This document shows, one piece after another, positions 1 through 64,000 of a stretch of 64,000 bases of DNA. The stretch's first letter is position 1; the number at the start of each line of letters is the position of its first letter. The position numbers and the translations under genes were made by a program. Below the pieces are notes generated by a model. The model was not told the DNA's origin and did not search any database. It saw only the letters and a list, made by a program, of their open reading frames with translations. The stretch is from Kiritimatiellia bacterium (lineage in GTDB: Bacteria; Verrucomicrobiota; Kiritimatiellia; RFP12; UBA1067), in assembly GCA_017454745.1 (NCBI GenBank), contig JAFTCL010000029.1, forward strand, positions 23,968 to 87,967, given 5' to 3'.

Positions 1-48
1 CGCGAACTCGAATGGGACTATCCGCAGCGGCGGCGGGGGCAGCTGGCG

Positions 49-1458
49 GTGGGCTTCATGTGTGACGATTCGTTCGGCACGGAGACCGCGAAGCTTGTGC
101 AGAGGCTTGTCACCGAAGGCGAGTTTGACGTTATTCCGCTTAACAAGGCGCAAATCGAGGAAGGTTTCCTGCGGCGTGTCGATGCCGTGCTCGCGCCGTC
201 CGGAGCGGGGTCGGTGAAACCCGCGGTCGGGCTGTATGACGGAAATACGGCTCGGACGAAAGAGTTCCTTTCCCGCGGCGGGCGTGTCTTTGCGTGGGGC
301 CGGGCGGCTGAGGCGGCGAAAGGGTTGGAATCCGGTGTCACATGCGTTGAGGACGCGGAGGACGCGCTGGTGGCGCTTCGCAAGTTCGCGGCGGAGCCGG
401 TTGCCGATACGGTAGCCATTCCGGCCAAGATTGGAAAGCCCGTGCGCGTGGGCATCTATCAGGACGAAAACAACTCCAACATTCCGATCGCAAGGGCGCT
501 CGCGCTCGCGCCGGAATACGATTTGACTTTCCTTGCCCCGGCGGACTACGTGAACGGCGGACTTGAGAAGCTCGATCTTGTGATCCAGCCGGGCGGCAGC
601 TGCACTGCGCAGTATAAGGCGTTGGGCGACAAGGGTGCTGACGCGCTAAAGCGGTTCGTGTTGGATGGCGGTAAGTACTACGGCGTGTGCGCGGGTGCGT
701 TTCTTGCGTTGCAGCAATCGCGTCCCGACCGGCCGCGCCTCGGCCTCGTGCCGTTCAAGGGCGACGACCCCAGCCATTACCGCGGTTCGGCACCGATAAA
801 GGTGACGCTTACGAACGACGGAAAGAATGTCTTCGCTGGTTCGGCTGCGAACCGCAACGTGCTCTATTACGGCGGTCCGGTGCTAGTGCCTGGCAGCCCG
901 GTTGAGGACTCTGACGTTAAAGTTCTCGCGCGTTACGCGGGGCGTATCGTCAACACTTGCCAGCCGGAGTCGGTCGAAGAGATGGTTGGCAAGGCCGCGT
1001 TTGTCGGCGGCAGGGTGGGCAAAGGCAAGGTGTTCCTCTCGTGCCCGCATCCGGAAAAGGCGGAGAACAACTTCGACTTGGTACGGAGCGGGATAAAGTT
1101 CCTTACGGGAGTGGCGCCGACGCCGGTGAACCTCGACAGAAGGCGCGGGACGGTATCAGTGAGATACCGTTCATCTGACAAGGCATCCGCCCAGTTTCTG
1201 TTCAACACTCTTCTTCGCGACAAGCGCGTAGACGTGTGGCCGGGCAAGGATTTGAACGACCTTCCGCATATCGATACGGTGGTTCTCACGGACAAGGTGT
1301 CCGATACAGATGCGAAGCGTCTGAACGGCTACATTGCGCGCGGCGGCAGGGTGGTGGTAGTGGTGGACGCGGAGACAAAACGCGAAACTGCCGCGAAACT
1401 GAATGGAGCCATTACCGTGGATTCTTATGACAAGGTGGTGGACGCCATCCTGAAATGA
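49..1458 (+). CDS. Class I glutamine amidotransferase-like (DJ-1/PfpI or BPL_N type) multi-domain protein. The frame is open back to position 1, so the gene may be 5'-partial.
   Basis: 469-aa ORF. Central LVIQPGG...KYYGVCAGAFLA segment resembles the nucleophile-elbow region of GATase1-like/DJ-1 folds. Repeated alpha/beta segments. No stop codon between position 1 and 49 in this frame. Confidence 0.4.
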   Translation: MGFMCDDSFGTETAKLVQRLVTEGEFDVIPLNKAQIEEGFLRRVDAVLAPSGAGSVKPAVGLYDGNTARTKEFLSRGGRVFAWGRAAEAAKGLESGVTCVEDAEDALVALRKFAAEPVADTVAIPAKIGKPVRVGIYQDENNSNIPIARALALAPEYDLTFLAPADYVNGGLEKLDLVIQPGGSCTAQYKALGDKGADALKRFVLDGGKYYGVCAGAFLALQQSRPDRPRLGLVPFKGDDPSHYRGSAPIKVTLTNDGKNVFAGSAANRNVLYYGGPVLVPGSPVEDSDVKVLARYAGRIVNTCQPESVEEMVGKAAFVGGRVGKGKVFLSCPHPEKAENNFDLVRSGIKFLTGVAPTPVNLDRRRGTVSVRYRSSDKASAQFLFNTLLRDKRVDVWPGKDLNDLPHIDTVVLTDKVSDTDAKRLNGYIARGGRVVVVVDAETKRETAAKLNGAITVDSYDKVVDAILK

Positions 1459-1690
1459 CACTTAACATCCATATTAAGGTATGAAACACGAAAAAGCGGT
1501 CAAGTATTCCGGGTGGGTCGCGGTTGCCGCGCTTTGCGTATGGTGTCAAGCGATCATCTGCCGTACCTGCTGCAAAACATACGGCTGGTAATTCATCGAT
1601 TATGAATAGTGACCGCCGCGAATACGAGTGTCCCGATCAGAATTGGTGTCCGCCGAATTGCGTAAAAACGCTACTTGGAGTGGGTTAGCG

Positions 1691-1719
1691 TTGACTAACC
1701 TGGGGGCGGGTGATACAAT
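1691..1719 (+). promoter_or_regulatory. Sigma70-like promoter for the 1757..5827 gene.
   Basis: TTGACT (1691-1696), 17-nt spacer, TACAAT (1714-1719), read directly from the sequence about 40-80 nt upstream of the candidate starts. Confidence 0.45.
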
Positions 1720-1756
1720 ATAAAAAAAGTTGGAGTTGCCGCTGGAGCGATAGGCG

Positions 1757-4700
1757 GTGGGCCGGCTTTGGAAAGGACAGGGCACTGTGGACGATAATAT
1801 GGCCAAATCGGTTCTTAATGGATTTGATGTGTGTAACGCCACATTGGCGAAGCCGGGGGCGCGACACTATCGAACGTTGACGGCGGGATGTTGTCTGGCG
1901 CTTGGAATCATTGCTGTTGGAAACGCCGTGGCGGCACCGGAAAACGGCAGGTATATCCATGTGCGCCTTGAGCGTATCCCAGCGATATTGTCGATTGCGG
2001 AACTTGAGGCGTTCGCCGGCGGAGATAATGTGGCCAAGGGACGTCCCGCGTTCCAGAGTACGGTGGGTTACGGCGGCGTTCCGGCGCGGGCGGTGGACGG
2101 CAACACCAATCCCGACTGGGGCAGCGAGACCATAACGCACACCGACGAGGGGCGCAAGAACAGCCCGCAGTGGTGGGAGGTGGATCTTGGAAAAAACGTC
2201 GAGGTGTCCAAGATCGTGCTGCATAACCGAAAGGGGTACAGCCACCGTTCCGACGGCGTGCAGGTGTTGCTGCTTGACGAGCGCCGACGCGTGGTGCGCG
2301 GCAAGACGTTCGCCGACGCGGGACCGCTGGTTCTGGAGATGGATCTTGCGACGGAAGCGTGCGCGGAATGTGCCGGAGAGGAAATCGAAGACGTGACCGT
2401 GCCGCCAGCCACGCCGGCAGAGATACGCGCCGCATACGAAAAACGGGCCACATGGGTTGATTCCGTTGCGGCAACGGCGGCAAAGCTGCGCCGGTACCAG
2501 ACGCTGCTGCCGCTTATCGACCGGTTGGTGGAGGACTTCCCGGACCATGCGGAGGAGATAGTGGGGAATCTCGGTTCCGGGAATTTCTCGAAAGCCGAGC
2601 TGATGAAGGGCGCACCGAAGCTTGCGTCCACATCCGACGAGTCCAAATTGCTTGCGCTTGAGACGCTGAAGTGGTTCAACGCCGCCGCGATGGAACGCGC
2701 CATCCGCGCTTACTCCGCCAAATACCCTAGTGCATACGGTGATCCTGCCGCGTTGCTGGCAAGGCTTGCGGAGGTTAAGAAGTCTATTGAGGGTGCGGCG
2801 AACGAAGAGACGAGACTTAATGCTGCGGCGGCCCTTATGAAGTTACAGGACGATTTGTTCCTGCGCCATCCCGCCGTTGATTTCACGCATTTTTTGATGG
2901 TCAAGCGCAGTCGAAAATCACATTCAGGTCTGCCGCACAATTGGCAGGGCAACTCATCTGTGCCGTTGGAGGGGTATTTGAACGCCATTGTTTCATTGCC
3001 GATTCGCCGTGGCACGGGAGAGCGAGGGCGTACCATTGCCGCGTCGAATTATTTTCTTGGGGACGTCGATCTGGACTTCGATGCGGACAAGATCGCCTAT
3101 TCTGGCGGTCTCGACAGCGAAAAACGATGGTGCGTACTTGAAACGCGCCTTGATAAGCCTCTTGTCAAGACGCTCAAAACGCCTTCCGGTATGAACGACA
3201 TCGATTGTTACGACCCTTGCTATCTTCCCGACGGCCGCATGCTGTTCGTCTCCACCAGCGGCTTTCACGGCGTGCCGTGCGTTACCGGTTCCGACTATGT
3301 GGGCAACACGCATCTTCTTGAAAAGGATGGCGGGGTGAAACGCCTGGTGTTCGATCAGGACAACAGCTGGTGTCCCGTGGTGATGAACAACGGCCGTGTT
3401 CTCTATTTGAGATGGGAATACACCGACAGCGCACATTACTTCTCCCGCGTTATGATGACCATGAACGTGGACGGCTCCGACCAAAAGGCGTTCTACGGGT
3501 CGAACTCTTACTGGCCGAACTCGCTGTTTTACGCACGGCCGCTGCCGGGATCCGTCACGAAATTTTGCGGGATAGCTTCCGGCCACCACGGTTGTGCGCG
3601 CGAGGGAGAACTGGTACTCTTCGACGTGATGAAAGGGAGGAACGAAACGGAAGGTGTGATCCAGCGTATACCGGGATGGGGTAAGCCCGTTGCGAACAAG
3701 GCGCGCGACCAATTGGTGAACGGTTCGAGTCCGCGTTTCCTCCACCCGTATCCGCTGGCCGACGAGCTTTTCCTGACATCCGTCCACCGCGGCAACGGCG
3801 ACCCGTTCATCGTGGCCTTCGCGGACATTTATGACAACATCGTTCCCGTGTGCGTCTCTGCCGACTGGAACTGTCTGGAGCCGTTGCCGATAAAGAAACG
3901 CAGTCGTCCGCAGATGTCCGTGGACAGGCGCAACGACGCTGTTGACACCTGCACCGTCTATCTTCAGAATGTTAATTTCGGCGCGGGTCTGAAGGGCGTT
4001 CCGAACAATGTGGCCAAAAAACTCCGCCTGTTCTCCTACAGTTATTCGCCGCGCAACGTGGGCGGCCACTACAACATTGGTTTCGAGGGACCGTGGGACA
4101 TTCGCAACATCCTTGGCGAGGTGGAACTGGAAAAGGACGGCAGCGCGATCTTCACCGTCCCCGCCAATACGCCGTTCGCCATCCAACCGTTGGACTCAAA
4201 CGGATGCAAGCTTCAGGAGATGCGCTCGTGGTTTGTGGGCGTTCCCGGAGAGGTGATTTCCTGCACGGGATGCCACGAGAACCAGAACGAGGCACCGCCC
4301 GCGGCCAACTCCATCGCGGCGCGGAAGCGTCCGCAAACACCCGCGCCGTGGTACGGTCCGCGCCGCAACTATGCGTTTTTGCGCGAGGTGCAGCCGGTGC
4401 TCGACCGGAAATGCGTTGGATGCCACAACCCGAACAGCGGGCTAAAGACGCGGATGGGTGCGCCGTTGCCGGACTTCGACGGCAGCAAGATGGAGGGACA
4501 CTACTCCAGGGCCTATGTCAATTTGATGCCTTACGTGCGGAGGAACGGTCCCGAGGGCGACTACCATCTGCTTACGCCGCTGGAGTTTCACGTGTCAACG
4601 TCCGAACTGTACCAACGGCTTGAAAAGGGGCATCACAATGTGAAGCTCACCGCCGAAGAGTGGTCGAGAATCGTCACCTGGATGGATCTTAACGTTCCTT

Positions 4701-5827
4701 TCTGGGGCACTTGGACCGAGGAGACCGGCGGGAACCAGCGTACCCAGATGAATTTGGCCCGCAGAAAAGAGATGGCGTTGAAATGGGCCGGCGACAAGTA
4801 TGACCCCGAGAAGATCGGGAATCCATACGTTCCCGGCACGGAGCGTTTCGAGGCGCCGCCCGCAGGGGAGAAGTCGAATAAAGAGATTAAAGTCGAAGGC
4901 TGGCCGTTCGCCGCCACGCGGGCGAAAGAGATGCAGGGCGAAAATAAGCCTCGCACGTTAGACATCGGGAGCGGCGAGCAGTTGGAGTTCGCGTACATCC
5001 CCGCCGGCTCTTTCGCGATGGGTTCAAACGAACTTACGCCCGCCGAGCGCCCGGTGTGCAAAGCCACGATCGGCAAAGGATTCTGGATGGCGACGAAAGA
5101 GATCACACAGGGGCAGTTCCGTCTAATGGACCCGAATTTCGACAACGGAGTGTACGACAAACATTACAAAGACCAGGTGAATCGCGGTTACTACATGGGC
5201 GGTCGGGATCCGGATTTCGCCCAGCCCGGCAACGAGAAGTTCCCCGCCATCCGCGTGAGCTGGGACATGGCGCAGCAGTATTGCGCGTGGCTCTCGAAGC
5301 GGCTTGGCAGGAAGGTCCGCCTGCCCACCGAGGCCGAATGGGAGTGGGCCTGCCGCGCCGGAACGGACACCGAATTCAACTACGGTACAAAAGACGATGA
5401 CTTCTCCAAGCATGAGAACATGGCCGACTATATGTTTATCGAGCTGGCCGTGGTTGGGGTGAATCCGCAGCCGTTTGCCCGCGGCGATGATCCGCAGCCG
5501 AAAAATCTGCCGCCCGCGCTGTGGGATTACGAGTTGCGTGACCGCCGCTTCAACGACCATGTGCTTCATCTTGCGAAGGTTGGCAGCTACGCGCCCAACG
5601 TCTGGGGGCTTTACGATATGCACGGAAACGTAGCGGAGTGGACATCAAGCCCGTGGCGGTCTTACCCTTATGACGAGAAAACTGCTGACGGCGATCTTAA
5701 AGTAGTGCGCGGCGGATCGTGGTACCGGCGTCCGGTGGTTAGCTCAAGCGCCTGGCGTTGGCGCTATCCGTCATGGATGCGTCCGTTCGATGTTGGATTC
5801 CGCGTGGTCGTAGAGGATCTGCCATGA
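1757..5827 (+). CDS. Large secreted multi-domain protein: N-terminal F5/8 type C (discoidin) domain, central Planctomycete-cytochrome-like region with two CxxCH haem motifs, and a C-terminal formylglycine-generating-enzyme (SUMF1/FGE) family domain.
   Basis: 1356-aa ORF. Signal-peptide-like TAGCCLALGIIAVGNAVAA; an alternative start at MAKS (1799) is possible. Discoidin-like block AVDGNTNPDWGSE...WWEVDLGK. Motifs CTGCHENQ and CVGCHNPNSG. FGE hallmarks RVSWDMAQQYCAWL, LPTEAEWEWACRAG, NVWGLYDMHGNVAEWTSS and VVRGGSWY. Confidence 0.7.
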   Translation: MGRLWKGQGTVDDNMAKSVLNGFDVCNATLAKPGARHYRTLTAGCCLALGIIAVGNAVAAPENGRYIHVRLERIPAILSIAELEAFAGGDNVAKGRPAFQSTVGYGGVPARAVDGNTNPDWGSETITHTDEGRKNSPQWWEVDLGKNVEVSKIVLHNRKGYSHRSDGVQVLLLDERRRVVRGKTFADAGPLVLEMDLATEACAECAGEEIEDVTVPPATPAEIRAAYEKRATWVDSVAATAAKLRRYQTLLPLIDRLVEDFPDHAEEIVGNLGSGNFSKAELMKGAPKLASTSDESKLLALETLKWFNAAAMERAIRAYSAKYPSAYGDPAALLARLAEVKKSIEGAANEETRLNAAAALMKLQDDLFLRHPAVDFTHFLMVKRSRKSHSGLPHNWQGNSSVPLEGYLNAIVSLPIRRGTGERGRTIAASNYFLGDVDLDFDADKIAYSGGLDSEKRWCVLETRLDKPLVKTLKTPSGMNDIDCYDPCYLPDGRMLFVSTSGFHGVPCVTGSDYVGNTHLLEKDGGVKRLVFDQDNSWCPVVMNNGRVLYLRWEYTDSAHYFSRVMMTMNVDGSDQKAFYGSNSYWPNSLFYARPLPGSVTKFCGIASGHHGCAREGELVLFDVMKGRNETEGVIQRIPGWGKPVANKARDQLVNGSSPRFLHPYPLADELFLTSVHRGNGDPFIVAFADIYDNIVPVCVSADWNCLEPLPIKKRSRPQMSVDRRNDAVDTCTVYLQNVNFGAGLKGVPNNVAKKLRLFSYSYSPRNVGGHYNIGFEGPWDIRNILGEVELEKDGSAIFTVPANTPFAIQPLDSNGCKLQEMRSWFVGVPGEVISCTGCHENQNEAPPAANSIAARKRPQTPAPWYGPRRNYAFLREVQPVLDRKCVGCHNPNSGLKTRMGAPLPDFDGSKMEGHYSRAYVNLMPYVRRNGPEGDYHLLTPLEFHVSTSELYQRLEKGHHNVKLTAEEWSRIVTWMDLNVPFWGTWTEETGGNQRTQMNLARRKEMALKWAGDKYDPEKIGNPYVPGTERFEAPPAGEKSNKEIKVEGWPFAATRAKEMQGENKPRTLDIGSGEQLEFAYIPAGSFAMGSNELTPAERPVCKATIGKGFWMATKEITQGQFRLMDPNFDNGVYDKHYKDQVNRGYYMGGRDPDFAQPGNEKFPAIRVSWDMAQQYCAWLSKRLGRKVRLPTEAEWEWACRAGTDTEFNYGTKDDDFSKHENMADYMFIELAVVGVNPQPFARGDDPQPKNLPPALWDYELRDRRFNDHVLHLAKVGSYAPNVWGLYDMHGNVAEWTSSPWRSYPYDEKTADGDLKVVRGGSWYRRPVVSSSAWRWRYPSWMRPFDVGFRVVVEDLP

Positions 5828-8607
5828 GTGGAAGCTCCGCTATTAAAGGGGAGATGGGGCGGCTGGCGTGGGGCACAGACGCAGGGTTCTACCGTATCCT
5901 GCCAGAAGAGGTGCTGATGCCGGCTGACGAGGAGGACGTGCGGAGCATCTTGGGGCGTGCCCGCCGCGAGGGTAAGAGCGTCACGTTCCGGTCGGCGGGG
6001 ACTTCGCTTTCGGGGCAGGCGATTACCGACTCGCTGCTTGTCGTGTGCGGCAAGAAGTGGGAAAAATTTGAGGTGCTTGACAGCGGCGCGAGAATCCGTC
6101 TCCAGCCCGGCATTGTGGGCGGCAGAGTGAATGAGGTGTTGAAACCCTACGGGCGCAGATTCACGCCCGACCCCGCTTCGGTCAACAGCGCGATGGTGGG
6201 TGGCATCGTGATGAACAACGCCTCCGGCATGAGTTGCGGTACGCACGCGAACAGTTACCGCATGATCGATTCCGTGCGGATCGTTCTCGCGGACGGCACT
6301 ACGCTCGACACCGGAGATGCCGAGAGCCGCGCCGCGTTTACGGTTTCGCACCGCGACTTTATAAAGCGGATTCAGGAGTTGCGCGACGGTGTGCGCACCA
6401 ACGCCGCCCTTGCGGAGCGTATCCGCCGCAAGTATGCCATCAAGAACGTTACGGGGCTTACGATTCTCCCGTTCGTGGAGTTTGACGACCCGTTTGAGAT
6501 TATCGCGCATTTGATTCCGGGAAGCGAGGGAACGCTGGCGTTCCTTTCCGAGGTCACGTTCAGAACTGGCAAGATTGTGCCGCTTTCGGAGTCCGCGCTT
6601 CTGCTCTTTCCTTCCTCCCGCATGGCCTGCGAGGCCGTGGTGGCAATCAAGGCGACCGGGGTGGCGGTGGCGGCGGAGTTTTTCGACCGTCGTGCCATGA
6701 GGGCCGTGGAGAAGGACTTTCCGGAGCTTTCCGGTCTGCCGGACGAAGCCGGGGCGTTGCTTGTGAAAACGAAGGCTGAGGACGGGGTGCAACTCACCGC
6801 TCACCGTGCCGCGATACTTACCGCGCTTGGGCCGTTTACGCTCGCCGCGCCGGCCGCGTTCACGTCCGCCCCCGCCGAAGTCGCCAGATTTTGGGCGATG
6901 CGCAGCGGAATATTTCCCGCCGTCGGCGGCACCAGAGAAATCGGCACCACCTGTCTCATTGAAGACATTGCCGTGCCGATTGAGTGCCTTGCCGAGGCAA
7001 CGGAAGATCTGCAACGGCTTTTTGTGGCGCACAACTATCCCGATGCCGTCATCTATGGGCACGCTCTCGACGGCAACTGGCACTTCATTCTAAACCAGCG
7101 CTTCGACACGCAGGAGGCCGTGGCGCAATATGACTCGATGATGCGCGATGTTGTGTCGCTCGTCACCGAGAAATACTGCGGATCGCTCAAGGCCGAGCAT
7201 GGCACGGGACGTAACATGGCACCGTTTGTGCGTCGCGAATGGGGCGATGACGCTTATTTGCTCATGAAGGAAGTGAAGTCGCTTTTCGACCCGGAAGGGA
7301 TTCTGAACCCAGGCGTGATTTTTAACGAAGACGAATCGGCTTACGTGAGCAACTTGAAACCGTTGCCGCGTCTCGATCCGATTGTTGACAGATGTATTGA
7401 ATGCGGCTTCTGCGAGGTAAAGTGCGTTGCTCACGGGTACGCGCTTTCATCGCGCCAACGGATTGTGGTGCAACGCGAGATTGCGCGGCTTAACGCTTTG
7501 AACGACCCGGCGGAGTGGAGAAGGGCGAAGCGGCTTGTACGCGAATTCCGAAGCGCGGGGCGAGATCTTTGCGCAGGCGACGGACTTTGTTCCACGGCGT
7601 GCCCGGTGGGGATTAACACAGGTGAGCTGATTCATGTGATACGCGGGCGCGAGATGTCCTTGCTCGCGAAAAGAGCCGGGGGCTTTGCGGCGGATCACTT
7701 TGCTTTTGTGGCGGGACTCGCGGCAGCAATGTTGCGTTTGGCATCGTTTGGACGAAGCGTTTTGGGTACGCGGCTGATGGCGTCGGTTTGCAGGGCGTTG
7801 CACAAAGGGACGTTCGGGATGGTTCCGTTGTGGACTCCCGCGACACCCGGCGCGGCGAACGCCGTGAAAACGCGTAAATGCGCAATGGCGGCAGCGGGGC
7901 GTTCCGGGAAAGTGGTGTATTTCCCTTCGTGCATCAACCAACGCATGGGCGCGTTACCGGGAGAACGACCCGTTGTTGAGGAGACGGTTGAACTTCTGGG
8001 CAAGGCGGGGTACGAAGTGGTGTTTCCCGGGGGAATGGAGAAGCTGTGTTGCGGCATGATATGGGAGTCGAAGGGGATGCCGGACATTGCCGACCGCAAG
8101 ACGGCGGAACTTGAAACCGCCCTCCGCAGCGCATCGGAGAACGGCAGATGGCCGATTCTTTGCGACCAAAGCCCATGTCTGCACCGGATGCGCGAGAAGA
8201 TTAACGGGCTTAATCTCTACGAACCAGCCGGGTTTATTGATAAGTTTGTGTTGGACAAAGTGCGTATCAAGCCTTTGCCGAAGGACTGGTGCGTGGCGGT
8301 ACACATCACCTGTTCCACGCGGCGGATGGGACTTGCGGATACTATGGTGCGAGTTGCCCGCGCCTGTGCGAAAAACGTGTTTGTGCCGGAGGAGGTGGGG
8401 TGTTGCGCGTTCGCCGGTGACAAAGGTTTCACGCATCCGGAGTTGAACGCTTGGGCGCTGCGCAAGTTGCGTCAGCAGATTGAACACGCCGGGGCCGTAC
8501 ACGGTTACAGTAATTCGCGTACCTGCGAAATCGGCCTTGCGACCCATTCCGACATCCCGTACTCCAACATCGTCCATCTCGTAAACCGCGTAGCCACCGC
8601 AAAGTAA
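5825..8607 (+). CDS. FAD-binding and Fe-S-binding oxidoreductase (YdiJ/D-lactate dehydrogenase-like; FAD PCMH domain fused to a 4Fe-4S dicluster and CCG domains).
   Basis: N-terminal FAD-linked oxidase motifs (RSAGTSLSGQA, GGIVMNNASG). C-terminal CIECGFCEVKC and CAGDGLCSTACP ferredoxin-like cysteine clusters, plus CCG-type cysteines (LCCGM, CCAFAGD). The start at 5825 (MSGSSAIKGE) overlaps the upstream stop by ATGA; the ORF-track start at 5758 would overlap 70 nt. Confidence 0.75.
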
Positions 8608-8624
8608 TGTCGGTATAAAACGGC

Positions 8625-9527
8625 ATGCTGAGTGGTGTTAAAAGAAAAGAGGTAATTTTGAAAATGAACAATAGTAGACGGAGGTTTGGAGCTAGTTTTA
8701 TGTCGGACGCACCGGTGATTAAAGTCGAGGATATGTGTTTCCTGCGCGGAGATCAGGAGATCCTGCACAACGTGTCGTTTCAGATCGCGCCAAATTCGCT
8801 GGTGGCGGTGGTGGGACCCAACGGCGGCGGCAAGACCACGCTGCTGAAGATTCTGTTGGGCGAACTGTCGCCGCAATACGGCAAAGTCCAGGTGTTGGGC
8901 GGCACCCCGGCGGCGGCGCGTCCGCGCATCGGTTATGTGCCGCAGCTGATTCCGTTCGATCCCCGGTTTCCGGTGTCGGTGATGGAGGTGGCGTTGATGG
9001 GAAGGGTGTCGCGCTGCCGGTTCGGCTGTTACGGCGCGAGCGACCGCGAGGCCGCCGCTGCCGCGCTGGAGCGGGTGGGGCTGGCCGGTTTTGCCGACCG
9101 TCCGTTCGCGAAACTTTCCGGCGGGGAACGGCAGCGGGTGATGATCGCGCAGGCGTTGGCAGGCGGTTCGGAGCTGTTGCTGCTTGATGAACCGGTGGCG
9201 AATGTCGATCCAGAACACGCCAGTCGGCTTTACGATCTTTTCAGCGGGTTGACTTCCTCCATGACGGTGCTGATGGTTTCTCACAACCTCAGCGTGGTAA
9301 CCGGCAACGCCACCCATGTGCTATGCGTAAACCGGGGCGCCGGGCTGCACGCCATCGGCGAGGTGGCCTCCGCGACCTTCCGGGAATCCTTTGGCGGGAT
9401 GCTGACCGAGATCCGCCACGGTTGCGACTGCCAGGTCTCCGATCCCGCCGCCGGTTTGCGCGGTCCGCACCACGGGCAGTGTCATTGCGCTGGGGAATGC
9501 GCGTATTCCGAGACCGGTGTTTTATAG
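8625..9527 (+). CDS. ABC transporter ATP-binding protein, ZnuC/metal-type, with a His/Cys-rich C-terminal tail.
   Basis: Walker A VAVVGPNGGGKTTLLKIL, signature LSGGERQRVMIAQAL, Walker B LLLDEPVANVD. Tail HGCDCQVSD...HHGQCHCAGEC. The true start may be the internal M at about 8700. Confidence 0.8.
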   Translation: MLSGVKRKEVILKMNNSRRRFGASFMSDAPVIKVEDMCFLRGDQEILHNVSFQIAPNSLVAVVGPNGGGKTTLLKILLGELSPQYGKVQVLGGTPAAARPRIGYVPQLIPFDPRFPVSVMEVALMGRVSRCRFGCYGASDREAAAAALERVGLAGFADRPFAKLSGGERQRVMIAQALAGGSELLLLDEPVANVDPEHASRLYDLFSGLTSSMTVLMVSHNLSVVTGNATHVLCVNRGAGLHAIGEVASATFRESFGGMLTEIRHGCDCQVSDPAAGLRGPHHGQCHCAGECAYSETGVL

Positions 9528-10510
9528 CGGGCGCCGGGGAGGTCGGCCACAAAGCGCGGCATGGCCAGTCCGCCCAGCCGGGCGGCGAGTTCCCGTTCGA
9601 TCTGCCGGGCGCGTGAAGCCGGAACGCGGAACGGCGCGATACCAGCCACCGGGTCGCAGACGAAAACGTAGTAAGGGCGCACCCGGTTGCGCTGGAGCTT
9701 GGCGCACAGCTCGAACATTGTGTCCGCCGAGTCGTTCACCCCTTTCAGCAGCACCGATTGGTTCGACACCGGAATGCCGGCATCCGCCAGCAGGGCGCAG
9801 GCGGATGCCGCTTCGGGGGTAATCTCGCGGGGATGGTTGAACTGGGTGTTGACCCACACTTTGCGAAATCTTCCGAGCGCAGCCGCCAACGTCGGGGTGA
9901 TGCGCATCGGCAGCGTTGAGAGTGTCCGGGTGCCGATACGGACGGCGTCAATCTGCGGCAACGCGGCAAACGCCTTAACCGTCTCGATCAGTTTGCGGTC
10001 GGAGAGCAGCAGCGGATCACCGCCGGAAATCAGAACTTCGCGCACTTTAGGATGTTGTCGCACCCAATCAACGGCGGCGGCCAATTGTTCCAGCGAGTTC
10101 ACCGTTTCGGCGGAGCCAAGCAGGTTTTTGCGGGTGCAGTGTCGACAGTTCATCGCGCAACGGGCGGAAGCCATTAGTAACACCCGGTCGGGGAAGCGCT
10201 GTTTCAATCCCCGGCAGCGGGCGGCTCGTCCGCTCTCGGCGAAAGGGTCCGGCCCGATGCCCGGTTCAGCCTTGAGTTCATCGGGGTGCGGCAGCATCTG
10301 AAGGTTGATCGGGTCCGCCGGGGCGGAGGGCGTCAACTGCGAAAGCGCGTACGGGGTGAGAAAAACCGGGTAACGGGCTTGCACCGTCCGGGTCGCCGGG
10401 AGGTTCAGCCCGTAAACCGCGCAGAACACCTCGTCAATGTCGGTCAGCGCGTGGCGAAGCTGCCAACGCCAGTCCGACCAGGCCGAAACTTTTTTTCTTT
10501 TGGTTGTCAT
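9482..10510 (-). CDS. KamA-family radical SAM protein (lysine 2,3-aminomutase / EpmB-like).
   Basis: 342 aa. N-terminal DWRWQLRHALTDIDEV typical of the KamA family. Radical-SAM cluster CAMNCRHCTRK (CxxxCxxC). Confidence 0.75.
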   Translation of the reverse strand: MTTKRKKVSAWSDWRWQLRHALTDIDEVFCAVYGLNLPATRTVQARYPVFLTPYALSQLTPSAPADPINLQMLPHPDELKAEPGIGPDPFAESGRAARCRGLKQRFPDRVLLMASARCAMNCRHCTRKNLLGSAETVNSLEQLAAAVDWVRQHPKVREVLISGGDPLLLSDRKLIETVKAFAALPQIDAVRIGTRTLSTLPMRITPTLAAALGRFRKVWVNTQFNHPREITPEAASACALLADAGIPVSNQSVLLKGVNDSADTMFELCAKLQRNRVRPYYVFVCDPVAGIAPFRVPASRARQIERELAARLGGLAMPRFVADLPGARYKTPVSEYAHSPAQ

Positions 10511-11247
10511 CGGTGGGGATTGATGTTATGGGCGATAAGCCAAACCGTAAGGTTGGCCGCATTGAAAACCATGTGCATGACAATGGGCGTGACGATGGAT
10601 TTTGATTCACGGTAACCAATGCACAGAATCACGCCGAGCAGGGTGAGGGGGACAAACGCGGCGGCGTTGCAGTGCACCAGCGCGAAAAGCGTTCCGCTTA
10701 TCCAAGCCGCCGACCAGAAATTCTTCCGCCACGCGAACAGCGCGGGAAAGGCCAGTCCCCGGAAAACCAGTTCCTCGTAAACCGGGGCGAGCGCGATAAT
10801 GAAAAATATCACCAGCATTTCCGCCCATTTCGGCAACCCGCCGTCATCAAGGTATCCGAAGATCGGTTGCTGTTCCAGATTCAGACCAATCCGGTTTGCC
10901 AGTATCGCCAACAGTCCGGACGCGACCATCAGCAACGGGGTGGTGGCGATGCCGAAGTTAAGGCCTTTTAATACAGCCAGGGCGGGCGTGCGCTTTAATC
11001 CGAACGCGGTACCGAATGGCAGCCGCGCGATCCGCAGCGTCAAAACAACAAGGACGAACGAGAATACGGCGAAATACAACAGGCTCAAGGTGATGGCGGC
11101 GGCACTTGGCGCGGCGGTCGGTTCGCTGGACAAAGCGGTGGCCACGGCGGGGGAAAACAGCACTGCCAGCAACATGAAAAATACGGCGGCGGCGGATGTC
11201 GGAAGGGCGATAGGAAAATCCGTCGGCTGAGGGTCAGTCTCGTCCAT
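10507..11247 (-). CDS. CPBP (CAAX) family intramembrane metalloprotease.
   Basis: Hydrophobic protein with EELVFRG, FALVHCN and HMVFN motifs (Abi/CAAX protease signature). Start trimmed to MDETDPQ (11247) to avoid a 107-nt overlap with the upstream gene. Its stop overlaps the KamA start by 4 nt. Confidence 0.7.
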   Translation of the reverse strand: MDETDPQPTDFPIALPTSAAAVFFMLLAVLFSPAVATALSSEPTAAPSAAAITLSLLYFAVFSFVLVVLTLRIARLPFGTAFGLKRTPALAVLKGLNFGIATTPLLMVASGLLAILANRIGLNLEQQPIFGYLDDGGLPKWAEMLVIFFIIALAPVYEELVFRGLAFPALFAWRKNFWSAAWISGTLFALVHCNAAAFVPLTLLGVILCIGYRESKSIVTPIVMHMVFNAANLTVWLIAHNINPHR

Positions 11248-11878
11248 GCTGGGACTCCGTGGTGTCAGTGGAGGACGGGTACCGGCGGTGAATCCATAGT
11301 AGTAGCCGCACCGACCACATCGCCAGCAAGGCATAGCCAAAAAGTTCCAGCCCCTCCTCCGCCACGTGTTTCGCCATGCGGTTGCCGGGAGCGAAATACC
11401 GCCAAACGGAAGACATTCCGGCCAAACGGGAGAAAAACAGGAGAATACTCATTGCCAGTGCCAGAACGGATACGCCAGGATCTTCCGCGATTGCCGACAG
11501 GCCAGCCACGATGGTGCGGCGGCGGTACGCCGCCAGCGCGACAAAGGTCGAAGCCACCGCGACGGCGAAGGGCAGCCATGCCCCGTGGTAGAGCATTTTG
11601 TCAAACAGATAGTCCAACTCGCGGCAGAACATGGTGGCAAGAAATCCGGTGGCCAGCAGCATCCCGCCGGAGAGTTGGCGGAACCGCGCCGAGATGAATA
11701 CCAGAACCGCCGCGGTTCCGCCCAGCAGAACCAGTTGCGAATTTTCAATCAGTGATCCGTCGAATGCGTCCTGGGGAAAATGTTTGATGTTGAGGTAGAT
11801 CAGCAGCAAAACTGCAGATTCCGCCCCGACAAAAGAGAAAAAAATGCCGACGCATTTCAATAACGGTGACTTTAGCAT
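11234..11878 (-). CDS. Hypothetical integral membrane protein.
   Basis: 214 aa with 5-6 predicted hydrophobic helices. Operon-like 14-nt overlap with the CPBP protease gene. Confidence 0.5.
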   Translation of the reverse strand: MLKSPLLKCVGIFFSFVGAESAVLLLIYLNIKHFPQDAFDGSLIENSQLVLLGGTAAVLVFISARFRQLSGGMLLATGFLATMFCRELDYLFDKMLYHGAWLPFAVAVASTFVALAAYRRRTIVAGLSAIAEDPGVSVLALAMSILLFFSRLAGMSSVWRYFAPGNRMAKHVAEEGLELFGYALLAMWSVRLLLWIHRRYPSSTDTTESQHGRD

Positions 11879-11990
11879 TATGCATTCCTTTAGGGCGGTA
11901 ACCCGCCTAGACCGTAAAACGAAATCATTTTACCATTTCCGATGTTCAAAATTCAATACAAAATGGCTGACTTTTCCCGTTAGCCCGGGA

Positions 11991-12019
11991 TAGACATTTT
12001 GACCCGGACGTGTTATAAT
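11991..12019 (+). promoter_or_regulatory. Sigma70-like promoter upstream of the GH78 gene.
   Basis: TAGACA (11991-11996), 17 nt, TATAAT (12014-12019). Divergent intergenic region with a T-rich tract. Confidence 0.4.
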
Positions 12020-12132
12020 TTCAACTTGTTTTGGTGGGGTTGGGCTTTTTTTTTTCGCGGGCTTTTTGCCGGGCTTGGCGTCGGCGCGGCCTTTGAACCA
12101 TGGTTTTATTACCGTCACACGGGGCAGATGTT

Positions 12133-14490
12133 ATGAGATTGCAGATTAAGCTTTGGGGTGTTTTGGCGTTTATGGCGGCGGCAGCCGTCGCGGACGGGGT
12201 GTCTTTCCGGAAAGCCCAACCGGTCTGGCCGGAGGGACGCGAGCGGGAGAAAAACCTTTTCGTGGGGTTTTACGCCAAGCTGACCGCGCCGGAACTGGAT
12301 CGGGCGGTGTTAAGGATTACCGGGTCGTCGGTTTACCGGATTTACCTCAACGGCGAGTTCTTGGGGTACGGTCCGGCGCGCGGGCCGCACGGCTGGGACC
12401 GGGTTGACGAATGGCCGTTAAAGCCTCTGGCCCGCGCCGGGGAGAACCATCTGGCGATCGAGGTGGCGGGATACAATGTAAACAGCTTCTACCTTATCGA
12501 CGAGCCGGCCTATTTGCAGGCCGAGGTGGTTCGCGGCGGGGAGGTGGTGGCTGCCACCTCCCCGGCAACGGCGGAATTTTCGGCGCGGCTGCTGCCCCGC
12601 GAGCAAAAGGTTCCCCGTTACAGTTTCCAGCGGCCGTTCGGCGAAGCGTACCATTTGGACGCGGATTCTAAACAGTGGCGGGTCGGGAAGTCCGCCGCCG
12701 CCCCGTTGAAACTGGCGGCGCAGCCGCAGCAAAAGCTGCTTGACCGAATCGCGCCCTATCCGGACTTCAAGAAAAACACCGGATGGAAAGCGCTCACCAC
12801 CGGCGACATCAAGGTCAATCCGGAAAAGCGACTGTGGGCCGATCGCGCCATCAAGAATATCGGTCCGAAACTGGGCGGTTTCCCGGAGCGCGAACTTACC
12901 TCCGTGCCGATCTACGAGGTGCAGAAGATGGAGAGCGCCAATTCCTCGCCTTGTTCCTCGCAGCGGCTGGAATTGTCCGACCGGCGTTATTATGTGGTGG
13001 ATTGGGGACTGAACGACACTGGGTTCATCGGCGGCAAGTTCCGTTGCACCAAGCCCGGAAAACTGTATGTGACTTTTGACGAGTTGCTGTCCGGCAATGA
13101 CGTCAGCCCGGTCCGCATGAGTTGCAGCAACGTCGTGGTTTGGGAATTGAAGACTCCTGGGGAATACGATCTGGAGTCGTTTGAACCCTACACCATGCGC
13201 TATTCGAAAATCATCTCCGACGGCGCGGCGGGGGAATTCGCCGACCTTTATCTGCGCACCTACAAAAATTCCGCTACCGGAAGGGCGACGTTCCACAGCA
13301 GCGATCCGGATTTGGACAAAATCTTCGAGGCCGCCCGCGAGACGTTCGTCCAAAACGCGGTGGACGTGTTTACCGACTGCCCGTCACGGGAGCGCGCCGG
13401 CTGGCTGTGTGACAGCTATTTCACCAGTCGCGCCAGCCAGGTGCTTTGCGGCAACACCGACATGGAGCGGCTGTTCCTGCAAAATTTCGTGCTTCCCGAC
13501 CAGTTCAAGTCCCTTCCCAAGGGCGTGTTTGCGATGTGCTATCCCAGCGACCATCCGGACGGCACGTTCATTCCCAACTGGGCGATGTGGTTGGTGGTGG
13601 AGCTGGACGAGTATGCCCGCCGCAGCGGCGACCGTGAACTGGTGGAGCAGTTCCGTCCGAAAGTGCTGGCGCTGATTGATTTCCTGAAGAAGTACCAAAA
13701 CAGCGACGGCTTGCTCGAAAAACTGCCGTCGTGGGTGTTTGTCGAATGGTCGCGGGCGAACTCGCTGGTGCAGGACGTGAACTATCCGTCGAACATGACC
13801 TTCGCGTGGGTGCTTTCCTGCGCGGCGCGGATGTACAACCTGCCGGAACTTGAGCGCGAAGCCGAGGCAATCCGCGCCACTATCCGCAAGCAATCTTGGG
13901 ACGGCACGTTCTTCATCGACAATGCGGTCCGCCAGCCGGACGGCAAATTGAAACTGAGCGGCGAGCGCACCGAAACCTGCCAGTATTATGCGTTCTTCTT
14001 CCGGACCGCCACGCCGGAGACCCATCCGGAACTGTGGGCGAAGTTGCGCGACGATTTCGGCCCGGCGCGGTCGAAGACCAAGAAGTTCCCGGAGATTCAT
14101 CCGTCGAACGCTTTTATCGGCAATTTCCTGCGGCTGGAGATTCTGTCCCGCGCCGGTTTGTCCGCGCAGATTCTGGACGAGACCAAGGGGTACTTCCTGT
14201 ATATGGCGGAACGCACCGGGACGTTGTGGGAGAATATCACCCCGAACGCCAGCTGCAACCACGGTTTCGCCAGCCATGTGGCGGTGATGCTTTTCCGCGA
14301 CGTGCTGGGAGTTCGCGAGCTTGACCCGCTGGCCAAGACGGTCAAGATAGAGGTGGCGAATCTGCCGCTGGAAAGTTGCGAGGGCACCGTGCCGGTTCTT
14401 GACGGCGAGGTTAAGGTGTCATGGCGGAAAGTGAACGGACGGCCCGAGTTGAATGTTTCAACCCCGCCCGGTTGGAAGGTTGTTAAGTGA
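12133..14490 (+). CDS. Alpha-L-rhamnosidase, glycoside hydrolase family 78.
   Basis: Signal peptide MRLQIKLWGVLAFMAAAAVADG. Diagnostic GH78 six-hairpin motif FTDCPSRERAGWLCDSY (DCPxRER.GW.GD). Confidence 0.8.
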   Translation: MRLQIKLWGVLAFMAAAAVADGVSFRKAQPVWPEGREREKNLFVGFYAKLTAPELDRAVLRITGSSVYRIYLNGEFLGYGPARGPHGWDRVDEWPLKPLARAGENHLAIEVAGYNVNSFYLIDEPAYLQAEVVRGGEVVAATSPATAEFSARLLPREQKVPRYSFQRPFGEAYHLDADSKQWRVGKSAAAPLKLAAQPQQKLLDRIAPYPDFKKNTGWKALTTGDIKVNPEKRLWADRAIKNIGPKLGGFPERELTSVPIYEVQKMESANSSPCSSQRLELSDRRYYVVDWGLNDTGFIGGKFRCTKPGKLYVTFDELLSGNDVSPVRMSCSNVVVWELKTPGEYDLESFEPYTMRYSKIISDGAAGEFADLYLRTYKNSATGRATFHSSDPDLDKIFEAARETFVQNAVDVFTDCPSRERAGWLCDSYFTSRASQVLCGNTDMERLFLQNFVLPDQFKSLPKGVFAMCYPSDHPDGTFIPNWAMWLVVELDEYARRSGDRELVEQFRPKVLALIDFLKKYQNSDGLLEKLPSWVFVEWSRANSLVQDVNYPSNMTFAWVLSCAARMYNLPELEREAEAIRATIRKQSWDGTFFIDNAVRQPDGKLKLSGERTETCQYYAFFFRTATPETHPELWAKLRDDFGPARSKTKKFPEIHPSNAFIGNFLRLEILSRAGLSAQILDETKGYFLYMAERTGTLWENITPNASCNHGFASHVAVMLFRDVLGVRELDPLAKTVKIEVANLPLESCEGTVPVLDGEVKVSWRKVNGRPELNVSTPPGWKVVK

Positions 14491-14500
14491 GGTTTTCAAA

Positions 14501-15553
14501 ATGTTGCGCACGGTTTTAATCACAGGCGGCAGCGGTTTTCTCGGCATCAATCTGGTGCGCAAGTTGCGCGAAAAGGGGGTGGAGAAAATCCGGGTGCTGG
14601 ATATCGCGGATTTCGATTATCCCGAGAAGGATGCCCCGTGGCTGGAGTTCACCAAGGGCGATGTCCGCGACTTGGCGGCGGTGGAAAAGTGCGTGTCGGG
14701 TTGCGATGCGGTGGTAAATACCGCTGCGGCGCTGCCGCTTTACTCGCCGGAAGACATCCGCACTACCGAGGTGGACGGAATTAGAAACGTGTTGGCGGCG
14801 GCGAAGAAATTCCAGGTTTTGCGCATTGTGCAAATCTCGTCCACCGCCGTTTACGGGGTGCCGAAAAAACATCCGATTTACGAAACCGACGAGCTGATTG
14901 GGGTTGGCCCCTACGGTCACGCCAAAATCGAGGCCGAGGCGGTGTGCCGCGATGCGCGGCAGAATGACGGGCAGGTGGTGTGCGTAATTCGGCCCAAGAG
15001 TTTCATCGGCCCGGAGCGGCTGGGCGTGTTTGCGCTTTTCTACGACTGGGCGTACACCGGGCACGGTTTCCCGATGATCGGCAGCGGCAACAACCGTTAT
15101 CAGCTGATGGATGTGGAAGACCTGTGCGACGCATTGTGGAATTCGCTCACTTATCCCGATGCGGCGGTGAACAGCGAATTCAACATCGGGGCGAAAGAGT
15201 TCACCACGATGAAGGAAGACTATCAGGCGGTGTTGGACCGCGCCGGCCACGGCAAAAAAATCCGCGGTCTGCCGGTCAAGCCGATCGTACTGATTTTGCG
15301 GGTGCTGGAGAAACTGCACCTTTCACCGCTTTACCCTTGGGTTTACGAAACCGCATCGACCGACAGTTTCGTTTCGGTGGAGAAAGCGGAAAAGATGTTG
15401 GACTTCAAGCCGAGGTTTTCCAACAAAGACGCGCTGATCCGCAACTACGATTGGTACGTGGCGCACTTGGACGAATTCAAGGGCAAAACCGGGGTGTCGC
15501 ACCGGGTCCCGTGGAAACAGGGGTTGTTGGCGGTTGCGAAGTGGTTTTTCTAA
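14501..15553 (+). CDS. NAD-dependent epimerase/dehydratase (SDR superfamily, 3-beta-HSD-like).
   Basis: N-terminal VLITGGSGFLGINLVRKL Rossmann motif. Catalytic YGHAK (YxxxK). Confidence 0.8.
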   Translation: MLRTVLITGGSGFLGINLVRKLREKGVEKIRVLDIADFDYPEKDAPWLEFTKGDVRDLAAVEKCVSGCDAVVNTAAALPLYSPEDIRTTEVDGIRNVLAAAKKFQVLRIVQISSTAVYGVPKKHPIYETDELIGVGPYGHAKIEAEAVCRDARQNDGQVVCVIRPKSFIGPERLGVFALFYDWAYTGHGFPMIGSGNNRYQLMDVEDLCDALWNSLTYPDAAVNSEFNIGAKEFTTMKEDYQAVLDRAGHGKKIRGLPVKPIVLILRVLEKLHLSPLYPWVYETASTDSFVSVEKAEKMLDFKPRFSNKDALIRNYDWYVAHLDEFKGKTGVSHRVPWKQGLLAVAKWFF

Positions 15554-15566
15554 ACGGGATTGGCCG

Positions 15567-16379
15567 ATGGGACTTGAATTGCGTTTTTTGGGGACGGGAA
15601 CCTCGGTGGGCGTACCGATGATCGGGTGCGACTGTCCGGTCTGCACCAGCCCCGACCCCCGCAACCGCCGCCGCCGGAGTTGCCTTTTCGTCAAGCACGG
15701 CGACGGTTCGTTCGTGGTGGACACGCCGCCAGACTTCCGGGAGCAGATGCTGGAAGAGCGGATCCGGCGGGTGGACGCGGTGTTCTTCACCCATGTCCAT
15801 GCCGACCACATTTTCGGGTTTGACGACATACGCCGGTTCAATACCATCCAGAATTCGGTCATCCCCGCGTACGGCGCTCCGGAGATTCTCCGTCGCATCC
15901 ATGAGATATTCGACTACATCGGCGAAATCCCCGGAGACAACGGGTTGTTCCGTCCGCTGATCCGTTTTTGCCCGATGACCGAACCGGTGGAGGTCGATGG
16001 GGTGCGGATGACGCTTTTGCCGGTCGAGCACGGCGGTGCGCCGTGTTACGGTTATCTGATGGAGGCGGACGGAGTGCGGGTCGGGTACATCTCGGACTGT
16101 TCGCGTATTCCGGAGTCCACGCTGGCGGTACTCGGCGATTTGGACGTGATGGTGCTGGATGCGTTGCGGTACCGTCCGCACCCTTCGCACATGTGCGTTG
16201 CGGAATCGGTGGCTTGTCTGGAAAAGATCGGGGCGAAACGCTCCTACCTGATCCATCTATGCCACGATTTGGATCACGGGAAACTTTCCGGGGAACTACC
16301 GGAGAATATGTTTGTTACTTACGACGGTTTACGGGTAACGGTAGATCGCGATGGAAAATCGGCAGGAGAAGAGCAATGA
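15567..16379 (+). CDS. MBL-fold metallo-hydrolase (PhnP-like phosphodiesterase).
   Basis: LRFLGTGTSVGVP, Zn-ribbon-like CDCPVC, HxHxDH motif HVHADHIFG. Confidence 0.75.
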   Translation: MGLELRFLGTGTSVGVPMIGCDCPVCTSPDPRNRRRRSCLFVKHGDGSFVVDTPPDFREQMLEERIRRVDAVFFTHVHADHIFGFDDIRRFNTIQNSVIPAYGAPEILRRIHEIFDYIGEIPGDNGLFRPLIRFCPMTEPVEVDGVRMTLLPVEHGGAPCYGYLMEADGVRVGYISDCSRIPESTLAVLGDLDVMVLDALRYRPHPSHMCVAESVACLEKIGAKRSYLIHLCHDLDHGKLSGELPENMFVTYDGLRVTVDRDGKSAGEEQ

Positions 16380-17194
16380 TTAAAAAATGTTTGGCTTTGG
16401 CGTTGGTTTTGGCGGCTGGACGGCTTTGCGCGCAACAGTTCCCGATTAAACTGGAGTTGGCGTATAACGCCTTTGTGGTGGGGGAGCCGGTGCTGGTGCA
16501 GATTACGCTGGAAAATGACGACCGGCAGGACATCGTGATCGACGAGAAGAGCCGTGACCGGATCTTTTTCGAGCTGACCACCGAAGACCGTTACAACTAC
16601 ATTAAGCAGTACCGCGAAGGACTGGTGGCGGGCGCGTTCACCGTTTCGCCGCGCCAAAACGCCCAGCGCAGACTGGAGCTGGACAAATGGCATTCGCTGA
16701 TGAGCGAGGGCAAATATTTCGTGCAGGCGGTGTTCCTCCACAACGGGCAACGCTATGTAAGCCAGCTAAAAACTTTTGACATCGTGCCCGGCTTGAAATT
16801 GAAGGAAGGCATCCAGATGTTTGTCAAACCCGCCAACCTGAAGCGGACCTTTACCTTGTCCTATTGGCATCGCAACGAGGTGGACCGGCTCTTCCTGCGG
16901 GCGGTGGACGAACCGAGCGGCCTAATGTGGGACACTGTTGATCTAGGGACTTTCTCGCGCGCCTATCCCGCCAAGCTCGACATCGCTCCGGACGGAGTAG
17001 TCTCTGTGGTGCACAAGTCGAATCAGGACGTCTTCTTCCGGACGGTACTGTGGTCATTGCCCGAAAGTCTTGAAGTGGTGGAACGCAACAAACTGTTGGA
17101 TCCGGAGGTGGCGGCATCGCAGAACGCCAAATCGCTTTATAACGAATCCGGGGATAAAAAATCGGCAAAGAAGCCCTGGTGGAAGCTATGGTAG
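16376..17194 (+). CDS. Hypothetical secreted protein.
   Basis: Start MIKKCLALALVLAAGRLCAQQ (signal peptide) overlaps the MBL stop (ATGA). No recognisable domain. Confidence 0.5.
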   Translation: MIKKCLALALVLAAGRLCAQQFPIKLELAYNAFVVGEPVLVQITLENDDRQDIVIDEKSRDRIFFELTTEDRYNYIKQYREGLVAGAFTVSPRQNAQRRLELDKWHSLMSEGKYFVQAVFLHNGQRYVSQLKTFDIVPGLKLKEGIQMFVKPANLKRTFTLSYWHRNEVDRLFLRAVDEPSGLMWDTVDLGTFSRAYPAKLDIAPDGVVSVVHKSNQDVFFRTVLWSLPESLEVVERNKLLDPEVAASQNAKSLYNESGDKKSAKKPWWKLW

Positions 17195-18480
17195 AAAAGT
17201 CGTCAATCACCACTATCCTGATCGTTATGCTTGCCGCCGCGTTTTTGGGCGCGGCGGGATGCCGTACTGTTCCTTCCGCTTCCGCGCCGGATGACGCGGT
17301 TGCCGCCGGAATCGGTGAGACCGAAGCCGATGAGGATCTGAAAAACCTGATGATGCTGTCCGAGGCGCTGAAGCTGGCGCAACGGTCGCATGTTGACGAG
17401 CACAGTTACCGGGACCTGGTCTATTCCGCCGCTGATCTGATGTTGCACTCGCTCGATCCGCACAGTGCCTTCTTGCCGCCGGAACCGCTGGAATCGCTGG
17501 TCGAGGAAACCAGCGGCAAATTCGGCGGTATCGGCTTGAGCGTGGAGTCGGTTGGCAACGGGGTGAGAGTGATGGCTCCGGTGGCGGACTCTCCGGCCGC
17601 CAAAGCCGGAATCAAGGCCGGCGACACGATCGTGGCGGTTGACGGGCAGTCGTTGCAGGGCGTGTCGTTGAATGACGCGGTGAAATCGATGCGCGGCGAG
17701 GCAGGAACCGAGGTTAAGGTCACGGTGCGGCGACCCTCCGGCGAAGAGGTGCAGGTGCCGATCAAGCGGGATGAAATCAAAGTCACCAGCGTCAAGGGCG
17801 CGGAACAGCTGGGCGATGATTTGGGGTATGTGCGGATTGTGCAATTCAGTAAGAGTGTGCCAAGTGATTTTGCCAAAGCTTTGGCGCAGTTCCGCCGTAA
17901 GAAGGTAAAGGGGCTGATTGTCGATCTCCGCAACAATCCGGGCGGATTGCTGGAGTCAGCCGTCGGGGTGGCCGAACAGGTGCTGCCGCAGGGTAGCGAG
18001 ATTGTCTCCGTGCGCGGTCGCCAAAGCGACGGCAAGCCGAATAAATTCACCGCCGGTTGGTGCCAGGGACGCGACACCGGATTGCCGTTGGCGGTGTTGG
18101 TCAACGGAGCCAGCGCCAGCGCTTCGGAAGTTTTGGCGGGGGCGCTAAAAGACCATCACCGTGCGGTGCTGGTGGGCGAGACCACCTACGGCAAGGCGTC
18201 GGTTCAGAGCGTGATTCCGCTTAAGACGAATCCAGACTGCGCGGTGCGGCTGACCACGGCCTATTACTTTACTCCGTCGGGGCATCAAATCCACGGGCGG
18301 GGCATCGAACCGGATGAGAAGGTCGCGGTCGACGAAGCCGAACGCCAGCGGATTTACCGCCAGCAGGTGGCGCGGGAGCGTGGCGGCGGGGTAAATCTTT
18401 CGCAGATCGGGGACCGCCAGTTGGAACGGGCGTGCGAGATATTGCGCGGCGGCGCGCAACCGGAACAGGGCAAAGAGTGA
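17179..18480 (+). CDS. C-terminal processing peptidase, family S41 (Ctp/Prc), with a PDZ domain.
   Basis: Lipoprotein-like N-terminus. PDZ segment GIGLSVE...GDTIVAVDG. S41 motifs LIVDLRNNPGG and TYGKASVQS. Confidence 0.85.
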   Translation: MEAMVEKSSITTILIVMLAAAFLGAAGCRTVPSASAPDDAVAAGIGETEADEDLKNLMMLSEALKLAQRSHVDEHSYRDLVYSAADLMLHSLDPHSAFLPPEPLESLVEETSGKFGGIGLSVESVGNGVRVMAPVADSPAAKAGIKAGDTIVAVDGQSLQGVSLNDAVKSMRGEAGTEVKVTVRRPSGEEVQVPIKRDEIKVTSVKGAEQLGDDLGYVRIVQFSKSVPSDFAKALAQFRRKKVKGLIVDLRNNPGGLLESAVGVAEQVLPQGSEIVSVRGRQSDGKPNKFTAGWCQGRDTGLPLAVLVNGASASASEVLAGALKDHHRAVLVGETTYGKASVQSVIPLKTNPDCAVRLTTAYYFTPSGHQIHGRGIEPDEKVAVDEAERQRIYRQQVARERGGGVNLSQIGDRQLERACEILRGGAQPEQGKE

Positions 18481-18484
18481 GCTT

Positions 18485-19570
18485 ATGGTTGTTTTAGGAA
18501 TTGAATCTTCATGTGACGAAACGGCGGCGGCAGTGGTGGAAAACGGCCGCAAGGTGCTGTCCAGCGTGGTGGCCACCCAGATTGCGCTCCACCGTCCCTA
18601 CGGTGGCGTGGTGCCGGAAATCGCCTCCCGCAGCCATGTCGAGAAAATCGGCGGCGTGATTCGCGAGGCGGTGGCGGAGGCTTTCGGCGGAAACGGCGAG
18701 GCTGAGTGCGATCCGAGCTGGTGGCACAATATCGATGCCATCGCGGTGACCTTCGGTCCGGGGTTGGCGAGTTCGCTGATGGTCGGACTGTCGGCGGCAA
18801 AGGGGCTGGCCTTAAGTTTGGGAAAACCGTTGATCGGCATCAACCACATCGAGGCGCATTTGCATTCGGTGTTTCTCGACCCGTCCGCGCCCGATCCGCG
18901 TTCGCTCGGCCGTTGTTTGGGATTGGCGGTTTCCGGCGGGCACTCCAGTTGGGTTGACATGCCGGAATTCGGTAAATACTCCATCATCGGCCAGACGCTT
19001 GACGACGCGGCCGGAGAAGCGTTTGACAAAGCCGCCAAGCTGCTGGGGCTTGGTTATCCCGGCGGACCGATTATTGACCGCGTGGCGCGAACCGCGTCGC
19101 GCCGGGATGCGGTGAAATTCCCTCGCGGCCGGCCTAAAGAGGGTACTCCCGCGCTGGGCGGGCTCCGGGCGGAACTTTGCGTGAGTTTCAGCGGATTAAA
19201 AACCGCGCTGATGTACCATTTGCGCAACCATCCGCCGGCCGATGACCGCGAGAAGGCAGAGATCTCGGCCGCGTATCAGGAAGCGATCGTTGGAGCGTTG
19301 GCCGACCGGACTATCACCGCGCTCCATTCCAGACGCTACGAAGCTTTGGTGGTTGGCGGCGGGGTGTCGTTGAACAGCAGTTTGCGCGAACGGTTGTCTG
19401 AGGTGGCATCCGCCGCCAGAGTGCCGTTTCTGGCGGCGTTGCCGCAATATTGCGGTGACAACGCGGCGATGGTGGCCGGGCTGGCCGGGATGGGTGTCGG
19501 GGTGACCGGCGATGCGGCAATGCGGTTGGATGTAATGCCTTCTTTGGAGGCGGGGGATATTGTGGTTTGA
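18485..19570 (+). CDS. tsaD: tRNA N6-adenosine threonylcarbamoyltransferase TsaD.
   Basis: Canonical N-terminus MVVLGIESSCDETAAAVV. Kae1/Gcp family motifs throughout. Confidence 0.9.
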   Translation: MVVLGIESSCDETAAAVVENGRKVLSSVVATQIALHRPYGGVVPEIASRSHVEKIGGVIREAVAEAFGGNGEAECDPSWWHNIDAIAVTFGPGLASSLMVGLSAAKGLALSLGKPLIGINHIEAHLHSVFLDPSAPDPRSLGRCLGLAVSGGHSSWVDMPEFGKYSIIGQTLDDAAGEAFDKAAKLLGLGYPGGPIIDRVARTASRRDAVKFPRGRPKEGTPALGGLRAELCVSFSGLKTALMYHLRNHPPADDREKAEISAAYQEAIVGALADRTITALHSRRYEALVVGGGVSLNSSLRERLSEVASAARVPFLAALPQYCGDNAAMVAGLAGMGVGVTGDAAMRLDVMPSLEAGDIVV

Positions 19571-19622
19571 TTTTTTGTGGCGGTTTGCCACCGGTGCGAT
19601 TAGTTACGAAAGAGGATAAGTT

Positions 19623-22600
19623 ATGCGATTGATGTTTGGTGTGATGGCGACCGCTTTGGCGGTGTTGGCTTTGCGGGCAGAGGGAGGAAAAACGTTGCCG
19701 TTTTCGGATCGTATTTACCTGGGGTCGCGGCCTACGGTCAGCAGCGACGGCAAACAGTTCGTGTTCGAGTGGAACGAGACTTTGTGGCTGGCTTCCACTG
19801 ACGGCGGCGAGGCGGAGATTTTGTTGCCGGAAGGCATCAAAAACATCTGGCCGGTCTTCTCACCCGACAATCGGCAGGTGGCTTTTCTAAGCGACCGTGA
19901 CGGCGGCAACCGGATCTACGTGATGGAACTACAGAACCGCGGGTTGCGCCAGATCACCTATCACACCGAAGAAATCGTGCCTTACGCATGGCGTGGTAAC
20001 GAATTGCTTACGCTCTCCTACGCCAATATCGCGCACGGAAAGCAGTCCGCCCGAGTGGCGATGGTCTCGCTGGACAAACGCGCCGCCCCGCAGTTGGTGT
20101 TTGACGCGGCGGCCGGGGAGCCGTCGCTGTCGCCGGATGGTAACCGGGTATTGTTCACCCGGCGCGGCAACAACCTTTACCGAAAAGGCGTAAAATCCTC
20201 CAGCGCAGCGCAAGTGTGGCTGTTTGACAAGCCCAGCGCCAAGTTCATCCCGGTGGTGCAGCGCGACAATGAATCCCGTACCCCGTTGTGGCGCAACGAC
20301 GGCAAGAGTTTCTACTATGTTTCGGGACAGGACGGCTGCATGAACGTGTGGCTTCGGGATTTGGAGAGCGGCAAGGAACAGCAGATCACCTTTTTCAAGG
20401 ATGACTCGGTGATTCACCCGACGTTGTCGGCGGACGGAAAAACCATGGTGTTCCGGTGCGGTTTTGATTTTTACAAAATCGATCCGCGCAGTCCGGCCAA
20501 GAATCCGTATCGGATTGTGTTGACCCCGAACGTAAAATCCCAGCGCCCAGATTCGCGCCGCCGTTTCTATACCGAATGTTGGAACAACGACTCGGACGGG
20601 GACGTGACCTTCTGCGACAACGGAATGCAGATCGCCTTCACTACCGGCGGTGATCTGTTCGTGATGGACACCCAGATCCGTCAGCCGCGTTTGGTGCAGG
20701 GCGACACGCGCACCCAAGAGCGCGAATGTTTCTTCTCGCGAGACGGGAAAACGCTGTATTACCTTTCCGACCGGGGCGACGGCATTGATCTGTGGAAAGC
20801 CGAGCGCGCCGACCCGAAATTGCAGTGGTGGGAAAACTTCGAGTTCAAGAAAACCCGGTTGACCAATGACGACCAGTGCCGCGAAAATCTGCACCTCAGT
20901 CCCGACGGTACCCGTTTGGCGTGGCAGGACGAAACCGGAACCATCCGGGTCGCGGACACCAACGGTGTTGAGATCGCCCGCGGGCCCAAAGCTTCTGGCG
21001 CGGGGCAGTTCTCTTGGTCGCCGGACAACAATTGGATGGCCGCCGCCATCAATGACGCATACGGCAACAGCGATATTTGGATCTTCCCGTTGGACAAGTC
21101 GCGGGAGCCGTACAACCTTTCGCGCTGTTTCAAGGGCGATCACGCGCCCTGCTGGTCGCCGGATGGCAAGATCATCGCTTTTTGCGGGGCGCGTCCCGAC
21201 AATCCCAACCAGCACAACATTTTCTACGTTTGGCTGGATCCCAAGGAAGAGTCCAAGGAATACGCTCCGGTCAAGCGCCGGATTGCCGCGCACCGCGCAG
21301 TTTTGGAGAGTGCCGGGGAGAACAAAAACAAACCGGAGGAAAAGAAAGAAGAGCCGAAAGAAGAATCCACCGCTACCCGCGTGGTTTCCGACTCCGGATT
21401 TGTGATTGACTTCGACAATCTCTGGAAACGGGTGCATAGAATCAAAAACCGCTCGGGGGTCGATCCGTTTTTCTCGTACAACAGCCGCACCCTGTTCTTC
21501 ATCTCGGATGACGGCACCTACAAGGTAGGTATCCCAGATGCGCTCACCCCGCAGAAGCTGACCGACAAAAAAGGCCGGTTCTGCGATTTCATCAAGAAGG
21601 GCGATCGTTTGCTCTGGGTTGTGGACAACGTGCCGGCGCACTTGAACCAGAAGTTCCCGTTTGAAGCCCGTCAGGTGACCGATCTGCGCGACTATCAGGA
21701 GTTGGCTTTCTTAACCGGCTGGCGCAGGCTCCGCGATTACTTCTACGACCCGAACCTGCATGGCGCGGATTGGAACGCGGTGAAGAACAAGTACCGCGAG
21801 GCCGCCCGTTTCGCGCCGTCGATTTCGGTGTTCAGCCGCGTTATGCAGATGATGCTGGGCGAGTTGAACGCCTCGCATCTGGGGTATTATACCGGTACCT
21901 ACTACGGCAAAGAGTGGGAAAAACGCCAATCATTCCAGTCCTGGCCGATTGAGACCGGGCATCTGGGGTTGGAGTTTGACAACGCCAACATCGGAGAGGG
22001 GTGGCTGGTCAAGAGCGTCATTCCCGGCAGTCCAGCAGACCGTGACGAAGCCGACATCGCTCCGGCCGACTGTATCCTTGAGATCGATGGGCGGACGGTG
22101 CGTCCGACTGACGACCCGACGCTGTTCTTGAACGGGGCGTCCGGTCACGAGGTAATGCTTACCGTCCGTTCGCCGAATGGAAAAATCAAGCAGGTGGCGG
22201 TAAAAACCATTTCTTATTCTGCGGCGCGTAATCTCGCCAAAAAGGCGTATTCCGACGAGATGCGTCGCCGGGTACATGAAGCGTCGGACGGCAAGCTCGG
22301 CTATCTGAATGTCGAGCAGATGGATTTGAACAGCTATTACCTCTTTGAAGAGGAAATTTTCTCCGAAGGTTTTGACAAGGAGGGGATGATCATCGATGTG
22401 CGGAGCAATCCCGGCGGGTTTACCGCCGACCGGTTGATCCGGGTTCTTTGCGGCGGACGCCACTCCTACGCTGCCTACCGTAACAGCGATGCCGCCTACC
22501 TTGGCGGTTATTGGGGTGAACTGCCCGTGTTCAATAAACCGATCGTGGTGATGTGCAATGAAAACACCGGCAGCAACGGCGAGATATTTTCGCACGCGAT

Positions 22601-22907
22601 AAAAGCGTTAAAGCGCGGCAAGCTGGTCGGCGAAACTACCGGTGGTGCCGTGATTGCCACCAGTGAGCGGCGGCTGCTGGATTACGGGATGATGCGCAAC
22701 CCGCACCGCGGCTGGTTCACCATCGAGGGATTGGATATGGAAGAGTACGGCGCGGAGCCGGATGTCCGGGTACAGGACGATCCCAATTTTGAGGTGCAGG
22801 ATGTTGATGTGCAGTTGAACGTCGCGATCAAAACGCTGATGGAGGAGGTGGAGGCTTACCGTAAGGCGAATCCGCCGGTTAAGCTCCAATATTTCAACCG
22901 CAAGTAG
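19623..22907 (+). CDS. Tricorn-like protease: WD40/TolB-like beta-propellers followed by PDZ and S41 peptidase domains.
   Basis: 1094 aa with a signal peptide. Repeated propeller-blade motifs (PVFSPDNRQVAF, LSPDGTRLAW, WSPDGKIIAF). C-terminal S41 motifs DVRSNPGG and GETTGGAVIAT. Confidence 0.8.
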   Translation: MRLMFGVMATALAVLALRAEGGKTLPFSDRIYLGSRPTVSSDGKQFVFEWNETLWLASTDGGEAEILLPEGIKNIWPVFSPDNRQVAFLSDRDGGNRIYVMELQNRGLRQITYHTEEIVPYAWRGNELLTLSYANIAHGKQSARVAMVSLDKRAAPQLVFDAAAGEPSLSPDGNRVLFTRRGNNLYRKGVKSSSAAQVWLFDKPSAKFIPVVQRDNESRTPLWRNDGKSFYYVSGQDGCMNVWLRDLESGKEQQITFFKDDSVIHPTLSADGKTMVFRCGFDFYKIDPRSPAKNPYRIVLTPNVKSQRPDSRRRFYTECWNNDSDGDVTFCDNGMQIAFTTGGDLFVMDTQIRQPRLVQGDTRTQERECFFSRDGKTLYYLSDRGDGIDLWKAERADPKLQWWENFEFKKTRLTNDDQCRENLHLSPDGTRLAWQDETGTIRVADTNGVEIARGPKASGAGQFSWSPDNNWMAAAINDAYGNSDIWIFPLDKSREPYNLSRCFKGDHAPCWSPDGKIIAFCGARPDNPNQHNIFYVWLDPKEESKEYAPVKRRIAAHRAVLESAGENKNKPEEKKEEPKEESTATRVVSDSGFVIDFDNLWKRVHRIKNRSGVDPFFSYNSRTLFFISDDGTYKVGIPDALTPQKLTDKKGRFCDFIKKGDRLLWVVDNVPAHLNQKFPFEARQVTDLRDYQELAFLTGWRRLRDYFYDPNLHGADWNAVKNKYREAARFAPSISVFSRVMQMMLGELNASHLGYYTGTYYGKEWEKRQSFQSWPIETGHLGLEFDNANIGEGWLVKSVIPGSPADRDEADIAPADCILEIDGRTVRPTDDPTLFLNGASGHEVMLTVRSPNGKIKQVAVKTISYSAARNLAKKAYSDEMRRRVHEASDGKLGYLNVEQMDLNSYYLFEEEIFSEGFDKEGMIIDVRSNPGGFTADRLIRVLCGGRHSYAAYRNSDAAYLGGYWGELPVFNKPIVVMCNENTGSNGEIFSHAIKALKRGKLVGETTGGAVIATSERRLLDYGMMRNPHRGWFTIEGLDMEEYGAEPDVRVQDDPNFEVQDVDVQLNVAIKTLMEEVEAYRKANPPVKLQYFNRK

Positions 22908-22917
22908 TACGCCATCG

Positions 22918-22967
22918 GCCGTCCGTTTTATAAAGTGTTGACACTTTAGTATAAACGGACGGCCGTT
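22918..22967. terminator. Long hairpin between convergent genes (bidirectional terminator).
   Basis: Near-perfect inverted repeat CGGCCGTCCGTTTTATAAAGTG...CACTTTAGTATAAACGGACGGCCG, followed by TTTGTTCATTTTA. Confidence 0.6.
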
Positions 22968-22975
22968 TGTTCATT

Positions 22976-25900
22976 TTAGTCGCGGCGCAAGCGGTAGAAT
23001 CCGCTTGGTGCCATGTGCGGGATGACTAGAGTTTGCAACCCGGCGGGGAATTTCCCGCTTTCCAGTTCCCGCCATTCCGCGTCCGGCGATTCTGCGCTCT
23101 CCAGATGATAGAGAACGCCCGGCTGCGCCTCAAAAATTAGGTAGCCGTTGTCGCCGTCCGACCGGAAGCCGAGGATGGCGAGCGAAACGCTGTCCTCCGT
23201 GTCGGCGCTGAAAAAGGTCCAGTCCAGCCGGAGGCAGGGTTTCCCCGGATCGTTGGTCATAAATTCCAGCGTGACCGTTTCTGCGGGGGCTGAAAGGTTC
23301 GCCGGGTAACCGGTGAAACCAAAGGTTTGCGTTTCTCCGGGATTCAACCCGATCCCGTTGCCGCCGGAGTCTTGCCGTACTAGGCCGTTGTCGGGCATGG
23401 GGGCAAGACGGACGTTGTCGATGTACCAGCCTTCCGGATCGGAGTTGTTGTCTCCGCCCATCACAAAACGGAACACCACGCTCTTGCCGGCGAAACCGTT
23501 TTCTTCCGGGTAAAGTTCGGACAAGTCAAACGTCGCGGTCCGCCAGCCTTCCGTGCCGTCGCCGGAGAAACACGGGGTGCCGTCCTCCCATGGCGACGCC
23601 ATGCGGGTGCCGGAATACCACCAGCCGTAAATGGTGTGGGTGTAAGGTCCGCGCAGCTGCTTAAATGTTTCTCCGCCGTCGAGCGAATATTCAACAATCC
23701 CGCCGTCAAAGGTTCGGCTTGGGTCTTCGCTGTCGGGTTCGCCTTGAATCCAGTAATCGAACGAAAGCACCGTTCCGGGTTCCAGTTTTTCCGCATGGTG
23801 GGTGATGGAACCGTGGACACCCGCGCCGTATAAGAAATAGCGCGCGCTGTTGAGCTGGCAGTGCAGCGCGTAGGGGGCCGAGACAAAACGGTTGGTGCTG
23901 ATTTGCCACGTTTGTTTGGGTTCGTAGGAGTTCCAATCCCATTCGGCGTGGCGATCGGCGGTGATGGGGTCGAACCGCACCAGAGCCACCGTGCCGGTCA
24001 ACGCGACGTTACCGTCATTGCTGATAACGCGCTGGAACGGGATTGGCAGAGTGTCGGCGGCGGACAGGGTGGCGCGGCAGCTGAATTCATCGGCGTTCAA
24101 CAGCGGATAAACCAACCGGGTTTCGTATTCGTCCGACACCGCGCACAGACCAGAGGGGTTTTGGGCGGTGATGTAGTAACGAAGTGTCGCGCCCGGACCG
24201 AAGCCTTCGCCGAAAACGGCGGTGAAGGTGCGGCGCAAGGCGGCACTGGCGGACATCGGGGTTTCGCGCCACTCGTCTTCGTCCTTGTTACGCCAGTGCA
24301 GGGTTGGCGATACTACCGCGTGGGGATCGGTGATAAGGGCGGTTAAGGTAAGCGGGGGCGGAACGCCGCACTCGGCATCGAGCGGGCTGACGGTTATCGT
24401 CGGCGGTCCGGGAATCGCGGCGGCATCGGTCGGGTCGCAGCGGAACCCGTACTCCGTTGCCAGCGAAAAACCGTCGCCGTCAAAATCGGCTTCGGGGTCA
24501 TTCCCGGTCGACCCCAAATACCGTAACTCGTACCAGTCGGGAATCCCGTTCCCGTCCGCGTCCAGTTCTTCCGGCATATATTCCGCCACCAGACAGTGAG
24601 GAGAGTCGGCCGGGAGCGGGCCGGGGGCGGGATTGCAACCGCCGGGAGCGGCGGGAAAACGCTGTCCGTCAAGCCGCCATTCGTAAAAGCGGTAACAAGC
24701 GGAGTTGGTGGCGACGGGGTCGGGAATCTCTTCCGGAGTAAAGAGTCCCCCCGCCTCGCTCCATTGGGTCCAATCATCGAACAACGCGTCGTGGGTGCTG
24801 ACCGTCAACCGGTATTCGGTGTCCGACTGCCATTGGACGGAGGAATGGGTATCGAGCCGGAAGGTGAATTCGGCTTCGCTGCCGGATGGGGCGGAACCGA
24901 TTCCGAAATGGTTGGTGTAGGTATGTCGGGTGTCGTCGGCGGTGTAAACCACACCCGCGCTGCGCACGGAGAACACGGTGCCGGACGGTGCTTCGTGGGA
25001 ACCGTAATCCGGCACCGGCGAGCCAAGTTCGTACGGCGATCCGGTGACCGTCAGCGTCATCCGTTCGCCCGACCAGAAAACGCATTCGCCTTCGGACGGG
25101 AATGCGGCGGCGAGTCCAGAGATGGTGGCGGCGGTGATGCGGTAGCGGATTTCGGTATGCGCGGGCTGGGCGGGGATGGCGGCTTCGAATAACGCGCTGC
25201 CGGGATGATTGGTCATGGCCAAACTATGCACGCCATCGCCTGCGTCCCACTCCAGCCGTACCGTGTCGGGAGCGTACAGTCCGCACGGGCCGAGGGTGCA
25301 AACCACAGGATATTCCGCCACATCGTCAAACTGGTTGGGTAGCGGGGTGTGGCTGATAACGGTCGGGGTGAGGTTGATCGCCGGGAAAAGCGGGGTGGCG
25401 GGGTCGCCGAACAGCGTGAGTTCGAGATACACCCACCGCCAGTAGTTGAAAACGTTGCAGTTGCCGAGGATTTTCCGGCGGGAACATTCGTTAGCCTCGC
25501 CGATGGTGGCGGCTTCGCCATCGAATATTTTTTCCCAGAACACGCGTTGTGTGTAGGGCGACGGTCCGCCGAGCGAGTTGCTGAAAAACCAGCCGTTGCG
25601 GGTATTCATCACGGCGGCAAAGGCGGCGTTGGTGGCGGACACCAGTTGTTCGGCGTAGCAATGCGGGTTGTCGAACGCGCCGGAATTGCAGGCGATGGAA
25701 TAGACCAAGAACGGCAGGGAGTTGGTCAGCGTTTGGAAGGGATTGTTTGCGCCGTTGCTTTGCACGGAGATTTTCATCGCGCTGTACAGCGAGCCGTGAC
25801 CGAAGTTGTTGACCGCCGCCGGGCTTTGGTTGAGCAAGTTTTGGGTATCCTCCGCCGTGAATAAACCGTTGGTGCCGTCGTACAGCGTGACCGTGTCGAA

Positions 25901-27142
25901 TATGTCGCGGTAGCGGCCGCCGATGAACCCGCTGGTAGTGTAGCTCTGTTCCGATCCGCCCAGCCGCAGCAATTCCATAAACCCGTCGGAATAGGTGAAG
26001 CTGCCGGCGTCGATCTTTTCTCCGATGAACGCCGCGCCACGTAGTGCCTCCGCGGCGGCGGACTCGTAGGCAAGCGTCTTGCGCACCATCAGCGCGAATC
26101 CGTCGGCATCCGCCACCGGGAACCGTCCTACGAACAATTCCGACAACAGGTCAATGTCGCCGCCGTCTGGGCCGTCGTTAAGTTCGCCGTACACGCCGTT
26201 GCCGTTACCGTCCATAGAGCCGTCGAGACATCCGTAGTAAATCTGGTCGGATGGGATCTGGGCGGAACTGGTGGTGGTCATGACGGTGAAAGACAAAGGG
26301 AATTTTGGCGTCGGAATCCAATCGTGGTTGCCGACCAGCAGCAGGTAACGCGGCTGCCAGTGGTCGCGGGCGTCTTTGAGGAAATTCCTGATTTTGGTCG
26401 GCTGACCGATGCCGTTATAGTTGCCGGAAATCCATTCGGTGGTGACGGTTTTGGCGCGGTGGCCTTGGCGTTCGCGGGCGGCGATTAAGGTTTGCAACGG
26501 TACGGCGGCGGATTCCGATTCCAAAATCGCGCTTGGCCCGATCAACAGATAGTCGAATGTGTCCGTCTCCAGCGGTGACGCGGCGGCATCCAGTTTAACC
26601 GCGTGGTGCGGGCGGCTTTGCAGGGTAAGGGTTACCTTCCACGTTTCCGATCCGGTTATGCAGCGTTGAAGCGGCAGGTAACGGACCGGGTGCAATCGCA
26701 CCGTGGCCAGATTGCGTTCGCCGTCGCGGTCGGTTCGGAATGTCGCAATTGGGGTAGGGGGCCATGGTCGGTCGGACGTTTCGATTTCCGGACGCATTTC
26801 GACGGCGGCCGGCGCGGAATCGCCGGGGCGCACTGCGGGTTGGCCGCAGACGGGCGGCGCGGACAACGCCGCCACGTATGGCGCAAGCGGTTCTGCCGTG
26901 GCGGCAACCGCCACCGTGCCGGAGGGGATTTCGATCTGCACGCTGGCGGCGGGAAGCAATGGTTCGCCGGGCGCGGCGTCATTTGGGCAACAGGGTAAAT
27001 CGATTGCCGTATTGCCGTTGGCGGTTACGGTTAAGCGCGGGCGCGGGAAAGATACGGTTTTACTGACGCAAAAAGTTGCCTCGGCGGCATTGAGTGTTAC
27101 CGCCGAGGTCAGTAAAAATATGCAAACGCGCCACGGCATCAC
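22976..27142 (-). CDS. Secreted peptidase C25 (gingipain-like, clan CD) family protein with a long C-terminal extension.
   Basis: Signal peptide MMPWRVCIFLLTSAVTLNA. His and Cys catalytic contexts NFGHGSLYS and YSIACNSGAF matching the C25 dyad environment. 1388 aa. Confidence 0.6.
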   Translation of the reverse strand: MMPWRVCIFLLTSAVTLNAAEATFCVSKTVSFPRPRLTVTANGNTAIDLPCCPNDAAPGEPLLPAASVQIEIPSGTVAVAATAEPLAPYVAALSAPPVCGQPAVRPGDSAPAAVEMRPEIETSDRPWPPTPIATFRTDRDGERNLATVRLHPVRYLPLQRCITGSETWKVTLTLQSRPHHAVKLDAAASPLETDTFDYLLIGPSAILESESAAVPLQTLIAARERQGHRAKTVTTEWISGNYNGIGQPTKIRNFLKDARDHWQPRYLLLVGNHDWIPTPKFPLSFTVMTTTSSAQIPSDQIYYGCLDGSMDGNGNGVYGELNDGPDGGDIDLLSELFVGRFPVADADGFALMVRKTLAYESAAAEALRGAAFIGEKIDAGSFTYSDGFMELLRLGGSEQSYTTSGFIGGRYRDIFDTVTLYDGTNGLFTAEDTQNLLNQSPAAVNNFGHGSLYSAMKISVQSNGANNPFQTLTNSLPFLVYSIACNSGAFDNPHCYAEQLVSATNAAFAAVMNTRNGWFFSNSLGGPSPYTQRVFWEKIFDGEAATIGEANECSRRKILGNCNVFNYWRWVYLELTLFGDPATPLFPAINLTPTVISHTPLPNQFDDVAEYPVVCTLGPCGLYAPDTVRLEWDAGDGVHSLAMTNHPGSALFEAAIPAQPAHTEIRYRITAATISGLAAAFPSEGECVFWSGERMTLTVTGSPYELGSPVPDYGSHEAPSGTVFSVRSAGVVYTADDTRHTYTNHFGIGSAPSGSEAEFTFRLDTHSSVQWQSDTEYRLTVSTHDALFDDWTQWSEAGGLFTPEEIPDPVATNSACYRFYEWRLDGQRFPAAPGGCNPAPGPLPADSPHCLVAEYMPEELDADGNGIPDWYELRYLGSTGNDPEADFDGDGFSLATEYGFRCDPTDAAAIPGPPTITVSPLDAECGVPPPLTLTALITDPHAVVSPTLHWRNKDEDEWRETPMSASAALRRTFTAVFGEGFGPGATLRYYITAQNPSGLCAVSDEYETRLVYPLLNADEFSCRATLSAADTLPIPFQRVISNDGNVALTGTVALVRFDPITADRHAEWDWNSYEPKQTWQISTNRFVSAPYALHCQLNSARYFLYGAGVHGSITHHAEKLEPGTVLSFDYWIQGEPDSEDPSRTFDGGIVEYSLDGGETFKQLRGPYTHTIYGWWYSGTRMASPWEDGTPCFSGDGTEGWRTATFDLSELYPEENGFAGKSVVFRFVMGGDNNSDPEGWYIDNVRLAPMPDNGLVRQDSGGNGIGLNPGETQTFGFTGYPANLSAPAETVTLEFMTNDPGKPCLRLDWTFFSADTEDSVSLAILGFRSDGDNGYLIFEAQPGVLYHLESAESPDAEWRELESGKFPAGLQTLVIPHMAPSGFYRLRRD

Positions 27143-27144
27143 CG

Positions 27145-30100
27145 TTACCTGATGAGGAACTTCGTCCCGGAGTCAAAGTAGATGCCGTCGTCACGCACCA
27201 TTAGGAAGTATCCGCGGCGGCGCATGGCGGCCGAATTTACGAAATTGACCCCCTCCGGTTTTTCCGCCCACTTGTAAAGGCAGGAAGTGGTAAATTCGGT
27301 ACGGTCACCAATATCCACCGTCACGGTAGCGCCTTCGAAGAAGGTGATCGTTTGGCCTTCACTTTCATCGAAGGTTTCGGTGAATTGCGACAGATCCAAC
27401 ATCGGTTCGAGGTGGTTCTCGTCGCCCAGTTGCACCAAAGGACGCAGGTTGAATCCATCTTCGCTTTCGGATTCCAACGGCGGGGTATAGCTGTCGAACA
27501 CCACAATCGGCGAGGGCGATGCGTTAAGTTCACGGAACTTTGATCCGGGGTGGAATGTCAGCGATTTGACCGGCGACAGGATTCCGGTGTTTTGCCAGTA
27601 ACGACCGTAAACCTCCACAACGCAATTGCTCGCCGACGGTTTGGAGATGTGGGTCTGGAACCAGCCGTTCGTAGCAATGACGATTTTCCCTTCGCCGTAG
27701 TAAGACATGTTGCCGGCGAAGATGCGGGCATCGCCATTGCCATCGTATGTAACAGTGTTTCCGCCCATCGTCATGGTGTTTGCGCTGTAGTTGTAGAAAA
27801 ACATACCCATGTTGCCGCCGGCATACACCGTGGCATTCGTGGCGAGTGTCACGTTGCGCAGGAACGACGTACCGGTGTTTTGCGCATACGCCGTGGCCAC
27901 GTTGATTTCCGCGGTACTGATAAGTGCGCCCGTATCGTCCGGACCCGTGCCCGAAATGGTGTAGTCGTAGTCGTGGTACGTGCGTCCGTTGAGGTCGAAC
28001 TGCGCACCTTCCTCCACCACGATGCGCGAATACGCCTCACCGCATGTCGCGCCGGACGCTTTCTTAACCAAGCCGTCCTCCACCACCATTGAGGTGATGC
28101 CGTTTCCGCCAAAAGTGTTCACCTTCGACATCGTAAGCACGCCCTTGCCTGTTTTGTGTATCCGGAGACCCATGCCGTCAAAGAAATAGTTTTGGGTGCT
28201 ACCTAGTACAATGTTGGAAATGTCGCAATCTTCACCTTCGGGAACGTCAATCGTCAAATGGCTTTCCGGGCTGACTGTAGCTTCGTCAACCAAAATCCAG
28301 GCATAGTATCGGCCAAAAATGAAAGAGTGGGTTCCGGCATTTAGTGTTTTTTGGTAGATCGGCGACGAATTACCCTGTGGGTAAGGTTTTACATCAAGAT
28401 GTTTTACAACGCTATTGGCTGAGTCGATTCCACAATCCACCCCATATTCCGCATAATTGGAATCGTACTTCGCATACCTGAATCTGATGTAGCAGACACC
28501 AGTGCGTGCGACCGTGAACAGGGTGGTTGCGCCGGCGGTGTCATTCGGAGATCCGATTACGCACCAGTGGTTCCCGGCAAATGGCTTGTCCTTGCATGTG
28601 TTTGCCGTCACGCCATTTCCGTTGGCCGTGACCGTCTCGTTGCCGGAACCGAATGCCCATCCTGTACTGCCATTCTCAAAACCGCCGTTTGCAATGAGAT
28701 TACCTGCGGTGATGCGTCCGGTTCCCTGCGGTTTGTGGATCTTGAGGTTCCAACCCATAAGGTATATTGTTTTGCCGTTCATGTCGAAGTCGATTGCTCG
28801 CCAGTCCGCGTCGCCAGAAAGCGTTATGTCGTTTTGCAGCAAGACAATCGCATTGGCGGCGGCGATTTCATCGGTGTGTTGTGCGAGAGCCTGAAACTCG
28901 GCGTTATCCGCGAAGAGCACCTTCATGTAGTCCATTCCAAGTGTCCACTCGCCTACGTATGGGTTCAATTCTTCGTCGTAGAACTTCCATCCGTCGCTTG
29001 CGATGTCATATTTGACGAACGAAGGCACCTTGCCGGGAAGCACGTAAAGGCCTTCGGGTTTTGCCCACAGACCAAGCCGATCCTTGTTGGCACCGTCAAT
29101 GACAAACGTTGCAGTGGACATTTCCGGCCAAGCCACCAACAGGGTACTGCCCGCAAATTCGCGTGTTCCAAGATTGACCGTAATGGTGGATCCGGCATAA
29201 AACGTCGTATTCGAACCGTCGAAGACATCGCTTAATTGCGAGAGGTCGAACTCCGCCTCAAGGTGAGTGGCATCGCAGAGCTGGACCGGTTGGGTGGTCA
29301 GGGTGCAGGTGCCGTTAGCCTCGCATAGGACAGCGGGTTTATATTTTCCGGTAATAACCGTCGTGGGTATGCTGCCGGAACCGGCGGTGTCGGACAAAAC
29401 GAGTTGCGCCCCCTCCTCGAACATCAGCGACTTAATGGTGGAAAAGCCGCCATTGTCCATGGTAAGACGTCCAAAAATCGTCACATCGCTGTCGGGGGCG
29501 GACGAATTGTGGCCGTAGAACGAAAAGTCCGTGCCTTTGGGTATTACGACGTTGCCTGCGCCACTGTAGGTGACGTTGCCGGCATAAACCGTCGGGGCGG
29601 AGTATGTCAACGTATGGCTGTTCAACGTCGTCGTGGTTGCGGCCCAGTTTCCGTTCTTTAGGTTGAGCGGTTGGGAACCTCCGATTACGGCGTTCGTGGC
29701 AAACGTGATGTTCCGCACGGCGAACGCCGCATTAGCCACATCAGGCACTTCCGTGTTGTTCACGATCGCGCCGAGTCCGTCTGGACCCGAACCGGCGATG
29801 TTGAAATCGTAGCTCGCGCTGCTGTCCGTCCCGCCGACATCGAACTGCGCGCCATCATTCACGACAATGCGCGAATTCTGTCCGCCGGCAGTCATGCCGG
29901 GGGCTTTCATTACAAGACCCTCTTCAACCACAAGGGATATCGCGCCGTCCGCCTGGGTAGCCATCGTCCACGCCTTGTTCAGGAGAAGCGTACCTTTGCC
30001 AGTCTTGTGGATTTCCAAGCCAAGACCGTAGTCGCCTTCGTAAGTCGATGTGGACGCACCGCCGAAACTCAAACTTGAAGTATCGACCTCCTCGCCCTCT

Positions 30101-30885
30101 GGAACGTCGAACGTCAAATGGCTCTCGGGGCTAATCGTCACAAAGCCGATCATCGAATAGCCGTTGTTGCGCCTGACCATGGCCTGAATTTGCGTCCCCC
30201 CCGTTACGGCTTTTGTCCACGGCCCCCGCCATACTTCACTCGCGTACGGCCCGGTATATGTGTAGTTCATGTAAACCGTCCCGCCGACAGAAAAGTAAAT
30301 GTACTGTTCATAGGTACTGCTGCCGTACTTCTTCGTCTTGCAGGCGATGTAGATATTGCGCGACTTTGGCGGCGTGAAGTCCCACCAGAGAGCGTTACTT
30401 TTGCTCGAGGTTCCAACATTCCACCAGCCGCCTCCCGCGCTCCATGTCGCGCTGCCGTTGCCGGATGGGGTAAGCGGATTGATCAGGTTGCCCGCCGAGA
30501 AACGTCCGTTCACCGGCTTGTGGACTTTCAGGTCGTAACCCTGTAACGTGACCGCCTTGCCGTTCATATTAAAGTCAATTGCGCTCCAGTCGGTATCTGC
30601 CGTGAGCGTGATGTCGTTCTGCAACGCAACCGTTACGTCGTCGAAAGCGCCCGGATTATCCTCGGCGTATTGGACAAGCGACTGAAATTCTAAATCGCTC
30701 GCGAAAAGCACCGTACAGCCCCCAAGCCCGGTTTCCGGGGCTTCGACGGCGTTTTCGCATGAAATGTCATCGTAGTAAACGAAGTTTTGCCCGACCAATT
30801 TCGCGAAAAACGTGTCGGCCGCCGCATTAAACGAAACTATAGCCGCTGCCGTTGCGGCGGTAAATAATCCTGCTGTTCTGCGCAT
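27145..30885 (-). CDS. Large secreted beta-helix surface protein with autotransporter-associated (PATR-like) repeats. It is internally duplicated.
   Basis: 1246 aa with a signal peptide. Two homologous halves (FQSLVQYAEDNPGAFDDVTVALQNDITLTADTDWSAIDFNMNGKAVTL versus FQALAQHTDEIAAANAIVLLQNDITLSGDADWRAIDFDMNGKTIYL). KTGKGTLLL-type repeats. Ends 2 nt upstream of the C25 gene. Confidence 0.65.
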   Translation of the reverse strand: MRRTAGLFTAATAAAIVSFNAAADTFFAKLVGQNFVYYDDISCENAVEAPETGLGGCTVLFASDLEFQSLVQYAEDNPGAFDDVTVALQNDITLTADTDWSAIDFNMNGKAVTLQGYDLKVHKPVNGRFSAGNLINPLTPSGNGSATWSAGGGWWNVGTSSKSNALWWDFTPPKSRNIYIACKTKKYGSSTYEQYIYFSVGGTVYMNYTYTGPYASEVWRGPWTKAVTGGTQIQAMVRRNNGYSMIGFVTISPESHLTFDVPEGEEVDTSSLSFGGASTSTYEGDYGLGLEIHKTGKGTLLLNKAWTMATQADGAISLVVEEGLVMKAPGMTAGGQNSRIVVNDGAQFDVGGTDSSASYDFNIAGSGPDGLGAIVNNTEVPDVANAAFAVRNITFATNAVIGGSQPLNLKNGNWAATTTTLNSHTLTYSAPTVYAGNVTYSGAGNVVIPKGTDFSFYGHNSSAPDSDVTIFGRLTMDNGGFSTIKSLMFEEGAQLVLSDTAGSGSIPTTVITGKYKPAVLCEANGTCTLTTQPVQLCDATHLEAEFDLSQLSDVFDGSNTTFYAGSTITVNLGTREFAGSTLLVAWPEMSTATFVIDGANKDRLGLWAKPEGLYVLPGKVPSFVKYDIASDGWKFYDEELNPYVGEWTLGMDYMKVLFADNAEFQALAQHTDEIAAANAIVLLQNDITLSGDADWRAIDFDMNGKTIYLMGWNLKIHKPQGTGRITAGNLIANGGFENGSTGWAFGSGNETVTANGNGVTANTCKDKPFAGNHWCVIGSPNDTAGATTLFTVARTGVCYIRFRYAKYDSNYAEYGVDCGIDSANSVVKHLDVKPYPQGNSSPIYQKTLNAGTHSFIFGRYYAWILVDEATVSPESHLTIDVPEGEDCDISNIVLGSTQNYFFDGMGLRIHKTGKGVLTMSKVNTFGGNGITSMVVEDGLVKKASGATCGEAYSRIVVEEGAQFDLNGRTYHDYDYTISGTGPDDTGALISTAEINVATAYAQNTGTSFLRNVTLATNATVYAGGNMGMFFYNYSANTMTMGGNTVTYDGNGDARIFAGNMSYYGEGKIVIATNGWFQTHISKPSASNCVVEVYGRYWQNTGILSPVKSLTFHPGSKFRELNASPSPIVVFDSYTPPLESESEDGFNLRPLVQLGDENHLEPMLDLSQFTETFDESEGQTITFFEGATVTVDIGDRTEFTTSCLYKWAEKPEGVNFVNSAAMRRRGYFLMVRDDGIYFDSGTKFLIR

Positions 30886-31302
30886 TAGTTACTCCTTTCA
30901 TTTGACCAAAAGTATAATATAAATGCATAACACCGTCAATAACGATTATTATATGTTTTGTTTTTCTACGGGACACCAGCCTGCCTATAAGCAGATTTTT
31001 CCGTTCTCTGCCGGGATGCATTGTTCAATATATGGAAGTAAGGAGGCCTGCGTCAAGCATATATAACTTGAAACCGTTGTTTGTGTATGATCCAAGCGGA
31101 TCACGGGGTACTGCCACCCGTCGGTTCAAGCCGATCGGCCCGGCATCTTCAAGCCAGGCGGTAGGAGTCGTAAGTCGCTTGGGTCTGGATGTCTTATGTC
31201 CTAGGTCTGAAGTCCTATGACTAGATTAACTAGACCAACAAGATCGACTAGCGACTAAATAAACCGTCAAATCCCCAAAACAAATTTTTCTGTTTTTGCC
31301 GG

Positions 31303-31344
31303 TTGACATTTGGTGGGCGGTGTGATAAAATTAGACTTGTCTAA
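31303..31344 (+). promoter_or_regulatory. Near-consensus sigma70 promoter with an overlapping palindromic operator upstream of the OMP-feo locus.
   Basis: TTGACA (31303-31308), 17 nt, TAAAAT (31326-31331), immediately followed by the perfect palindrome TTAGAC-TT-GTCTAA (31331-31344). Confidence 0.5.
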
Positions 31345-31386
31345 TTTCAAAAGACGTGGAAGGTTCTTAAGAAAGGTTCAAATGGC

Positions 31387-32283
31387 ATGAATGCAAAGCT
31401 TATGATGGCGTTGGTCGCCAGTGCGATGGCTTTTGGCGCGTTCGCGCAGGAAGCCAAGGCTCCGCAGGGAGTCAAAGAGAAAGAGGATGATTCTTTCATC
31501 TCGACTGAATTCGGTTTGGGTTTCGATTCCAAATTCATGAGTTACGGTCTCGTTGACAACAACGACCCGATCGTCACTCCGTCTGCATCGATGACGCTCT
31601 GGGAGCATTTCACGTTCAGCGTTGAGGCGTTGTTCGACACGACCAAATACGGCCGTGAGCGTCGCGGCGGTTACGGTAACCGCGCCGGTAAGTATTTTGA
31701 GCTGGATCCGGGTGCTTCAATCGACTGGTCTTTCTCGAAAGACGATTACGACTGGCTGCCCACTAAGTTCGACGTTTCGCTCGGATACGGTTACGAGTAC
31801 CATCCGCGCTCCATGGGCGGCGGAACCGGCGAACCCGGCGATGACACCCAGTTCATCACGCTCGACATCGAGTGCCCGGACCTTTGGCTGGAGCCGACGC
31901 TGAGTTTCGAGCGCGACATTGATCGTGACAACGGCACCTACGTCAATTTGGAGATCGGCCACACCATCGGTTTGGTCGGCGATGACGACGACCCCACGTT
32001 GGCGCTCAAGCCCTCGATCGCGCAGGGCATCGGCAACACGCAGCGTACCCGCGGTTACGGCATCGCGGAAGATCACGGCGGATTTATGGACACCACGCTC
32101 AAAGTCGAGCTGACTTGGAAGATCAAGGAATTTCTTGAACTTTCCGGTTATGTGGCCTACTACGACTACATCTTCGACTCCACCCTACGCGAAGGCGCCC
32201 GGGAATACACCGGCAAGTCCAAGCGCGGCAGCGATGAGAGTTACCACTTTGTTGGTGGCGTGGCGTTGAAGGCGAGCTTCTAA
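31387..32283 (+). CDS. Putative outer-membrane beta-barrel (porin-like) protein.
   Basis: Signal peptide MNAKLMMALVASAMAFGAFAQEA. Alternating amphipathic beta-strand patterns, Gly/Asp-rich loops, C-terminal aromatic residue (…VALKASF). Confidence 0.45.
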   Translation: MNAKLMMALVASAMAFGAFAQEAKAPQGVKEKEDDSFISTEFGLGFDSKFMSYGLVDNNDPIVTPSASMTLWEHFTFSVEALFDTTKYGRERRGGYGNRAGKYFELDPGASIDWSFSKDDYDWLPTKFDVSLGYGYEYHPRSMGGGTGEPGDDTQFITLDIECPDLWLEPTLSFERDIDRDNGTYVNLEIGHTIGLVGDDDDPTLALKPSIAQGIGNTQRTRGYGIAEDHGGFMDTTLKVELTWKIKEFLELSGYVAYYDYIFDSTLREGAREYTGKSKRGSDESYHFVGGVALKASF

Positions 32284-32299
32284 CCTTTCTGTTCTGATA

Positions 32300-32334
32300 G
32301 CGGGCGGAGGGCCTTTGGGTGCCCTCCTGCCCGC
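32300..32334 (+). terminator. GC-rich hairpin downstream of the OMP gene (terminator or attenuator).
   Basis: GCGGGCGGAGGGC, 9-nt loop, CCCTCCTGCCCGC. No immediate T-run, although a T9 tract lies about 55 nt downstream. Confidence 0.35.
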
Positions 32335-32442
32335 ACTATGGAAGAATTCGCGGTCTCAGGAGTGAGCCGCGGTGAGTAGGGGAAAGAAGCGATTTTTTTT
32401 TGCACTCATTGTTAGTTTGGGCTAACTTTTGTCTGGCCGCCG

Positions 32443-32685
32443 ATGGCGGAAGGAGTGATGAAGATGCCTCTGGCATTAATTAGGGAAGGCGATCGGGCTA
32501 GGGTAAAAGCCATCACCGGTTCGGATGCGGTGAGGAAGCACCTCGGCTCGCTGGGGTTTGTGTCTGGCGCGTTGATTACGGTGATCCAGATTTCGGCAGG
32601 AAACATGATACTCGGCATTCACGACAGCCGCGTCGCGCTCAACCGCGACACTGCGGCCCGGGTGATGGTGGATCCGGTGGTTTGA
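32443..32685 (+). CDS. feoA: Ferrous iron transport protein A (FeoA domain).
   Basis: 80-aa SH3-like FeoA sequence (ARVKAITGSDAVRKHLGSLGFVSGALITV). The start may be MKMP at 32461. Confidence 0.75.
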   Translation: MAEGVMKMPLALIREGDRARVKAITGSDAVRKHLGSLGFVSGALITVIQISAGNMILGIHDSRVALNRDTAARVMVDPVV

Positions 32686-32701
32686 TCGAATTGGAAAGGA
32701 A

Positions 32702-32932
32702 TTGATCGTTATGAAAACGTTGAATGAGGTTGAGGTCGGTAAATCCGTCAAGGTGGTGCGGCTTACCGGCGAGGGCGCGGTCAAACGCAGGATTATGGAT
32801 ATGGGACTGACCCGCGGAACCGAGGTGACGGTCCGGAAGGTTGCCCCGCTCGGCGACCCGATTGAGCTTACGGTGCGCGGCTACGAGCTGTCGATCCGCA
32901 AGGACGAGGCCGCCAAGATAGAGGTCGAATAA
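32702..32932 (+). CDS. feoA: Second FeoA-domain protein.
   Basis: 76 aa: VKVVRLTGEGAVKRRIMDMGLTRGTEVTVRKVAPLGDPIEL. Confidence 0.75.
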   Translation: MIVMKTLNEVEVGKSVKVVRLTGEGAVKRRIMDMGLTRGTEVTVRKVAPLGDPIELTVRGYELSIRKDEAAKIEVE

Positions 32933-32961
32933 CCAGAGTAGTTTACGGAGAAGAAACAGCC

Positions 32962-35598
32962 ATGACTATCAAAATTGCCCTTGCGGGCAACCCAAATTCC
33001 GGGAAAACCACATTGTTCAATGCGTTGACCGGATCCAACCAGTATGTCGGCAACTGGCCCGGTGTGACCGTAGAGAAGAAAGACGGCCGTCTGAAAGACC
33101 GGAAAGACGTGATAATTCAGGACCTTCCCGGCATTTATTCGCTATCTCCATATTCGCTTGAAGAGGTGGTGGCGCGTACCTATCTAGTTGACGAGAAGCC
33201 GAACGCGATTTTGAACATTGTCGATGGCACGAACATCGAGCGCAATCTTTACCTGTCCACCCAGCTGTCCGAGTTGGGCATCCCGATGGTGATGGCCGTA
33301 AACATGATGGATGTCGTGGATAAGCGCGGGGACAAAATAGATTTCGCCAGGATCGGGAAATCGCTCGGTTGCCAGGTCATCGGCATCAGCGCCGCCATGG
33401 GGAAGGGGTGCGACGAAGTGGCGGCTGCCGCCATCGCCGCCGCCGACAAGAAGACCGGCGAGGCCCCGCACGTGTTTACCGGATCGGTTGAACACGCCAT
33501 CGCCCACATCGAAGAATCGCTGCAGGGCAAGGTGTTCGACTCCGCGATCCGCTATTTCGCAATCAAGGTGTTTGAGCGCGACCAGAAAATTATCGATTCG
33601 ATTGGCCTTGATGCCGACACGCTTGAACACATCGAGGAGCACATTAAGGACTGCGAGAAAGAGTTGGACGATGACTCGGAATCGATCATCACCAACCAGC
33701 GTTACGAGTTCATCAAGAACTTGATGGACAAGTCGCTTACCAAGAGCGAAAAACGCCGGGGCCGTGTCACTCTGTCGGACAAGATCGACCGCATTGTCAC
33801 GAACCGTATTTTGGCGCTCCCGATTTTTATCCTTTCGCTCTGTATCATGTGGTGGCTTGCGGTCGCGGAGAATGGCCCGGGCACGATTCTAACCGATTGG
33901 GCCAATGACGGCTTCCTTGGCGACGGTTGGCACCTGCCGTTCACTACCCACGAATGTAAAGCGGACGGCAAGTACAAGGGCATGGAGTTTGAAGAAGCGC
34001 AGGGCGAGTTCGCCAAGCAGGAAGCCTCGGTGTCCGCTTGGCAGGATGCCTACAAAGAGGCGTATAACGCCAAAAACGGAGAGGATTCTTACGACAAGGC
34101 GCTCGAAGCGTTCAACGAGAAGGCGAAGGCTGACTTCAAGCCGGAAAACAATGATGACGGGTTTGAAGCGTCCGAGTTCGAAGTGCTTGACGAGTCAATC
34201 GCCGCATCGGTGGTAGCGAAGGGTGTTTTCGTCGAAGACGAAGAAACCGGAGAACCGGTGGCGAAAGAGTGCGATTGCGAGAAATGCGCCAAGGGCGGCG
34301 AGGAATGTGATGGTTGCGGCTGCGGTTGCGGCGAGCCAGACCTTTGGGATGTCGATTACGCGGCATATAAGGCGGCAAGCGAGTGGGAGGAGCCGGATCC
34401 GTCTAAATTCGGCGTGTGGGTGCCGGGAATCGGCGCTTTAATCGGCGAAGCCCTTGAAAAGGCCGGCGTTAGTGATACGGTGGCGAGTTTGGTCAACGAT
34501 GGCGCCTGGGGTGGCGTTGCAACGGTGCTTGGCTTCGTTCCGGTCATTTTTATCGTGTTCTTGTTCCTCGCCTTTCTTGAGGATTGCGGATACATGGCGC
34601 GCGTTGCGTTTATCATGGACCGCCTATTCCGGAAATTCGGTCTGTCCGGAAAGTCTTTCATCCCGATGATCGTCGGCAAGGGTTGCGGGGTCCCGGCGGT
34701 GATGGCCGCCCGTACCATTGAGAACGAACGCGACCGGCGCATGACGATCATTCTCGCCACGTTCATACCGTGCGGCGCGAAGACGGTGATTATCGCCATG
34801 TTCTCCGCGCTGTTCTTCCGCGAGCAGTGGTACATCGCCGCGCTCATGGATGTAGTCGGTATCGCAATCATCGTCCTTGGCGGTATCGCGCTCAAGAAAA
34901 CGCGCGCTTTCGCCGGAGAGGCGGCTCCGTTTGTAATGGAGCTTCCCGCGTACCACATGCCGACAGTCGGCGGCATCTGGCACCACACATGGAACCGCCT
35001 GAAGGCCTATATGCTAAAGGCCGGCCTCATCATCTTCCCGGCGTGCGTGTTTCTGTGGTTTATCATGCACTTCGACTGGTCGTTCACGCTCCTGACGGAT
35101 GAAGAAATCGAGCGGTCGATCCTGCACGACATGGGCAGCTGGATCGCGTGGATCTTCGCTCCGCTCGGCTTTGGCACCTGGCAGGGTGCTGCGGCGTCCG
35201 TCTCGGCGGAAATCGCAAAAGAGCAGGCGACTGCAACCTTGGGGCTGGTTGCGGCAAACATGGAAGGTGTCTCCACGGCGGCGCGGATCCAGAACCTGTT
35301 CGCGTCGATGAGCAGCTTCCCGAAACTTGCGGCGCTTTCGTTCATGCTCTTCAACCTCTTCGTTCCGCCGTGCATGGTCGCGATCGCGGTCACTTTCCGC
35401 GAGATGGGGTCGAAGGCGTGGGGCTGGTTCGCGGTCGGTTTCCAGCTGTTTGTCGGCTACGCGCTCGCCTTGAGCGTCTATCAGATCGGCATGCTTTCCG
35501 CCGCCGGCGGATTCGGCTTCTGGACCGTAGTCGCCATTCTCGTCGATCTGTTCTGCCTGTGGGCGATTTTCCGTCCGGCGTCGAAAGGAGCGGAATAG
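32962..35598 (+). CDS. feoB: Ferrous iron transporter FeoB with an unusual acidic, Cys-rich insertion between transmembrane helices.
   Basis: G-domain IALAGNPNSGKTTLFNALTG and DLPGIYSL. FeoB membrane core including gate motifs. 878 aa against a typical 700-780 aa. About 200-aa Asp/Glu-rich loop containing CDCEKCAKGGEECDGCGCGCGE. Confidence 0.9.
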   Translation: MTIKIALAGNPNSGKTTLFNALTGSNQYVGNWPGVTVEKKDGRLKDRKDVIIQDLPGIYSLSPYSLEEVVARTYLVDEKPNAILNIVDGTNIERNLYLSTQLSELGIPMVMAVNMMDVVDKRGDKIDFARIGKSLGCQVIGISAAMGKGCDEVAAAAIAAADKKTGEAPHVFTGSVEHAIAHIEESLQGKVFDSAIRYFAIKVFERDQKIIDSIGLDADTLEHIEEHIKDCEKELDDDSESIITNQRYEFIKNLMDKSLTKSEKRRGRVTLSDKIDRIVTNRILALPIFILSLCIMWWLAVAENGPGTILTDWANDGFLGDGWHLPFTTHECKADGKYKGMEFEEAQGEFAKQEASVSAWQDAYKEAYNAKNGEDSYDKALEAFNEKAKADFKPENNDDGFEASEFEVLDESIAASVVAKGVFVEDEETGEPVAKECDCEKCAKGGEECDGCGCGCGEPDLWDVDYAAYKAASEWEEPDPSKFGVWVPGIGALIGEALEKAGVSDTVASLVNDGAWGGVATVLGFVPVIFIVFLFLAFLEDCGYMARVAFIMDRLFRKFGLSGKSFIPMIVGKGCGVPAVMAARTIENERDRRMTIILATFIPCGAKTVIIAMFSALFFREQWYIAALMDVVGIAIIVLGGIALKKTRAFAGEAAPFVMELPAYHMPTVGGIWHHTWNRLKAYMLKAGLIIFPACVFLWFIMHFDWSFTLLTDEEIERSILHDMGSWIAWIFAPLGFGTWQGAAASVSAEIAKEQATATLGLVAANMEGVSTAARIQNLFASMSSFPKLAALSFMLFNLFVPPCMVAIAVTFREMGSKAWGWFAVGFQLFVGYALALSVYQIGMLSAAGGFGFWTVVAILVDLFCLWAIFRPASKGAE

Positions 35599-35599
35599 C

Positions 35600-35767
35600 A
35601 TGAATCTGGCATCCGTTCTGGTTATCGCGTTGATTGTCGCGTTTGCCGCGCTGTCGGTGTGGCGCTGTCTTAAAAAAGGCGCGCCCTGTTCCTGCGGATG
35701 CGACGGGGAAGAGTGCGCCTGCTGCCACGGCGGTAAAGGATGTTCCTGCCACGGCGATGATAAATAG
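35600..35767 (+). CDS. FeoB-associated Cys-rich small membrane protein (55 aa). It is not in the supplied ORF track.
   Basis: ATG 2 nt after the feoB stop. Translation MNLASVLVIALIVAFAALSVWRCLKKGAPCSCGCDGEECACCHGGKGCSCHGDDK: one TM helix followed by a Cys/His-rich tail. Confidence 0.65.
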   Translation: MNLASVLVIALIVAFAALSVWRCLKKGAPCSCGCDGEECACCHGGKGCSCHGDDK

Positions 35768-35789
35768 TTGGACTATGAGATAGACCGTG

Positions 35790-35925
35790 TGGAATGTTGC
35801 CAGTGTTACCAGTGTTGCCAGTTGCCAACGCCAATGTTGCCAATTTTGGGATTGGTAATTGGTACTGGCAACATTTTCACATTGGCAATATTTTCACATT
35901 GGCAACATTTCCGCACCGCCGCAGT
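35790..35925. repeat. Dyad array of TTGCCA/TGGCAA heptamer-like half-sites.
   Basis: Left half carries about four GTTGCCA(G/A) units; right half carries the reverse complement TGGCAAC three times, including a tandem 17-bp repeat (C/T)ATTTTCACATTGGCAA twice. Confidence 0.6.
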
Positions 35926-36105
35926 TATTTTAAAATCTGTTTGCCTTTTTGCCGGATAAATGCTAAATTAATTTTGTCAGCCTAAAGGCGTGGTGTGTTT
36001 TTTGCTTGTCTGGCGTATGTGCCGGACGCGGCGGGCGTTTCATTCCGTCGTGATAATGAAGACGGGATTTTGGCGGCGGTTTCGCGATAAAAGAAAGGAA
36101 AAAGT

Positions 36106-36924
36106 ATGGATAGGAGAAGTTTTTTGGGTGAATTTTTAGGAACGTTTATTTTGACGCTTTTTGGCTGTTCCTCTGTGGCTTGCGCCGTGCTTTTCGGCGA
36201 GTACGGCAGTATCTTCCAGATCGGTTTGGTGTGGGGATTAGGCGTGTCGCTGGCGGTTTACATGACGCGTTACCTTTCCTGCGCGCATCTCAATCCGGCG
36301 GTTTCGGTGGCGATGGTGCTGGCGGGCCGGATGAAGGCGAAAAAGCTTCCGTGTTATTTGGTGGCGCAGCTCTTGGGCGCGTTGGTGGCGGGACTCGCGC
36401 TTTACGGGCTTTTCTCGGCTTCGATCGCGCATTACGAGCAGATTCACAATATAGTGCGCGGGACGGCGGCCAGCGTGGATACGGCGCGAATGTTCGGCGA
36501 GTTCTATCCCAATCCCGGCGATTCGGCGGCGGTTGTATCGATGCCGCTGGCCATCGCTGCCGAGGCGTTCGGAACTTTCCTGCTGGTGCTGATCATCTTC
36601 TTCCTGACGGAAGGTTGCAACGTGGGCCGGCCGAGCGAGCCGTTGCAGCCGCTATTCGTCGGGTTGACGGTCGCCTCGATTATCTTCTTCATCGCGCCGT
36701 TGACGCAGGCCGGCCTCAATCCCGCCCGCGACTTCGGACCGCGCGCGGTGGCGTATTTTTGCGGCTGGGGCAAAGCGGCTTTACCGGATACCGTCGGCGG
36801 CTGGTTCTGGGTTTATGTGCTGGGACCGATCGGCGGCGGTGTGGTGGCTGCCGGAGTCTTCCGGTTTATTGTCGAGCCGGTGTTGGTCGCGAAGAACAAA
36901 GCGGACGGATGCTGCTGCAAATAG
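36106..36924 (+). CDS. MIP-family aquaporin / glycerol-uptake-facilitator-like channel.
   Basis: Two NPA motifs (HLNPAVS and LNPARDFGPR). Six hydrophobic helices. C-terminal Cys-rich tail KADGCCCK. Confidence 0.85.
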   Translation: MDRRSFLGEFLGTFILTLFGCSSVACAVLFGEYGSIFQIGLVWGLGVSLAVYMTRYLSCAHLNPAVSVAMVLAGRMKAKKLPCYLVAQLLGALVAGLALYGLFSASIAHYEQIHNIVRGTAASVDTARMFGEFYPNPGDSAAVVSMPLAIAAEAFGTFLLVLIIFFLTEGCNVGRPSEPLQPLFVGLTVASIIFFIAPLTQAGLNPARDFGPRAVAYFCGWGKAALPDTVGGWFWVYVLGPIGGGVVAAGVFRFIVEPVLVAKNKADGCCCK

Positions 36925-36989
36925 CGGCCGTTTACCGTCGGGTTTTTCAGTAAGGTTTCGGGGGGTGGAAATAAAGAAAGGACAAACGG

Positions 36990-38084
36990 ATGAATCAAAC
37001 GCAGCTTATTTTAGTCGGCGGATTTCTTGGCGCGGGTAAGACCACGCTGATCGAGCGCGTGGCGCGGCGGTTGGCGGAACAGGGAAAGCGCATCGGGTTG
37101 ATCACCAATGACCAGGCGACCGGACTTGTCGACAGCCAGTTGCTCCGGCAGGGGGCTTGGACGGTGGCCGAGGTCGCCGGAAGTTGTTTCTGCTGTAATT
37201 TCAACGGTTTCATCGACGCGGTAAAGAAAGTGGGGGGTGAGAATCGGGCGGATGTCATCTTGGCGGAACCGGTGGGCAGCTGCGCCGATCTTTCGGCGAC
37301 GATTCTCCAGCCGCTGAAACAGTATTGGAAGAGTGAGGTGCGGGTGTCACCTTTTACGGTGTTGGCCGATCCCGCGCGGCTTGCGGCGATCCTGAAGGGT
37401 GAAAACGGCGGACTGCACGAGGACGCGGCATATATTTATCGTAAACAGCTGGAGGAGAGCGACCTTATTCTCATCACGAAAATCGACACCCTTACGCCCG
37501 AGGCATTGGAAAACCTGAAGGCGGTGACCGTTGCGGCCTTTCCGGCGAGCCGGGTAATGGCCGTCAGCGCGCTTCAGAATGTGGGGATTGACGCTTGGTT
37601 GGACGATCTCGCGGAACATACCGATGCGGGAACGCGGCTACTGATGATTGATTACGACCGTTACGCGCACGGCGAGGCGGTCCTGGGATGGTTGAACGGC
37701 GCCATCCGTCTGCAGGGCGCGGAATGCGATGGAAACGCGTTGCTGGCCGAGCTGATGAACGCGCTTCAGGACCGCATTGCGGCGGGGAATTTCCGTGTCG
37801 GCCATGTGAAGGCGATTGTCGAAAACGGCGTTCAGTATGCAGTCGGGAATATCACGGGAACCATCGGGGCGCTCACCTTCCGCGGGGATGCAGGGACGGG
37901 TGACGACCTGCGCTTGACGATCAACGCCCGGGTAGAGTGTTCGCCCGAACGGCTCGACGAGTTGGTTCGCAGTGCGCTGGACGCGGCCATCGCCGACAAG
38001 CACGCTTTCGATATCCTCGAATGGCGTTATCTGCAACCCGGACGCCCCAATCCCACTTACCGTTTCGATCAGGTCGTGGGTTGA
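36990..38084 (+). CDS. COG0523 (CobW/ZigA/YeiR-like) G3E-family P-loop GTPase, a putative metallochaperone.
   Basis: Walker A LVGGFLGAGKTTL. Metal-binding GSCFCC (GCxCC) motif. LITKID G4-like motif. Confidence 0.8.
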   Translation: MNQTQLILVGGFLGAGKTTLIERVARRLAEQGKRIGLITNDQATGLVDSQLLRQGAWTVAEVAGSCFCCNFNGFIDAVKKVGGENRADVILAEPVGSCADLSATILQPLKQYWKSEVRVSPFTVLADPARLAAILKGENGGLHEDAAYIYRKQLEESDLILITKIDTLTPEALENLKAVTVAAFPASRVMAVSALQNVGIDAWLDDLAEHTDAGTRLLMIDYDRYAHGEAVLGWLNGAIRLQGAECDGNALLAELMNALQDRIAAGNFRVGHVKAIVENGVQYAVGNITGTIGALTFRGDAGTGDDLRLTINARVECSPERLDELVRSALDAAIADKHAFDILEWRYLQPGRPNPTYRFDQVVG

Positions 38085-38136
38085 AAAGTGCCAAGAACGA
38101 GGCATATATGCCGCATAAATAGGAGGACTAGACACA

Positions 38137-39023
38137 TGAACACCAGCCGCCGTGGCTTCTGCGGACTCGGCCTTGCCGCTTCCGCCTACTTTGCAACACG
38201 TAGCGATCTTCTGGCCGAAGTCGCCAAGTGCCGTTCCGAATACAACGGCATTAAGGTCGGGTGCATCACCTATTCGTATCGCTCGTATGCGCCGGCGATT
38301 ACGCCGCAGGACATCATCCGCTACGCGACCGAGAGCGGACTCGGCACGCTGGAGCTGAAGGGCGAGACCATAGAGCCCTTCGTCGGAAAAGGCAAGGACT
38401 TCAGTCCCGCGAAGCTCAAGGAGCTGAGGCGGATGTTCGACGACGCGGGCATCGCTATCCACATTTGCAAGATGGGCGGTCCTGACGGCTACCGCGCGGA
38501 AATCGCACACGGGCTTGGCGCAACGTGCATCACGGGGGAGGTCCCGGATCCGACGAAGCCAGACGAACAGAAGCGCGTCGGCGAGCGCCTTGCGAAGGCG
38601 TGCGAGAAGTATGACCACTACTTCGCCTTCCACAACCACACCCAGATCGACGCGCTCACCTACGACGGCGAATGGTTTAAGGCGTCTGACCGCCTGAAGA
38701 TCAACTTCGACATTGGACACTACGTCGCGGCGATGACCGACGACGCGAAGCGCTTCATCTCGCCGCTTGATTTCGTGGAGAAGTACCACGACAGGGTATT
38801 CTCGATCCACCTCAAGGACAGGACGACCAAGGCGCATGGCGCGAAGAACCTGCCGTTCGGCACGGGCGACACCCCGCTCAAGGAGCTGTTCCCGTTTCTG
38901 CAGAAGAAGGGTTACCGTCCCTACTGTGACATCGAACTAGAATACCGCGTCCCGAAGGACTCCACCGCCGCCCGCGAGGTGGGGATATGCAACGCGTACT
39001 GCCGCGCCGCATGCGGATGCTAG
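38137..39023 (+). CDS. Sugar phosphate isomerase/epimerase (xylose-isomerase-like TIM barrel) with a Tat signal peptide.
   Basis: MNTSRRGFCGLGLAASAYFA twin-arginine motif. TIM-barrel AP-endonuclease-2-like segments (FAFHNH, IHLKD, DIELE). Confidence 0.65.
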
Positions 39024-39127
39024 TCTGTTCGCATTCCATTTTAGCTCTTGGATTTGTTCGAGGTTAACGCCGCTCACATCGCGAGTGGCGTGGTCACAGC
39101 CGTTTGTCCATTCCCTCCGGAAACGGG

Positions 39128-42100
39128 TCACTTCACGGATTCGACGGCACCGAACCGGATGGTTACCGGGCCGATCAAACCGGAATCGATTAACGGGTCG
39201 CCTTTGATCCAGTGCTTCCAGGTTGAGAACGCGCGCCGATGCGTGGGCGACTGACTGCCATGTTTCGACCACTCCGGCAACTGTTTAATCCGGTATTTAT
39301 CACTGTTCGCGAATATCCATTCGCAGTCGTCGGGGTGCAATATCTCGTCGCCTAGGAAGCGGTTGGGCCAGAGATTGGTCACTTCCACCTCCAGATCGAA
39401 CGATTCAGCCCCTGGTTCAATCGCATCAGTGACATCAACGGCGAACGGCGGTTTCCAGAGCGTTTTGATGGCTTTGCCGTTTATCTTGACTACCGCGAAA
39501 TCCCTCACCTCGCCCAAATCCACCGCGATGCGCATTTTTACCGCGTTTCCTGGCAAGGTAATCCGTTTGGAATATGCCGCCGTGCCGGAGTAGAATTTGA
39601 TGCTGGCGTCGGTATGGCGGTTCCATCGGACAAGCTGCGGGAATTCGGTCGATTCCGGCGCGCCGCGCCCGCTGACGAATTTTACCTTCCATGGCCCGGA
39701 GACCTCCATCGGCGGGAGTGTCGCGATTTCTTTATGCAACGTTTTACCGTTGCTGTATTCGCAATCGGCATTGACCGGGTTCCATGCCACGAGTGCGCCG
39801 TTTTTCCATTCCCAATCCGGCGCGTAATCGTCCGCCGCGGTATCGGGCAACCGCAATACCATGTGTTCCATGAAATCTTCCGTGCGTTGAACACCGTTCA
39901 CTGCATAGGTGAGACGCAAAAACTTCACATCTAAAAGGGCGGGATCATCGCCGAACAGTTCGTTGCGCACGGCAAACTCAAGTCGTCCGTTTTTGATCAG
40001 ACCCCTCACGGTTTCGGTTACCTCCTTGGCACCCGCGGCGAAATCCGCACCCTCTGACCCGCCGGCGGATTTTTTGTATGCGCCGTAAACGGCTTTGATC
40101 ACCTCAACCCGTGCGGCGGACCGGTTAAGGTTGAGATTGATCCGTGTCGATTCGGGGAAATCTTCCGTATGGGTTTCGCCGTCGATTTTATAAGTTACGC
40201 GGCAAGTCTTGACTTTCCCGTACGCGGGATCGCCTTTAAAGGTCTCGTTGCCCGATGTTAAGGAGATTTTTCCTCGGTGCATTGCGTCGCGTAGAATCTT
40301 GGTAACATCCGCTGCCCCCGGCAGGAAAACTTTGTTTTCAAGGGCTCCGTAACGGGCTTCGATGATGCTGCCAGTGATTCGGGTAGCAGAGGCCGGTTCG
40401 TCCTTTGTCTTAACTGTTGCGCGGGTTAGGTGTGCCGTCCCAGTCTCGGTCCGACGGAAAACGACAAAAGTTGATCCTTTCGGCGGCAGATCGATGCTGA
40501 CAACGGTTCGACCGTTCTCGATGCGCCACACCGCCGCGTCGGTGCGCTCGCCGGTCTCGGCGTTCCACAGTTCCGGCACGCGACCGTTCTGCCGGAACGA
40601 CGCTTCAAATCGCAGCGGGTCTGCATTGCCCGCCGAAACGAAATAGATGTCGGCGTCAGCGCTGGCCCGGTGAATCCACGCCACCGGCGCGCCCAGCGAC
40701 TGATGGTCGAAGTCTGGCGTTAGCCCGATTTGTTTTAGCGCGTTGGCGGTCGTTCCGGAAATAACACCTTTTGCCCAGATCCGGTCGGCCAGCGCGGCAA
40801 CTTTCGTGTCAGCTTCCGGCCAACCGACCAAACCGGAATGGCGGTTGGGTTTTCTAATCGCGCAGACCTTCGCCCCTTGGTCGATCAATTCGCCAATGCG
40901 GATTAGCGCCGCCTCGCTCATGGTGGCGGTGTTCGGCAGTGCCAGCAGCGCGTACTCCGTTCCTCCGGGTACCGCCACCTTCCCGTTTTTGACGGTAAGG
41001 CGCATCAGGGCGCGGGTGGAGGCGATGTCCCAGTCGTAACCGGACGGCACGCCTACGCCCCACCACGAATTTTCATTCGGCACCTGCTCGCCGGTCCACT
41101 GCAGGACATCCGCTTGGAAGACACCCTGCTGCAACATCCATTGGCAACGCGCCTGGTAGGTTAGCCAAGTATCGACATGCCGCCACCAGGTTTGTTTGCG
41201 GTCAAAGTGCATTCCCCAACGGCCCATCGTCATGCCGGGCGCGAAATCGTCTCCCGGCCAAGGTTGGTGGGTGAAGCGGTGGTAGATGATGCGGTTTATG
41301 CCTTGGGCGAAGGCTTGGTCGCCGAGCCATTTGATTTTCCACGGGGTTTCGAGCCAGCGGCTGTGGTCTGGAAACGGGCTGCCGGTGAACGATTCGGTGC
41401 CGGCGTATTTGCGTCCCCAGACGTGCGCCAGACTGGCGGCGAGCTTGGCGTTGCCGGGATCTCCCATGTGGCTCCAGAACTCGCCCATCGGGATGTCCAC
41501 CGCCTCGCCGTAATCGAGATCGTCGCAGGTGCAGTTGCCGTAAGGCTCTATGGAAAGCTGAAGCCCGTGCCGGTGGCACAGCTCCGCCATCCGCCCGGAG
41601 TAGTTCTTCGCGAACAGTTCGCCGATAAGCCGGCGGAAGTCCTCCAGAAAACGTTCGCTCTCCTCGACCGATCCAACCACGCGGCCCGCGAAAACCGGCA
41701 GGTACTTCAGCAGCGAGTAGCCGAAACGGCGTTCGAACGCCTGGTCGAAACCTTGCGTCCAGTTTTGGCACTGCACCTCGTAGCTGTCCACCAGAATGTT
41801 GTTGAAACCGAGCGCGTTGTCGGTCGCAGAAGAAACGCCGAGATCGCGGCAGAGCCGCGAAACGTACTGCTCGAAATGGAAATCCAACGCCGGGGCGGAG
41901 AGCTTGTCCACCTCCAGACCGCGTCCGAAATCCGAGGCCGGGCCGTTGCACTGACCATTGCAGCGGTAGCCGATGCGCAGGATCGTCCACTCTCCGGCGG
42001 GTACGTTCCAGTTCAGCGAACCGTCCTTACGCATGGACTTGGTGAGGTCAATCTCTTTGGCCGCATCGACCAGTTGGTCGGCGGGATATGTCTTTTTTGA

Positions 42101-42703
42101 GGTGGGGTCGAAGAAATTTTGGTCGCGGTTGTGCATGAGACCGGCGATCTGGCGCCAGCGGAAGATTTTCTTTTCGAGGTTTTCGAGTTTCGCTCCCGCT
42201 TTGGGCGTGGGGTAGGCCAACACCGCAATGTCCTCGTAGAAGCCGTGGTCATCCTTGGTCCGCGGCAGTTTGCCGTCAAACACGGACGGCCCCTTAACCG
42301 CAGTTTCGGTGAAAACCACGTTTTTCATGGCATTTTCCGGTTTGTTCCACGGTCCGCCGTAACTTGACCAGCCGGAGCAGTTCGGGATACATATTTCAAG
42401 TCCGAGCCGTTTGGCCTCTTTCTGGGCGTGGCGGAAGAGGTCGAACCACTCGTCGGAGTTGAATTTGACCGGTCCGGGCGGCACGTTGCACCCGGCATCA
42501 AACATCTGCACGCCACCGATGCCGGCCTTGGCCAGCGCCTCGAAGTCGGCGGTGATGCCGGCCTTGGTGACGTTGCCGTTCATCATGTGGTACCAAGTGT
42601 GCGGTTTCGCCTCGTGCGGCGGGGTCGAAAATCCCTCTTCAAGCGTTTGCGCCGTTGCGCCGGCAGCCACCAATACCAATGTCATGGCAATCATTTTGTT
42701 CAT
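39128..42703 (-). CDS. Large secreted glycoside hydrolase, probably GH106-like alpha-L-rhamnosidase, with a C-terminal galactose-binding-like domain.
   Basis: Signal peptide MNKMIAMTLVLVAAGATAQT. N-terminal PHTWYHMMNGNVTKAGITADFEALAKAGIGGVQMFD block reminiscent of Glyco_hydro_106. C-terminal sugar-binding-like domain. The family assignment is tentative. Confidence 0.45.
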   Translation of the reverse strand: MNKMIAMTLVLVAAGATAQTLEEGFSTPPHEAKPHTWYHMMNGNVTKAGITADFEALAKAGIGGVQMFDAGCNVPPGPVKFNSDEWFDLFRHAQKEAKRLGLEICIPNCSGWSSYGGPWNKPENAMKNVVFTETAVKGPSVFDGKLPRTKDDHGFYEDIAVLAYPTPKAGAKLENLEKKIFRWRQIAGLMHNRDQNFFDPTSKKTYPADQLVDAAKEIDLTKSMRKDGSLNWNVPAGEWTILRIGYRCNGQCNGPASDFGRGLEVDKLSAPALDFHFEQYVSRLCRDLGVSSATDNALGFNNILVDSYEVQCQNWTQGFDQAFERRFGYSLLKYLPVFAGRVVGSVEESERFLEDFRRLIGELFAKNYSGRMAELCHRHGLQLSIEPYGNCTCDDLDYGEAVDIPMGEFWSHMGDPGNAKLAASLAHVWGRKYAGTESFTGSPFPDHSRWLETPWKIKWLGDQAFAQGINRIIYHRFTHQPWPGDDFAPGMTMGRWGMHFDRKQTWWRHVDTWLTYQARCQWMLQQGVFQADVLQWTGEQVPNENSWWGVGVPSGYDWDIASTRALMRLTVKNGKVAVPGGTEYALLALPNTATMSEAALIRIGELIDQGAKVCAIRKPNRHSGLVGWPEADTKVAALADRIWAKGVISGTTANALKQIGLTPDFDHQSLGAPVAWIHRASADADIYFVSAGNADPLRFEASFRQNGRVPELWNAETGERTDAAVWRIENGRTVVSIDLPPKGSTFVVFRRTETGTAHLTRATVKTKDEPASATRITGSIIEARYGALENKVFLPGAADVTKILRDAMHRGKISLTSGNETFKGDPAYGKVKTCRVTYKIDGETHTEDFPESTRINLNLNRSAARVEVIKAVYGAYKKSAGGSEGADFAAGAKEVTETVRGLIKNGRLEFAVRNELFGDDPALLDVKFLRLTYAVNGVQRTEDFMEHMVLRLPDTAADDYAPDWEWKNGALVAWNPVNADCEYSNGKTLHKEIATLPPMEVSGPWKVKFVSGRGAPESTEFPQLVRWNRHTDASIKFYSGTAAYSKRITLPGNAVKMRIAVDLGEVRDFAVVKINGKAIKTLWKPPFAVDVTDAIEPGAESFDLEVEVTNLWPNRFLGDEILHPDDCEWIFANSDKYRIKQLPEWSKHGSQSPTHRRAFSTWKHWIKGDPLIDSGLIGPVTIRFGAVESVK

Positions 42704-42739
42704 GGTAACAAATCCTTTTTTTACACAGTAGACAATTAC

Positions 42740-44179
42740 TCAGTACGATCCAAGTAGTTTCGCAAACGGAATTATTGCGTCGAAATACCCGTCGGCCTCC
42801 ACAATCGGGGCGAGATGCCCTTCATACACGAGTGCGGTGCGCACGGAGATACCGGCGCGGCGAGGAAGCCGTTTCGTTTTCTCCACCATTTCATCGATCA
42901 CTTCGCGTCCAATATCCCTGCGGCGCTTAATCTCGACAATACACATCGATCTTCTAGTCTGTATGAGCAGGTCGATCTGCACACCACTCTTGGAACCGTC
43001 ACGTGATGCCGCGCGTCTGTAAGGTGCGGCGGAGATAATCTGCGCATTGCCCATCCCAAGCATACTTACGAGGCCGCCGAGGTTCGCCAGCACTAAGTTC
43101 TCAAACTGAAGACCCATTGTGGAATCCCAGCCGTCGAGACTGTCGAGCGAACCGAAGGCGAAAGCATTGCGGTCGATGACGTCTTTCACCGGTTCAATGT
43201 ACTTGAGGTAGAACCGCGAGTAGTTGTCGTTAAGCCTGTAGCGCGACTCCCTGACATTCCTTCCGCTCTGCGGATTCACGCCGCCGTCGTTGACGACAAG
43301 CCCGCACTCTGCAAGTTGCTCTAGAGAATCGGAAATGCGCCCGCCTCGTTCCATCCCAATTTCTCGGGCGATTTCGCTTACGCTACGCGGTGCACCCTTG
43401 AGGCATCGGAGAACAGATGCCGTAAACTGCGGTTGCCGCGTTACGACATCCGAGAACATTTCATCGAAATCCTCCCGTAGCGGACTCTTTGGGAGGAAAC
43501 ACAGCCTTCGAATGTTCTCATTCGCCGATTCGGACGTATCAATCTCCTCAAGGTAGCGGGGAATTCCGCCCGTCACTGAAAGCACGTCGATAATTTCTCT
43601 AGGATCAAGCCTTGCCGCAGCCTTTCCCCAGAACTTTGCACATTCGCACACGGGAAGTTCGGGAACCACGATGTCGAGCGAACGCCTGCCGTAGAAACTC
43701 CCGTCCTCAAGTATGTTGTCCCTTATCCATGACGAAACACTTCCGCATAACACGAACACGAGCCTTGGATGCTTCTTGAAATGGTCATCCCATACTCCCT
43801 TCAGCGTACCGGCGAACAAGGGATCGTAATGCGCCATCCACGATATTTCGTCGAGAAGGACAACCGTCTTTTCGTTGTCGCGGATCTGCCCGTTCAGTCG
43901 AAGGAATGCGTTGAGCCAGTTGTTCGGAACGGAGGAGTCGCATCTGGTCTGGGCGGCAAGCTTCACCGCAAAGTTCTCAAGCTCCATGCTATTGTTTAAC
44001 TTCGCTCTAGGTTTTATCCCCTCGATCTTGATGAATCGTGCACCTGCTCTTTCGGCAAATTTCTCGATCAGGGTCGATTTGCCCACCCTTCGCCTTCCTC
44101 TGCAGGTGACGAACGAGGAAGTCCTCTTCCTAAAAAGGGAATCCAACCGTCCAATGAGTTCTTCGCGTCCAAAAAACAT
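42740..44179 (-). CDS. AAA-family ATP-binding protein of the DUF234/archaeal-ATPase type.
   Basis: FFGREELIGRLDS...VTCRGRRRVGKSTLIEKF Walker A. Walker B VVLLDEISW. C-terminal DUF234-like region. Local GC about 50% against about 62% in the flanks. Confidence 0.7.
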   Translation of the reverse strand: MFFGREELIGRLDSLFRKRTSSFVTCRGRRRVGKSTLIEKFAERAGARFIKIEGIKPRAKLNNSMELENFAVKLAAQTRCDSSVPNNWLNAFLRLNGQIRDNEKTVVLLDEISWMAHYDPLFAGTLKGVWDDHFKKHPRLVFVLCGSVSSWIRDNILEDGSFYGRRSLDIVVPELPVCECAKFWGKAAARLDPREIIDVLSVTGGIPRYLEEIDTSESANENIRRLCFLPKSPLREDFDEMFSDVVTRQPQFTASVLRCLKGAPRSVSEIAREIGMERGGRISDSLEQLAECGLVVNDGGVNPQSGRNVRESRYRLNDNYSRFYLKYIEPVKDVIDRNAFAFGSLDSLDGWDSTMGLQFENLVLANLGGLVSMLGMGNAQIISAAPYRRAASRDGSKSGVQIDLLIQTRRSMCIVEIKRRRDIGREVIDEMVEKTKRLPRRAGISVRTALVYEGHLAPIVEADGYFDAIIPFAKLLGSY

Positions 44180-44249
44180 TTCAAAACCTCATAAGTGATT
44201 CTTGGTTGAAAAATTTATCATAATCTTTCCGATTCTGTCAATAACACTT

Positions 44250-44339
44250 TGTCACATTATTTAATTTTTCTCAATAATGTGACAAAAATTACACTGCAAA
44301 AATCTGTCACATTATTGAGTTATACCTAATAATGTGACA
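44250..44339. promoter_or_regulatory. Two copies of a 12-bp inverted repeat with an 11-bp spacer (operator-like) in the AT-rich region upstream of the ATPase gene.
   Basis: TGTCACATTATT (44250-44261), 11 nt, AATAATGTGACA (44273-44284). Then TGTCACATTATT (44305-44316), 11 nt, AATAATGTGACA (44328-44339). Arms are perfect and identical in both copies. Confidence 0.6.
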
Positions 44340-44975
44340 TTTCTGATCTTACCCCGCCCACGATCGTTTACGGGAAGGTCCGTTTGTCCGTTCGCGTCAA
44401 GCAAGCCGAGAGGCGCCATTTCTGTGATACATCCCTCGCATATGCGCTCATAAAGCTCATTTCGGAGCCTGCACCCCAAAGGCGGCGGACGGGAGATCGG
44501 GTGTTTGAGTGCGAGTCACCATCGGGGAATGCAGTTTGGCGAACTTTCCTCTTGATGGAGGTTACTGGAATATGGTATATTTTAATTACCGTAATTGAGG
44601 GGAGTCTCAATCGCGGATGCTCTTTAACTTCGGTGGGTGCAGCAGATGGCCCACCACCGGGCCGAAACCTGTGTCGCGACGGTGTTTCGCTGTAGCGAAT
44701 AGGCCAAGGCCAAGAACCTCGGTTAACTTGCAATTGTAGAACGGACGGCTTGCCAGTTTCCGAATAGATTGTGATATGCCGGGGAGCCAGTGATCCCAAA
44801 AGGGCTCTGGAATCTTCTCCTTTGCTACGCAAGTGGCTAAGGAGGTAACGTACGCAACTGCGTAAAGTAACTTCGTAGAAAAGACCGCTAATCTTACGAT
44901 GGGGTGAAATACGGTGGTGCGTCGCGTGATGTTCACGCGGCGTGCTTTCCTATTCATGTTCCATCAAAGGCTTTT

Positions 44976-45029
44976 AGCGGCGCCTTCTACGAGACTTGAA
45001 TTTCGAGAGTGCGCCGCTCTTCTTTTTTT
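44976..45029 (+). terminator. Rho-independent terminator on the + strand.
   Basis: AGCGGCGC stem, loop, GCGCCGCT, followed by CTTCTTTTTTT. Confidence 0.65.
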
Positions 45030-45034
45030 GCTGA

Positions 45035-45067
45035 GGACACATTCTCAACACTGACGGAATTGTGTCC
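45035..45067. promoter_or_regulatory. 7-bp inverted repeat GGACACA-N19-TGTGTCC between the terminator and the first secreted-protein gene.
   Basis: Read directly from the sequence. About 50 nt upstream of the ATG at 45117; RBS-like AAGGGA at -12. Confidence 0.3.
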
Positions 45068-45116
45068 CCTACTTTTCCTGATGTGAACAAAACGCAAGGG
45101 GAAAGGGATTAAATAG

Positions 45117-46193
45117 ATGAGAAGGTTGTTGATCATGGCACTTGTTGTTGCATGTGCTGTTGGATACGCCATAGGTGCCGATGGCGAGGAGGACGCTCCT
45201 TCGGGAACGCAGAAGGTGATGCTTAAGATTGCGACCGTGGAAACGCCAGATACCCGTACCGCGAAGACATGGAATCCACCGGCCACACCGATGACCCTTC
45301 AGGAGCTACCACATACCGAGGCGGATATCGCCAATGCAACGCCGGAGGAAGCTAGGCAGATGGCAAAGGAGAACCGCGTCAAAAAACTGGCTAACCAGGG
45401 GATTCAGGCCGCCATCGCAACGGATGCCTATTTGAAGGCCCAACAGCACTTCGAGGGTGTAAGGAAAAAACTTGAGGGAACCGTGTTTGGCAAGCAGGTA
45501 ATTCTCGCTGTCGATAAGTTTGCCGGAATAGCCGGTGAATGTTTCGATCCTGATTGCATTGAGTTCTTCCACCGTATGGACAATGACGAGGGCGACAAGG
45601 AGCAGTTCTTACAGGATATGAAGAGTACGGATACGCTTTGCGCACCGTATTTCATAAAGCTCATCTTCGACAATCCTCGCCATGAATCTGGAAAAGTCGT
45701 TATGAACGGGCAGGAGATTAAGCGCTCGAAGACAACCATCACCATCACATATCAGGTACAGGCGCTTAATGGCCGTATGATCACGTCAGGCATGGTGAAG
45801 GAAGAGAAAATGACCAAGACATCCAATGCCGTACAGCGGTCAGGAACAGATGAAGGTGTTCTCATAGACACTATTGAGGAAGCGCTTCGAAAAGTGGCCA
45901 AGCGCATCAATGATCATTTCGTCGCGAAAGTTACGATTAAGGCCGTTTCGGCTGGCGGCAAGAAGGATGAGGATTTCGATGCCGAAGCCGCAACCGTTGA
46001 GCTTGACGGTGAATCTGCGGAGATTGACACCGAGATATCCATCATGAAAGGCAAGCACACCATCGTTATCGATCTTGATGAGTACAAGCAAAGAGGGTCC
46101 ACGTCTTTCAATATCAGAAAGTCTGGTCCGATCAAGATTGTTCTCAAAAAGAAGGAAGCTCCGCCGAAGAAGGAAGCCAAGGATGACGAGTAA
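45117..46193 (+). CDS. Secreted hypothetical protein (island gene A), distantly CsgG/LpoB-like.
   Basis: Signal peptide MRRLLIMALVVACAVGYAIGA. No known catalytic motif. GC about 50%. Confidence 0.55.
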   Translation: MRRLLIMALVVACAVGYAIGADGEEDAPSGTQKVMLKIATVETPDTRTAKTWNPPATPMTLQELPHTEADIANATPEEARQMAKENRVKKLANQGIQAAIATDAYLKAQQHFEGVRKKLEGTVFGKQVILAVDKFAGIAGECFDPDCIEFFHRMDNDEGDKEQFLQDMKSTDTLCAPYFIKLIFDNPRHESGKVVMNGQEIKRSKTTITITYQVQALNGRMITSGMVKEEKMTKTSNAVQRSGTDEGVLIDTIEEALRKVAKRINDHFVAKVTIKAVSAGGKKDEDFDAEAATVELDGESAEIDTEISIMKGKHTIVIDLDEYKQRGSTSFNIRKSGPIKIVLKKKEAPPKKEAKDDE

Positions 46194-46230
46194 TGTGTTT
46201 GTAAACTTCACACACCAGAAAGGATTGATC

Positions 46231-47217
46231 ATGAATAAGAGTATGTTTGCAGCAGTTGTCGTAGTCGCGTTGTCGTTTACGGGTTGTGTTTCGTACAAAG
46301 GTATCGCCGAGAAGGGAGACGATTTAGTGGATGAGGCCAACCAGCCTTATGCCAGCGCGGCGCAAACGGCATTTGAGGCGCGTGTGAAAGCGCCGCCGCG
46401 TCCGGTAGTAATCAATGAGGCTCCAGGTTTGAACCAGTTTCTTGCACCGACGGCTGCCGGGCATCCGCTTTGCCGGAATCTTGACGTTCGGAAGGAACTT
46501 GTATTGGCATTCAAGGGGCAACTTCGCGAAAAAGTCGCTGGAATCAAGGATTTCAAGCTTCTTGATGAGAATACGCCCATGGTGGAGGTCGTGGCCGAAG
46601 GAGATGCCGCTCCGCCCCAGAACTACTTGATGACTTACAACATCATCAGCATCGAATTGCGCGAAAACGCGGGAGGCAGTCTTGCTACTGGACTTGCAGG
46701 CGGAAAAGTTGCTGCCCAGAAATTCTGGGACGCGATTGCGAAGGTCGAGGTTCGCCTGTTCAAGCCAAACGGCACCGACTGTATTTTCTCATTTACTGGT
46801 GACGGCCTCTACAGAAAGATGGTTGACGAGAATAATCCATTGACGAAAGATTTGCTTCTTGGAGCAGTAAAAGATGCCGTCGATAAAGCGATGGCCGGGT
46901 ACGCGGAAAAGTTTGGCCCGCCAATCTTTGTTACTGACACCTGCCAGAACGGCCGGTTTGCCCGTCTTTCTGTTGGGTCAAAGTTCGGTGTTCAGGCTGC
47001 GCAGAAAGTGGAGTTCTTTTTCAATAAGGTGCGCAAGGGCGTGTCTGGCGAGGACGAGGTGGCTCGTCAGGTCGTGGGGTCTGGAGTTATCGGCGGAGGT
47101 AAGGCTCCTGTCGAGGATGACGGTGCTTGGGTGAAGGTTGATGACTATAATGCGGATAAGCGTACGGTACTCCGTTGGACATCCGCTCGAATCCTGCCTG
47201 TTGAGAAGAAGAAGTGA
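46231..47217 (+). CDS. Lipoprotein with a CsgG/LpoB-like fold (island gene B).
   Basis: Lipobox ALSFTGC. CsgG-family-like pattern LDVRKELVLAFKGQLREKVAGIKDFKLLDEN and NYLMTYNIISIELRE. RBS AGGA 8 nt upstream. Confidence 0.55.
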   Translation: MNKSMFAAVVVVALSFTGCVSYKGIAEKGDDLVDEANQPYASAAQTAFEARVKAPPRPVVINEAPGLNQFLAPTAAGHPLCRNLDVRKELVLAFKGQLREKVAGIKDFKLLDENTPMVEVVAEGDAAPPQNYLMTYNIISIELRENAGGSLATGLAGGKVAAQKFWDAIAKVEVRLFKPNGTDCIFSFTGDGLYRKMVDENNPLTKDLLLGAVKDAVDKAMAGYAEKFGPPIFVTDTCQNGRFARLSVGSKFGVQAAQKVEFFFNKVRKGVSGEDEVARQVVGSGVIGGGKAPVEDDGAWVKVDDYNADKRTVLRWTSARILPVEKKK

Positions 47218-47225
47218 GGTGCATT

Positions 47226-48173
47226 ATGAAGGTATTCAAATTAATGTTGTGTGTCGCCGCAGTTTCGGCGATGATTTTGCCTGTCCGGGCTGACGATGAC
47301 GAAGAGGGCGAAGATACGCGCCCATATGTCTCGATAAACAAGGAGGATGTTGTCAACAAAACTGACAACAAAACCGCCAATTTCAGGGCGCTGATAGATC
47401 GACTGAACAACGATCTCGTTGAGACGGGCCTTTATCGCGTCATGAGTATGGAGGATGCCATCAAGGCTGTCAAGAAAGCCGATCAGATGAGTGTTGTCGG
47501 GGATGATGGAGGCGGTGGAACGAAAATAACGACACCCGCGTTTTTCGTTGGCATGACTATTACGACATACGGCGTGACTACCGCGCGCAGTCAGAACGCG
47601 CTCACAAATGTGAAAATCGGTACGGAAGTTGCCAAGGTCGAGCTGATTCTCAAGGTTGTGGACGCTCGTTCTGCGGAAACGATCAAGTCAAAGAATATCG
47701 ATGCTTCGGCCTTTGGGCAACTTACCGGTGCGGCGGGCAATCTGCGCGAGCAGGTGCTCCAGAGTGCTGCAAAGAAGGCCTGCGAGAAGATTGTGTACGA
47801 ACTTATCAAGCTTACGCCGTTTGGCATCCTTGATGTTGAGAATGGAGTTGTAACGCTTGATGTACCCGGTTCGCTTAAGATTATGGGCAAACCGGTACAG
47901 ACAGGGACACAATTCGTTGTGTCGAAATTAGGAAAGGGTAAGAAGAGTAGGCGAACCGGCAAGGTGACACGCTCCGAAACGCAAGTTGCCGTGGTGAGCG
48001 TCACGTCTGTAGGAGAGGATTCATGCACGGCCAAGATCGTCAACGGTAAGATTGAGCCTATCGGAGATGATGAGGATACGCAGTATGATCCATACATCGT
48101 AAAAATCAATGAGGGTGCTGCCGGCACGCCTCCGCCGCCTCCGCCACCAGAAGATAACGGTGCGCCGTTCTAA
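47226..48173 (+). CDS. Secreted CsgG/LpoB-like protein with a poly-Pro C-terminal tail (island gene C).
   Basis: Signal peptide MKVFKLMLCVAAVSAMILPVRA. CsgG-like FRALIDRLNNDLVETGLYRVMSMEDAIKAVKK and KITTPAFFVGMTITTYGV. C-terminal PPPPPPPE. RBS GAGGTG. Confidence 0.55.
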   Translation: MKVFKLMLCVAAVSAMILPVRADDDEEGEDTRPYVSINKEDVVNKTDNKTANFRALIDRLNNDLVETGLYRVMSMEDAIKAVKKADQMSVVGDDGGGGTKITTPAFFVGMTITTYGVTTARSQNALTNVKIGTEVAKVELILKVVDARSAETIKSKNIDASAFGQLTGAAGNLREQVLQSAAKKACEKIVYELIKLTPFGILDVENGVVTLDVPGSLKIMGKPVQTGTQFVVSKLGKGKKSRRTGKVTRSETQVAVVSVTSVGEDSCTAKIVNGKIEPIGDDEDTQYDPYIVKINEGAAGTPPPPPPPEDNGAPF

Positions 48174-48203
48174 TGACGGATTCCGGACTGTTTGGAATCG
48201 GAC

Positions 48204-48232
48204 GGAGCTTCACCATTTGCCGGTGAAGCTCC
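48204..48232 (+). other. Perfect 11-bp stem hairpin between island genes C and D.
   Basis: GGAGCTTCACC, loop atttgcc, GGTGAAGCTCC. No T-run follows, so a classical terminator is uncertain. Confidence 0.35.
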
Positions 48233-48259
48233 GTTACTAGAAAGATGGAGAACTAATAT

Positions 48260-49045
48260 ATGAGAAGTGTGTGCTTTGTTTTCGCGGTGTTCGCGACCTT
48301 TTTAGTGGCTGTAGCCGAAACGCCGCTTGTTTCGGTCAATGTGATTGTTGCCACCAATACGGTGGGTGATGCCGATGCTGCGGCAAAGGCTGTGGCCGAA
48401 GTCGCAGAACGGACCGCACGGGCTGATGCGGCTCGGAAAAGAAGTTCCGTTGTGGTCAGTCAGTTGATTGCGGATATGAAACCTGTTCCGGGGCGGGTTT
48501 ACCTTCTCGGGCGTACGGAGGTCACTGCGGAGCAGTGGCATTCCGTCATGAAACCGGACGTTCCGTTTGTCGGCAAGGCTGATCTTCCGGTTTCTGGCGT
48601 AAGCTGGGACGATTGCCAGGATTTCATCAAGCGACTAAATGAACGTAGTGAGACAAGCGCTGAAGGATTGTCTTTCCGCCTTCCGACGGTCAAGGAATGG
48701 CGGCATGCGTGTCTGGCTGGCGCAAAGGGCAAATGGGGGCTTGTAACCGCAAAAACCGTGGGACAACTTGATTCCGTGGGATGGTATGCGGGAAACAGCG
48801 GAAGTCGAAAATCAGCCATCGCGCAGAAGACGCCTAATGTCTGGGGTTTCTATGATATGCACGGAAATGTTTTTGAATGGTGTTCCGATACGAGTCCGGA
48901 ATACGGCGGAGATTTCCGAATGCGAGTCGGTGGAAGTTTCAGATCACCATCCGAACAATGTGCGGCATCGTTTGCGAATAGTGCGAATAGGCAGTTTTCG
49001 CGATATGATGACCAGGGGGTTCGACTTATTTGTGAACGGCATTAA
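48260..49045 (+). CDS. Secreted formylglycine-generating-enzyme (SUMF1/FGE, DUF323) family protein (island gene D).
   Basis: Signal peptide. FGE hallmarks VSGVSWDDCQDF, LPTVKEWRHACLAG, NVWGFYDMHGNVFEWCSD and RVGGSF. Confidence 0.7.
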   Translation: MRSVCFVFAVFATFLVAVAETPLVSVNVIVATNTVGDADAAAKAVAEVAERTARADAARKRSSVVVSQLIADMKPVPGRVYLLGRTEVTAEQWHSVMKPDVPFVGKADLPVSGVSWDDCQDFIKRLNERSETSAEGLSFRLPTVKEWRHACLAGAKGKWGLVTAKTVGQLDSVGWYAGNSGSRKSAIAQKTPNVWGFYDMHGNVFEWCSDTSPEYGGDFRMRVGGSFRSPSEQCAASFANSANRQFSRYDDQGVRLICERH

Positions 49046-49084
49046 TTTTATGGAAGAGCCGCCAGCAAATTTCCAGTGCAACGC

Positions 49085-51685
49085 TCACTGCACTAGCCGA
49101 AGTTCGGCGAATTCCACTTCGGCACCGATTTCGCTTCCCGGATCGATACGGATCGAGTCAATCCGTCCGCGCCATGCCTTGTGCCCGGAGACCGGGAAAC
49201 GGTAGTCGTGCCATTTGCCGTCGGCTATGATTTCGCGGTGCATGGACGACTTTTCTGAGATTGGACCCGCGCTGCCACCCCAAAAGAGCTGAAGCGTCCC
49301 GGCGGCGTCGCGCGTACGCATCCGTACAATGACAGTGCCGAATTCCTTCGCCCGGATGCGTTGGGCCGAGACGGATACTGCAGGGTCGCGGCTGGTGGTG
49401 GAATAGGCGACACCCTCGCCGGTGGACCGTGCGCTGGAAAGGCCCATAAACGCATTCCAACCTTTCGGTTCGCCGTCCTTGCAGCTCCATGAGGTCTTCT
49501 TCTCTTGTGGCGGAGGTGGCGGGATGTCGTATGGCCCGAGGCCGACATCTTTCGGACCGTAGTTCTGCGGCCAGCCGGCGGCGGGTTTTTCACAGAAGGT
49601 TTCGCGCACCGCCTCGTAGAATCCGAAGCCGTGTTCGGAGTTCGGCTCGGCGTAGGATCCTTCGCCCCATTCGTTGAGCGGGGCGATGCAGAGGCGTTTT
49701 ACGCCAGTCTCGTCGGCGAACCGCTTTGCGGCCTGGCAGATGCTTCGGAAGTCGGCGGCGTTCTTGCCGTAGATTTCGCAGTGGTCGTTCCATGGGCGGT
49801 CGTCCCAGCCGGTGGATAGGTTGGGGAGGTACGGCAGGATGCCGGTCCGTTCAAGCGCGCGCCAATTTTCGACATTCGCTTCCGCAACCTGCGAGTAGGG
49901 GAATCTGCGGTACGTATTGGAGCGTCCGCCGTGGTCCATGAAATGGTAGATGCTCGTCATGTCGAAACCCAAATCGCGGATTCTGCTTACGACCTCCGGC
50001 GTGCAGACCGCCTCTGGCCACTTCATCGAGATGAACCAGATGCCCCTGAATCCGGCTGCGCGCGCCATCTCGCGCGAGACTTCGAGCAGCCGCCGGCATC
50101 CTCCGTTACCCGCCATGTCGCGTTCTATGTTCTCCGGCGACCATATCCACACCACGGGCATACCGTCAATCTGCAGGTATTCGGGCGTGTTGAAGTAGTT
50201 CTCGATCCAGAACTTGGTTACCGCGCGCTGGTCTGCCTCGGAGTGGGTGCCTGGGGCGTTGTGGTTAGCCCACATCATGGCCCATTTCATGCGGTTACGG
50301 TACTTCGCGCGGTAGAACGCCTTCACCCAATGGTCAAGGTGCTGGCTGCCGGCACTCCAGTACCAGTCCACATAGAGCGTACAGATGCCGTTTTCGACGA
50401 GCCACTTGATCTGCCAATCGACGATTTCGGGGTTTGCCTCGTCGTACCATCCCAAGACCGGCTTACGCTCCGGACAGGTGTTGCGCACGCGCTCCCAGCT
50501 TCTATAGGTGTTCCAGCCGGGGAAGTAGAGGGCGGCGATGTCGTATGTCGTGCGAACGGGCTTCGGTTCCGGCACGTAGCTTGCTTTTACGAGATCGAGT
50601 GATGGGGCGGCTTTTAGAACGACCTTTGTCGTGACGGGTGCAATGCCATCGGCCTTCAGTTCGACGGGAATCTCGTAGTTGCCGGGACGTACCGCCCGGA
50701 TCTCAACGGAGAATGTGGCTGTTTCGCCGTCCGCCACTGTGCGCGCCGCGCTGCGTCCGCCGCCGCTGATGCCGTCGGGTAATGCGGGGACGGATATTGA
50801 GGCGTTTTCGGCGGGCGCACCGCCGAGGTTCTCCACCACCAGCTCCACGGGTATAGGCTGCCCGGTGCGCGGAATAGCCTCGGCAGCTCGCGCGCTTTTT
50901 ACAATGAGGTCGGCGGGAATGTCACCGTCGTCACTGAACGTGCGGAAGTCTTTCGTTTCGAGCGGTTCGCCGGTTCGCGAATTCGTGAACTCCCACCATA
51001 CGATATTAACGTCTCTTCCGTTTTCGCCGGCCATATCGAGGGATATGGTGTGGGCGCGTCCGTCGCCGGGTACGGAGAACTTTCGGAAATGGCTGCCCGG
51101 AGCGTTGTCCGCGGCCCAGGCGAAGAGACCGGTCGCAGGAGTGTCGCCGTCAACGACGAATCTTACGCCCAGCGCGTTGGAAAGGGAGATGGGCTTCTGT
51201 GTAACTGCGGTTTCCACGCGCACTTCCGAGAGGGCGCATTCGCCGGCGTTGGCGGCGTTCGCCGGGAAATCGATGCGGACACAGCGGATGTCGCCTTCGC
51301 CATGCCAGAAGGGCCTCACGCGGTATTCGTGCCATTCTCCGTCGCCGATCCACTTGAAAGCCGCGCTGTGTTTTTGGTCCGGGCCTTTCATCTTGGTCGT
51401 TGTCCAGAAGATCTCGCCTTTGCCTTCCACGGGTGATTTGGCGCGGAACACGAGTTCTTGGGCGGGGGAGGCTGCGAAGGGTTTAACGTTGCCGCTGAAG
51501 AAGGAGTCGGGGCCGGCCGGTTTGCCGGTCAGGACTCCGTCTGCGAGCGCCGTTTCGCGCATCTGGTTCGCGCCGTGTTGCCAGGCATCGAGGTCGTTAC
51601 CACGCCAAACGGGTCCGCTGGCGGGTTCATCCGCTGCGATCGCAACGGTAACCGCCAGTGCAATAGCCGCAATCGTTTTAATCAT
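49085..51685 (-). CDS. Secreted glycoside hydrolase (GH99-like/WbsX-like catalytic domain) with N- and C-terminal beta-sandwich domains.
   Basis: Signal peptide MIKTIAAIALAVTVAIA. Central region with GWYDEANPEIVDWQIKW and PLNEWGEGSY (clan GH-A-like NEW motif). The family call is tentative. Confidence 0.45.
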   Translation of the reverse strand: MIKTIAAIALAVTVAIAADEPASGPVWRGNDLDAWQHGANQMRETALADGVLTGKPAGPDSFFSGNVKPFAASPAQELVFRAKSPVEGKGEIFWTTTKMKGPDQKHSAAFKWIGDGEWHEYRVRPFWHGEGDIRCVRIDFPANAANAGECALSEVRVETAVTQKPISLSNALGVRFVVDGDTPATGLFAWAADNAPGSHFRKFSVPGDGRAHTISLDMAGENGRDVNIVWWEFTNSRTGEPLETKDFRTFSDDGDIPADLIVKSARAAEAIPRTGQPIPVELVVENLGGAPAENASISVPALPDGISGGGRSAARTVADGETATFSVEIRAVRPGNYEIPVELKADGIAPVTTKVVLKAAPSLDLVKASYVPEPKPVRTTYDIAALYFPGWNTYRSWERVRNTCPERKPVLGWYDEANPEIVDWQIKWLVENGICTLYVDWYWSAGSQHLDHWVKAFYRAKYRNRMKWAMMWANHNAPGTHSEADQRAVTKFWIENYFNTPEYLQIDGMPVVWIWSPENIERDMAGNGGCRRLLEVSREMARAAGFRGIWFISMKWPEAVCTPEVVSRIRDLGFDMTSIYHFMDHGGRSNTYRRFPYSQVAEANVENWRALERTGILPYLPNLSTGWDDRPWNDHCEIYGKNAADFRSICQAAKRFADETGVKRLCIAPLNEWGEGSYAEPNSEHGFGFYEAVRETFCEKPAAGWPQNYGPKDVGLGPYDIPPPPPQEKKTSWSCKDGEPKGWNAFMGLSSARSTGEGVAYSTTSRDPAVSVSAQRIRAKEFGTVIVRMRTRDAAGTLQLFWGGSAGPISEKSSMHREIIADGKWHDYRFPVSGHKAWRGRIDSIRIDPGSEIGAEVEFAELRLVQ

Positions 51686-51718
51686 GGTCTCGATTCCGTC
51701 TTTGGTACCCGCCGTTAG

Positions 51719-54700
51719 TTATTTGAGGATGATTATCAAACCCTTAAGGACGTATATGCCGTCGTTGGCGATCTTGAGGTTGCAGCGGGACGCAAGCCTG
51801 CTCTCCTCGTCCAGCACGAACTTAACGTTGTTCGGCGGCGTTTCCCATGCGACCAGCCGTTCGCCGCTGTGCACCTCCCGACCCACGAGGTGGATGGTGA
51901 TGGTGGCATCGTCGGCGTAGGTGGTGGAACCGCAACCCCAAACATCCGGACTACGCGCCTGAAGCTCTCCCTCGCATTGCGAAAGATCGAGCACCGCGCC
52001 GTCGTGAAGCAGACAGCCGTATAGGCCGTCGCTTTGCCCTTGCGGCTGATACTGCCCAAGCACGTCGACCGGATATATGCCGCGGCTGATTTTCTCGGTT
52101 TCGCCGTCCATTGAGAATTCGTCCACGGTAAAGCTAGCTCCAAGCCACAATGCTACGCCGCCGGAAAGATGCAGATTCACCGTTGGCATGTCGAAATTAT
52201 TGAGCTGGTACGGGCGTACCCAGCCGCCGGAAACCACCTCCACCGTGCCGTTCTTGAACAATTCGCCGATCCAGAATGTCTTGTCGGAACCAAGGTGAAC
52301 GGTAAGCGTGTGGCCGTTGAGATCAATAACCTTGTCCGGAGTGTAAAACGTGGTCGAGCACGGTAGGTCAAACGTGGCGTCGGCGGTAAATTTGACATTC
52401 CCGATACCGCCGTAGTTGGTGTTCGTCTGATCAGGCCCCGAGTTGGCGAGCGTACCCCCGTTCATCACAATATTGTGTACCCGGAATGCATACTGCCCGC
52501 AAATGTCGAATACCGCATCCTGCTCAATGGTCAGTTCGGTGTTTTCGCCGCCCCAATAGTATTGCGCCTCGTAATAGGTGAGATTGTCCTTGATGGCGGT
52601 GCGCGCGCGAGCCGTACCGCATGCGATAACCGTGCCGCCGCCGTAAGTCTGCCCCGCGCAGCTGCCCACCAACGTGCCTTCACCCTCCTTGACCAGCTTG
52701 AGGTTGCCTAGCAGCGAAGTTGCGGTATTGTCGCAGATTTCGCCATCCGGCACCGTCACGTGAAGCTCACCCGGATTGTGTCCGTACGAATTTATCGTTT
52801 TCTCACCCTCAGTAAAGCCGGTGGATGTGTTGCTCATAAAGAACGTGTAATTGGTCGTTTCGAGAAGACCGATCGCTCCGTCGGCAAGTCGGCGGGCCGG
52901 CAGGAATTCGCGCATCAGCGTGCCGCTGGGGTTATACACCCGGAAGTGATGGAACCTGCCGGTGAAGTAGTTGGCCACACCATTGCCGGGTGCCTTACCA
53001 TGCGAGGCAAACAGGACAAACGCGCTTCCGGGCGTGAAATCGCCGGCTTTCATCGTCACGCGGTTGCCGCCGTTTATTGTCGCTTCTAGCGTTTTCCCGT
53101 CGGCAATCACCTCGTAATCGGTCGAGGCGTTGAGGGTCAGCGAAGCGGTAACGTTACCGTCATCGCGGTCAAACCGGAACTTATTGGTGATCATAAATGC
53201 CGAGAAGGATTTCTTGTAGTTTGTCGTACGGGAGCAGTATAAGCACTTGTTGGCATCGGTGTGCGCCGGACGTATTTTCATCACCACCCGGTCGTTGCAT
53301 GATGGCGTGTAACCGGTGTTCACCCATGCGCCGGAGGCAATGTTGACATAGTCGAGAATCTCGTACTCCGTTGTCGAGTCCAGGATTGTGACGTCGCCGC
53401 CGAGGTTGGTCACGTAGAGCTTGTGCCCGCGCAGGTCAATCGTGTTGCCGCTGCAACGCGAGAAGTCAAGCCCGCGCCAGTCGCAGTCCGCAGTGAGTAC
53501 GCAATTGTCCAGTTCGATGCGCGAATACGGGATGGATGTCGAGACCGGAATCTGCAACGAGACGTTGCCGGAAATCCGCACAACGGCGCCGGAATGCGGC
53601 ATGCCGTTCGGCACTGCCGTTCCCGCCGCGTCCGCGCAAGACCAGTTGGCGGGATTGGACACATCGCCATCGCCGGCGGCTCCGGTCCAGGTCGCGATTT
53701 CCACCACTCCGGCGGACCCGTAGAACAACCCGGTCTCTCCTGCGGTTGGGGCGATTCCGGCGGCAGCCGTCGCCTCGTCGAATGCGAAGGTCACATTTTC
53801 CGGTTTTCGCGGCCAACTTATGATCATGTCGCCTGCGTTAAAGGTTCGCCCGTGCACATCCAGCGTCACCATTGCGCCGTCTTCAAAGGAGACCAATCCG
53901 GGTTCGGTGAAGTCGCGCGGATTGCCGGATCCCGCCACCGCCGGCAACCCCTCCACGCTCCAAACGGAGCTCTCGCCGGAAAGATCCAGCGTGGAGCCGT
54001 CGCACATGGTAAGCGCCGGGTACATCGCGCCGGGACGGAATGTTCCGTGTACGGCCAAGGTGTATGCCAGGGTGTTCAGTTGCCAAGATGCGCCATCGTA
54101 TATGAAGTCACCGACATCGAACGGCCCTTTGTAGCCTTTGATAATCGCGCCGCCCTTGAATTCGACCGCAGACGACGCCGGGCCGTACCCGTAAGTCGTC
54201 TCGAACCGGGCACCTTCATTGCCTTTCAGCACGAGTTTTCCACCGGTCCCGTTATCGCGCCACGCGCCAATGTAAGTAAAACCGTTCGCCTCCACCGTCA
54301 GGGTGTGCCCGTTAAGCGCCAACAGTGAGGGCGAGGCGGCAATGTTTAGGAAGGCGAAAGTGTCGTCTCGGCCAACAATCGTGGTGTCGCCCGAAAGCGA
54401 GATGTTTCCGAAGATCCGCTGGGTCGTGGCGTTGGTGGCTATGACCGTGCCGGCAAGATCCAGATTGTACATCCCGTACGAATAGTTGACGCCTGAACCA
54501 AGGTCGAGCGTGGCTCCGGCACCCAGGGTAATCTTGTTGCGGCCGAGCGGCGCGTCGCTGGTGCCGAACCGCACAAAGCCGCCGGAAATCTGCGTCCCCA
54601 TATTGTATGTTTGGCGGGTCTTCAAGGCTATGAACGAACCGTCGCCGGTTTTTTCGACCCGGACGTTGCCGTCGATTAAGACGCGGTTGTTCATGATTTC

Positions 54701-57406
54701 TTCGCCGGCCGGCACATCGATCTGCAATGTGCCGAACCCGATTTCGGCAAGACCGTACTCAAGCTGCACCAGCTCCATGTATCCGTCCGCCGGGACCATT
54801 GCCTTGGTGATGAAAATTCTGTAGTGCCGGTATGGCGTGGAGTTTTCAAAGGTGAAGGTGCGGCATTCCCAGCCCAGCCATCCTTTGACATCTTCCCGCT
54901 CGTCAAGAAGCACCCATTCATCTCCGTCGGCGGACCCGAGGAACTGCCACGACGAAGGAGCCCGGTTACCTTGTTCGTAGGTCTCGCCTTGGGGGCCGAT
55001 GTGGATCTTGTACGCCGTAATGAGGGTGTCCTCGCCAAAATCATAATCCACCACGCACGGAAGATTCGCGTTGGTGCAGATGATGCGGTGTGCGGCGTCA
55101 ACCTGACGTTCGAAGTTGTTGCTGAAGAGGTTCGATGCCTCACCGCGATATAATGTTGTGGTGGTGCTGGCCCGGTCCGGCTCCGGCAACGTGAGATCGA
55201 ACGGCGAGGTGATGGCGCCGTCGCCTTCAAGCCCCGCCACGCGCAGGGTCTTGCCGTTGAGGTCTATCGTGCCGGAAATGTTCAGCGTCCCAAGCCCGCG
55301 CCAGTCGCAATCCGCAGTAAGGCGGCAGTCCCCGAAGACGATTCTGGAACTTGGGATGCTCGTCTCCGCCGGCACGTTGAGCGAAACATCGCCTTCGATG
55401 GTCACGTCGGTGGTTTCGGCGGGCAGCGCGTCGGCGACTGCGGTGCCGTCCGCGTTGACGCAAGACCAGTTTTCCGGGTTGTTCAAATCTCCGTCGCCGG
55501 CGGCGCCGGTCCACGTCGCCCGGGCCACCGAAGCGGGCGTTCCGGCGGTTCCGTAGTATAGACCGCTTTCGGCCACTACCGGCTCTACTCCGAGCACGGC
55601 GGTTTCCCCGTCAAACGCGAAACCGACCGTATCGTCGGGTTTCGTGTTCCAGCGCATGATGCACATTCCTTCGGAAAGCTCGCGTCCTTGCAGGTTCACC
55701 GTCACCGTGGCTTCGGGGGCAAAGGTTATCGTGGTCATCGCGGTTGTGGTGCCGGTGTTCTTGCCGGTGGTGTGGAATATCCCGGTACGTCCGCTCAGGT
55801 CGAGCGTCGAACCGTCCTGCATTTCGCACCCGTGGAAGTAATCGGTGTTCGGCCGCAGGGTGCCGTAAACGCGGATTCCGCCATTAAAAGAGTGGGCGGC
55901 TTCGGCGTTGGGGGTGTTGAAAACGCAGTTTCCAACGCTAATGTAACCGCAGTTGGAGTTTACGTGCAGCCAGCCGTTGACGACCAGATCGCTTGCCCGG
56001 AAATCCGACGGCGAACGGTAAAATTCGTAAGTACCGTTTAGAACAAGCGTTCCGGCCGTCGAAACGGTGTTGGCGAAATAGAAGACCGGTCCGTTGTTGA
56101 CGGTCAGCGTGTGGCCGTCGAGGTCGAGTGTCGCTGTAGTGTAGCTGCTGTTTATAATGCCGTATGTCTTGTCGCCAAAATCGAAGGTGGAATCCGCGCC
56201 GACCCGAACGTTGGATATCATCGCTTTTGTCCATGCGCTTGCCGGCGTCACGGAGCTGGTAAGTGTGCTGCCGTCCAGGACAAACGTATATTTGACGTAG
56301 GCGACATTGCCATGCATATCGATAGTGGCTCCCGCGCCCACGCGCACCTCGCCGCCTTCCGCGCCAAACGCTAAATTCACCCCGTTAGTGGTTGCCAACA
56401 GTTTGCCTTCGCGAATCTCCAGCCCCCCGGTGAAGGTTTGCTGGTTATGCGCGGCGGAATAGGTTCCGGTTCCCTCTTTCACCACCTTTATGTTGCCCAG
56501 AATACCAACCAAGGCATCGGACGCATCTTCGGCGTTGTCCAGCAGGAGTTCGCTGACGGTTGCGGAGGAGTTGGTGATGGTGGCCGGGGCGTCGAACGCG
56601 TGAAGCCGCAGATTGTGTCCGTTCAGGTCGATGACCATTCCGTGGCGGGCTGCCGTAATGCCGTCCCATTCCTCATTCGCTTCCAGCTTGACGTTGTTTT
56701 TGTGGCCGAGCGGCGAGAATGGCTTGGAACCCAGATTGGGGTGGAAGGTGCCGGTCTGGGTTTCGAAAAGACCGCATTGGGAAACTGTGTTTGCCTCTTG
56801 GGTGTCAATGGCGGGGAGGAACTCGCGCACCAGCTTGCCGCTTTGATTGTACACCCGGAAGGAGTAGAAGCGGTACTTGGCCCAGTTGTCCATTGCGGAT
56901 TTTTCGTTGAGCGACATCCCGGAGGTGTGAGAAGCGAAAAGCGAGATCGGGCTGGCCGGCCAGAAATCGCTGGCGTTCGACAGGGTTCCGGCTTCTTCGC
57001 CGTTGACGGTGTATTTGCGCGTGTATCCATCGGCCACAATGGTATAGTCCAACTCCGCCTCAATGTTAAACTCGGAAAGTGCGCCTGTGTTGAGTCCGTA
57101 ATCGAAACGCAACGATGTGCCGTTTATCAAGAAACTAGTGAACGTCGCGGTAGTGGTATTGATGCCGCGGGAACAGAAAAAACATTGGGTAGCGGTAGAA
57201 TCTTTCAACTGGACCGAAATCTCGAATCGGTCGGTGCATAGAGGGGTGTAGTCGGTGAAGACCCACTGCGATCCGTTCGCCTCAACCCAATCCAACGGCA
57301 CGTAACGATTCGGGAGGTCCGTCCCGCGCGCCGCAAAGCCAAAGGCGCACGCGAACACCAGCACGCTCAAAATATGACCGGCAAAACCACGCTGCTCATG
57401 CTTCAT
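51719..57406 (-). CDS. Giant secreted beta-helix surface protein (1895 aa) with PATR-like repeats and internally repeated modules.
   Basis: Signal peptide MKHEQRGFAGHILSVLVFACAFGFAA. Repeated lectin/LamG-like module (…YRFYSFRVYNQSGKLVREFLPA and …GRFHHFRVYNPSGTLMREFLPA). Repeated TWTGAAGDGD..NP.NWSC..A.GTAV module. Repeats of the type GTGTYSAAHNQQTFTGGLEIREGKL. Confidence 0.7.
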   Translation of the reverse strand: MKHEQRGFAGHILSVLVFACAFGFAARGTDLPNRYVPLDWVEANGSQWVFTDYTPLCTDRFEISVQLKDSTATQCFFCSRGINTTTATFTSFLINGTSLRFDYGLNTGALSEFNIEAELDYTIVADGYTRKYTVNGEEAGTLSNASDFWPASPISLFASHTSGMSLNEKSAMDNWAKYRFYSFRVYNQSGKLVREFLPAIDTQEANTVSQCGLFETQTGTFHPNLGSKPFSPLGHKNNVKLEANEEWDGITAARHGMVIDLNGHNLRLHAFDAPATITNSSATVSELLLDNAEDASDALVGILGNIKVVKEGTGTYSAAHNQQTFTGGLEIREGKLLATTNGVNLAFGAEGGEVRVGAGATIDMHGNVAYVKYTFVLDGSTLTSSVTPASAWTKAMISNVRVGADSTFDFGDKTYGIINSSYTTATLDLDGHTLTVNNGPVFYFANTVSTAGTLVLNGTYEFYRSPSDFRASDLVVNGWLHVNSNCGYISVGNCVFNTPNAEAAHSFNGGIRVYGTLRPNTDYFHGCEMQDGSTLDLSGRTGIFHTTGKNTGTTTAMTTITFAPEATVTVNLQGRELSEGMCIMRWNTKPDDTVGFAFDGETAVLGVEPVVAESGLYYGTAGTPASVARATWTGAAGDGDLNNPENWSCVNADGTAVADALPAETTDVTIEGDVSLNVPAETSIPSSRIVFGDCRLTADCDWRGLGTLNISGTIDLNGKTLRVAGLEGDGAITSPFDLTLPEPDRASTTTTLYRGEASNLFSNNFERQVDAAHRIICTNANLPCVVDYDFGEDTLITAYKIHIGPQGETYEQGNRAPSSWQFLGSADGDEWVLLDEREDVKGWLGWECRTFTFENSTPYRHYRIFITKAMVPADGYMELVQLEYGLAEIGFGTLQIDVPAGEEIMNNRVLIDGNVRVEKTGDGSFIALKTRQTYNMGTQISGGFVRFGTSDAPLGRNKITLGAGATLDLGSGVNYSYGMYNLDLAGTVIATNATTQRIFGNISLSGDTTIVGRDDTFAFLNIAASPSLLALNGHTLTVEANGFTYIGAWRDNGTGGKLVLKGNEGARFETTYGYGPASSAVEFKGGAIIKGYKGPFDVGDFIYDGASWQLNTLAYTLAVHGTFRPGAMYPALTMCDGSTLDLSGESSVWSVEGLPAVAGSGNPRDFTEPGLVSFEDGAMVTLDVHGRTFNAGDMIISWPRKPENVTFAFDEATAAAGIAPTAGETGLFYGSAGVVEIATWTGAAGDGDVSNPANWSCADAAGTAVPNGMPHSGAVVRISGNVSLQIPVSTSIPYSRIELDNCVLTADCDWRGLDFSRCSGNTIDLRGHKLYVTNLGGDVTILDSTTEYEILDYVNIASGAWVNTGYTPSCNDRVVMKIRPAHTDANKCLYCSRTTNYKKSFSAFMITNKFRFDRDDGNVTASLTLNASTDYEVIADGKTLEATINGGNRVTMKAGDFTPGSAFVLFASHGKAPGNGVANYFTGRFHHFRVYNPSGTLMREFLPARRLADGAIGLLETTNYTFFMSNTSTGFTEGEKTINSYGHNPGELHVTVPDGEICDNTATSLLGNLKLVKEGEGTLVGSCAGQTYGGGTVIACGTARARTAIKDNLTYYEAQYYWGGENTELTIEQDAVFDICGQYAFRVHNIVMNGGTLANSGPDQTNTNYGGIGNVKFTADATFDLPCSTTFYTPDKVIDLNGHTLTVHLGSDKTFWIGELFKNGTVEVVSGGWVRPYQLNNFDMPTVNLHLSGGVALWLGASFTVDEFSMDGETEKISRGIYPVDVLGQYQPQGQSDGLYGCLLHDGAVLDLSQCEGELQARSPDVWGCGSTTYADDATITIHLVGREVHSGERLVAWETPPNNVKFVLDEESRLASRCNLKIANDGIYVLKGLIIILK

Positions 57407-57581
57407 AACTTACCTCCAACTCAAAGTGTCACACAAAAACGCAACTAACCTTATGAAATAACACCAAAACACGTTTTTAAAAAACGCCCATCTTTGAACG
57501 GTGGGGACATCTTATCAAAATTCCGCCCGATTTTTCAAGCGGAAACGCGTTTTTGGAGGCTAATAACTTTTTCGGCGGCTT

Positions 57582-60314
57582 TTAACGGGAAACGCCGGGC
57601 TTTGCGCCATCGGGCGCCGCAACGATGGCCGGCCCCAAGGGATAGCGTCCGAAACGCGGGCCATATACGGCCAGGCCGGCATCCGACGCCAGTCTTATCA
57701 CGACCTTGCCATCCTTCGCCGCTTCCGGCGGTATCGCCGTTTCTACGAGATAACCGTAACTTCCCGCCTCGCGCAGCCGTCCGTCATGCGGCTGGGCGAG
57801 CCAGGAAAGTATGCCGCGGTGGTCTGCGGGGTCGTCCGCCAGCACACAAGTCATCGTCTCCTTGCCGTTTACGAAAACGGTGAGGTTGGCCGGGAACTTT
57901 TCGACGCTCGTCTGCGGATAGCTGTTTGAATTTTTCGACCGCTCCATCGACCGTTTGCCGGTCATGTAATTGATCTGCCTATCCTCGTTCTTGCGGTCTT
58001 TCCAGTTTTTGCGCTTCGCCGAAAGTTCCGCACGGAACACGCCGCCTTCCTTCGGCACGGGCAACTCGTATTCGAAAAATCCCTTTCCGAACCCGTTCAG
58101 TTTCAGGCCGCCCAAAACCTCGGCCGTACCTTCTGACCACTCCGCTGCCATAGGCTTTGCCATCTCAGCGCTATTTTCCATAGTCGAGAACGACCAGAAA
58201 TTACGCGCGACGGGCTTCCCGTCTGCCATAAGGCTAAACTCTATGCAGCCGCACGCGGGGCCGTCCGGCATGACGAACCCGGCGTCCCAAAGTTTCTCGC
58301 ACTGCCAGCTCTTAGCGACAAACTCGCCGCCAACTGGCACGGCGTTTGCCACGCGTTTTATTCCTCGCCCGTCGAACCACCACGCGCTTTTCGAAAGCGT
58401 CAGCTTCTTTCCCGAGAACTCGTCCGTGATGAACGACACGCCAACCGGGATGCTGACCTCCGCGCCGGGCTTAACCGCCTCGCCGATTTCGCGCCCACGC
58501 GTCCCGAGGAGCGTGACCGCCGCCTTGCCGTGAAGATCCGCCAACCTCATGCCCGCAAGCTCCTCAAGCCCCGTCTCCTTCCAAGTGCGGTCGGCCCGGA
58601 CATATCCGTTCCACTCCACGATTACGTCGTGGTGTTCCGTGTAGATCCATCCGGAACACTTTAAGTGGCTGCGGAAGGCGTTGATCATGGCGTGGTAATC
58701 CCAAGTGAAATCGCAGTCGCCCGTGGAACCTGAATACCCCCATACATTCCCGCACTCCGTGTTCATCATCGGTACGCCGTTTTGCGCGTATCCGGGTACG
58801 TAGTTACAGGCGGAACCCGCGTATGTATTGGTGCAGACCCGTTCAAGCTTGTCGAACCATCTGTAGGCCGGGCAATACCGATGCCAGGAGTTTACGTCCG
58901 AGACCAAATGGTCGCGGTTGCAAGCGGAATTGTCGTCCACGATTCGCGTCGCGTCGAGCTTCTTCGCTTTACGGTAGGCTTCCGCAACTTGCCGCTTTGC
59001 CGTATCGTCGTACCCGCCCCCTTCGCCGAAGCGCTTCGAAAGGAGCCCCCACGTTTCGTTGAAAAGCGTCCACTGGTAAATCGAGGGATGGTTGAAGTCG
59101 CGCTTCACCATCTCCTCAAAGCATTTCCAATGCTCATCGAACATCGCGTCGCTGGCCTTGCCCCAGGCATTGGGAACGTCGGCTTGAACGAGAAGGCCGA
59201 GTTTGTCTGCCCAATACAGTTTGCGCGGAACCTCCGCCTTGATGTGGACGCGGTTGCCGGATAGCGCAAGTTGTTTTGATATGAGGATTTCGTTCTTCAT
59301 GAACTCATCGGTGGGGAAAGTGTAGTAGCCTTCCGGATGATAGCTCTGGTCCAAGCACATCTGCAGGTAAATGGGTTTCCCGTTCAGCGTCACATAGGGA
59401 TCGCCGTTCGGATTGATGCCCGTGCCGATCTCCCTGAAGCCGAAATACGTGCGGACTTCGTCCTGCGGCAGCCGGATGACGACATCGTAGAGGTAGGGGT
59501 TCTCAAGATTCCACAGCTTCGGTGACGCGATGGCTATCTCTGCGGACTTTTCGACTTTGCCTTTCGCGAACCGGACCTCGGAGGTCCTTCCGTCAAGCGC
59601 CACCTGCGCCACGATTGGCGCGTCAGCCGGTCCGCCAAGGCGCAAGTCCACCCGGACTGACGACTTGGCAATGGTCGGCGTAAAGCGCGCGCATTCGAAG
59701 TAGGTTTGCCCGCGAGCCTCCAGGTAAACAGTCTGCCAGATGCCGCGAACATTGCCGTAACCCTGTTTCCCGAAAAGGTAATGGCCGTCGCGTGCGGCAA
59801 AAAAGTCCGGATCCCATATTTTGAATTCGGCGGTTTGCTCCTCGCCCCACTTCACCCGGTCGGTTATCTCGAACTCAAACGGCGTGTAACCGCCCACATG
59901 CCGGCCAAGAGGTTTGCCGTCGAACGAAAACTCCGTGTCATGGTCCGCCGCGCCCACGATAATGAACACGCGTTTACCCTTCCATTCCTGAGGGACTTTG
60001 ATTTTGCGACGGTAATAGCCCGTATCTTTTCCCTTGATGTCCTTGACGCCGGAAAGGGCAGACCCCCAGCCGAACGGAACGGTAATCGTACTGTCGTACG
60101 TTCCTTCCTCCAGACCAAAGTCCCACTGCCCGTTCAGGTTGACCCATTCCGGTCGGTTCCAGTCCGGTCTGGGGTGTTCAGGCAGCGGAATGTCCGCGTA
60201 TGCGCAAAACGCCCAGAACACCGCAAATAGGGCGGGGGAGGCGTTTTTAAGCGCACCAACGCGTGTATTATGCGGGCGGGCTTTTCGCCCGCAATCGGTC
60301 TGAATGTTTCCCAT
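57582..60314 (-). CDS. Glycoside hydrolase family 2 protein.
   Basis: N-terminal GH2 sugar-binding domain (WQTVYLEARG, RVFIIVGAADHDTEFSFDGKPLGRHVGGYTPFEFEITD) followed by a TIM-barrel region with ...HYNETW-like blocks. The start is uncertain; a GTG upstream of the signal-like h-region ALFAVFWAFCAYA is possible. Confidence 0.65.
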   Translation of the reverse strand: MGNIQTDCGRKARPHNTRVGALKNASPALFAVFWAFCAYADIPLPEHPRPDWNRPEWVNLNGQWDFGLEEGTYDSTITVPFGWGSALSGVKDIKGKDTGYYRRKIKVPQEWKGKRVFIIVGAADHDTEFSFDGKPLGRHVGGYTPFEFEITDRVKWGEEQTAEFKIWDPDFFAARDGHYLFGKQGYGNVRGIWQTVYLEARGQTYFECARFTPTIAKSSVRVDLRLGGPADAPIVAQVALDGRTSEVRFAKGKVEKSAEIAIASPKLWNLENPYLYDVVIRLPQDEVRTYFGFREIGTGINPNGDPYVTLNGKPIYLQMCLDQSYHPEGYYTFPTDEFMKNEILISKQLALSGNRVHIKAEVPRKLYWADKLGLLVQADVPNAWGKASDAMFDEHWKCFEEMVKRDFNHPSIYQWTLFNETWGLLSKRFGEGGGYDDTAKRQVAEAYRKAKKLDATRIVDDNSACNRDHLVSDVNSWHRYCPAYRWFDKLERVCTNTYAGSACNYVPGYAQNGVPMMNTECGNVWGYSGSTGDCDFTWDYHAMINAFRSHLKCSGWIYTEHHDVIVEWNGYVRADRTWKETGLEELAGMRLADLHGKAAVTLLGTRGREIGEAVKPGAEVSIPVGVSFITDEFSGKKLTLSKSAWWFDGRGIKRVANAVPVGGEFVAKSWQCEKLWDAGFVMPDGPACGCIEFSLMADGKPVARNFWSFSTMENSAEMAKPMAAEWSEGTAEVLGGLKLNGFGKGFFEYELPVPKEGGVFRAELSAKRKNWKDRKNEDRQINYMTGKRSMERSKNSNSYPQTSVEKFPANLTVFVNGKETMTCVLADDPADHRGILSWLAQPHDGRLREAGSYGYLVETAIPPEAAKDGKVVIRLASDAGLAVYGPRFGRYPLGPAIVAAPDGAKPGVSR

Positions 60315-60324
60315 TTGCTTCTCC

Positions 60325-62742
60325 TTATCGAACTAAAATCACCGTTCCGCCTACGTAAATCAACTGCAATCCGGTTTGATCGGGTTTGATAACGAAGTGG
60401 TTGTCCTTCGTGGCTTCATCCAAAACAAACGTCACGTCCGACGGCTCGGCCTCCCATTTGATAAGGTATGGGTTTCCGGAGCTGGACAGAAAACGGGATC
60501 CGTTTCCGGCCAGATCGACCATGATTGTCGCTTGCGGCGCAAATGCCAGCGTGTTGCTTCCGGTGGTGGACAACGAGAGCGTGGCGGTCCGCTCCGAAAA
60601 GTCGATCGAGACCCCGTCCAGCAGCGTACAGCCGTAGAAGCAATCGGTGGTTGGCGCAAATGTGCCGCTCACCGTCATTTCCGCCGTACCGGAATTGGAG
60701 TTACCGGTGTAGGTTGCCTTATAATCGCGCAGTGAGACGTCGTTAATGATGTTTAGCGCGCAACCGGCATGGAGGTCGAGGTTCGTCGCCGCCACATATC
60801 CGCCGTCAACGCCGAGGTACAACGTTCCCGCTCCGGAAGTGGTGATGGTTCCGTTGAGGATTGCGGTTTTAAAAAGACGGTGGAATATTCCCGAGGGGAT
60901 CCCTATCGAAAGGTTGTGCCCGCCCAGATCAATAATTGCGCCGCCTTCGTCAGCCCCCATTCCCGAATGGTTGACGACACCCATAGTCGAGTCCGCCGTC
61001 AAAAACAGATACTTCAGAACGGTCGGTCCCGGATTATACAGCATCCCGCCGGCCAGGATAAACTGGCAGTCCGCATGTTTCGACTTATAGTCAAAATCAA
61101 TCGTTCCGCTCTCGTTAACCGTCACATCCACCATGGGGAGGAGTATAACGTCGTCGAGCATCGTGATTCGGGTGCCGTTGCCGGGAGTTTGGCGGAATTC
61201 CAAAATGTAATCCCCCGCTTCGGGTAGGACCAGAGTGGTCTCGAAACCCGTCCGGCCCGTATCCGACGCCACGACAGACCCGGCGGTTATCACGTCATCC
61301 CCGTGGAGGATGTTAGCCTTCACCGTCGATCCTCTGGTATTGGAATAGAGGTAGCAGGCGATATACGAGAATCGCAACTGATAGATCCCCGGCTTGGCGA
61401 CGCTGAACGCCTGGCGGATATACACTTCGCTGCCGTTTGCAGTGGTTCTCAGAACTGCCGCGTATTTGCCAACCGGCGTCGATGGGGCGATGTATCCGCC
61501 GGCACCGTTGGGTATAAGACCGGCGTAAGAGCTGTCATCACCTCCGGACGCCGTCCAGTACGGGTTTGCCGTCCATTCCGGTGACGTGGCCCATACGGTG
61601 CTTCCCGGCGATCCGACATCCGCCTCGTCAAACGTCCCGTTCCGGATCAGGTTGCGGTCAGACACCTGTTCCAAGACGATGTCATCGAATCCGGTTACCT
61701 GAATTTTGTCGCTGCCCTTCTGGGAGAAACGCAGGGCATAGGTTCCGGCTTTGGCTATCGTTATCATTGGTACGTCGATCGCGGTCTTGACGGTGCAGCC
61801 GGCCGTATAGGTAAAGGTGAAAATTCCGGCGTTGCTGACAGTGTCGGTCAGAGTAACGGTGACGGATGCGCCCCTGCGCGCGGACAAGCTCGGTGGGATG
61901 CTCACAAAACCCAGCCGGTAGATTCCCGGTATGAAACAGGTTATCGTTTGCTCGAACCATCCGTCCCCGAAATCAGTTGTTCCGTTATTCCCGGTTCGCA
62001 GATAAGCGGCGTATGTTCCGACATCGATACCGCTCTCAAACATGGTGTTCGAGTTTTTGCCCTTGTCAAGCCCGGCGTTCACGCCGTCGCATGTCCACCC
62101 CGGGTTGACCGGCCAGTCGGCGCCGGTCGTGTATGCGTATCTCCCCGAGATGGACGCGCTTTCAAAATCCCCGTTCATTACGAGATTCGCGCCGCCGGCC
62201 TGTCCGAGCGAACCGGAGGAATTGTACTTGAAAACGCCGCCGTCGATTTCCGTCCCGCCGGTATAGCCCTGATAATTCCGCGCCGCCGTGAAGGTTCCGT
62301 TCCCGGTTTTTACCAACCGAAGGTTGCCGAACAGCCCCACCGAATCGTTGGTCAGGTCGGAATCGGAATCGATGCAAAGGATGCCGGTGTCGCCGCTCGT
62401 GCAGACGATCGCGCCGTTCCCGGCTATGCCCCGCACCGTGAGCGTATGGCCGTTAAGATCCACCGTCACGCCGTCATCCACCGTCAGGGTGCCGTCAACC
62501 GTCCAGTCGCTGTTCAGCACCGCATTCTCGCTGACCGTCTCGTTCATTGCAAAAACGCCGAACCGCATAAAGATGAAGGCGGTGGCAATCGACAAACCCT
62601 TCCACACGCCATGTGAGCGTGTGACGCGTTTAAAAAATGTGTGGCCAATCCTCGTCATTTTCGCATTCTTCATAACCGAATCTCCTTTCAACGAGATAAA
62701 TAATACCACAAATCGCGGGAAAAGGAAATAATCTTTTCGCAA
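60325..62742 (-). CDS. Secreted PATR-repeat beta-helix protein (805 aa).
   Basis: VKTGNGTFTAARNYQGYTGGTEIDGGVF PATR-type repeat. Signal-like segment GLSIATAFIFMRFGVFA. The start codon is ambiguous (MRKD, MKNAK or MTRIG). Confidence 0.6.
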   Translation of the reverse strand: MRKDYFLFPRFVVLFISLKGDSVMKNAKMTRIGHTFFKRVTRSHGVWKGLSIATAFIFMRFGVFAMNETVSENAVLNSDWTVDGTLTVDDGVTVDLNGHTLTVRGIAGNGAIVCTSGDTGILCIDSDSDLTNDSVGLFGNLRLVKTGNGTFTAARNYQGYTGGTEIDGGVFKYNSSGSLGQAGGANLVMNGDFESASISGRYAYTTGADWPVNPGWTCDGVNAGLDKGKNSNTMFESGIDVGTYAAYLRTGNNGTTDFGDGWFEQTITCFIPGIYRLGFVSIPPSLSARRGASVTVTLTDTVSNAGIFTFTYTAGCTVKTAIDVPMITIAKAGTYALRFSQKGSDKIQVTGFDDIVLEQVSDRNLIRNGTFDEADVGSPGSTVWATSPEWTANPYWTASGGDDSSYAGLIPNGAGGYIAPSTPVGKYAAVLRTTANGSEVYIRQAFSVAKPGIYQLRFSYIACYLYSNTRGSTVKANILHGDDVITAGSVVASDTGRTGFETTLVLPEAGDYILEFRQTPGNGTRITMLDDVILLPMVDVTVNESGTIDFDYKSKHADCQFILAGGMLYNPGPTVLKYLFLTADSTMGVVNHSGMGADEGGAIIDLGGHNLSIGIPSGIFHRLFKTAILNGTITTSGAGTLYLGVDGGYVAATNLDLHAGCALNIINDVSLRDYKATYTGNSNSGTAEMTVSGTFAPTTDCFYGCTLLDGVSIDFSERTATLSLSTTGSNTLAFAPQATIMVDLAGNGSRFLSSSGNPYLIKWEAEPSDVTFVLDEATKDNHFVIKPDQTGLQLIYVGGTVILVR

Positions 62743-63109
62743 AAAAAAAGTTATATTTTCGCTAAAATTCGAATATTTGCGGTTTTTGGGGGGTAAAATG
62801 TGGCTCTAGCGGGTGCATCGCGACCGCGATTTGCCATATTTTTCTGATGATGGCTGCAATCGAAATATGGTATATAGCCCGTTACCGCAATTGATCGACT
62901 GGCGACTGAATCAACCGCCCAACGGTCCAACTTATATGAATGAAAATGCGGCTTTACTTCACCGGTTGTTTTGTGTTATGCTTTTTATGTTTTCAAGGAA
63001 ATGTCTGTCGGCGGCGATTGGGTTGCTTGAGCCGCTTTTGCAATCGTGGCGGGCGGCCGGTTTCCGCGGAAATCCGTAGTTTTTAATCTTGTTTGAAAGG
63101 AATTAACGC

Positions 63110-64000
63110 ATGAATAAGTTGATTGGTTTGACCGTGGCGGCAGCGGGGCTGATGGTGGTCGGCGAGTCATTGGCTTACGCTCCGGCGGAGAACCCGCTGA
63201 TGACGGTTTGGGGTGAGAAGATAACCCCGGAAACGGCGTGGACGGAGTATCCGCGGCCGAACCTGGTGCGCGAGAACTGGCAGAATCTGAACGGTTTGTG
63301 GCAGTACAGCATCAACAAGCGCGAAGACGGGGTTCCGGAAGAGTGGCAGGGCGAGATTCTGGTGCCGTTCTGCGTGGAATCCGCGCTTTCTGGCGTGAAG
63401 CATTTGATGGAAACGCCGGAGCAGCTTTGGTACAAGCGGTCGTTCGACGCCAAGTTCGATTCCTCGAAGGAAAGACTGTTGCTGCACTTTGGCGCGGTCG
63501 ATTACCGGACGCAGGTGTTCGTCAACGGCATTGAGGTCACCGATGCCCCGCACACCGGCGGCAACCAGCCCTTTACGATTGACATTACCGATGCGGCGGT
63601 GCAGGGCGCGAACGAACTGGTGGTGGCGGTTTGGGACCCGACCAACAGTGACGGACGTTTCACCCAGAGCATGGGCAAGCAGCACTGCAAGCCGGGCGGA
63701 TGCATGTACACCCGCGTTTCCGGCATTTGGCAGACCGTTTGGACCGAAGTGGTCCCGGCCACCTACATCACCGGTTACAAGGTGGTCACGGATATCGATG
63801 CCGGAACGGTGGCAGTTACCGTCCAGGCAGAGGGCGACCTCTCCAACGCCAAGGTCAGCCTGAAGGTGAAATACGGCGACAAGGTGGTCTCCAGCGGCAA
63901 AGTTAAAAGCTGGGGGAAACCGGTGGTGCTGCCGGTGAAGGACGCGCAGTTGTGGTCGCCCGCCAATCCTAACCTTTACGGTCTGGAGATTAAGCTGGAG
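63110..64000 (+). CDS. Glycoside hydrolase family 2 protein, 3'-truncated by the window end.
   Basis: ATG at 63110. Signal peptide MNKLIGLTVAAAGLMVVGESLAYA. GH2 N-terminal sugar-binding motifs (WQTVWTEVVPATYI, HFGAVDYRTQVFVNGIEV, paralogous to 57582..60314). The frame is open to position 64000. Confidence 0.7.
   Translation, partial: MNKLIGLTVAAAGLMVVGESLAYAPAENPLMTVWGEKITPETAWTEYPRPNLVRENWQNLNGLWQYSINKREDGVPEEWQGEILVPFCVESALSGVKHLMETPEQLWYKRSFDAKFDSSKERLLLHFGAVDYRTQVFVNGIEVTDAPHTGGNQPFTIDITDAAVQGANELVVAVWDPTNSDGRFTQSMGKQHCKPGGCMYTRVSGIWQTVWTEVVPATYITGYKVVTDIDAGTVAVTVQAEGDLSNAKVSLKVKYGDKVVSSGKVKSWGKPVVLPVKDAQLWSPANPNLYGLEIKLE

Follow-up and report, generated by a model that had tools for sequence, protein, structure and literature searches.

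Conserved palindrome pairs upstream of PDC-S27-type ATPase genes: candidate operators of a one-gene autoregulatory cassette in a Kiritimatiellia bacterium

The controller (C) proteins of restriction–modification systems are small, separate Xre-type helix-turn-helix (HTH) proteins encoded beside a methyltransferase–endonuclease pair; their two operators are contiguous (within about 35 bp) and extend over the -35 element. MalT, the LAL/AfsR-like STAND factors and DnaA are P-loop NTPases that oligomerise in a nucleotide-dependent manner and bind cooperatively to several sites at promoters: their DNA binding is of the LuxR, SARP or DnaA-domain-IV type, their targets are other operons or the origin, and they carry no nuclease (DnaA also autoregulates its own gene). 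The WYL regulators BrxR and CapW, and RptR, have inverted-repeat operators upstream of defence genes, are encoded by separate genes and form regulator–operator pairs that are mobile with the system. RptR (PMC12255303) is an example of a separate repressor that binds inverted repeats upstream of defence genes. PDC-S27 is described as joining an ATPase to a PD-(D/E)xK domain (PMC12988326). Few candidate systems are more abundant in archaea and rumen genomes (PMC12988326, PMC13356809); a survey of 6,530 rumen genomes and MAGs counted 2,865 copies (PMC13356809). PDC-S27 / COG1672 is a candidate phage defence, and one cold-seep representative was not among the protectors against T4, T5 and T7 in E. 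coli B (PMC12881386). Thousands of copies of the superfamily are spread over archaea, rumen bacteria, plasmids and Wolbachia phage WO. The literature that we found on the PDC-S27/PF01637 family holds no mention of operators, a DNA-binding winged helix or autoregulation, and that found for PF01637, DUF234 and COG1672 is mostly unrelated (DUF2345 of type VI secretion, Ca-ATPase2).

We analysed 64,000 nt of contig JAFTCL010000029.1 from a Kiritimatiellia bacterium (GCA_017454745.1, positions 23,968–87,967 of the forward strand; the whole stretch is called the window below), in which two palindromes lie upstream of a gene of this family (Table 1). We give a probability of about 0.68 to the reading that the palindromes are the operators of a one-gene autoregulatory cassette and are bound by the winged helix of the encoded protein itself. 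The cassette would resemble C proteins and their C-boxes in the proposed control of a potentially toxic nuclease locus by its own product, in having two adjacent palindromic operators with a dimer on each, in the mobility of the operators with the gene set and in the many mutually exclusive specificity classes. It differs from them in that the winged helix is inside a 479-aa ATPase-nuclease, the sites are 55 bp apart and, in this clade, upstream of the -35 element, and there is no methyltransferase. Archaeal Orc1/Cdc6 (Foldseek 2qby, 1w5s, 1fnn) likewise combines an AAA+ NTPase with a helical lid and a winged helix at the C-terminus, and the sites share with origin boxes their dyad symmetry and their position in an AT-rich intergenic region beside the protein's own gene; however, the host is a bacterium, there is an additional nuclease-like domain, nothing points to an unwinding element or a function in replication, and the sites keep a fixed phase with a promoter and are diversified in sequence between paralogues. 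A P-loop NTPase with several promoter-upstream sites also recalls MalT, the AfsR-like factors and DnaA; no LuxR or SARP domain was detected in the ATPase protein by a Pfam search. Inverted-repeat sites that are mobile with the gene downstream of them are likewise found for BrxR, CapW and RptR, but here no separate regulator accompanies the gene.

Table 1. Features of the palindrome–ATPase locus (positions of the window)
Feature	Coordinates	Strand	Remarks
C-terminal alpha/beta domain, coding part	42743..43162	-	invariant D402, E415, K417 (PD-(D/E)xK-like motif)
Winged helix-turn-helix, coding part (residues ~249-315)	43235..43435	-	HTH profiles and AlphaFold model
Gene for 479-aa ATPase / winged-helix / PD-(D/E)xK-like protein	42740..44179	-	Pfam PF01637, PADLOC PDC-S27; putative binder of the palindromes
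Shine-Dalgarno GAGG	44187..44190	-	7 nt before ATG; kept in aligned upstream regions of orthologues
Predicted extended -10, TGA-TAAATT	44212..44220	-	promoter scan; 18-nt spacer after -35
Predicted -35 hexamer TTGACA	44236..44241	-	promoter scan; TTGAC kept in the family
Proximal palindrome (arms as in distal)	44250..44284	.	TGTCACATTATT-TAATTTTTCTC-AATAATGTGACA; direct sequence search
Linker between palindromes, 20 bp	44285..44304	.	length kept across loci, sequence not
Distal palindrome (relative to the ATPase gene)	44305..44339	.	TGTCACATTATT-GAGTTATACCT-AATAATGTGACA; direct sequence search

The palindromes are as the first-pass annotation had described them: two inverted repeats with perfect 12-bp arms, 11-nt spacers in both and 55 bp from start to start (the first palindrome can be extended to 14-bp arms, TTTGTCACATTATT / AATAATGTGACAAA). 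The motif TGTCACATTATT-N11-AATAATGTGACA has two copies in the window, both here, even if three mismatches are allowed; 100 dinucleotide-preserving shuffles of the window gave 0 matches at the same tolerance. A lone arm with at most one mismatch is found only at the four positions of this pair. The location directly upstream of the ATPase start, in AT-rich DNA, also holds: the palindrome region has a G+C content of 26% (∼55% in its surroundings), and the pair is 71–160 nt from the ATG (44179) of the minus-strand gene.

A wider search for copies of the motif and their adjacent genes, as the earlier annotation had suggested, found the exact motif at eight loci in 185,579 species genomes. All eight, from rumen or gut Kiritimatiellae-type MAGs, have it directly upstream of an ATPase orthologue (83–100% identical), with a single copy per genome. 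The sites are thus confined to this gene and travel with it. We rejected a dispersed repeat of the REP/BIME type or a MITE (two copies in the window and eight loci in all these genomes, at one gene). The neighbours, in contrast, vary in every context compared: orthologues at 80–91% identity keep both palindromes but have different genes around them (HipA, GFO_IDH, Exo_endo_phos, GH106 rhamnosidase), and no regulator gene co-travels. In the window the immediate neighbours are a GH106 rhamnosidase gene and genes without a significant Pfam match, and no small HTH gene or methyltransferase gene was found among the neighbouring ORFs examined (36990–49045).

The first-pass annotation had also linked the palindromes to a + strand locus that ends at a terminator near 45029. 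This link is not supported, as the palindromes follow the ATPase gene into unrelated neighbourhoods. The noncoding + strand stretch (44340–45116) matched no protein family and no RNA family, has no homologue in the fetched loci or plasmids and is largely missing from UBA1200, the closest genome; the palindromes are never beside it in other genomes, and we rejected them as its control elements.

The cassette with 134 nt of flank is 99.8% identical to that of UBA1200; on the other flank the identity drops to 92%, a contrast suggestive of recent exchange. Homology ends at different points from one pair of loci to the next (a few nt, ∼40 nt or 134 nt upstream; 0 to ∼40 nt downstream). The gene downstream of the cassette differs from locus to locus in strand and distance, and no conserved terminator or repeat was found at the downstream end among the loci of relatives. 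Many contigs with family members are short, as expected for repeated or variable DNA. Isolated palindromes without the gene were seen at two loci (L094 and L056).

The arms are under selection: in 11 aligned orthologous upstream regions they are invariant, whereas the 11-nt spacers and the 20-nt linker are free to change; homology among these regions starts a few nt before the distal site. The spacing of the two sites is also conserved. Among 59 non-redundant loci (51–100% identity) the start-to-start distance is 55 bp in 40, 54 bp in 13, 56 bp in five and 53 bp in one, so that 58 out of 59 have a register of 54–56 bp. These patterns are what stands of the earlier proposal of a dimeric operator pair; its binder and its regulatory role are putative. 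Similar layouts are found in several relatives at 24–40% identity: homologues at 39–40% (IMG/VR contigs and a Desulfosarcina plasmid) have a register of 54–55 bp, and relatives at ∼26% have one of 56 bp (Wolbachia phage WO) or ∼51 bp (a Malaciobacter plasmid). At about one-third of the loci of 51–60% identity our search found one clear palindrome or none.

The arm sequences, on the other hand, diversify along with the protein while the layout is kept. There are 26 different outer 9-mers among 64 loci (e.g. TGTCACATT, TGTCCCCTA, CGTCACCTA, GTGCACCTA, CCTCACCTA and TATCCCAAA), and the layout persists across relatives of 51–84% identity. For example, TGTCCCCTAAAT is the arm class of protein P0072 (locus L015) and is distinct from the TGTCACATTATT class, and tandem paralogues on one contig have differing arms (L058, L073). 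Within one locus the two sites agree at 17 or more of 24 positions (mostly 20–24), and the four half-sites are nearly alike. TGTGA and TCACA are both present in the palindromes, but their order and spacing are wrong for a CRP/FNR-like site, nor would a global regulator change in step with the cassette; we rejected this assignment.

A predicted sigma70-type promoter, TTGAC-N17/18-TGnTAnAAT, lies downstream of the proximal site in all 55 loci compared. The first five positions of its -35 element are conserved as T (55/55), T (51), G (54), A (36) and C (39); the -10 consensus is TAnAAT, with an extended TG in 43 of the 55. The distance from the centre of the proximal site to the first base of the -35 element is 23–27 nt in 54 out of 55 loci, so that the sites hold a conserved position relative to the promoter as well as to each other. 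In the window, the transcription start predicted from this promoter is near 44205. Relative to it the proximal centre is ∼62 nt upstream (the edge of the site is 8 bp from the -35 hexamer) and the distal centre ∼117 nt upstream; in this clade the sites are thus wholly upstream of the -35 element. In three remote clades the equivalent sites lie over the -35 element, the -10 element or the start site. Two other candidate promoters were rejected: TTGTCA-18-AATAAT (10/12), within the palindromes and linker, is confined to this arm class and missing from the family consensus arm nnTCACCTAWWT, and for a promoter in the linker there is no -10 with A at the second position, so the conserved downstream promoter is preferred.

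The protein matches PF01637 (ATPase_2; 42.7 bits against a cut-off of 33.2, residues 2–213 on profile positions 1–225 of 225) and the PADLOC PDC-S27 profile PDLC04984 (E = 1.1e-73, 246.8 bits, residues 2–419 on 4–412 of 474). The Walker A (GRRRVGKST) and Walker B (LLDE) motifs are invariant in the family alignment, as are the three residues of the PD-(D/E)xK-like motif listed in Table 1. The C-terminal segment alone gives weak, sub-threshold matches to Hjc (E = 0.007) and UPF0102; DUF234 (PF03008) was found neither in the whole protein at E ≤ 0.01 nor in residues 319–479 at E ≤ 10. In Foldseek comparisons the AlphaFold model (pLDDT 86) matches Apaf-1, archaeal Orc1/Cdc6, PABY2304 and Avs3: the probability is 1.00 for 2qby_A, 1w5s and 1fnn, yet the identity is 15–16% and the TM score 0.3–0.4. 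The PABY2304 structure (2qen) is itself a member of the PF01637 family.

Between the ORC/STAND-like NTPase and the PD-(D/E)xK-like C-terminus lies a winged helix, so the statement of the first-pass annotation that no obvious HTH regulator is encoded nearby is wrong. The isolated segment reaches 25.0 bits with HTH_5 (ArsR/SmtB-type; cut-off 22) and the whole protein exactly 22.0; HTH_5, HTH_20, IclR and MarR profiles all match on residues 255–298. In the model the segment forms a unit of three helices and a wing (H249–257, H266–273, H279–290, E294–296, E313–315), with residues 279–290 as the predicted recognition helix. It has the ArsR/SmtB fold and is not a member of that metalloregulator family (NCBIfam NF033788: 16.5 bits against a cut-off of 55). 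The equivalent winged helix of STAND proteins and of many ORC-type proteins is structural and does not bind DNA. Here we consider it the putative binder on grounds of parsimony, because the ATPase alone co-travels with the sites.

The winged-helix block is the most variable part of the family (mean pairwise difference of 0.52, against 0.37 elsewhere). Recognition-helix types can be matched with site classes: KGGD with CTCACCTA, KGGK with GT(G/T)CACCTA, RSGN with TGTCACGAA and ERGGRIS with TGTCACATT. Co-variation of winged helix and half-site beyond shared ancestry is weak: the partial Mantel r is 0.12 (45 out of 2000 permutations were equal or higher), and eight of the best 30 half-site-associated residues are in the winged helix (4.6 expected). 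There are also counter-examples: L023 and L026 have identical winged-helix segments and different outer arms (TGTCTCC and TTTCCCC), and L033 has a near-identical site (TGGCACATTATT) and a different helix. A residue-by-base recognition code derived by mutual information was swamped by phylogeny and gives weak support.

In the autoregulatory cassette that we propose, the order would be palindrome, 20 bp, palindrome, strong sigma70-type promoter and the ATPase/winged-helix/nuclease gene. Each palindrome would be read by one dimer, with a winged helix on each 12-bp arm (the arm centres are about two helical turns apart). Two dimers about five turns apart would bind cooperatively, probably through one ATP-dependent assembly of their ORC/STAND-like NTPase domains, and this assembly would determine how strongly the gene for the protein itself is transcribed. 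The direction of the effect is the weakest step. Within the cassette hypothesis we lean modestly towards negative autoregulation, because a near-consensus promoter should need no activator and because equivalent sites in the three remote clades overlap core promoter elements. In this clade, where no such overlap exists, simple occlusion cannot explain repression; sites upstream of the -35 element are in the classical position of a class I activator.

Other readings of the palindromes place their function elsewhere. The protein's own winged helix might bind them mainly as a docking or assembly platform and not for control of transcription: the ATPase-nuclease could be kept inactive on DNA, or its oligomer nucleated there, as archaeal Orc1/Cdc6 occupies origin boxes next to the gene that encodes it, until a trigger such as phage infection releases or activates it. 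Such a platform fits a fold like that of origin-bound Orc1/Cdc6 and of the STAND immune ATPases (Avs3, NLRs), the position of the sites upstream of, rather than on, the core promoter in this clade, the strict register (suggestive of a defined multi-subunit assembly) and the invariance of D402, E415 and K417. We nevertheless regard it as unlikely, since a docking site would need no tie to a promoter, whereas the conserved distance to the -35 element, together with the overlaps in the three remote clades, is what a transcriptional role predicts; moreover, one locus per genome could hold few molecules. If the binder were instead a separate host regulator (a global one, or a BrxR/CapW/RptR-type repressor from a defence island) and the ATPase gene its target, the weak tie between site class and winged helix once phylogeny is removed would be accounted for, and such repressors of defence genes, RptR among them, are well known. 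But no regulator gene accompanies the cassette through its differing neighbourhoods, and the motif is at no other promoter in the window or the scanned species genomes. The regulator would need to be present in Kiritimatiellae, a Desulfosarcina plasmid, Campylobacterota and a Wolbachia phage, and it would have to have split into at least 26 specificities alongside the cassette, which makes this reading quite improbable.

Little better is the case for a one-gene mobile element whose palindromes are sites of recombination, transposition or homing, cut or paired by the nuclease and ATPase. The compact cassette in unrelated neighbourhoods of closely related genomes, the contrast in flank identity with UBA1200, the many short contigs and the gene-less palindromes all speak for mobility. 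Both sites, however, are at one end of the gene, matching terminal repeats and target duplications are absent, the limits of homology vary from pair to pair in a way that ordinary recombination fits better, there is one copy per genome, and the fixed phasing with the promoter goes unexplained; we hold such an element to be rather improbable. The recombinase or partition sites of the first-pass annotation are not supported, for similar reasons: no such gene co-travels, the sites are at one end only and the homology limits differ. The palindromes may also be thought of as nucleic-acid hairpins (a terminator, attenuator or processing stem-loop in RNA, or a cruciform in DNA) and not as protein sites, given that the arms change together across the family with 12-bp stems preserved, as in a conserved hairpin, and that a permissive Rfam search of 44150–45150 gave sub-threshold, microRNA-precursor-like matches, which merely reflect the hairpin shape. 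Yet the sites are upstream of the predicted promoter and hence outside the gene's mRNA, they lack a following T-run and were not among the hits of the terminator scan; constraint on structure alone would keep neither the sequence identity of both stems nor the 54–56 bp register. An RNA element was rejected, as no Rfam 15 family matched the whole window at the gathering score (0 matches) and G:T pairs among arm mismatches are at chance (33/188 against an expected ∼17%); no tRNA or tmRNA genes were found. We therefore give hairpins very little credence. The earlier reading as a whole is partly supported: the operator pair stands, and the missing HTH regulator, the + strand link and the recombinase or partition sites lack support.

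For the family, the deeply conserved two-site layout with its diversifying sequences implies that the proteins bind DNA sequence-specifically and sense or control the locus that encodes them, and this constrains any functional model of PDC-S27 proteins. One broader conjecture, to which we assign a low probability, is that the whole PF01637/PDC-S27 superfamily consists of self-recognising, sequence-specific ATPase-nucleases, each tied to an exclusive pair of sites next to the gene that encodes it, in which the diversification of site and reader may reflect conflict or exclusion between cassettes, or nuclease-driven mobility or homing; if true, the palindromes would serve as the 'address' of a novel type of selfish or defence element with a single gene and not as simple operators. 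The family in any case offers at least 26 predicted, apparently orthogonal operator–reader pairs in one common geometry, which may help to decipher a winged-helix recognition code and may supply parts for synthetic regulation.

Two identical inverted repeats with 11-nt spacers lie within a 26% G+C island, between the ATG of the ATPase gene and a ~690-nt stretch without a convincing ORF. They had been reported from the sequence alone by the first-pass annotation and are confirmed: the arms are perfect, the register is 55 bp, and 100 shuffles gave no match to the palindrome even with three mismatches allowed (none expected by chance). Neither the arm nor the skeleton TGTCAC-N23-GTGACA has a further copy in the 64-kb window beyond these two sites. 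The core reading of the repeats as an operator pair is supported by the comparisons described here.

Features of the ATPase cassette (palindrome pair, promoter and ATPase gene) and its flank, in window positions
Feature	Position	Strand	Description
ATPase gene	42740..44179	-	479 aa
Predicted extended -10	44220..44212	-	from family promoter placement
Predicted -35	44241..44236	-	from family promoter placement; hexamer TTGACA
Proximal palindrome	44250-44284		TGTCACATTATT-N11-AATAATGTGACA; 11-nt spacer; all four arms of the pair perfect
Distal palindrome	44305-44339		TGTCACATTATT-N11-AATAATGTGACA; 11-nt spacer; start-to-start 55 bp
Noncoding stretch	44340-45116	+	between palindromes and next gene
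Terminator-like G+C hairpin, then T-run	45005-45030	+	ends the noncoding stretch
Four-gene operon	45117-49045	+	FGE-sulfatase-domain gene last

The palindromes are tied to the ATPase gene. Among 185,579 species (one genome each), the exact pattern is found at eight loci, all in MAGs from rumen or gut that carry the label Kiritimatiellae, Lentisphaerae or Verrucomicrobia, and in all eight an ATPase orthologue (83-100% identical) begins ~70 nt beyond the nearer palindrome. Metagenome-contig orthologues at 80-91% identity all have both palindromes, among unrelated neighbours (AraC/HipA, PfkB/GFO_IDH or ETF-QO/Exo_endo_phos; in the window, a GH106 rhamnosidase). In 11 aligned upstream regions similarity sets in a few nt outside the distal palindrome. 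No arm position varies, in contrast to the freely varying spacers and 20-nt linker; next come, in this order, TTGAC(A/C), an 18-nt spacer, TGnTA(A/G/T)AAT, the ribosome-binding site GAGG and the ATG. No conserved element was found downstream of the gene across the compared loci, and the next gene there is on either strand at variable distance. Together, these observations refute a REP-like dispersed repeat, the alternative that the annotation had named as counting against its reading, and they detach the sites from the + strand locus to which the annotation had also linked them: the sites accompany the ATPase into unrelated neighbourhoods.

The + strand stretch itself (about 690-780 nt) has no convincing ORF: its 116-, 154- and 103-aa ORFs have no Pfam match, no Rfam family was assigned to it, no fetched locus contains a homologue, and plasmids gave no match. 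Its folding is somewhat better than that of shuffled sequence (z = -3.3 on the + strand, -2.7 on the - strand); it may represent an RNA not yet described, a gene in decay or debris left by insertion. Most of it, with the four-gene operon, makes up a 4.6-kb segment (44474-49094) absent from the same place in the closest species genome, UBA1200 (L014, DBXY01000052.1 7480-7514), where the cassette and 134 nt of its flank, 99.8% identical, lie directly against the 3' end of the WbsX-like gene, whose flank is 92% identical. By this comparison the region varies between genomes, and the cassette has recently been exchanged here. The first three operon genes encode proteins of 358, 380 and 319 aa, none with a significant Pfam domain, and the last a protein of 261 aa with an FGE-sulfatase domain; the order of the first three genes is kept in three fetched loci (L100, L102 and L104), the fourth follows only in L100 and L102, and some remote homologues of the first have PEGA domains. 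On another Kiritimatiellae contig (L102/L103), the region upstream of the orthologous operon (1-4683) encodes a RelB antitoxin and three PDC-S01-like ATPases (AAA_14/DUF4143), and a further PF01637 ATPase lies downstream; in several genomes, orphan ATPase genes accumulate at this spot.

Further loci (80 from metagenomes at 51-84% identity and three from look-ups) show that the layout is kept while the arms diversify. A symmetric-site search gave a confident pair in 59 non-redundant loci, with a start-to-start distance of 55 in 40, 54 in 13, 56 in five and 53 in one. Arm sequence varies by clade, with 26 different outer 9-mers across 64 loci and a consensus of nnTCACCTAWWT, in which C4 and C6 are nearly invariant; the window's TGTCACATT class is found only in relatives at >=80% identity. 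The four half-sites of one locus stay nearly alike, and tandem paralogues on one contig have different arms: TTTCACCTATTC versus TTCTCCCCTATT in L058 (1514-4813) and TAATCCCCTATT versus CCTCACCTAAA in L073 (1060-4431), one gene of each pair having a single palindrome, not two. Solo family-type palindromes, TTTCCCCTAAAC-N11-GATTAGGGGAAA and TGGCACGAAAAT-N9-ATTTTCGTGCCA, lie just downstream of the ATPase gene in two loci (L094, about 1745-1785; L056, about 2215-2260) with no second ATPase gene after them; an operator of the gene itself was found in L094 only, not in L056, and is of a different class from the solo palindrome. Lost cassettes may have left them behind, or they may serve as additional targets.

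A sigma70-type promoter is found in 55 out of 55 loci, its first -35 base 23-27 nt from the proximal-site centre in 54. Transcription in the window would thus start near 44205, with site centres near -62 and -117. The window's -35 resembles the outer hexamer of the right arm (GTGACA, same orientation, 8 nt upstream); this is probably a coincidence, as it is seen only in the window's arm class, and TTGACA could also be a weak third half-site for the protein on the promoter.

Palindrome pairs are also observed in remote relatives. Homologues at 39-40% identity, on IMG/VR contigs (L109-L114) and a Desulfosarcina plasmid (L115), each have two palindromes 54-55 bp apart. The IMG/VR contigs have two GGAGAC-N24-GTCTCC sites, with the start codon inside the proximal right arm, a -35-like TTTACG in the distal right arm and TATAA(C/T) in the linker; the Desulfosarcina plasmid has TTTTGTGTC-N21-GACACAAAA, a second site 55 nt further and TTGACA in the distal right arm. 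At ~25% identity, a Malaciobacter plasmid (L117) has two (G/A)TGAAAT-N22-ATTTCAT sites ~51 bp apart, and in Wolbachia phage WO (L120, MN180249.1 10906-13216), upstream of a gene annotated 'archaeal ATPase fused to C-terminal DUF234', two 37-nt units are spaced 56 bp apart. The promoter -10 of the phage gene, TATAAT, falls inside the spacer and is preceded by TTGATC-N17, and the second unit stops 4 nt short of the start codon. Sites overlap core promoter elements in three remote clades (L109-L114, L115 and L120). Butyrivibrio plasmid pNP243 (L116; TTTTGGCGGAATATA-N14-TATATTCCGCCAAAA) and Emticicia plasmid pEMTOL01 (L118), also at ~25% identity and from different phyla, have the same TTGGCGGAAT arms (TTGGCGGAAT...ATTCCGCCAA, ~90 nt upstream of the ATPase genes), which suggests that gene and site moved together by horizontal transfer. 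Judging from these pairs, the two-site layout recurs well beyond the window's clade; the Emticicia member and a haloarchaeal plasmid (L119, ~25% identity) have one clear palindrome only.

The ATPase product matches Pfam ATPase_2 (PF01637; 42.7 bits, cut-off 33.2) and, at residues 255-298, an ArsR-type winged helix; the isolated segment scores 25.0 bits against HTH_5 (cut-off 22) and also matches HTH_20, IclR, MarR and TrmB. The earlier statement that no HTH regulator is encoded nearby was therefore wrong. An AlphaFold2 model (pLDDT 86) has four parts: a P-loop NTPase and a helical lid are followed by a unit of three helices (249-257, 266-273 and 279-290) plus a wing (strands 294-296, 313-315), and the chain ends in an alpha/beta domain. 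Its Foldseek neighbours include Apaf-1, plant NLRs, Avs3, archaeal Orc1/Cdc6 (among them 2qby, a structure with DNA) and PABY2304 (2qen), which belongs to PF01637. Across 27 homologues, no change is seen in Walker A, in Walker B or in a D402...E415-x-K417 motif; the C-terminal part searched alone gave weak matches to Hjc and UPF0102 and none to DUF234. PADLOC assigns the protein to PDC-S27 (E = 1.1e-73), a single-gene phage-defence candidate described as a fusion of an ATPase with a PD-(D/E)xK domain, very abundant in archaea and rumen genomes (PMC12988326, PMC13356809); one representative tried against T4, T5 and T7 was not among the protective ones (PMC12881386). By profile the ATPase is a member of PDC-S27 and PF01637, and PDC-S27 is a candidate defence family only.

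We propose, with a probability of roughly two in three, that the palindromes are bound by the ATPase's own winged helix and autoregulate its gene, so that the binder sought by the first-pass annotation is likely the adjacent gene product. The argument is mainly one of parsimony: at least 26 site classes in several phyla each need a private trans-acting reader, and the ATPase is the only component travelling with the sites. The winged-helix block is its most variable part (mean pairwise difference 0.52 versus 0.37 elsewhere), the rest of the protein being conserved, and predicted recognition-helix types track site classes, with counter-examples (locus L023 versus L026; L033).

Predicted recognition helices and the site classes they accompany
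Recognition helix	Site class
ERGGRIS	TGTCACATT
KGGD	(C/T)CTCACCTA
KGGK(I/L)	GT(T/G)CACCTA
RSGNIT	TGTCACGAA
RNGRV	TGTAGCGAA
ERSGSIS	CTACACGAA

Co-variation beyond shared ancestry is weak: the partial Mantel r between winged-helix block and site is 0.12 (45 out of 2000 permutations as high or higher), and of the 30 residues with the strongest association with the half-site, eight fall in the block (4.6 expected).

A separate host regulator is an unlikely reader of so many site classes across phyla when only the ATPase co-migrates. The palindromes could possibly be a docking or assembly platform, but their fixed position relative to the promoter points to a role in transcription. Recombination or mobility sites would fit a cassette that is clearly exchanged between genomes (99.8% identity to UBA1200, other flank 92%), but both palindromes lie at a single end of the cassette, and neither terminal repeats nor precise junctions are seen in the compared loci; the recombinase or partition function once suggested is not supported. 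RNA or DNA hairpins are ruled out: the position does not fit, wobble pairs are not enriched, and the two stems of one locus are identical to each other.

The compact cassette joins the gene to a near-consensus promoter and a pair of phased palindromes. If the ATPase is the reader, one dimer would set two winged helices on arms with centres 23 bp apart, and a second dimer 55 bp away (about 5.2 helical turns, hence roughly on the same DNA face) would bind cooperatively with the first, plausibly joined to it by ATP-dependent association of the ORC/STAND-like NTPase domains; the resulting complex would set transcription of its own gene. Negative autoregulation is favoured, because the promoter should be strong unaided, the product is a putative nuclease and operator and promoter overlap in remote clades. 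In the window's clade neither site reaches the -35 from upstream; both occupy positions typical of class I activators, and activation, or repression by an extended assembly, may apply there.

In its way of working the cassette would resemble the controller-protein/C-box circuits of R-M systems and autoregulated DnaA or Orc-type initiators, but it is a member of neither. No operators, DNA-binding winged helix or autoregulation are reported for PDC-S27/PF01637 in the literature searched (coverage was partial, and absence is not proof). What is new would be an autoregulatory operator pair within a one-polypeptide ATPase/winged-helix/nuclease cassette; as far as the compared loci indicate, the pair is conserved in the ATPase family, is seen again in several remote relatives and has diversified in specificity.

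Follow-up and report, generated by a model that had tools for sequence, protein, structure and literature searches.

Do three adjacent genes for exported proteins that carry no functional name form one system, and does this system build a secretion pore of the CsgG type or something else? The question is raised by a locus of a Kiritimatiellia bacterium (contig JAFTCL010000029.1 of assembly GCA_017454745.1), analysed within a stretch of 64,000 nucleotides that is called the window here. A first-pass annotation of this DNA had described three secreted proteins or lipoproteins with CsgG/LpoB-like patterns and pointed to oligomeric outer-membrane pores or periplasmic activators as possible products. 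Altogether, the observation was confirmed and its interpretation was partly supported.

Organization and conservation of the locus

Genes A (45117-46193, + strand, an ORF of 358 aa), B (46231-47217, +, 328 aa, starting at an internal ATG of the 46075 ORF) and C (47226-48173, +, 315 aa, starting at an ATG and not at the GTG at 47214) are co-oriented, and the close spacing reported for them, 37 nt between A and B and 8 nt between B and C, was borne out. The good RBSs noted earlier are recovered as purine-rich, RBS-like stretches upstream of all three starts (GGGGAAAGGGA, AAAGGA and GTGAGGTG for A, B and C). N-terminal export signals are likewise visible on all three predicted proteins, both in the sequence and in family alignments. 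The N-terminus of A is signal-like (MRRLLIMALVVACAVGYAIGA/DGEE), and that of C is of the signal peptidase I type (SAMILPVRA/DDDEE), with no lipobox and no conserved Cys. The lipobox claimed for the middle protein holds: the signal of B ends in VALSFTGC, with FTGC as the lipobox, and among 36 homologues Cys19 (nt 46285-46287) is invariant and Gly18 nearly invariant. This Cys is invariant in distant relatives too.

The order and orientation of A, B and C are kept in every related locus examined (about 20 distinct loci), which makes the trio more than a chance arrangement. It is kept intact down to ~35% identity in B, while the flanking genes differ each time; outside the nearest relatives, the gene after the trio encodes a GntR regulator, a transposase, GlnA, a Toluene_X protein, a glycosyltransferase or EF-P. 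The named sources of the B family are gut or rumen Kiritimatiellia-type MAGs, and the family is rare, with 89 clusters among 1.84 billion representatives; for A, 137 homologues were collected. A-B-C is a self-contained conserved operon of gut/rumen Kiritimatiellia-type bacteria, moving through the genome as a unit. Variant clusters are also found, in which A-like proteins are encoded beside bona fide LpoB, CsgG-Pfam and DUF1425 lipoproteins.

An FGE-like protein had been presented as part of the same neighborhood. Such a protein does follow C, encoded by gene D (48260-49045, +), which specifies an exported FGE-sulfatase-domain protein of 261 aa (PF03781, 3.3e-23), but outside the nearest relatives (L021) it does not adjoin the trio, and it has no homologue in loci L001-L020. 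Gene D is a lineage-specific neighbor and not a core part of the A-B-C system. A role for D as a PorK/GldK-like ring partner, raised by a weak TIGR03525 match (2e-10), was rejected because D is not conserved with A-B-C. Between C and D lies a perfect 13-bp hairpin (48202-48234, +; ACGGAGCTTCACC / GGTGAAGCTCCGT, with a 7-nt loop), a possible operon end judging from its sequence; it has no U-run, and it was absent from the terminator scan for lack of a T-run.

The earlier statement that this is not a described system stands. No source gives the trio a functional name, A and B belong to no Pfam or NCBIfam family, and NCBIfam holds nothing relevant for A to C. Literature searches on combinations of CsgG, FlgT and PEGA, or of DUF1425, LpoB and CsgG, returned no such operon, and A to D are not known defense proteins according to PADLOC.

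Fold and kinship of the three proteins

The helix-plus-strand pattern reported for B and C is present and is conserved in family alignments. In B it reads LR.KV.GIKDFKL followed by YLMTYNIISIEL; in C, the residues L56, L60, L64, G68 and R71 are invariant (LIDRLNNDLVETGLYRV), and the strand FFVGMTITTYG follows. AlphaFold2 (AF2) models of B (pLDDT 84) and C (pLDDT 73), searched with Foldseek, contain the CsgG/LpoB-type alpha/beta domain and not unrelated folds. In B, a CsgG/LptE/FlgT-like alpha/beta domain (residues 57-228, nt 46399-46914, +) is followed by a C-terminal beta domain (residues 232-321, nt 46924-47193, +); in C, a CsgG/FlgT-like alpha/beta domain (residues 34-196, nt 47325-47813, +) precedes a beta domain (residues 201-294, nt 47826-48107, +), and the protein ends in a Pro-rich linker and a nearly invariant C-terminal Pro-Phe (nt 48117-48170, +).

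The best Foldseek matches of both models are FlgT, CsgG, LptE, GNA1162 and HpaA, all with probability 1.00. Over the whole length, neither CsgG nor LpoB but FlgT is the nearest solved structure: it is the top match of both models, spanning both domains over 295-303 columns with E-values of 6e-12 to 1.7e-10 (for B, 8z5n at 6e-12 and 3w1e at 1.7e-11 over ~295 columns; for C, 7.8e-11 and 1.7e-10 over ~300 columns). The CsgG structures 4uv2, 4uv3 and 6l7a match with E-values of 9e-7 to 1e-3 and probabilities of 0.94-1.00 over about 200-230 columns, the model of B reaching 2e-5 with 4uv2, and LptE at ~1e-4, and the model of C reaching CsgG at about 1e-6, and also HpaA, GNA1162 (4HRV) and LptE. The corresponding TM-scores are low (0.26-0.31 for FlgT; 0.33-0.41 for CsgG, normalized to CsgG), so domain orientations in B and C differ from those in FlgT and CsgG, and the likeness is one of fold and architecture only.

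With FlgT as the best full-length structural match of B and C, the trio could be taken as the Kiritimatiellia counterpart of Vibrio FlgT/FlgP/FlgO, forming an outer ring around the LP-ring of the flagellum. The H-ring is likewise a three-protein, lipoprotein-tethered assembly, and of the cultured relatives, at least Pontiella agarivorans has a full flagellar gene set, though no flagella were observed. [quoted passage not shown] Domain-level matches to LptE structures and to Cj1090c (TM 0.44-0.58, target-normalized, 165-190 columns), together with a weak match of Pfam LptE to one distant B relative, suggest a further role, in which the proteins would, like LptE, plug a large outer-membrane beta-barrel or assist its assembly. 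However, LptE (about 190 aa) has roughly half the length of B and C (~320 aa) and lacks their second domain, the trio has no conserved lptD-like or other barrel neighbor (Toluene_X follows in one locus only), and a rare, clade-restricted family is unlike an essential LPS-transport factor, so that we regard this role as scarcely credible.

Sequence searches with the window proteins themselves give little: Pfam has no match at E<=1 for B or C, PDB sequence and profile searches return nothing for A or B, and those with C return sub-threshold matches only (CsgG, E 1.3; TsaP, E 0.21). Relatives of both proteins provide the bridges. Pfam CsgG is weakly matched by 10 of 70 distant B relatives (best 3.7e-9) and by 16 of the 36 C-family members (best 6.5e-6), and the C family also includes weak matches to LpoB (six members, best 0.0065) and matches to the GNA1162-like PF05643 (five members). 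As the curated cut-off is not reached, the link of B and C to PF03783 is one of superfamily-level kinship and not of family membership.

Whether B and C are tandem CsgG-like paralogues, as had been proposed, has a divided answer. Their common fold and architecture uphold the CsgG-like part, but paralogy is not detectable by sequence: pairwise BLASTP among A, B and C gives no match, and hhalign of B against C stays at a probability <1% even after distant members are added. By these comparisons, B and C are not recognizable paralogues from a recent duplication; what they share is a fold and a plan.

CsgG/LpoB-like patterns had been ascribed to all three proteins; for B and C this is now supported by an alpha/beta domain, and for A it is probable only. 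In the product of gene A, a signal peptide and a helical N-terminal region precede a core, a putative PEGA-like beta domain and a Lys/Glu-rich tail. Its residues ~120-267 are probably a CsgG/FlgT-like alpha/beta core, an assignment made from sequence profiles, and they are followed by the PEGA-like beta domain (residues ~268-345, nt 45918-46151, +). PEGA (PF08308) is matched by 21 of 40 A-family members (best 2e-9); in the long forms, an additional C-terminal copy accounts for part of these matches. Protein A of the window has no PEGA match at E<=1 in Pfam. In hhalign, A172-311 aligns with C100-234 at E 4e-4 to 9e-4 and a probability of 23-35%, and this alignment is topologically consistent; A against B in profile-profile comparison stays at a probability <1%, distant members included. 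A is probably the third member of the same plan as B and C. This plan joins an alpha/beta domain to a small beta domain behind it, the latter PEGA-like in A but like FlgT-C in B and C. It is established in two of the proteins, B and C, and probable in A.

Does the trio form a pore?

CsgG carries two amphipathic transmembrane beta-hairpins per protomer, which together build a 36-strand barrel. Membrane-inserting hairpins of this type had been named as a feature to look for, and they are not there in the AF2 models of B and C. For this comparison, the hairpins TM1 and TM2 were placed by their positions in CsgG, together with the alignment of the C-family profile to CsgG 83-180. In both models, hardly anything separates the last long strand from the C-terminal helix: the connecting loops (168-172 in C, 200-206 in B) have only 5-7 residues and leave no room for a second transmembrane hairpin. 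A long beta-hairpin of C does sit at the TM1 position, but throughout the family both faces of its tip (residues 117-136) are polar. The equivalent segment of B (147-163) is modeled with low confidence, has many insertions and deletions, and is missing in some relatives. With no space for the second hairpin in the models, and with a first hairpin that is polar in C and varies in B, the two proteins are unlikely to form a beta-barrel channel of the curli type.

The same evidence bears on the wider idea of a CsgG-like outer-membrane secretion channel, in which B and/or C would be a lipid-anchored pore and A a CsgE/CsgF-like periplasmic adaptor. The alpha/beta domains of B and C match CsgG, best in its pre-pore form 4uv2, family members of both match PF03783, and B, by its lipobox, would be a lipoprotein like CsgG. 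In addition to the hairpin findings, however, C has no lipobox, and no curlin-like or other substrate candidate is conserved nearby in the loci examined, where no curli genes occur among the annotated Pfam neighbors and only A, B and C are conserved. A channel of this kind is thus considered quite improbable.

A role at the cell wall is conceivable as well. Membrane-anchored B, with A and C, would then activate or position a penicillin-binding protein (PBP) or a hydrolase in the manner of LpoB. The fold is common to the LpoB clan, weak LpoB Pfam matches occur in the C family, and related bacteria have a sister cluster that encodes two lipoproteins, one a true LpoB (PF13036, 1.7e-37) and one of the DUF1425 (YcfL-like) family, beside a C-like protein that matches Pfam CsgG and an A-like protein with PEGA. 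However, neither B nor C itself reaches the LpoB model PF13036, a confident helix (residues 35-53, pLDDT about 90) follows the lipid anchor in the AF2 model of B in place of the long disordered linker of LpoB, the extra beta domains of B and C are foreign to LpoB, and a PBP gene is linked in no locus seen. An LpoB-like activator is therefore an unlikely reading.

A structured RNA upstream of the operon

A conserved structured RNA of ~185 nt (44848-45032, +) ends 85 nt before the ATG of gene A. It was found by blastn and nhmmer comparison of the intergenic region with related loci, followed by a covariance model, which in no fewer than eight loci places it upstream of, and co-directional with, an A homologue (the window, L009, L014, L033/L034, L012, L007, L023 and L035). 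Its elements are, from the 5' end, a small hairpin, then a long and irregular one, and finally a terminator-like hairpin (45005-45021) with a U-run. Its fold z-score is -4.57 on the + strand and -2.61 on the - strand. In the alignment of seven sequences, 96.2% of the cells are canonical pairs and compensatory changes occur in 38 of 60 pairs, compared with at most 84.2% canonical cells and 24 compensatory pairs in shuffled controls. Rfam and tRNA scans of the region upstream of A found no known family. A terminator/antiterminator switch, in which AGCGGCGC would pair with GCGCCGCT, was dropped because this pairing is not kept in L012, L007 and L023.

The RNA may act in cis, as a regulatory leader that controls expression of the operon, or it may be an sRNA linked to it. 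Being well supported, unclassified and tied to one operon, it is a candidate new cis-regulator of possibly wider interest.

A proposed periplasmic assembly

The reading we favor, at a probability of about 0.45, is that the trio forms a hetero-oligomeric, membrane-tethered periplasmic scaffold or ring and not a pore, by analogy with known assemblies of this fold. A, B and C would all be Sec-exported envelope proteins. B, through its predicted lipid anchor, would most likely hold the assembly at the outer membrane, on its inner face, with A and C as its soluble periplasmic partners; the tight A-B-C spacing suggests joint production of all three. C would probably dock by its C-terminal tail, formed by the Pro-rich linker and the near-invariant Pro-Phe, as the tails of FlgP and FlgO do. 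The product would be of a kind with the H-ring of FlgT, FlgP and FlgO or with CsgG in its soluble pre-pore form. No conserved neighbor in the loci examined hints at the object that would be scaffolded. In a bolder version, the trio would be a new kind of non-flagellar, lipoprotein-tethered ring machine specific to Kiritimatiellia, its three FlgT/CsgG-fold proteins docking by their C-terminal tails, and the leader RNA (44848-45032) would represent a new riboswitch-like class that governs its expression in response to a signal from the envelope. This version is rather unlikely.

The CsgG/LpoB/FlgT fold is reused in envelopes as the curli secretion pore, as an activator of cell-wall enzymes and as a brick of the flagellar H-ring. 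A poorly known gut/rumen clade carries such proteins as a fixed set of three, with no annotation in the databases searched. Knowing what the trio assembles would extend the known uses of this fold and the understanding of the PVC group, whose cell envelope has been little studied.

Comparison with known systems

TsaP (3JC8), which forms a ring around the type IV pilus secretin, is comparable as a periplasmic ring-forming accessory. The beta domain of the C family aligns to its repeated beta domains, although not significantly (E 0.21); TsaP contains a LysM domain but lacks one of the CsgG type, and no secretin gene is linked to the trio. In Neisseria, the GNA1162 (DUF799) cluster, with DUF4810 and a CsgG-like gene, also brings several envelope lipoproteins of the CsgG clan together. 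It shares the fold clan with the trio, GNA1162 (4HRV) matches C structurally, and PF05643 is found in the C family, but its proteins belong to other families and sizes and lack PEGA or FlgT-C-like domains, and in the trio only one of three proteins is a predicted lipoprotein.

CsgG has the same alpha/beta core as B and C (Foldseek about 1e-6 to 2e-5), and the helix motif picked out in the first-pass annotation is the signature helix of its family. It is a lipoprotein, as B would be by its lipobox, while C has no lipobox; B and C have an extra C-terminal beta domain, and csgA/B/E/F-like genes are missing here. LpoB, which also occurs in a DUF1425 (YcfL)-LpoB gene pair, belongs to the same fold clan and is an outer-membrane lipoprotein working in the periplasm; B and C differ from it by the additional beta domains and the lack of a long disordered linker.

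FlgT (3W1E, 8Z5N), from the H-ring of the Vibrio polar flagellar motor, combines alpha/beta and C-terminal beta domains as B and C do, is exported to the periplasm like the trio, and forms a three-protein ring with FlgP and FlgO. In the Vibrio H-ring, two of the three proteins are lipoproteins, and concentric membrane-tethered rings are linked by C-terminal tails, those of FlgP and FlgO inserting into neighboring rings. B may contain a Cys81-Cys238 disulfide corresponding to C115-C287 of FlgT. FlgT differs from B and C in sequence (9-12% identity) and in domain arrangement, with three domains in about 350-377 residues, and it works in a flagellar context, of which there is none beside the trio. 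Moreover, FlgP and FlgO are small single-domain lipoproteins, whereas two of the three proteins here are built on a FlgT-like plan.

Organization and conservation of the locus

Genes A, B and C encode three envelope proteins of the FlgT/CsgG fold, a set specific to one clade, and are preceded by a structured RNA that is unclassified. A (45117-46193, 358 aa), B (46231-47217, 328 aa) and C (47226-48173, 315 aa) are followed by D (48260-49045, 261 aa), which encodes an FGE-sulfatase domain protein (PF03781, 3.3e-23), all four in the same orientation on the + strand. The first-pass annotation described three secreted proteins with CsgG/LpoB-like patterns, and its observation as a whole was confirmed: A and B are separated by 37 nt and B and C by 8 nt, a purine-rich RBS-like stretch lies 5' of each start, and the N-termini of homologues fit the start codons chosen here. 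Classical hydrophobic export signals are found at the N-termini of A and C, and the middle protein carries the reported lipobox (FTGC), whose Cys19 is shared by all 36 close homologues and by nearly all of 70 distant ones. The trio region is flanked by genes for glycan-degrading enzymes, a GH106 rhamnosidase and a WbsX/GH99-like protein.

Related loci (L001 onwards) were collected by protein identity, from GTDB genomes, and from metagenomes via distant relatives of B, and their ORFs were sorted with HMMs of the A, B and C families. A-like, B-like and C-like genes occur in the same order and orientation in every locus of sufficient length, even when B identity falls to about 35-48% (L015-L020), and likewise in a rumen MAG locus (L014). 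An all-against-all comparison of flanking ORFs revealed no further recurrent family. The proposed link to the FGE-like protein does not hold: because D has no homologue in L001-L020, lies after the trio in none but the closest relatives (L021) and is separated from C by a perfect 13-bp hairpin (48202-48234), the conserved system is the trio, and D is a recent neighbour. A 1356-aa ORF at 1757-5827 (+) includes a further FGE-sulfatase-like stretch with similarity to D (phmmer 3.6e-11).

Variant clusters were also found. At L026 925-5025 (also L027 and L028), genes encode a DUF1425 lipoprotein, an LpoB-family lipoprotein (PF13036, 1.7e-37), a 306-aa protein above the Pfam threshold for CsgG that also has a C-like beta domain, a long A-like protein carrying PEGA, and a 240-aa protein. 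At L031 3001-7156 (also L032), a long A-like and a short 259-aa A-like protein are encoded with B-like and C-like proteins. These clusters show that CsgG/LpoB-clan proteins are habitual partners of A-like PEGA proteins. The L031/L032 variant is preceded by a Ser/Thr kinase gene and an ECF-type sigma factor gene.

Nine loci came from the genome scan. Five of them are named as Kiritimatiellia, Kiritimatiellaeota or Verrucomicrobia MAGs or as rumen 'RUG' bins, one is labelled simply an uncultured bacterium, and two bear unexpected names (Barnesiella, Anaerovoracaceae) suggestive of binning errors. When the B profile was run exhaustively with HMMER against 1.84 billion representatives, only 89 clusters passed E<=1e-3, of which 16 also passed E<=1e-30. 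Since the named loci are mostly of Kiritimatiellia type and the clusters are few, the B family is rare and clade-restricted. The G+C content of the trio (45117-48173) is 0.512 against 0.577 for the rest of the window; a lower value recurs in L003, L012, L023 and L031, not in all loci, and the L003 trio is flanked by a recombinase on one side and transposases on the other. The lower G+C and the L003 setting hint that the cassette moves.

Sequence relationships of A, B and C

None of the three proteins has its own family in Pfam or NCBIfam, and sequence searches against solved structures gave no significant relative. Scanned singly, 16 of 36 C-family proteins match Pfam CsgG (best 6.5e-6), with other matches to LpoB (six), GNA1162-like (five) and DUF4136 or DUF3280 (few). 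Close relatives of B, also scanned singly, match no family; among the distant relatives recovered by the HMMER search, which are lipoproteins of equal size, Pfam CsgG is matched by 10/70 (best 3.7e-9). In view of the LpoB matches in the C family and the LpoB-family lipoprotein of the variant cluster, a trio acting as an LpoB-like regulator of the cell wall was considered, and is rated improbable.

PEGA is matched by 21 of the 40 A-family members, and long forms (~430 aa) have an extra PEGA/CarboxypepD_reg copy. Residues 131-158 of A (about nt 45507-45590) form a strikingly conserved acidic/Cys/His motif, A.DKFAG.AGE.FDPDCIEFFHRMD..E; many of its positions are invariant in both short and long forms, and a role in binding metal or in interaction is conceivable.

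Pairwise BLASTP among A, B and C detected no similarity, and profile-profile comparison gave probabilities below 1% for B with C and A with B, and of 23-35% for A with C (E 4e-4 to 9e-4, ~124 columns). All three profile comparisons align pieces of equivalent topology (beta-hairpin, long helix, start of the beta domain), which lends suggestive support, short of proof, to a common architecture. Hence "tandem paralogues" overstates the relationship; A, B and C are rather three very diverged proteins sharing one architecture, probably so in the case of A.

Predicted folds and the question of a pore

B and C were modeled with AF2. The C model (pLDDT 73, pTM 0.69) comprises beta1 (34-44), helices (54-67, 75-88), three long strands (105-123, 130-146, 151-167), a long helix (173-196) and a beta domain (201-294), followed by a disordered Pro-rich tail. 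The B model (pLDDT 84, pTM 0.75) has its elements in the same order (57-63; 84-103; 132-146, 164-177, 184-199; 207-228; beta domain 232-321). In Foldseek searches, the best PDB match of both models is FlgT, a Vibrio flagellar H-ring protein (C, 7.8e-11 to 8z5n and 1.7e-10 to 3w1e; B, 6.2e-12 and 1.7e-11, respectively). These matches span about 295-303 columns and therefore cover both domains. CsgG, HpaA, GNA1162, LptE, Cj1090c and CT253 follow, matching via the alpha/beta domain only, and the best CsgG structure is 4uv2, the non-lipidated pre-pore form. TM-scores are modest (FlgT 0.26-0.31; CsgG up to 0.41; small LptE-like targets up to 0.58), so B and C resemble known structures in their fold and in the order of their domains rather than in geometric detail. 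A role as an LptE-like partner seems very improbable. The CsgG-type fold of the earlier interpretation stands, but its emphasis on paralogy, a pore and the FGE link does not.

B also has two conserved cysteines. Cys81 (about nt 46471-46473) lies within the alpha/beta domain and Cys238 (about nt 46942-46944) where the beta domain begins, and distant relatives mostly have both or neither. The pair is reminiscent of the C115-C287 disulfide that links domains in FlgT. It could be hypothesized that the proteins are true parts of a flagellar ring. Taxonomy is compatible, as a complete complement of flagellar genes is present in Pontiella agarivorans (yet no flagella have been observed), but a flagellar gene is found in none of roughly 20 contexts of the trio, and this reading is considered decidedly improbable.

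The CsgG channel arises from two amphipathic hairpins (TM1 and TM2) contributed by each protomer. In the alignment of the C profile to CsgG 83-180, the TM1 position is taken by a hairpin that is shorter by four residues; across the family its tip (residues 117-136) has a mean hydropathy of about -3 to +1 on both faces and only two hydrophobic positions. The TM1-equivalent segment of B (147-163) has a pLDDT around 50, varies in length and is missing from some relatives. In the models, only 5 residues in C and 7 in B connect the third long strand to the helix, which leaves no space for a TM2 hairpin. Membrane-inserting hairpins as in CsgG are thus absent and, because the tip is polar in C, the TM1 segment is variable in B and TM2 room is lacking, the models make a CsgG-type barrel from B or C unlikely. 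A CsgG-like pore as the function of the trio is accordingly given little credence, despite the shared fold.

A structured RNA upstream of gene A

Within the 937-nt gap that precedes A lies a structured RNA of ~185 nt (44848-45032, + strand) with a terminator-like 3' end (hairpin and U-run). It is 85% (L009) and 74% (L014) identical to DNA just upstream of A homologues, and folds better than shuffles (z = -4.57 on the + strand vs -2.61 on the - strand). A covariance model derived from three of the sequences matched, besides the window, L009 (4635-4824), L014 (4361-4547), L033 (1144-1329; also L034), L012 (4655-4824), L007 (4674-4840), L023 (2779-2974) and L035 (261-427), and marginally L013 and L003. 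Where found, the RNA is always just upstream of an A-like gene on the same strand, and genes farther upstream differ from locus to locus; it is not at every trio locus, being absent from, e.g., L021 and L005. In seven sequences, canonical pairs fill 378/393 cells (96%) and 38/60 pairs show compensatory changes, figures inflated because the alignment was fitted to the model; the margin is large over shuffled partners (mean 80.7% canonical, maximum 84.2%; 16.6 compensatory pairs, maximum 24), and slid partners give 41-54%. No Rfam family matches this RNA, which is a candidate cis-regulatory leader (riboswitch-like) with a terminator, or an sRNA linked to the operon.

The rest of the intergenic region was also inspected. 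About 500 nt of the gap (44350-44848) hold unsupported short ORFs only, with no Pfam match for these ORFs, no RNA family match and no conservation in related loci. The divergent gene upstream of the trio (42740-44179, -) encodes an ATPase_2/AAA and HTH protein matching the PADLOC candidate defence family PDC-S27 (1.1e-73). Upstream of this ATPase gene, a long palindrome (44244-44345) of repeated AATAATGTGACA / TGTCACATTATT units is found, which may be operator sites.

A possible envelope scaffold

The export signals, the lipobox, the two-domain plan common to B and C, the lack of pore hairpins and the constancy of the three-gene unit are established, whereas the assembly described next is inferred. 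The preferred reading, with a rough probability of 0.45, is that the products of the trio would assemble into an oligomeric scaffold or ring, in which B would anchor the set to the outer membrane and A and C would bind B. The C-terminal Pro-Phe of C is near-invariant and stands behind a Pro-rich linker; it may serve as a docking tail. This arrangement is proposed by analogy with the Vibrio H-ring, whose concentric rings, tethered to the membrane, are built from periplasmic FlgT together with the lipoproteins FlgP and FlgO. There, the C-terminal tail of FlgP (last residue Phe143 in V. alginolyticus) occupies a groove in the FlgT ring, and the Pro-Phe tail of C could be likened to it.
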